From positions 224,001 through 288,000 of the forward strand of contig CAWJGT010000034.1 in NCBI GenBank assembly GCA_963842525.1: a stretch of DNA of 64,000 nt, in the 5' to 3' direction. The DNA comes from an uncultured Holophagales bacterium. GTDB taxonomy: Bacteria; Acidobacteriota; Thermoanaerobaculia; Multivoradales; UBA5704. Positions 1 through 64,000 of this stretch are shown here, in pieces (position 1 is the stretch's first letter; every line of letters starts with the position of its first letter). Under the pieces are notes generated by a model. That model saw nothing but the letters and a program-made list of their open reading frames with translations. It searched no databases and was not told the origin of the DNA. The position numbers and the translations under genes are program-made.

Positions 1-125
1 AGTCGGAGTACATCCCCCTGACGCCCGTCGAGCTCTCGGAAAGCCAAGCCACCGAGGTCCTGAGCCTCGTCGACCGGCTCGAGCAGGACGACGACGTCCA
101 GAAGGTCTTCCACAATCTTGGGTGA
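1..125 (+). CDS. yebC: YebC/PmpR family protein, C-terminal fragment (5' truncated by window)
   Basis: Frame from nt 3 reads [40 protein letters not shown]; LE.DDDVQ.V.HN is the characteristic YebC C-terminus. Confidence 0.85.
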
Positions 126-171
126 GCCGCACCCGCGGATGGGAGTACGATAGGGTCAAAGGGAGGCTTCG

Positions 172-440
172 ATGCCGAGCATCTACCGAGCCATTCTCTA
201 CGGAAACCGGCTCGAATGGAGCGAGGAGGAGCCGCAGAGGCTGCCTCCAGACCGCGGGGTGGAGGTCTTTGTAACGATCCCCGGCAAGCCGGATTCCACC
301 AGATCCGCCCGACAACGGGGTGCTGCCATGGCTGCTGCGCTGAGGGGCTCGCTGAAGCCGGAGGCCCGAAGAGCTTCGGGGACGCAGCCCAGTGGGAGCG
401 AGCGACGCGGGAGGAAAATCCCCCGACCGTGTCATCCTGA
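172..440 (+). pseudogene. Small hypothetical protein (~90 aa, antitoxin-like size) with an apparent frameshift near nt 340-350
   Basis: RBS GGAGG before ATG 172. MPSIYRAILYGNRLEW...RGAAMAAAL continues sensibly in another frame as LAEAGGPKSFGDAAQWERATREENPPTVSS* (stop 438-440). The 172..594 ORF instead runs into repeat DNA. Could be a sequencing indel in an intact gene. Confidence 0.5.
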
Positions 441-508
441 GCGAAGCGAAGGATCTGGGGGATGGGAAGCTCCGCCCGCCCAGATTCTTCGCTGCGCTCA
501 GAATGACA
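430..508. repeat. REP-like imperfect inverted repeat (30-bp arms)
   Basis: TGTCATCCTGAGCGAAGCGAAGGATCTGGG (430-459) pairs with CCCAGATTCTTCGCTGCGCTCAGAATGACA (479-508). Confidence 0.8.
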
Positions 509-540
509 GTCGTGGGCTCGCGCTGAAGGCTCCAACTGCG

Positions 541-596
541 TCCCCCCTCTCCCGGTCGGGGGGGAGGGAGATGGGAGAGGGGGACAGGGGGTGAGG
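541..596. repeat. Second REP-like G/C-skewed palindromic element
   Basis: TCCCCCCTCTCCC...GGGAGAGGGGGAC stem followed by AGGGGGTGAGG, a common extragenic repeat form. Confidence 0.6.
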
Positions 597-977
597 TCAG
601 CTCGGCACGGGTAGCCGCTCCAGCCGCGTCCTGTAGACGGGATTGCGCTCGAAGATCAGCTCGAGGTCGTGGCTCCCGATCCGGAGGCGGTCCACGGTGA
701 CGTCGGCCGCGCCCAGCCAGGCGCCGCCGTGCTCGCCGCACACCCAGCGGTCGAGCCGGTGCCGCTTGCCGTCGATCCGCAGCCGCGGCGGCCTGCGCTC
801 GGGGTTCTGGATCGTCACCGCCACGGCCACCCGGGAGGTCGTGCGGACAGCGTCGCCTGCCCCGCCGCGTACTCGCGGTCGAGCTGCAGGATGTTGGTCC
901 ACCGGGCCGGGTCCATCTGGTGCATGCAATCCTTCTACGCCTGCGGAGGGAAAGGCGTCCAGCGGAGTCTATTCTAC
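597..977 (-). pseudogene. Radical SAM gene remnant, copy 1 (5' region plus N-terminus joined out of frame to the C-terminus)
   Basis: Minus strand reads MHQMDPARWTNILQLDREYAAGQATLSA, then jumps to ...RLRIDGKRHRLDRWVCGEHGGAWLG...RLERLPVPS*. Both ends are near-identical to 10397-10864, which retains a CxxxCxxC motif. Confidence 0.7.
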
Positions 978-1111
978 TCTACTCCGCCGCGCACCTTACC
1001 TGGAGTGCTTGGCTCCGGCGTAAAGTGCCCCGCAATGGCGGATCGTGCCACCCAGTTCCACTGCTGATCACGCCGGAGTAAGATGAACGTAGTTCATAGA
1101 CGAGCTCTGCG

Positions 1112-4100
1112 GTGGCGAAATCAACCCTTCAGCATGATCGCGGCGGCCCCGTTAATCTGCGGGGCATCCACTATCAGCTCCTCGCAACATTCCGGGAGGT
1201 GGGTCGGGCCGTCCGCGTCGTGTCTCACGATGGTGAGAACGGCCCCCTTACCAGCGTGATGCTGGTTATTGAACCGTACGGAGGAGGCGACAGCGCGATT
1301 TCTCAGGGCGCCGCTCGCCGTGTCCAACAGATCAAGACTCATCAAGGAGTCTGGACCCTCGCCGAGCTCGCCAGGAGAGTTTTTCCAGATCTCTTCCGAG
1401 CCTACTGCAGCGACCCCGGAGCCGTCGCAGTCGAGCTGGTTACGAACGGCCGACTTGACACGCAGGCGCAGGGCTTTTGCGCGATGCTTGACGTAAGCTC
1501 CGAGGGGAGGGCGAAGGGCTGGGGAGGGCTGGAGCAGCACGCGGTTGAAGAAAATGACCTGCTCCCTTGGTTCAGGGGGGTAGCGCGGTCCACCAACAAG
1601 CCTGCCGCGAGGGCAACCTTCGCTGACCTAGTCGACTATCTTGCGAACAAGCTCCCTAAAATCGCCGCTGCCGAGCAACTCAACGAAGTTCCACATCGTG
1701 AGAGAGTCAAGGGCTTTCTGAGCCGATTAGCTCTGCGAACAGGGCTCTCCTTTGAGGATCAGGAGAATGAGTGTCGTGAGTTCTTGCAGGCTTGGGGCAT
1801 TTCACCCAAAGCCGTCCCTAGAGCCATTGACCAAGTCGTTGGTTACCTACTGCGCCGGGGCCACCCTGGTAATCAGGCAGTTACCTTCGGTGAGCTTGCG
1901 CTCACACTTGGTCTTGCAGACCGAGACCTCGGCGACTGGACCTTTTTGAGCACTCTGAGCTGCGACCGCCTCCTGACAGACCTTGCTCGCCCCCGACCCG
2001 CCTACCACGAAGATCAAGACGTTCGGCAGTCCGATCCTCTCGTACCTGAACTCTTGTGCCTCATATCTCGACCGAAGGCAGATCAGATCGTTGAATCGTT
2101 TGGCTCTCCCGCGCTCTCCAGTTATCAGCTCCGGCCGATCGTTATATGGGGCAAGAGTGGGATCGGCAAGACTTGGCTTCTCGCGCGCGCCGCCCACCGA
2201 CTCGCCCAGATCAAGCACTCGCCAACTTCGGCGGGGCCGGCAATATTGTGGATGTCTTCCCAGCAGGATCCTCAAGCCGATCTTCAAGCCGCGGCACAAA
2301 AGTTCTGCCATCGCATATGGGGGCGCGAGCAACCGCTTCCGGTGGAGCTCTTGGCAGATCGCGTAAGCCAGTCGACCGATAGCAGTCCGGTACCATGGCT
2401 CGTGGTCTTTATCGATGGGATACAGTCTCCCAACTATCTGGGCCGGCTCAGTGAAGTGCCTCACTCCGAGTTGGGCATTCTTCTAATCGTCGCTGTCACC
2501 GTGCAATTTGACAGTGACTCTCCAGAATTCCCCGGGCTGCGCCTCCTGAAAGCCCCGGGCTTTAATCCAGATGAGGTGCTTCGTTTTTTGGAACGCCGTG
2601 CTCCCATCTCGCGGGGGCTTCCACCCACCGACGTCCGCAAGCTACTCGAGACGCCCGTTTTTTTGGCATTCTACGCAGCCTTGAAGCACGATGGATCCAT
2701 CTGGCAGCCCGAGGACGAGTACGGACTGATTCAACACTTTTGGCTGGAGCGGATTGCGAGGCCGCGTCCGCAGGCGGCTGACGTATTGGCCAGGCTCTCC
2801 TGCACGCGAATGCGAGAGGCCACGGCTACCAGTGATCGACCTCCTCAGGGCCACCTCAACTGGACGGTGGCCGAGCTAAAGGAAGCCGGTCTTACGCAGG
2901 AGGATCTTGACTTACTTGAGGTTTCGGCGATCCTCGTTCGGGACACTTGGAGTCGCAGCTATTTCTTCGCTCACGAACGAATCCTGCAGTGGACTGCAGC
3001 CGAAGGAGCACTTCGCGCCTTTCAGGCTGGGGGATTCCAGGCGGAAGAGCTTGCCGAGATCTGCACCGCCATCCTGATCGGCGAGAGTCAGGCTCGATGG
3101 ATGTTCGGCTATATGCCCGCCGACCTGCTCTGGCTCCTCCTCGATCCCGACTTGCCGGAGACTTGCTGGTCGGCAGCCGAAGCTCTACTAGGTAGGCTTG
3201 AACGACATCACCATTTCTCAAGCCTGAAGGACTGGCTCTCCACACTCGGCCCACGCCTCGTTCCTCCACTTTTCAAGCGGCTTCGCTCTGCAGACCACAA
3301 GAATGCGGGCATCCTCTACACCTATCGAGATGCTCTCATGCAGATTCCGGGTGCCGACGTTGCGGAACGCGCCACCAAACTCCTCGCAGAACCTTCCCTA
3401 GAGCTCCAAGAGATCGGTGTGCAGCTGCTCGGAGGGAGGGAGTACCTCCCGGCCTTGGACACCCTCTGGAGTCTCTACCAGGAATGGTGGGCCGCAGCTC
3501 ACAGCGAGCGGCCTCCAAACTCGGAAACCCGCGAGGGCCCCTGGATGTACCACGTTGATATCGGGGAGACGGCCCTTCGGCGATCGGTACGCAACCGGCC
3601 GGAATGGTTGGAGCGTAAGCTCCTTGAAGCGGAGAGCCTTGGCGGTGCGAACTCAACCCTCCTCTTTTTGTTGGCTTCCACGCCAAAGGGCGAAGCCGTT
3701 TGGAAGCGCCACAAAGCGCTTCTTCGGGACCGTCTGGCGGAGGATCGGCAACGGGGATACATTCGTTGCATTATCTCTTTTCGGGATCTGGATGAACGCC
3801 CCTGGCTAGAAGGCAAAGTTAATGAGACTCGAGGCTTCGTCGCGCCTGCAGCTCGCGGTGCCCTTGCTCTTCTGGCTCCAGAAAGCGCCTTGGCTCAGGT
3901 CGATCCTGAGGCGTTATTTGATTTAGGTTCCACTCCCGGGTGGTGGCTGCCTCTGGTCCGCATTCAGAAGCCGAGAGAAACGGCTCGCTTCCTCAAGGAC
4001 TTGATTCTAGGCTCTGACAATCCGATCAAAGCTCTTTTCGCATTCAGCGGTTTCGAACTATGGTATCCACCCGAAGTCGTTGATTTCCTATTTGACACTG

Positions 4101-5869
4101 TCCAAAAGGAACTGACAGCTCTCAAAGAAGGTAGGGCCGAGTCCAGCAAGGACCTGTTATACGCACCTCTCTTGCGCCTGTCAGATTGCAACACGGTTGA
4201 GCAGCTCGAAATTTTTTGGAAGCCCAGCCACCAACAACTCGAATCTCAACTTGCGGACTGGCTGACTGACTGGGGCCCGAACGATACAGGTTGGGTACGA
4301 CGTGGCAGTGAGGAAGAGGCGGGCGAGGTGCTAAAGCTAATTGCTGGGCCCGGCATGGCTAAAGTAGGAGCGAGCATACTAGAACGGGCTGAGACCTGGA
4401 CGGGGGGCCGCGACGGTCTCTATTTGGCTGTCCGAGAACCGGATGCGGAAGCTCGAGCGGCGATCCGACGCAAGGCGCTCGATCCGACACTGTCTGCTTC
4501 ACCAAGAGCAACGCAGCATCCGATACTCCAGCGCTTCTGTTTAGAAGCTTTAGCCTATCTTCGGGATTTCGATGGATTTGCCTACGGCGTAGTGCAGTGG
4601 GGTCTCCTACTTCCTCCGAATCTTGCCACGTATCTCGATGATCATCGCGGGAAACCCGAGATGCTCAGAGTCGCCAAGGAGGCACTAAAAAAACACCCAG
4701 TTACGCCTGGTGCGTTTTTGTTGCTGGGCTTGCATGGCGGGACGGAGGCCCTCGACTGCCTCCGGACGCAGCGACCCAGCCTTGAATCTGCGGACCTACA
4801 ACTTGGCTGGATTATCGGTCTCGACTACTCCATAGATTGCTCCAGCGAAACGCTGGCTGTATTTGCACAAGGCTTAGAAAGTGCAGACGCCCGTATTCAA
4901 TTCTCCTCGTGGCAGGCCCTCCTGCGCCGGATCGAAAACCCCACAGCCCAGGAGCTGCTCTTGTCGGTGATCGATGGAGGCCAGAAGGACTCCGCGCGAC
5001 TCGCAGCCCATCTCCTTGATCAGGAGATACTTCAAAAGGCAGTAGCCGAGCGGCTCTGGCAAAGGGAACCGAAGGATACTTGGTTTCTTTACGACTTCGC
5101 CAACCAACTGGAGAAATTCGCCGTTCTCGGAACAGATGAGATAAAGGAATTCCTACTCAAGCACGCTACCGAAGCGCAGAACCCAATGACCCCAGCAGCA
5201 AGATATTCTGCAATCCGAGGTCTCGCCTCCTTAAATCGTGACCTCGCGTTTCGAGCAGCCCGTGCCTGTCGGCCGGGAAAGAGGAGCACGGAGGACATCA
5301 GTTGGCCAGCGCTGCTCGTGGAGGTTGGAGGCTCTAAAGCACTACCCGACCTTAAAGTGGAAATAGCTGAAGATCGCGACGTCGTTCGGCTTCATGCGCT
5401 GGGCGAGGCGCTACGAGCTCAGAAACAGCATCAGATTCTCCTATATTGGCTTCAGGATGAAAACCCAAGAGTCCGAGAAGGTGCCTGCTATGCCGCTTGC
5501 GCCCAAGCGTATGATCTTCAACTCGAACACACTGTGATTCGCTGTTGCCTCGACCCAGAAGAGGACGTGCGCACCGCAGCACAAGCTGCCTTCGATCACC
5601 TATGGAGGGATCGTGAGGTGGGCCGTTTGATTGACCGCCTCCACTCAGAGTCCCGTTCAGGCCGCCGCTGGGCTCTTCTCGACTCGGCGCTGGCTATCGG
5701 CTATCCAGGCGTTCGTCCCGGCTTTGGACAGATCTCGTGGTTCAGTGAGCTTATTAGCGGTCGACCTTACTACGAGGTTGATTACTCCATCAATCGGCTC
5801 AAAGAGCGCCGAAAGAAGGTTGTCGAGGAACTAAAGAGACAGTCCAAGAATTTCCGCGCGGATGCGTGA
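1112..5869 (+). CDS. Putative nuclease-STAND/NACHT NTPase-HEAT-like repeat protein (Avs-like antiphage defence candidate)
   Basis: 1585-aa ORF. N-terminal G..NLRGIHYQ...E....D........QQIK pattern resembles Cap4/DUF4297-type PD-(D/E)xK nucleases. Walker A GKSGIGKT, Walker B LVVFIDG, FAHERILQW winged-helix-like motif, and C-terminal HEAT-like repeats (DENPRVREGACYA, DPEEDVRTAAQAA). Visibly less GC-rich than its flanks. Confidence 0.75.
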   Translation: MAKSTLQHDRGGPVNLRGIHYQLLATFREVGRAVRVVSHDGENGPLTSVMLVIEPYGGGDSAISQGAARRVQQIKTHQGVWTLAELARRVFPDLFRAYCSDPGAVAVELVTNGRLDTQAQGFCAMLDVSSEGRAKGWGGLEQHAVEENDLLPWFRGVARSTNKPAARATFADLVDYLANKLPKIAAAEQLNEVPHRERVKGFLSRLALRTGLSFEDQENECREFLQAWGISPKAVPRAIDQVVGYLLRRGHPGNQAVTFGELALTLGLADRDLGDWTFLSTLSCDRLLTDLARPRPAYHEDQDVRQSDPLVPELLCLISRPKADQIVESFGSPALSSYQLRPIVIWGKSGIGKTWLLARAAHRLAQIKHSPTSAGPAILWMSSQQDPQADLQAAAQKFCHRIWGREQPLPVELLADRVSQSTDSSPVPWLVVFIDGIQSPNYLGRLSEVPHSELGILLIVAVTVQFDSDSPEFPGLRLLKAPGFNPDEVLRFLERRAPISRGLPPTDVRKLLETPVFLAFYAALKHDGSIWQPEDEYGLIQHFWLERIARPRPQAADVLARLSCTRMREATATSDRPPQGHLNWTVAELKEAGLTQEDLDLLEVSAILVRDTWSRSYFFAHERILQWTAAEGALRAFQAGGFQAEELAEICTAILIGESQARWMFGYMPADLLWLLLDPDLPETCWSAAEALLGRLERHHHFSSLKDWLSTLGPRLVPPLFKRLRSADHKNAGILYTYRDALMQIPGADVAERATKLLAEPSLELQEIGVQLLGGREYLPALDTLWSLYQEWWAAAHSERPPNSETREGPWMYHVDIGETALRRSVRNRPEWLERKLLEAESLGGANSTLLFLLASTPKGEAVWKRHKALLRDRLAEDRQRGYIRCIISFRDLDERPWLEGKVNETRGFVAPAARGALALLAPESALAQVDPEALFDLGSTPGWWLPLVRIQKPRETARFLKDLILGSDNPIKALFAFSGFELWYPPEVVDFLFDTVQKELTALKEGRAESSKDLLYAPLLRLSDCNTVEQLEIFWKPSHQQLESQLADWLTDWGPNDTGWVRRGSEEEAGEVLKLIAGPGMAKVGASILERAETWTGGRDGLYLAVREPDAEARAAIRRKALDPTLSASPRATQHPILQRFCLEALAYLRDFDGFAYGVVQWGLLLPPNLATYLDDHRGKPEMLRVAKEALKKHPVTPGAFLLLGLHGGTEALDCLRTQRPSLESADLQLGWIIGLDYSIDCSSETLAVFAQGLESADARIQFSSWQALLRRIENPTAQELLLSVIDGGQKDSARLAAHLLDQEILQKAVAERLWQREPKDTWFLYDFANQLEKFAVLGTDEIKEFLLKHATEAQNPMTPAARYSAIRGLASLNRDLAFRAARACRPGKRSTEDISWPALLVEVGGSKALPDLKVEIAEDRDVVRLHALGEALRAQKQHQILLYWLQDENPRVREGACYAACAQAYDLQLEHTVIRCCLDPEEDVRTAAQAAFDHLWRDREVGRLIDRLHSESRSGRRWALLDSALAIGYPGVRPGFGQISWFSELISGRPYYEVDYSINRLKERRKKVVEELKRQSKNFRADA

Positions 5870-5890
5870 GGGGGTGCCGCCCCGGATAGG

Positions 5891-6732
5891 GTAGAGTCGG
5901 CGGCGGGCGCGGTGTCTGTAGGCCGAGGGAGTAGCTGTGGCCGGCGGCTTTCGCCTACTCGCCGGTGCCTCGGTCTCGGCCGTGGCTCCGTTTCCCACCG
6001 CCGCTCATCGAACCGGACTTGCGGATCTCCCGCATCCGGCTCTCGGACGGGCTTCACAGCAGGGCATGCACGGGTGCCGTGGACTGTCTGGCCCCTCGCG
6101 ATCGAGACCTTGCGTTTCCCGCTTGGCCCTGCCATACAGCTTCTTCCGGAGGTACTCGACAAATTGGGTTCTAGCCTCACGGCAATGCCCTGTCTCTACC
6201 TCCCCTCAAGAGCGCACCCGAACCAGGGCTCCGTCCCTCCACCGGCATTACCCGGCTTCATCGGTACCATGGGCCCCTCCGACTTCCACACGGCCCGAGG
6301 CTGACCATTTCAAATCACCCCGGTTGGTGGCCGCGACCCACCACCTATGTGGATCTCACACGTTGCCTCAAAGACCTTGTCTGCGCATGCTGACCCCACT
6401 ACCCCGGCTGGAGAGGACGAGTTCTTCGGTCGGTTGCTCCCCCGCCCCCCGACGGCCTTCCCCTTATGGCAGGAGGGTCGGCTCCAGCGAGAAACTATCG
6501 AGGCCTGCTCAGGGTTCACGTGCTTTTCGGCCTGCGCATTTGCACCCCGGTTGCACCGAGGACTTCCCCGGAGGCTTCAGCCGGGCGATTGCTCAAGCTC
6601 AGCTGCTCCAGTGGCTACCGGGCGAACCGACAATTCCCCGGACGGGACTTCCACCCGCTGGCCTTCGAGACCCAGGAGGTCTCTCTGTAATCTGCAAACT
6701 CAGCTCACATCAGACCTCCCTTCGTGTCGCAC
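5891..6732 (-). mobile_element. Group II intron, ORF-less (intron-encoded protein almost entirely deleted), ~842 nt
   Basis: Minus strand starts GTGCGACACG (6732) and ends CCGACTCTAC (5891). Domain V reads GAGCCGGATGCGGGAGATCCGCAAGTCCGGTTC, followed by a long domain VI. A remnant VEYLRKKLYGRAKRE resembles an IEP N-terminus. No YADD motif. Confidence 0.88.
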
Positions 6733-6779
6733 TGCCAGGCGCTTATTTCAGCAATAGCAAATGGTGCGGTCGAGGGCTC

Positions 6780-7352
6780 CATGTGAGCGGGAGATCGACG
6801 ATGGTGACGCCGGCTCGACGATGGTGAGCGGGAGCCTCGACGCCAGTGACGGCGGGCTTGACTCCGGTAAGCGGGAGATCGACTCCAGTGATGGCGAGCT
6901 TAACTACCGTCAGCGGGAAATCGACGATCGTCACGGCGACTTCGACTCCCGTCAGCGGGAGCCTGACTGGAGTCACGGAGGCTTCGACGCCTGTCAGCGC
7001 GAGCCTGACTGGAGTCACGGAGACTTCGACTCCCGTCAGCGCGAGCTTGACTGGAGTCACGGCGACTTCGACTCCCGTCATCGTGAGCTTGCCTGGAGTC
7101 ACGGCGACTTCGACGCCCGTCATCGTGAGCTTGCCTGGAGTCACGGCGACCTCGACTCCCGTCAGCGCGAGCTTGACTGGAGTCACGGAGACTTCGACGC
7201 CCTTCAGTGCGAGGCTGACTGGAGTCACGGAGACTTCGACGCCGGTCAGCGCGAGCTTGACTGGAGTCACGGCGACTTCGACTCCCGTCATCGTGAGCTT
7301 GACTGGAGTCACGGAGACTTTGACTCCCGTCAGCGTGAGCCTGACTCCGGTG
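6780..7352. repeat. Tandem array of 21-bp units forming a 42-bp higher-order repeat
   Basis: Consensus GACTGGAGTCACGGMGACTTC-GACTCCCGTCAGCGCGAGCTT repeats about 10 times over ~6925-7352, with more degenerate 21-mers toward 6780. No unique spacers. Confidence 0.92.
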
Positions 7353-7390
7353 ATCCTGCGGTGTGCTGCAGGGGGGAAGGTGAGGGCCCC

Positions 7391-7422
7391 AAAAAAAGGG
7401 GCGTGGCTTGTGGCCACGCCCT
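7391..7422 (-). terminator. Rho-independent terminator of the minus-strand 8301-7447 operon
   Basis: Minus strand GGGCGTGGC-CACAA-GCCACGCCC-C-TTTTTTT, about 25 nt after the stop at 7447. Confidence 0.85.
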
Positions 7423-7446
7423 CATCGGAATCAGCGACCGAGGGGA

Positions 7447-7851
7447 TTACTCCTTCAGCGATGGTGCCGGCGGCTCCGCCGGGGCGGGGCTCGGCTTCAC
7501 CGGTTTGCCATCCACACCGACCAGCTTGAGCCGAGGCTGGCTGCGGAAGGGCTGCTGGCCGAACTCCACCAGCTTCTCCGACCGGGTGCCGTAATGCACC
7601 CGGATCCCGGCATCCACGAAGGTCATCAGCTTCTGCCCCTCGTTGTTGAGCTCAGCGAGACGCTTCGTGACCTCCTGTTTTGCCGCGGTCAGGCTCGCCT
7701 GCTTCGCGGTCAGATCCTTCAGCTCTGTCAGCACCGAGTTGACCTTTTGGCGTGTCACCTCCATCTGGGGCAGCTCCGCACTGTTTGCCTCCAGTGCCTG
7801 GCGTCGCAACTCCAGCTTCTTCTGAGTTACCGCAGTCGGTGAACCTGGCAT
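7447..7851 (-). CDS. Hypothetical coiled-coil protein (134 aa)
   Basis: Strong RBS AAAGGAGGAG before ATG 7851. Long amphipathic helices, then a YGTRSEKLVEFGQQPFR motif and a Pro-rich tail. Followed by a terminator. Confidence 0.85.
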   Translation of the reverse strand: MPGSPTAVTQKKLELRRQALEANSAELPQMEVTRQKVNSVLTELKDLTAKQASLTAAKQEVTKRLAELNNEGQKLMTFVDAGIRVHYGTRSEKLVEFGQQPFRSQPRLKLVGVDGKPVKPSPAPAEPPAPSLKE

Positions 7852-7881
7852 CAACTCCTCCTTTGGTGAACGCCGCCCGGC

Positions 7882-8301
7882 CTATCCGAGCTGCGCCGCG
7901 AGATCGAGCACTTCGTCGGTGAGGCCCTTGTCGGACCCCTTCGAGCGCCCGGTGAGGGCGATGATCACGGTCCCGCCGACCTGCGAAACCCGCAGGGGCT
8001 GACCCGCCTGGCGGGCGAGCAGCGACGCGAACGTCAGATACGAGGCCGCCACCAGCGGGTCCGCGAACTGCCGCACCCGGTCGATGGCCTTCCCTTCCGG
8101 CAGCATCTTCCAGCCCTGCATCCGCTTCAGGCGCGTCTGCACCCGCTCGGCCTTCAGCCGCTGCTCCGCCTGGTTCCGCGTCACGGCCAGCGCGGCGCCG
8201 ACGGTGTCGTCCTGACCCGTCACCCGCTTCCTCATCAGAGCCAGCGACTCTTCCTGCACCCGCTCCGCCTTCAGCTCCTGCTCGGCCTGGGTCGTCTCCA
8301 T
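7882..8301 (-). CDS. Pterin-4a-carbinolamine dehydratase (PCD/DCoH)-fold-like protein, catalytic histidines absent
   Basis: RBS GAGAGGAG before METTQ. LKRMQGWKML...IDRVRQF...GLTDEVLDLAAQL follows the PCD pattern, but the HHP motif is replaced by GQP. LKAERVQ occurs twice at the N-terminus. Confidence 0.65.
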   Translation of the reverse strand: METTQAEQELKAERVQEESLALMRKRVTGQDDTVGAALAVTRNQAEQRLKAERVQTRLKRMQGWKMLPEGKAIDRVRQFADPLVAASYLTFASLLARQAGQPLRVSQVGGTVIIALTGRSKGSDKGLTDEVLDLAAQLG

Positions 8302-8407
8302 ACCGTTTCTCCTCTCGGAAGCTCCGGCACCTGGAACGGCGCCGGAAGCGCTCACAGGAGAAGGATAGGCCAATAGAAGAGAAGAAGTCAACACCTAATT
8401 TTGGTAC

Positions 8408-8460
8408 ATCTTCGCCTGATGTGCGCTTATCTTCGCTTGACTCCGTTTTTGGTGTAGGAT
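8408..8460. promoter_or_regulatory. Divergent control region with a 12-bp direct repeat (candidate operator) and a -10-like hexamer
   Basis: ATCTTCGCCTGA (8408-8419) and ATCTTCGCTTGA (8429-8440) lie 21 bp apart. TAGGAT (8455-8460) lies 7 nt before ATG 8468, compatible with a leaderless regulator mRNA. Confidence 0.4.
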
Positions 8461-8857
8461 GGCCGGCATGGCACCCAGGCGGAAGGCACCCAAGCGGAAC
8501 TACACGGAAAAGGCCCATGCGCTGGCGGAACGGCTTCGCAGCGCTCTGAAGGCGGAAGTCCGGAGGCGAGACTTCCGCCAACTCGATCTCGAGCAGGCGC
8601 TGGGAAGGAGCCATGGCTACTTTTCCCACCTGTTCGGAGGGAGGCTGGCCCTGACCATGGAGGGTGTCCTCGAGGTCCTGCTGGCGCTCGACGCCGACCC
8701 CGCCGAGTTCTTCACCGCCGCGCTCGGGGCTGAGGAAGAAAGGAAGGGCGGGCCGAGCTCCGAGGAGATCGAGGCGACCGTCCTCCGCGCCTTGAGGCGG
8801 TACGGCTACGCCCCAGGAGGAGAAGCGGACGAAAAGAAGAGGCCAGGGCGGCCCTAG
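8459..8857 (+). CDS. XRE-like helix-turn-helix transcriptional regulator (start could be 8468)
   Basis: RQLDLEQALGRSHGYFSHLFGGRLALTMEGVLEVLLALDADPAEFF matches the XRE/Cro HTH pattern; divergent from the PCD-like gene. Confidence 0.8.
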   Translation: MAGMAPRRKAPKRNYTEKAHALAERLRSALKAEVRRRDFRQLDLEQALGRSHGYFSHLFGGRLALTMEGVLEVLLALDADPAEFFTAALGAEEERKGGPSSEEIEATVLRALRRYGYAPGGEADEKKRPGRP

Positions 8858-9858
8858 ACTGCCCAGAATTTCCGCTGCGCGTACAGGAGCCGGCTCAGCT
8901 CGCACAGCAGATCGAGGTCGGGCTGCGAAGAAGCCAGGATCCTGTTCAGCAGCCGAACCTCCTGGGAGTCCTCGGGAATGCCGATCTGGGCCAGGATGGG
9001 ACCCACCAGAGCAACTTCCGCCCGCGCCTCGAGCGGGCTTGACGTCAAGAGGTGCCGCGCCAAGTCGAGAGAGATCAGCGCGCCTTCCTGAAGCATCTTC
9101 TCCGCGGCGCAGCGTTCCCTGACCTCGACAAACGCGGCACGCGCCGACTCTTCGCCGAGCGCACCGGCGATCCGCGCGAGAATCCACTCCACCCTGACCT
9201 TGGCACGAATTGCCCCTTGTGCAAGGAAAGAGCGAGAATGCTGCAAGACCCGAAGGGCCTCCGCCGGGCGGCCCGAGTTGGCCAGGTAAAGCGCCAGGTT
9301 CTGGAGCGCTGATCGCAAAAGCTCCTCGCCCTTGGCTGAAGATGAGTGGTCTGCGAGTGTTTCGACGGCGCCCAGCGCGACCCTCCAAGCATCATCCGGT
9401 CTTTCAGACTGGTCGAGGATCATGGCGTTCAGCAGCAAGATCGACGAGTGGGCAAGAGGGTCTGCCTGCTTACACTGAAGGGCGGCAGCTTGAGAGAGAG
9501 CTTCGGAAGCTCTCTCTAGCCTGTGCAGGTCGTACAGGAGTGAAGCCTTGAACTCGAAAAGGCGGGGCTCCACTGTGCAGAGAGCCAGTGCCCTGTTCAG
9601 ATGAGCCTCGGCGCTCGTGAATTCTCCCATGACCCTGTGGGCGTTGCCCGCGTATCCATAAAGCCGAGCCGCCGTGTGCGCGTCGGTTTCCGGAGGAAGA
9701 CCGACCAGGGCGGCATCGCACCAGGCCCGCATCGCGGCAGGATCACGGTACCGCAGGGCAAACCCGTGCTCAGCCAGAGAGAGGCGTTCCCCCGCCGTCC
9801 CCGGCTGGTTGCGAAAGTAGAGAGCTGCAGCTTCAGGGTCTCGGAAGCGCAATTTCAT
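8854..9858 (-). CDS. Tetratricopeptide-repeat-like all-helical protein (334 aa)
   Basis: TPR-like helices, e.g. YAGNAHRVMGEFTSAEAHLNRALAL and LQNLALYLANSGRPAEALRVL. Stop codon overlaps the HTH stop (convergent genes). Confidence 0.8.
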   Translation of the reverse strand: MKLRFRDPEAAALYFRNQPGTAGERLSLAEHGFALRYRDPAAMRAWCDAALVGLPPETDAHTAARLYGYAGNAHRVMGEFTSAEAHLNRALALCTVEPRLFEFKASLLYDLHRLERASEALSQAAALQCKQADPLAHSSILLLNAMILDQSERPDDAWRVALGAVETLADHSSSAKGEELLRSALQNLALYLANSGRPAEALRVLQHSRSFLAQGAIRAKVRVEWILARIAGALGEESARAAFVEVRERCAAEKMLQEGALISLDLARHLLTSSPLEARAEVALVGPILAQIGIPEDSQEVRLLNRILASSQPDLDLLCELSRLLYAQRKFWAV

Positions 9859-9926
9859 CCCCTCTTAACTTCGGAAAGCAGCGAGCGGGATGATAACGCG
9901 ACGACGCTGCAAGGGGAAGCTTCGGC

Positions 9927-10223
9927 TTACGCCCCGCCTGGGCACCCATTGGGGTCAAGTGAGCATCGACCATCGCCCAATGACTCGGGCGCGGGCTGGG
10001 CCGGTGCCGGCGCCCCGTGCGGGCACCCGTCGGGGTCGATGGTGCAGCGACCATCGACATGCAAGTTGAACCAGGCGGCGACGTCACCCCAGATGCTGGC
10101 GAGCCAATCGAACGCCGAAGCCTGATCAGCGCTACGGATCTCTCTTTCCTGGGCGGCAACGGCCACCGGCATGCACGCCAGCAAAATCGCGACCGCACTC
10201 GCGGTCAGTACTTTCCGGAACAT
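9927..10223 (-). CDS. Small secreted peptide precursor with two DGRCxxDPxGCP motifs
   Basis: RBS GAGGAGG before MFRKVLTASAVAILLACMPVAVAA (Sec-type signal peptide). Mature part contains DGRCTIDPDGCPHG and DGRCSLDPNGCPGGA*. Confidence 0.8.
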   Translation of the reverse strand: MFRKVLTASAVAILLACMPVAVAAQEREIRSADQASAFDWLASIWGDVAAWFNLHVDGRCTIDPDGCPHGAPAPAQPAPESLGDGRCSLDPNGCPGGA

Positions 10224-10396
10224 CTGAAACCTCCTCGAAGACGTAGCCAGCGCCGCCAGCATGGCGGGCGGGCGATACCGCGGATGTCGGAACTCGGGTA
10301 AAGGAACGTCTGCGGGAGAAATTCTACACCCTGTCCTGTGCCCTGGGTCAACCCCCCGGGCCGCCGGCGCAACGCTCCGAAAAAGTTGGGGGGCCC

Positions 10397-10864
10397 TCAG
10401 GACGGTTTGGGCAGCCGTTCCAGCCGGGTCCTGTAGACGGGATTGCGCTCGAAGATCAGCTCGAGGTCGTGGCTCCCGATCCGGAGGTGGTCCACGGTGA
10501 TGACCGCCGCGCCCAGCCAGGCGCCGCCGTGCTCGCCGCAGACCCAGCGGTCGATCCGGTGCCCCGCTTGAGCGTAGGGAAGACCGGAGCGAGCCGGTCG
10601 AACATCTCCTCGGACAGGAGGGCCGGGAACCCCGATCCGGACTGGTACCGCGGATCGACGATGATCGGGCACATCTGGCAGCGCAGGTTGCAGCGCGCCG
10701 CCACCTCGATGTAGGCCTCCAGCGGCCGCGCGGACAGCGTCGCCTGCCCCGCCGCGTACTCGCGGTCGAGCTGCAGGATGTTGGTCCACCGGGCCGGGTC
10801 CATCTGGTGCATGAAATCCTTCTACGCCTGCGGAGGGGGAGGCGTCCAGCGGCGTCTATCCTAC
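10397..10864 (-). pseudogene. Radical SAM gene remnant, copy 2 (internal deletion with frameshift)
   Basis: MHQMDPARW...PLEAYIEVAARCNLRCQMCP (CxxxCxxC)...FPTLKR is fused out of frame to the C-terminal HRIDRWVCGEHGG...RLERLPKPS*. Most of the barrel is missing. Confidence 0.8.
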
Positions 10865-10877
10865 CCGGTCGGTCCGC

Positions 10878-12140
10878 TCAGGGCGAATCCAGCACGGTCT
10901 GCACGTCGTCCCCCACGACGTCCTCGACGTAGAGGAGCTTGACCGCGACCATGACCGCGGCGAGGAAGGGAACGGCGACCAGCATGCCGAGGAAGCCGAA
11001 GACGACTCCCATGAGGGCCAGGCCGAGCAGGGTCAGAACAGGCGGCAGGTCGAGCCCCTCGTTCATCAGCAGGGGGATCAGGACGTGGTTCTCCAGGAAC
11101 TGGATCGCGATGTAGGCGAGGGCCACCAGGAGGGCCTTCTGGGGCGAATCGAGCAGCCCCATCGCCACCGCGGGGATGGCGGAGAGCAGCGGACCCACCA
11201 TGGGCACGAACTCCAGCAGGCCGGCGAGGATGCCGAGCGCAAAGGCTGCCTTGACTCCGATCAGCTTCAGGGCGATGGTGGTCACGACACCGATCACCAC
11301 CATGGCGATGAGCTGGGTGACCAGCCAGCGGCGCAGGGTGATGCCGATGGCGGTCAGCACCTCGGCCGCGCGGGGCCGCGCGCGGTGCGGGACCAGGTGC
11401 AGCAGGCCCCGGTAGTAGAGCTGCGGATTGGACGCGATGTAGATGGTCAGGAAGATGATCAGGATCACCCCGGTGACCACCGCCACGGTCGACGACAGGA
11501 ACGAGAACAGATAGCGAGTGACCGCTCCCAACTGGCCGGAGAGGGTCTCGGGCAGATTCGAGAGCTGGCCCGACGGCTGTGCTCCCTGGTCCGCGGGAGG
11601 CTCCTCCCCGGCCGCAGGACCGCCAGGCCCCGGGGCTGCGGACTGGCGCTGCGCAGGCGAAGCCGGAGCCTGCTGCGGGCCGGCCGGTTGGCCGGAATCG
11701 AGGGGCAGCATGCGACCCAGGAAGCCGTCCTGGTGACGGTACATCCAGGCCTCCACCTTGCCGATCGCCTGGGGCACGGCCGTGCGCAGCTCCCTGAGCT
11801 GTGCGCCGAACGTCGGTCCCGCCCAGGCGCCCAGGCCGACGAGGAGCCCCAGAAACGCCAGGACGATCAGCGTCGCTCCGATCCCGCGCCGGATCCGCCA
11901 CCGTTCCAGGTATTCCGCCCCGCGCGCCACGGGCAGCGCGAAGAGCACGCCGAGGAACGAAAGGAAGAGCAAGGGATAGACGAGCCAGAGCAGCCGGGCC
12001 GTGAGATAGACCGCCAACACCAGCGCCGCGGCGCGCAGCACGTCGGCGCTCCGCCACCCCGACATCCGAGCAAGCGCCTGCGCGCTCCGCGGGGGCGCCG
12101 CGGGCGTACGTGCCTGGGGCACACCGAGATCGATCGCCAT
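10878..12140 (-). CDS. AI-2E family transporter
   Basis: 420 aa with multiple TM segments; family motifs LEFVPMVGP and QFLENHVLIPLLM...LPP. Confidence 0.92.
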   Translation of the reverse strand: MAIDLGVPQARTPAAPPRSAQALARMSGWRSADVLRAAALVLAVYLTARLLWLVYPLLFLSFLGVLFALPVARGAEYLERWRIRRGIGATLIVLAFLGLLVGLGAWAGPTFGAQLRELRTAVPQAIGKVEAWMYRHQDGFLGRMLPLDSGQPAGPQQAPASPAQRQSAAPGPGGPAAGEEPPADQGAQPSGQLSNLPETLSGQLGAVTRYLFSFLSSTVAVVTGVILIIFLTIYIASNPQLYYRGLLHLVPHRARPRAAEVLTAIGITLRRWLVTQLIAMVVIGVVTTIALKLIGVKAAFALGILAGLLEFVPMVGPLLSAIPAVAMGLLDSPQKALLVALAYIAIQFLENHVLIPLLMNEGLDLPPVLTLLGLALMGVVFGFLGMLVAVPFLAAVMVAVKLLYVEDVVGDDVQTVLDSP

Positions 12141-12356
12141 ACCGTTCTGACAAGCAAAGGAGATGCCGGCGGTTCCGCGCCTGCCACCACCGCGCCGGCG
12201 CGAACGCAGTCGGGATCTGCCGGGGAAGGGTGGCCAGGGGCGGTTGTCACGAATCCCCTGCTCTCTGCACTAGAGGTATTGAGGCCATGGCGGGCTCGTG
12301 AAGCCGCAGCGACGGCGCTCGGCGCGGGACTTGATTCGGTTCGAGGGGCTTTAGCG

Positions 12357-13169
12357 ATGTTGCAAGATAACGAAGTCGAGATCTACCATCGAGACGGATT
12401 CCTATTCGTCCCGGCCTGTTTCTCCGAGGCCGAGGTGAATGTCTTGCGGGCGGCACGCGATGCGGAGCTGGCCCAGGAGTCGGAACGCCGCGTCAACGAG
12501 AAGAACGGCAAGGCCGTGCGTTCCGTGTATGGCTCTCACAGGACCAACGAGGTGTTCGATCGCCTGGCGCGGCACCCGCGCCTGCTCAACCCCGCGCGCC
12601 AGATCCTGGGGAGCGAGGTCTATGTCTACCAGTTCAAGATCAACGCCAAGGTCGGTTTGGAAGGAGATGTCTGGCAGTGGCACCAGGATTATGTGTTCTG
12701 GCTCCGCGAGGACGGCCTTCCCGCTCCGCAGCTCGTCAATGTGGTCGTCTATCTGGACGAGGTCAACGAGTTCAACGGCCCGATGATCCTGATCCCGGGA
12801 TCCCAGGGAGGGGACGTCATCGAGGTCGATCCGTTGCAGGACAAGCCCGCTCCCTATGCGGACAAGCCCGACTGGATCTCGAATCTCACGGCCGACCTCA
12901 AGTATTCGATTGACAAGGAGACTTTAGCCCGGCTGCTCCGCCAGCGCAGCATGGTGGCTCCCAAGGGGCCTGCCGGATCTGTCCTGCTCTTCCATCCCAA
13001 CCTGGTGCATGGATCGGCCCAGAACATGTCCCCCTTCGACCGGACGATCGCGATCGTCAGCTACAGCCGTGTGGACAACATCCCCCAGCGGGAGGTCCGG
13101 CCGGAGTTCCTGGTGAGCCGCGACCACCGGCCGCTCGAGCCGGTGCCCGATAACGCGCTGACCGCCTGA
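12357..13169 (+). CDS. Fe(II)/2-oxoglutarate dioxygenase, PhyH family; probable L-proline 4-hydroxylase
   Basis: MLQDNEVEIYHRDG...VYVYQFKINAK...WQWHQDYVFWLREDG (HxD)...HGSAQNMSPFDR...RPEFL. From recall it closely resembles actinobacterial proline trans-4-hydroxylase. True start is ATG 12357, not 11085. Confidence 0.85.
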   Translation: MLQDNEVEIYHRDGFLFVPACFSEAEVNVLRAARDAELAQESERRVNEKNGKAVRSVYGSHRTNEVFDRLARHPRLLNPARQILGSEVYVYQFKINAKVGLEGDVWQWHQDYVFWLREDGLPAPQLVNVVVYLDEVNEFNGPMILIPGSQGGDVIEVDPLQDKPAPYADKPDWISNLTADLKYSIDKETLARLLRQRSMVAPKGPAGSVLLFHPNLVHGSAQNMSPFDRTIAIVSYSRVDNIPQREVRPEFLVSRDHRPLEPVPDNALTA

Positions 13170-13340
13170 GAGAGCGCCGCGGATTTCCAATCCGCAGCCT
13201 CCTGTCCCGAATCCCCCGCCCCCCTGCACCAGAGGGTTTGGTATCATGACGGGTTACTGAGGCTCCTGGAATGAGGAGATGAGAAGAGGAAAAGCGTTAT
13301 CCAGTTGAGGAGCAAATGCGAGTGATCGGCGAGGTGCTAT

Positions 13341-60756
<47,416 letters not shown>

Positions 60757-60761
60757 GAGAT

Positions 60762-63700
60762 ATGGCCGAGCTCAACGGCTCCGAGATCGCCCTTATCGGC
60801 ATGGCGCTCCGTTTCCCGGGCGCGAATTCTCCGGAGCAGTTCTGGGACAACCTGAAGAACGGGGTCGAATCGATCCGCTTCTTCACGGATGAAGAGCTGC
60901 TTGCGGCGGGCGTGCCCGCGGCCCAGCTCTCCCGCCCCAACTACGTCAAGGCCCGGCCCATGATCGAGGGGATCGACCTGTTCGACGCCGACCTATTCGG
61001 CATCCCCTCCCGCGAGGCCCGGTTCATCGATCCGCAGCATCGCCTTTTCCTGGAGTGCTCCTGGGAGGCGCTGGAGCGGGCCGGCTGTAACTCCGAGAGC
61101 TACCCCGGGCTGGTCGGTGTCTACGCCGGGTGCGATCTCAACAGCTATCTGCTGAGCTATTTCACGAACGCGCAGGCGGTGGCGGAGGCAGCGCCGATGC
61201 AGATCGAAGTGGCGAGCGACAAGGAGTACCTGGCTTCCCGGGTCTCCTACAAGCTCGACCTGCAGGGGCCGAGCGTGGTGGTGCAGTCCGCCTGCTCCAC
61301 CTCGCTGGTGGCCGTCCACATGGCCTGCCAGGCACTGCTCTCGGGCGAGTGCGACATGGCCCTTGCGGGCGGCTCGTCCGTCCGCGTGCCGCAGGTCGGC
61401 GGCTACTCATCGCTGGAGGGAGGGGTCCATTCTCCCGACGGCCATTGCCGCCCCTTCGACGCCCACGCTCGGGGCACCGTCTTCGGCAGCGGCGTGGGGG
61501 TCGTCGTCATCAAGCGGCTGGCCGATGCGCTCGCCAACGGCGACATCGTCCATGCGGTGATCAAGGGCTCGGGGATGAACAATGACGGGGCCCGCAAGAT
61601 CGGTTACACGGCTCCCGGCGGGGATGGGCAGACGCGCGTCGTGCGGGCCGCCCAGCTCGTGGCCGAGGTGAGCCCCGAGACGATCACCTACGTCGAGGCG
61701 CACGGCACCGCAACGCCGCTGGGCGATCCCATCGAGGTCGCGGCGCTCACCCAGGCCTTCCGCGCCGGTACGGAGCGCAAGGGGTTCTGTGCCATCGGCT
61801 CGGTGAAGGGCAACATCGGCCACCTCAAGACGGCTGCCGGGGTGGCCGGGCTCATCAAAACGGTCCTCTGCCTGGAGCACCGGGAGCTGCCGCCGAGCCT
61901 CCACCTCGAGCGGCCGAGCCCGCACATCGATTTCGCCAACAGCCCGTTCTTCGTCAACGACCGGCTGCGCGCCTGGGAGCCGGCGGCGGGCGAGCCTCTG
62001 CGTGCGGCCGTCAGCTCGTTCGGGGTCGGCGGCACGAACGCGCACATCATCCTGGAGGAGGCGTCTCCTCCCGAGACCGGCGAGCCATCCACCGCGGCGC
62101 GCCCGTGGCAGCTCCTGCCGCTCTCCGCCAACACCCCCACCGCTCTCGATCGCGTGCGGGCCAACCTGGCGGATCACCTCAGGCACAGCTCCGCGCCGCT
62201 GCCGGACATCGCCTGGACCCTGCAGGTGGGGCGCCGCGCCGGCAGGCACCGCGCCTTCGTGACAGCCCACAGCCACGAGGAGGCGATCGCCGCCCTGGAG
62301 GCTCCGGAACGCGTGCAGAGAGCCTTCCAGGAGATGCGCGACCGTCCGGTGGCCTTCCTGTTCCCAGGGCAGGGTGCCCAGCATCCCGACATGGGGCGGG
62401 ACCTCTACGAGACGGAGCCTGCGTTCCGCGAATCCCTGGACCGTTGCTGCGAAGCCCTGCGACCGCTCCTCGGCCTGGACCTGCGGCAGGTGATGTATCC
62501 ACAGCCCGGCGCAGCCGGGGAGGCGGCCCGCCGCCTCGAGCAGACGGCCCTCGCCCAGCCGGCGCTGTTCGCCGTCGAGCACGCCCTCGCCCGTTTGTGG
62601 ATGAGCTGGGGGATCCGGCCGCAGGCCATGCTCGGCCACAGCCTCGGCGAGTACGTCGCCGCCTGCCTGGCCGGCGTCTTCTCCCTGGAGGACGCCCTGG
62701 CCCTGGTGGCGGAGCGAGGGAGGCTGATGCAGTCCCTGCCCCCGGGCGCCATGCTCTCGGTCCCCCTGTCCGAGGACGAGCTGCTCCCTCTCCTCGGCTC
62801 CGGCCTCGCCCTGGCCGCCGTGAACGGCCCGTCCCGCTGCGTCGTCTCGGGCTCGGAGGACGCGGTCGCCGCGCTGGAAGCCGGGCTGGGCGCGCGGGGC
62901 ACGGCCGGCCGGCGCCTCCACACCTCGCACGCCTTCCACTCGGTGATGATGGAGCCGATCCTGGCCCCCTTCGCCGAGCGCGTCCGCGCCGTGCGCCGCG
63001 AGCCGCCGCGCATCCCCTTCGTCTCGAACCTGACCGGCACCTGGATCACCGCCGACCAGGCCACAGATCCCGGCTACTGGTCACGGCATCTGCGGCAGGC
63101 CGTCCGCTTTGGCGACGGCCTGGGTACCCTGGCCAGCGACGGCAAGGCGGCGCTCCTGGAGGTCGGCCCCGGCCAGACGCTTTCCACTCTCGCCCGGCAG
63201 GTACCGGGCGTATCGCGTCCGGTAAGCTCGCTCCCCCAGGCGCGGGACGGACGCTCCGCGGCGGAGCACCTGACCGAGGCCGTGGGACGGCTCTGGCTGG
63301 CCGGCGTCGCGATGGACTGGCCGGCCTATCACGCGGGAGAGGACCGCCGCCGGGTCGAGCTGCCCACCTATCCGTTCGAGCGGAAGCGCTACTGGATCGA
63401 GGGTGGGCCCCCCGCAGCCGCCGCACCCAGGCCGGCCGGCCGCCGCGAGCTGCAGGACTGGTTCCAGGTTCCCTGCTGGAAGCCCTCGATTCCGCCGGAA
63501 GTGCCGGCGACGGTGAGCGGGCGATGGCTGGTCTTCGCAGATGCCGCCGGGCTCGGAGAGGCACTCTCCCGTCGGATCACGGAGCGCGGGGGAGACGTTG
63601 TCCTCGTGAAGCCAGGTGACGCCTTCGAGGAGCGCGGCGGCTATACGGAGCTCTTCGCGCGGCTGCGCGGCCAGGGGAAAATGCCCGACCGCGTGCTCCA

Positions 63701-64000
63701 CCTCTGGGGTGTCGGGAAAACGGCCGGTGAGGACCGCTGTTTCTGGAGCCTCCTCTGGCTGGCCCAGGAGCTCGGCCGGCAGGGCCTCGCCTCCGTCCAG
63801 GTCCGCGCGGTCACCGATGGTCTGCAATCGGTAGCGGGCGAGCCGGTGCTCGCTCCCGAGAAGGCCACTGCGCTCGGACCGGTGCGCGTCCTGCCGCTGG
63901 AGCACCCCGGGATCGGCTGCGCCGCCATCGACGTCGTGTTGCCGGCGGACGAAGCCGGGCGCGAGCGGTTGGCGGACCTGCTCCTGGCCGAAGCGGCGGG
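60762..64000 (+). CDS. Type I PKS 4 (partial): KS-AT(malonyl)-start of KR region
   Basis: ATG 60762, MAELNGSEIALIGMALRFPGA...; KS VQSACSTS, EAHGTAT, KGNIGHL; AT FPGQGAQ, GHSLGE, HAFHS; LPTYPFERKRYW linker. Open to the window end, so it is absent from the ORF track. Confidence 0.92.
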   Translation, partial: MAELNGSEIALIGMALRFPGANSPEQFWDNLKNGVESIRFFTDEELLAAGVPAAQLSRPNYVKARPMIEGIDLFDADLFGIPSREARFIDPQHRLFLECSWEALERAGCNSESYPGLVGVYAGCDLNSYLLSYFTNAQAVAEAAPMQIEVASDKEYLASRVSYKLDLQGPSVVVQSACSTSLVAVHMACQALLSGECDMALAGGSSVRVPQVGGYSSLEGGVHSPDGHCRPFDAHARGTVFGSGVGVVVIKRLADALANGDIVHAVIKGSGMNNDGARKIGYTAPGGDGQTRVVRAAQLVAEVSPETITYVEAHGTATPLGDPIEVAALTQAFRAGTERKGFCAIGSVKGNIGHLKTAAGVAGLIKTVLCLEHRELPPSLHLERPSPHIDFANSPFFVNDRLRAWEPAAGEPLRAAVSSFGVGGTNAHIILEEASPPETGEPSTAARPWQLLPLSANTPTALDRVRANLADHLRHSSAPLPDIAWTLQVGRRAGRHRAFVTAHSHEEAIAALEAPERVQRAFQEMRDRPVAFLFPGQGAQHPDMGRDLYETEPAFRESLDRCCEALRPLLGLDLRQVMYPQPGAAGEAARRLEQTALAQPALFAVEHALARLWMSWGIRPQAMLGHSLGEYVAACLAGVFSLEDALALVAERGRLMQSLPPGAMLSVPLSEDELLPLLGSGLALAAVNGPSRCVVSGSEDAVAALEAGLGARGTAGRRLHTSHAFHSVMMEPILAPFAERVRAVRREPPRIPFVSNLTGTWITADQATDPGYWSRHLRQAVRFGDGLGTLASDGKAALLEVGPGQTLSTLARQVPGVSRPVSSLPQARDGRSAAEHLTEAVGRLWLAGVAMDWPAYHAGEDRRRVELPTYPFERKRYWIEGGPPAAAAPRPAGRRELQDWFQVPCWKPSIPPEVPATVSGRWLVFADAAGLGEALSRRITERGGDVVLVKPGDAFEERGGYTELFARLRGQGKMPDRVLHLWGVGKTAGEDRCFWSLLWLAQELGRQGLASVQVRAVTDGLQSVAGEPVLAPEKATALGPVRVLPLEHPGIGCAAIDVVLPADEAGRERLADLLLAEAA

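What the first reader, a model, noticed from the sequence alone, without database searches (positions are those of the whole stretch)
7447..10223. Five-gene cassette: secreted CxxDPxGC peptide + TPR protein + XRE HTH regulator controlling a divergent two-gene operon (candidate undescribed peptide-signalling system)
Seen: a signal-peptide ORF with two DGRCxxDPxGCP motifs is co-oriented with, and directly upstream of, a TPR-like gene. That gene converges on an HTH gene, which is divergent from a PCD-fold/coiled-coil operon ending in a terminator. Established: RRNPP/arbitrium systems pair a secreted pro-peptide with a TPR receptor and an HTH output. Inference: this could be an analogous split system (separate TPR and HTH) using disulfide-looped peptides. 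The gene set matches no system I can name.
Basis: partly seen in the sequence, partly recalled or inferred. Interest (0 to 1): 0.85.

Follow-up and report, generated by a model that had tools for sequence, protein, structure and literature searches.

The report
Secreted-peptide, TPR and HTH regulator cassette
A soil Acidobacteriota genome carries about sixty copies of a gene pair, a small secreted peptide beside a TPR protein, that looks like the peptide pheromone-and-receptor systems known so far only from Gram-positive bacteria.

Summary
All five genes are real and lie as described. The order peptide>TPR> <HTH PCD-like>coiled-coil> recurs at 6 loci in 3 genomes. The trio peptide-TPR-HTH recurs at 2 to 3 more, one beside a mobile-element replication module.

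The larger result is that this peptide is one of about 60-70 paralogues in a 9.95 Mb Acidobacteriota (Thermoanaerobaculia-like) genome. Each has a Sec-type signal peptide, an LWxxLxxxW helix and 1-4 repeats of CxxDPxG(x)C or Cys-less xxDPNG.
- 53 of 60 lie within 2.5 kb of a homologous TPR gene, against 5.9% for random positions.
- Many partners are XRE-HTH+TPR fusions; the window's TPR aligns to their TPR domain at hhalign probability 99.5%.
- The pairing holds for 24 of 25 peptides in seven other genomes.

No Pfam, NCBIfam, PHROG or PADLOC model matches the peptide, and my literature searches found no description.

Best reading (0.45): peptide-signal/cytoplasmic-receptor modules with RRNPP logic. 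The window's variant is split like Rap-Phr-Rco of plasmid pLS20: a TPR-only receptor, a separate XRE-like repressor and a divergent target operon. Sequence membership in RRNPP was tested and not met, and binding and signalling are unproven. The main rival (0.3) is that the peptides are regulated secreted cargo, not ligands.

The parts
10321..10351 (-). Promoter-like element upstream of the peptide gene: TTGACC (10351-10346), 19-nt spacer, TAGAAT (10326-10321).
   Evidence: Read from the sequence. The consensus scan did not call it because the spacer exceeds its 16-18 nt rule. Inference only.
9927..10223 (-). Propeptide gene, 98 aa: Sec-type signal peptide, W-rich helix FDWLASIWGDVAAWF, and two C-x-x-D-P-x-G-C units (CTIDPDGC, CSLDPNGC).
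   Evidence: Family profile: 66 matches in the own genome; 3194 clusters at E<=1e-3 in the global library. No Pfam, NCBIfam, PHROG or PADLOC match.
8854..9858 (-). TPR-only protein, 334 aa: three N-terminal helices followed by a TPR superhelix. Candidate cytoplasmic peptide receptor or anti-repressor.
   Evidence: Pfam TPR_2 1.7e-7. About 50 orthologues at 58-83% identity, most about 330-335 aa, listed range 185-374. AF2 pLDDT 92.5. VIA second look: LGN Z 22-23, RapI Z 21.2, RapH Z 20.3, NprR Z 18.6. hhalign to HTH-TPR paralogues 99.5%.
8459..8857 (+). Small XRE-like HTH protein, 132 aa, with a conserved C-terminal helix (EIEATVLRALRRYG). Convergent on the TPR gene with a 4-bp overlap.
   Evidence: The convergent position is kept in L069-L074 and L041.
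8302..8458 (.). Divergent control region.
- TTGACT (8391-8386) and TATCCT (8367-8362) face the PCD-like gene.
- 12-bp direct repeats at 8408-8419 and 8429-8440.
- GC-rich inverted repeat CCGGCGCC/GGTGCCGG at 8345-8324, in the leader.
   Evidence: Promoter scan, repeats. The TTGAC..TATCCT boxes and a GC hairpin before the RBS align in window, L070, L071 and L074. Operator function is inferred.
7882..8301 (-). PCD/DCoH-fold-like protein, 139 aa, with an N-terminal duplicated AEQxLKAERVQ segment. The His-His-Pro site is not conserved.
   Evidence: Pterin_4a 9.8e-6 at the cut-off. In the alignment to PCD 2ebb, the chain's 'nhhp' lies opposite the query's 'gqp' (E 0.31, weak). 5 other matches in the own genome.
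7447..7851 (-). Coiled-coil protein, 134 aa, member of a 46-ORF family in this genome.
   Evidence: No Pfam match. Atlas neighbours are unnamed Acidobacteriota clusters.
7399..7421 (-). Intrinsic-terminator-like hairpin (9 pairs, 8 G-C) followed by a T-run.
6783..7346 (.). 42-bp tandem array (about 10-13 copies) built of about 21-bp GTCA...TGAC palindromic sub-units, directly downstream of the coiled-coil gene.
   Evidence: 24 of 46 coiled-coil ORFs have such an array within 800 bp downstream.

Best explanation
The cassette is one variant of a lineage-specific, heavily expanded family of peptide-signal/cytoplasmic-receptor modules that work like RRNPP quorum-sensing systems.

Proposed steps (all steps after gene organisation and homology are inferred):
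1. The 98-aa precursor is exported by Sec.
2. One or more short peptides around the C-x-x-D-P-x-G-C loops are released, possibly disulfide-closed outside the cell.
3. At high density the peptide re-enters the cell and binds the concave face of the cognate TPR protein.
4. In most paralogues the receptor carries its own XRE HTH. In the window's subfamily it is TPR-only, with three N-terminal helices plus TPRs as in Rap proteins.
5. The TPR-only receptor acts on the separate, convergently encoded XRE-like repressor. The model is Rap(pLS20), which sequesters the repressor Rco until the Phr peptide releases it.
6. The repressor controls the conserved TTGAC-N18-TATCCT promoter of the divergent PCD-like/coiled-coil operon. 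In one relative the divergent genes are instead the early replication genes of a mobile element.
For: Family and linkage in the own genome:
- 70 six-frame ORFs match the peptide; 66 match with profile A1.
- In 60 unique precursors, 60 have a hydrophobic h-region, 58 have K/R before it and 58 have small-x-small after it.
- 53 of 60 have a homologous TPR gene (E<1e-40) within 2.5 kb, against 5.9% of 20,000 random positions. HTH genes: 26 of 60 against 3.2%.

Linkage in other genomes:
- 24 of 25 peptide ORFs in 20 loci of 7 other genomes have a TPR-family hit within 2.5 kb.

Receptor architecture:
- 10 of 18 partner proteins scanned carry HTH_3/HTH_31 plus TPR.
- The window's TPR is homologous to their TPR domain (hhalign 99.5%, E 6.5e-23, 254 columns).
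- The partner's N-terminal module varies (HTH, an H..C..C motif, or three helices) while peptide and TPR stay constant. RRNPP receptors are described the same way, with divergent N-terminal domains (PMC7430634 abstract).

Signs that peptide identity matters:
- Repeats within one precursor are more alike than repeats between precursors: 0.503 against 0.255 identity at 7 variable positions, 0 of 2000 permutations reach this.
- 20 of 60 precursors end exactly at the G of the last DPxG. Known Phr peptides are cut from the C-terminus (PMC7430634 introduction), and tandem pheromone copies occur in Phr propeptides (PMC11343458 abstract).
- Peptide and partner-TPR distances correlate (Mantel r 0.327, 0 of 2000 permutations), and 17 of 53 pairs share the same nearest neighbour.

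Fit to known systems:
- The pair fits the published RRNPP signature: 334 aa within 250-500, 98 aa within 10-100, 68 bp within -60..400 (PMC10075063 section 15).
- Rap and NprR are the best bacterial structural matches (Z 18-21).
- Cassette synteny holds down to about 40% TPR identity, and the promoter is conserved.
- In L069 the trio abuts an XRE gene, an O-like initiator, DnaC, DnaB and a resolvase.
- Three OppA-type SBP_bac_5 genes exist in the genome.
Against: - No sequence-level link to any RRNPP subfamily. Pfam and NCBIfam give only generic TPR families. The PDB profile search with A2 returns only generic TPRs among 59 hits. A5 reaches PlcR only through its HTH domain (E 7.8e-4).
- Eukaryotic LGN/Pins TPRs score higher than Rap in both fold searches, so the fold does not discriminate.
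- The organism is a diderm. An exported peptide would have to cross the outer membrane twice, and no processing protease or dedicated importer is linked to the modules.
- The precursors (about 80-130 aa) are long for RRNPP propeptides and carry a conserved W-rich helix that has no counterpart there.
- Linked genes duplicating together would give the Mantel correlation without any binding.
- Intragenic duplication alone could explain the within-precursor similarity.
- The HTH assignment of the window protein is below Pfam's cut-off.
- The PCD-like/coiled-coil 'output' is absent in L069 and L072.
- No expression data could be found.
Confidence: 0.45

Rival explanations
1. Regulated cargo. The small secreted DPxG-repeat proteins are the products, not the ligands. 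They would act outside the cytoplasm, for example as antimicrobial, adhesive or ion-binding beta-hairpin mini-proteins. Each has a dedicated cytoplasmic TPR or HTH-TPR regulator that senses some other cue.
For: - The linkage statistics are explained equally well by regulator-target pairs.
- The precursors are long and share a conserved helix plus turn-forming DPxG units.
- The same repeat occurs about 40 times in 731-783 aa secreted proteins (P0024, P0086), which suggests a structural or extracellular role.
- No importer or protease is linked to the modules.
Against: - A one-to-one dedicated regulator for about 60 tiny secreted proteins would be unusual.
- The variable positions are kept alike within a precursor but differ between paralogues, and 20 of 60 precursors end exactly at DPxG. 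Both fit specific recognition of short units.
- The N-terminal output module of the partner is swapped (HTH, H..C..C motif, none) while the TPR stays. That is the pattern of a ligand-binding domain.
Confidence: 0.3
2. Cytoplasmic chaperone or holdase. The TPR protein binds the unexported precursor, for instance its LWxxLxxxW helix, to control its export or stability, in the manner of TPR chaperones of secretion systems. The HTH reports on chaperone occupancy.
For: - The most conserved part of the family outside DPxG is the amphipathic W-rich helix.
- The partner has no signal peptide, while the peptide must pass through the cytoplasm first.
- TPR chaperone plus regulator feedback loops are known from type III secretion (recalled, not checked here).
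Against: - Sec substrates of this size do not normally need dedicated chaperones.
- Partners of 330-540 aa, often with a DNA-binding domain, are much larger than known TPR secretion chaperones.
- There is no secretion-system context at any locus examined.
Confidence: 0.1
3. RiPP precursor. The repeated Cys-containing units are core peptides modified by a nearby radical-SAM or other maturase.
For: - A 118-aa ORF upstream (10456-10812, same strand) contains CNLRCQMC, a CxxxCxxC pattern.
- Multi-core precursors are typical of some RiPP classes (recalled, not checked here).
Against: - That ORF has no Pfam match at E<=0.001 and looks truncated.
- None of the five profiles used on L070-L074 marks a conserved gene upstream of the peptide there; the upstream hits are further TPR and peptide genes. 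In L069 the only ORF of 70 aa or more on that side, 677-1231, was not scanned against any family library.
- The precursors carry Sec signal peptides rather than leader peptides.
- 39 of 60 lack the Cys pattern.
Confidence: 0.03
4. No functional unit. The five genes are neighbours by accident, or some are miscalled ORFs in a high-GC genome.
For: High-GC DNA gives many spurious long ORFs. The HTH and PCD assignments are weak.
Against: - All five have RBS-like sequences and conserved orthologues.
- The same order and orientation recur at 6 loci down to about 40% identity.
- There is strong enrichment over random positions.
Confidence: 0.02

Closest known systems
RRNPP/RRNPPA peptide quorum-sensing systems of Bacillota (Rap-Phr, NprR-NprX, PlcR-PapR, PrgX, Rgg-SHP, AimR-AimP)
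   Same: - An adjacent pair of a small Sec-exported propeptide gene and a cytoplasmic TPR receptor gene.
- Lengths and spacing fall inside the published detection signature (PMC10075063, section 15).
- The receptor's N-terminal module varies (HTH or not).
- Many diversified paralogues per genome.
- Tandem copies of the presumed mature unit within propeptides (PMC11343458 abstract).
- Overall fold similarity to Rap and NprR (Z 18-21).
   Different: - No detectable sequence homology to any RRNPP subfamily.
- The host is a Gram-negative phylum, Acidobacteriota.
- Precursors are two to three times longer, with a conserved W-rich helix.
- The presumed units are DPxG turns, often bracketed by two Cys.
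- The scale is far larger: about 60 per genome.
- Ligand binding and re-import are not shown.
Rap-Phr-Rco switch of Bacillus plasmid pLS20 (PMC7430634: abstract and passages read)
   Same: - A TPR receptor without a DNA-binding domain, plus a secreted peptide, plus a separate HTH repressor.
- There, the repressor blocks the promoter of a target operon, Rap relieves repression by binding Rco, and the peptide releases Rco.
- The window has the same three parts and a divergent operon with a conserved promoter.
- In L069 the target side is a mobile-element replication module.
   Different: - The TPR-HTH interaction was not tested here.
- The HTH gene is convergent with and overlaps the TPR gene.
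- The target in the window is a PCD-like/coiled-coil pair of unknown function, not conjugation genes.
- There is no sequence homology.
Arbitrium (AimR-AimP-AimX) and ICEBs1 RapI-PhrI-ImmR control of mobile elements (recalled, apart from mentions in PMC9765709 passages)
   Same: A peptide plus TPR receptor placed beside the repressor/early-gene switch of a mobile element, as in locus L069 (XRE, O-like initiator, DnaC, DnaB, resolvase).
   Different: - Only 1 of the 9 loci of this subfamily shows such a context.
- No relatives were found in IMG/VR viral contigs with two alignment queries.
- Most copies are chromosomal tandem arrays.
Pterin-4a-carbinolamine dehydratase / DCoH (PF01329)
   Same: The C-terminal 90 residues of the 7882-8301 product match the family at exactly the Pfam cut-off.
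   Different: - The position aligned to the 'hhp' of PCD 2ebb reads 'gqp'.
- There is an N-terminal coiled extension with a duplicated AEQxLKAERVQ segment.
- It is probably a non-enzymatic binding module.

Membership tests
RRNPP(A) quorum-sensing systems | Receptor of 250-500 aa with TPR-type repeats (signature in PMC10075063, section 15) | tested here: met
   334 aa; TPR_2 E 1.7e-7; AF2 all-helical superhelix, pLDDT 92.5.
RRNPP(A) quorum-sensing systems | Adjacent small ORF of 10-100 aa, -60 to 400 bp from the receptor gene | tested here: met
   98 aa, 68-bp gap, same strand. Many paralogues exceed 100 aa.
RRNPP(A) quorum-sensing systems | Propeptide carries a Sec signal peptide | tested here: met
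   Own heuristic, not SignalP: 60 of 60 have an h-region, 58 of 60 have K/R before it, 58 of 60 have small-x-small after it. The window sequence reads MFRK-h-region-AVAA|QE.
RRNPP(A) quorum-sensing systems | Receptor homologous in sequence to a known subfamily (Rap, NprR, PlcR, PrgX, Rgg, AimR and others) | tested here: not met
   Only generic TPR families in Pfam and NCBIfam. PDB profile search with A2: 59 hits, all generic TPR. A5 hits PlcR only over its HTH domain, E 7.8e-4.
RRNPP(A) quorum-sensing systems | Receptor fold like solved RRNPP receptors | tested here: inconclusive
   RapI Z 21.2 (rmsd 3.9 over 264), RapH 20.3, RapF 18.8-18.9, NprR 18.6. LGN/Pins score 22-23, and repeat proteins give high Z in general.
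RRNPP(A) quorum-sensing systems | Mature peptide is re-imported and binds the receptor, changing its output | not testable with these tools
   Needs binding and reporter assays. OppA-type genes exist, 3 matches to PF00496, which permits import but does not show it.
RRNPP(A) quorum-sensing systems | Occurrence in Bacillota and their mobile elements, as the family is described | tested here: not met
   Relatives are named Acidobacteriota or Thermoanaerobaculia. Found in 24 of 24 genomes of the same family and 7 of 16 of other families of the order.
Rap-Phr-Rco type split switch (pLS20) | TPR receptor lacking a DNA-binding domain, with a separate HTH repressor gene and a repressed operon nearby | tested here: met
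   Gene content and order at 6 loci; promoter conserved towards the PCD-like gene. The HTH assignment is weak.
Rap-Phr-Rco type split switch (pLS20) | Direct binding of receptor to repressor, released by the peptide | not tested
Needs pull-down or SEC.
Pterin-4a-carbinolamine dehydratase (PF01329) | Match to the family profile above the curated cut-off | tested here: inconclusive
   26.0 bits against a cut-off of 26. All NCBIfam equivalogs are far below their cut-offs.
Pterin-4a-carbinolamine dehydratase (PF01329) | Catalytic His-His-Pro motif (its role is recalled; its position is taken from the 2ebb alignment) | tested here: not met
   The query's 'gqp' lies opposite the chain's 'hhp' in the phmmer alignment to 2ebb (E 0.31, so the alignment itself is weak).
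RiPP precursor with radical-SAM maturase | Conserved maturase gene next to the precursor | tested here: not met
   The upstream ORF with CxxxCxxC has no Pfam match. No conserved upstream gene was marked in L070-L074 by the five profiles used; the ORF upstream of the peptide in L069 (677-1231) was not scanned.

The most novel reading that the evidence does not exclude
Acidobacteriota of this order run a peptide-pheromone language of their own. It would be the first cytoplasmic-receptor peptide quorum-sensing superfamily in a Gram-negative phylum, evolved independently of, or beyond recognisable homology to, RRNPP.
- Dozens of orthogonal channels per cell (about 60 here).
- Signals are disulfide-stapled C-x-x-D-P-x-G-x-C hairpins or linear x-x-D-P-N-G peptides cut from multi-copy precursors.
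- Receptors have an interchangeable output module: an XRE HTH, an H..C..C zinc-finger-like domain, or a Rap-like helical bundle acting on a separate repressor.
Probability: 0.35. Interest if true: 0.9.

Novelty: new variant of a known kind. Interest (0 to 1): 0.78.

Why it matters
Peptide signalling through re-imported pheromones and cytoplasmic TPR receptors is treated in the literature I read as a trait of Bacillota and their mobile elements. Gram-negative quorum sensing is described there as small-molecule based (PMC10075063 introduction).

A family that meets the same genomic signature in soil Acidobacteriota would widen that picture. Acidobacteriota are abundant, hard to culture and poorly understood.
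- It would give a handle on their social behaviour.
- It would offer a large natural set of presumably orthogonal peptide-receptor pairs for specificity studies and synthetic circuits.
- It would define a sizeable unannotated protein family: at least 3194 clusters at 50% identity at E<=1e-3, 879 of them at E<=1e-10.

Even under the rival reading, the DPxG-repeat secreted mini-proteins and their dedicated TPR regulators are an undescribed, lineage-defining gene family.

Tried and rejected
- Complex prediction of TPR (A2) with peptide residues 26-98 (A3): verdict 'no answer', ipSAE 0.02 and 0.01, controls not run. This counts neither for nor against binding.
- Expression: no RNA holder was listed for window 7400-10300. 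Only three soil-metagenome DNA runs hold 0.05 of the sampled words.
- The search for related loci with the divergent peptide alignment A1 failed for lack of a conserved stretch. The single TPR protein then gave one locus.
- Viral contigs: no relative of A2 or A5. The search is pattern-seeded and of limited reach.
- PHROGs and PADLOC: nothing for four of the window's five proteins. The coiled-coil protein gave only weak coiled-coil noise: a transposase and an unnamed family in PHROGs at E 0.004-0.005, and LmuB and PDC-S06 in PADLOC at E 6e-4 to 1e-3. A defence-system reading was dropped.
- RiPP/radical-SAM reading: rejected (plus the lack of a conserved upstream gene in L070-L074).
- Lipoprotein reading of 'LLAC' in the window peptide: the Cys is not conserved in paralogues.
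- Zinc-finger anti-sigma (zf-HC2) identity of the N-terminal H..L..HLLxxCxxC motif of the same-strand partners: no Pfam match even at E<=10 for four N-termini. The resemblance is recalled only.
- Protein Atlas: the nearest clusters for the peptide and the coiled-coil protein are unnamed Acidobacteriota clusters.
- Literature, nothing relevant found:
  - 'Acidobacteria'+'RRNPP': 0 papers.
  - 'RRNPPA'+'Acidobacteriota': 0 papers.
  - 'Acidobacteriota'+'quorum sensing'+'peptide'+'tetratricopeptide': 3 papers held, 2 listed, judged unrelated from titles and abstract openings.
  - 'Thermoanaerobaculia'+'tetratricopeptide': 1 paper, judged unrelated from title and abstract opening.
  - IDPNG/IDPDG/LDPNG: 31 papers held, 15 listed, none on bacteria or peptide signalling by title and abstract opening.
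  - Subscription journals and preprint supplements were not searchable.

Full report
**1.
The ORF list and the minus-strand sequence show five genes.
- A 98-aa ORF at 9927-10223(-) follows GAGGAGG. It has a signal-peptide-like N-terminus and the two motifs DGRCTIDPDGCP and DGRCSLDPNGCP.
- A 334-aa TPR gene at 8854-9858(-) lies 68 bp downstream on the same strand.
- A 132-aa gene at 8459-8857(+) converges on the TPR gene with a 4-bp overlap.
- Across a 157-bp gap, diverging from the 132-aa gene, lie a 139-aa gene at 7882-8301(-) and a 134-aa coiled-coil gene at 7447-7851(-).
- The coiled-coil gene ends at a strong terminator-like hairpin, 7421-7399.

Pfam gives TPR_2 (1.7e-7) for the TPR protein, HTH_31 (0.016, weak) for the 132-aa protein, Pterin_4a (9.8e-6, exactly at the cut-off) for the 139-aa protein, and nothing for the peptide or the coiled-coil protein. 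NCBIfam, PHROGs and PADLOC add nothing useful.

The HTH call is firmer at profile level. HTH_31 is found in 5 of 7 orthologues (best E 0.0015, all under the cut-off). ClgR, C.BclI and HigA are the best PDB sequence matches.

**2. The peptide belongs to a very large family.**
Searching the window's own genome gave 21 peptide-like places with one protein. The genome is 9.95 Mb in 34 contigs, GC 0.678, and the window is C34:224001-288000. Iterative search over six-frame ORFs gave 70 hits, and the family profile A1 gave 66.
- I dropped 7 of the 70 ORFs for lack of a start codon or hydrophobic core. These are C25_404385, C6_228589, C31_16410, C9_431294, C9_431825, C3_385552 and C3_382160.
- I also dropped 3 exact duplicates at contig ends. 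That leaves 60 unique precursors.
- All 60 have a hydrophobic h-region, 58 have K/R before it and 58 have a small-x-small site after it.
- After the signal peptide comes a helix of the type LWxxLxxxW, then 1-4 units ending in [DE]PxG. By the looser [DEGNT]PxG pattern, 17 have one unit, 20 have two, 20 have three and 2 have four, in 59 of 60.
- 21 of 60 have C..DPxG(x)C. The rest have Cys-less units such as GHTIDPNG.
- 20 of 60 end exactly at the G of the last unit.

**3. The invariant partner is a homologous TPR protein.**
- 65 of 70 ORFs have a TPR-family hit within 3 kb.
- With the stricter set (124 ORFs at E<1e-40), 53 of 60 have one within 2.5 kb, against 5.9% of 20,000 random positions.
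- For HTH genes the figures are 26 of 60 against 3.2%; for PCD-like, 6 of 60 against 0.4%; for coiled-coil, 6 of 60 against 2.1%.

Two main layouts appear.
- Cys-type peptides mostly have opposite-strand partners: 17 of 21 opposite, 4 same-strand.
- Cys-less peptides have a same-strand partner: 32 of 39 same-strand, 7 with none found.

I scanned 18 of the 32 partner ORFs listed against Pfam. Ten carry HTH_3/HTH_31 plus TPR and are 482-588 aa long. Eight have TPR only.

The same-strand partners share an N-terminal motif H..L..(F/L)L.G.L...HLLxxCxxC. It reminded me of zinc-binding anti-sigma domains, but it has no Pfam match even at E<=10.

The window's 334-aa protein is a third type, with three short N-terminal helices followed by the TPR superhelix. 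Its TPR region aligns with that of the HTH-TPR fusions at hhalign probability 99.5%, E 6.5e-23, over 254 columns. The partners are therefore one family with swapped N-terminal modules.

**4. Distribution.**
- A close TPR homologue lies on a record titled 'MAG: Acidobacteriota bacterium'.
- NCBI names for a TPR orthologue and a peptide homologue read 'hypothetical protein [Thermoanaerobaculia bacterium]'.
- The peptide profile matches 24 of 24 other genomes of the same taxonomic family, with 5-54 matches each. It matches 7 of 16 genomes of other families of the order.
- It matches 0 of 200 genomes sampled across the rest of the phylum at E<=1e-5. Only 24 candidates per genome were scored there, and the own genome gave 26 instead of 66, so sensitivity was lower.
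- Against 1.84 billion cluster representatives the profile finds 3194 proteins at E<=1e-3 and 879 at E<=1e-10. These include two 731-783 aa proteins with dozens of xDPNG(R/K) repeats.
- In 20 loci taken from seven other genomes (five genera of the same family and one other family), 24 of 25 peptide ORFs have a TPR-family hit (E<1e-30) within 2.5 kb.

**5. The five-gene cassette is conserved.**
Close homologues of the window's TPR (E<=1e-50) occur in 4 of 91 other genomes of the family. I fetched five such loci, and L069 was the sixth. Profile searches and ORF reading give these results.
- The order peptide>TPR> <HTH PCD-like>coiled-coil> is found in L070 and L073 (genome G001), L071 and L074 (G005), and on the own contig C14.
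- With the window that makes 6 loci in 3 genomes of one genus, with TPR identity down to about 40%.
- L072 (G003) has only peptide-TPR-HTH. There the HTH follows a copper ATPase, a CsoR-like gene and an oxidase on the same strand.
- L069 (another genus, 65% TPR identity) also has the trio. Its HTH is divergent from an XRE gene, an O-like replication initiator, a DnaC-like loader, DnaB and a resolvase. This is a mobile-element early region.

The intergenic regions of window, L070, L071 and L074 share TTGAC-N18/19-TATCCT boxes facing the PCD-like gene and a GC-rich hairpin before its RBS. The window also has 12-bp direct repeats 21 bp apart at 8408-8440.

**6. Signs that peptide identity matters.**
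- At seven variable positions, units within one precursor are 0.503 identical against 0.255 between precursors. None of 2000 shuffles reaches this.
- Peptide and partner distances correlate (Mantel r 0.327, 0 of 2000). In 17 of 53 pairs the nearest peptide and the nearest TPR belong to the same other module.

Both results are also expected from modules duplicating as linked units and from intragenic duplication. They show co-inheritance, not binding.

**7. Structure.**
- The TPR model (pLDDT 92.5) matches LGN/Pins best (Foldseek E 7.6e-6; VIA Z 22-23).
- Next come RapI (Z 21.2, rmsd 3.9 over 264), RapH (20.3), RapF (18.8-18.9), NprR (18.6) and RapJ (18.4).
- The HTH-TPR paralogue model (pLDDT 84.5) likewise lists RapJ at rank 19, RapF at rank 42 and PlcR at rank 44.
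- Sequence profiles find no RRNPP protein, except PlcR through its HTH domain.

The fold is compatible with an RRNPP-like receptor but does not prove it. Sequence membership is not met.

**8. Mechanism.**
The only known scheme that couples a Sec-exported small peptide to a neighbouring cytoplasmic TPR regulator is the RRNPP one. The pair meets the published detection signature (PMC10075063, section 15 read).

The split layout of the window matches Rap-Phr-Rco of pLS20. There, the TPR-only Rap binds the repressor Rco and relieves repression, and the imported C-terminal pentapeptide releases Rco (PMC7430634, abstract and passages read). I therefore propose four steps:
1. The peptide is exported and processed.
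2. The peptide is re-imported. Three OppA-type genes exist in the genome.
3. The peptide binds the TPR protein and changes its hold on the XRE-like repressor.
4. That changes transcription from the conserved promoter of the PCD-like/coiled-coil operon.

Gene order, homology and conservation are shown. Everything else is inferred.

The function of the output operon is unknown. The PCD-like protein has 'gqp' where PCD 2ebb has 'hhp' (a weak alignment), so it is probably a binding module rather than an enzyme.

**9. Weaknesses.**
- There is no binding evidence, and no expression data could be found.
- The cell envelope is diderm, and no protease or importer is linked to the modules.
- The precursors are long and carry a conserved helix that the RRNPP scheme does not explain.
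- The main rival, at 0.3, is that the peptides are regulated secreted cargo. It is supported by the occurrence of the same repeat in large secreted proteins.

**10. Novelty.**
No family library names the peptide. Public names are 'hypothetical protein'. Five literature searches found no description. The RRNPP papers I read treat the system as one of Bacillota. I rate this a new variant of a known kind of system, in a new phylum and at an unusual scale.

Noticed in passing
window 6783-7346 and 7447-7851; genome-wide in G000: The coiled-coil gene belongs to a family of 46 six-frame ORF hits. 24 of the 46 have a tandem array (period >=20, >=3 copies, >=120 bp) within 800 bp downstream. The genome has only 239 such arrays, so I estimate about 3% by chance. 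The arrays are built of about 19-21 bp palindromic sub-units. The printed unit holds the core GATAAGCTTATC in eight arrays. This looks like a protein with its own array of binding sites, or a REP-like element. Two copies lie near IS200/RAYT-like ORFs.
   Followed up: partly
G000 paralogous loci, e.g. L049, L050, L056, L057: Same-strand TPR partners of Cys-less peptides share an N-terminal motif H..L..fL.G.L....HLLxxCxxC. It resembles zinc-binding anti-sigma domains by recall, but has no Pfam match at E<=10.
   Followed up: partly
L069 3374-7992 (record JAXDKG010000043.1): Next to the orthologous peptide-TPR-HTH trio lies a mobile-element module: an XRE gene, an O-like replication initiator, a DnaC-like loader, a DnaB helicase and a serine recombinase.
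   Followed up: partly
P0024, P0086 (metagenome proteins): Proteins of 783 and 731 aa with a signal peptide and dozens of xDPNG(R/K) units between globular ends. The same repeat is used in large secreted proteins.
   Followed up: no
window 1112-5869 (+): A 1585-aa ORF with a weak P-loop/NACHT/STAND NTPase match around residues 318-415 and C-terminal HEAT repeats. It converges on the cassette and has no PADLOC match.
   Followed up: no
window 10456-10812 (-) and 10397-10789 (-): Two overlapping short ORFs just upstream of the peptide gene. One contains CNLRCQMC (a CxxxCxxC pattern). Neither has a Pfam match. This may be a radical-SAM gene remnant.
   Followed up: partly
window 10878-12140 (-): An AI-2E family transporter (PF01594, E 1.3e-51) on the same strand upstream of the peptide gene. 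None of the five profiles marks a gene in that position at the orthologous loci L070-L074, but the transporter family itself was not searched for there.
   Followed up: no
window 12300-13169 (+): A PhyH (phytanoyl-CoA dioxygenase family) domain, E 3.3e-36.
   Followed up: no
window 1-13000 versus 13500-20000: GC is 0.55-0.69 over the first 13 kb, against 0.73-0.75 beyond. The genome mean is 0.678. Giant ORFs of 3835 and 3863 aa start at 13341 and 28068 and were not examined.
   Followed up: no
window 8854-8857; L069 3013-3016: The stop codons of the convergent TPR and HTH genes overlap by 4 bp in the window and in L069. In L070 they abut within a few bases. This suggests coupled or interfering transcription.
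   Followed up: no
G000 C9:427000-438500, C14:50900-59500, C3:382100-385900: Peptide-TPR modules often stand in tandem runs of 3-6. In other genomes the unit HTH-TPR(+) with a convergent peptide(-) about 60 bp downstream repeats, for example in L075 and L082.
   Followed up: partly
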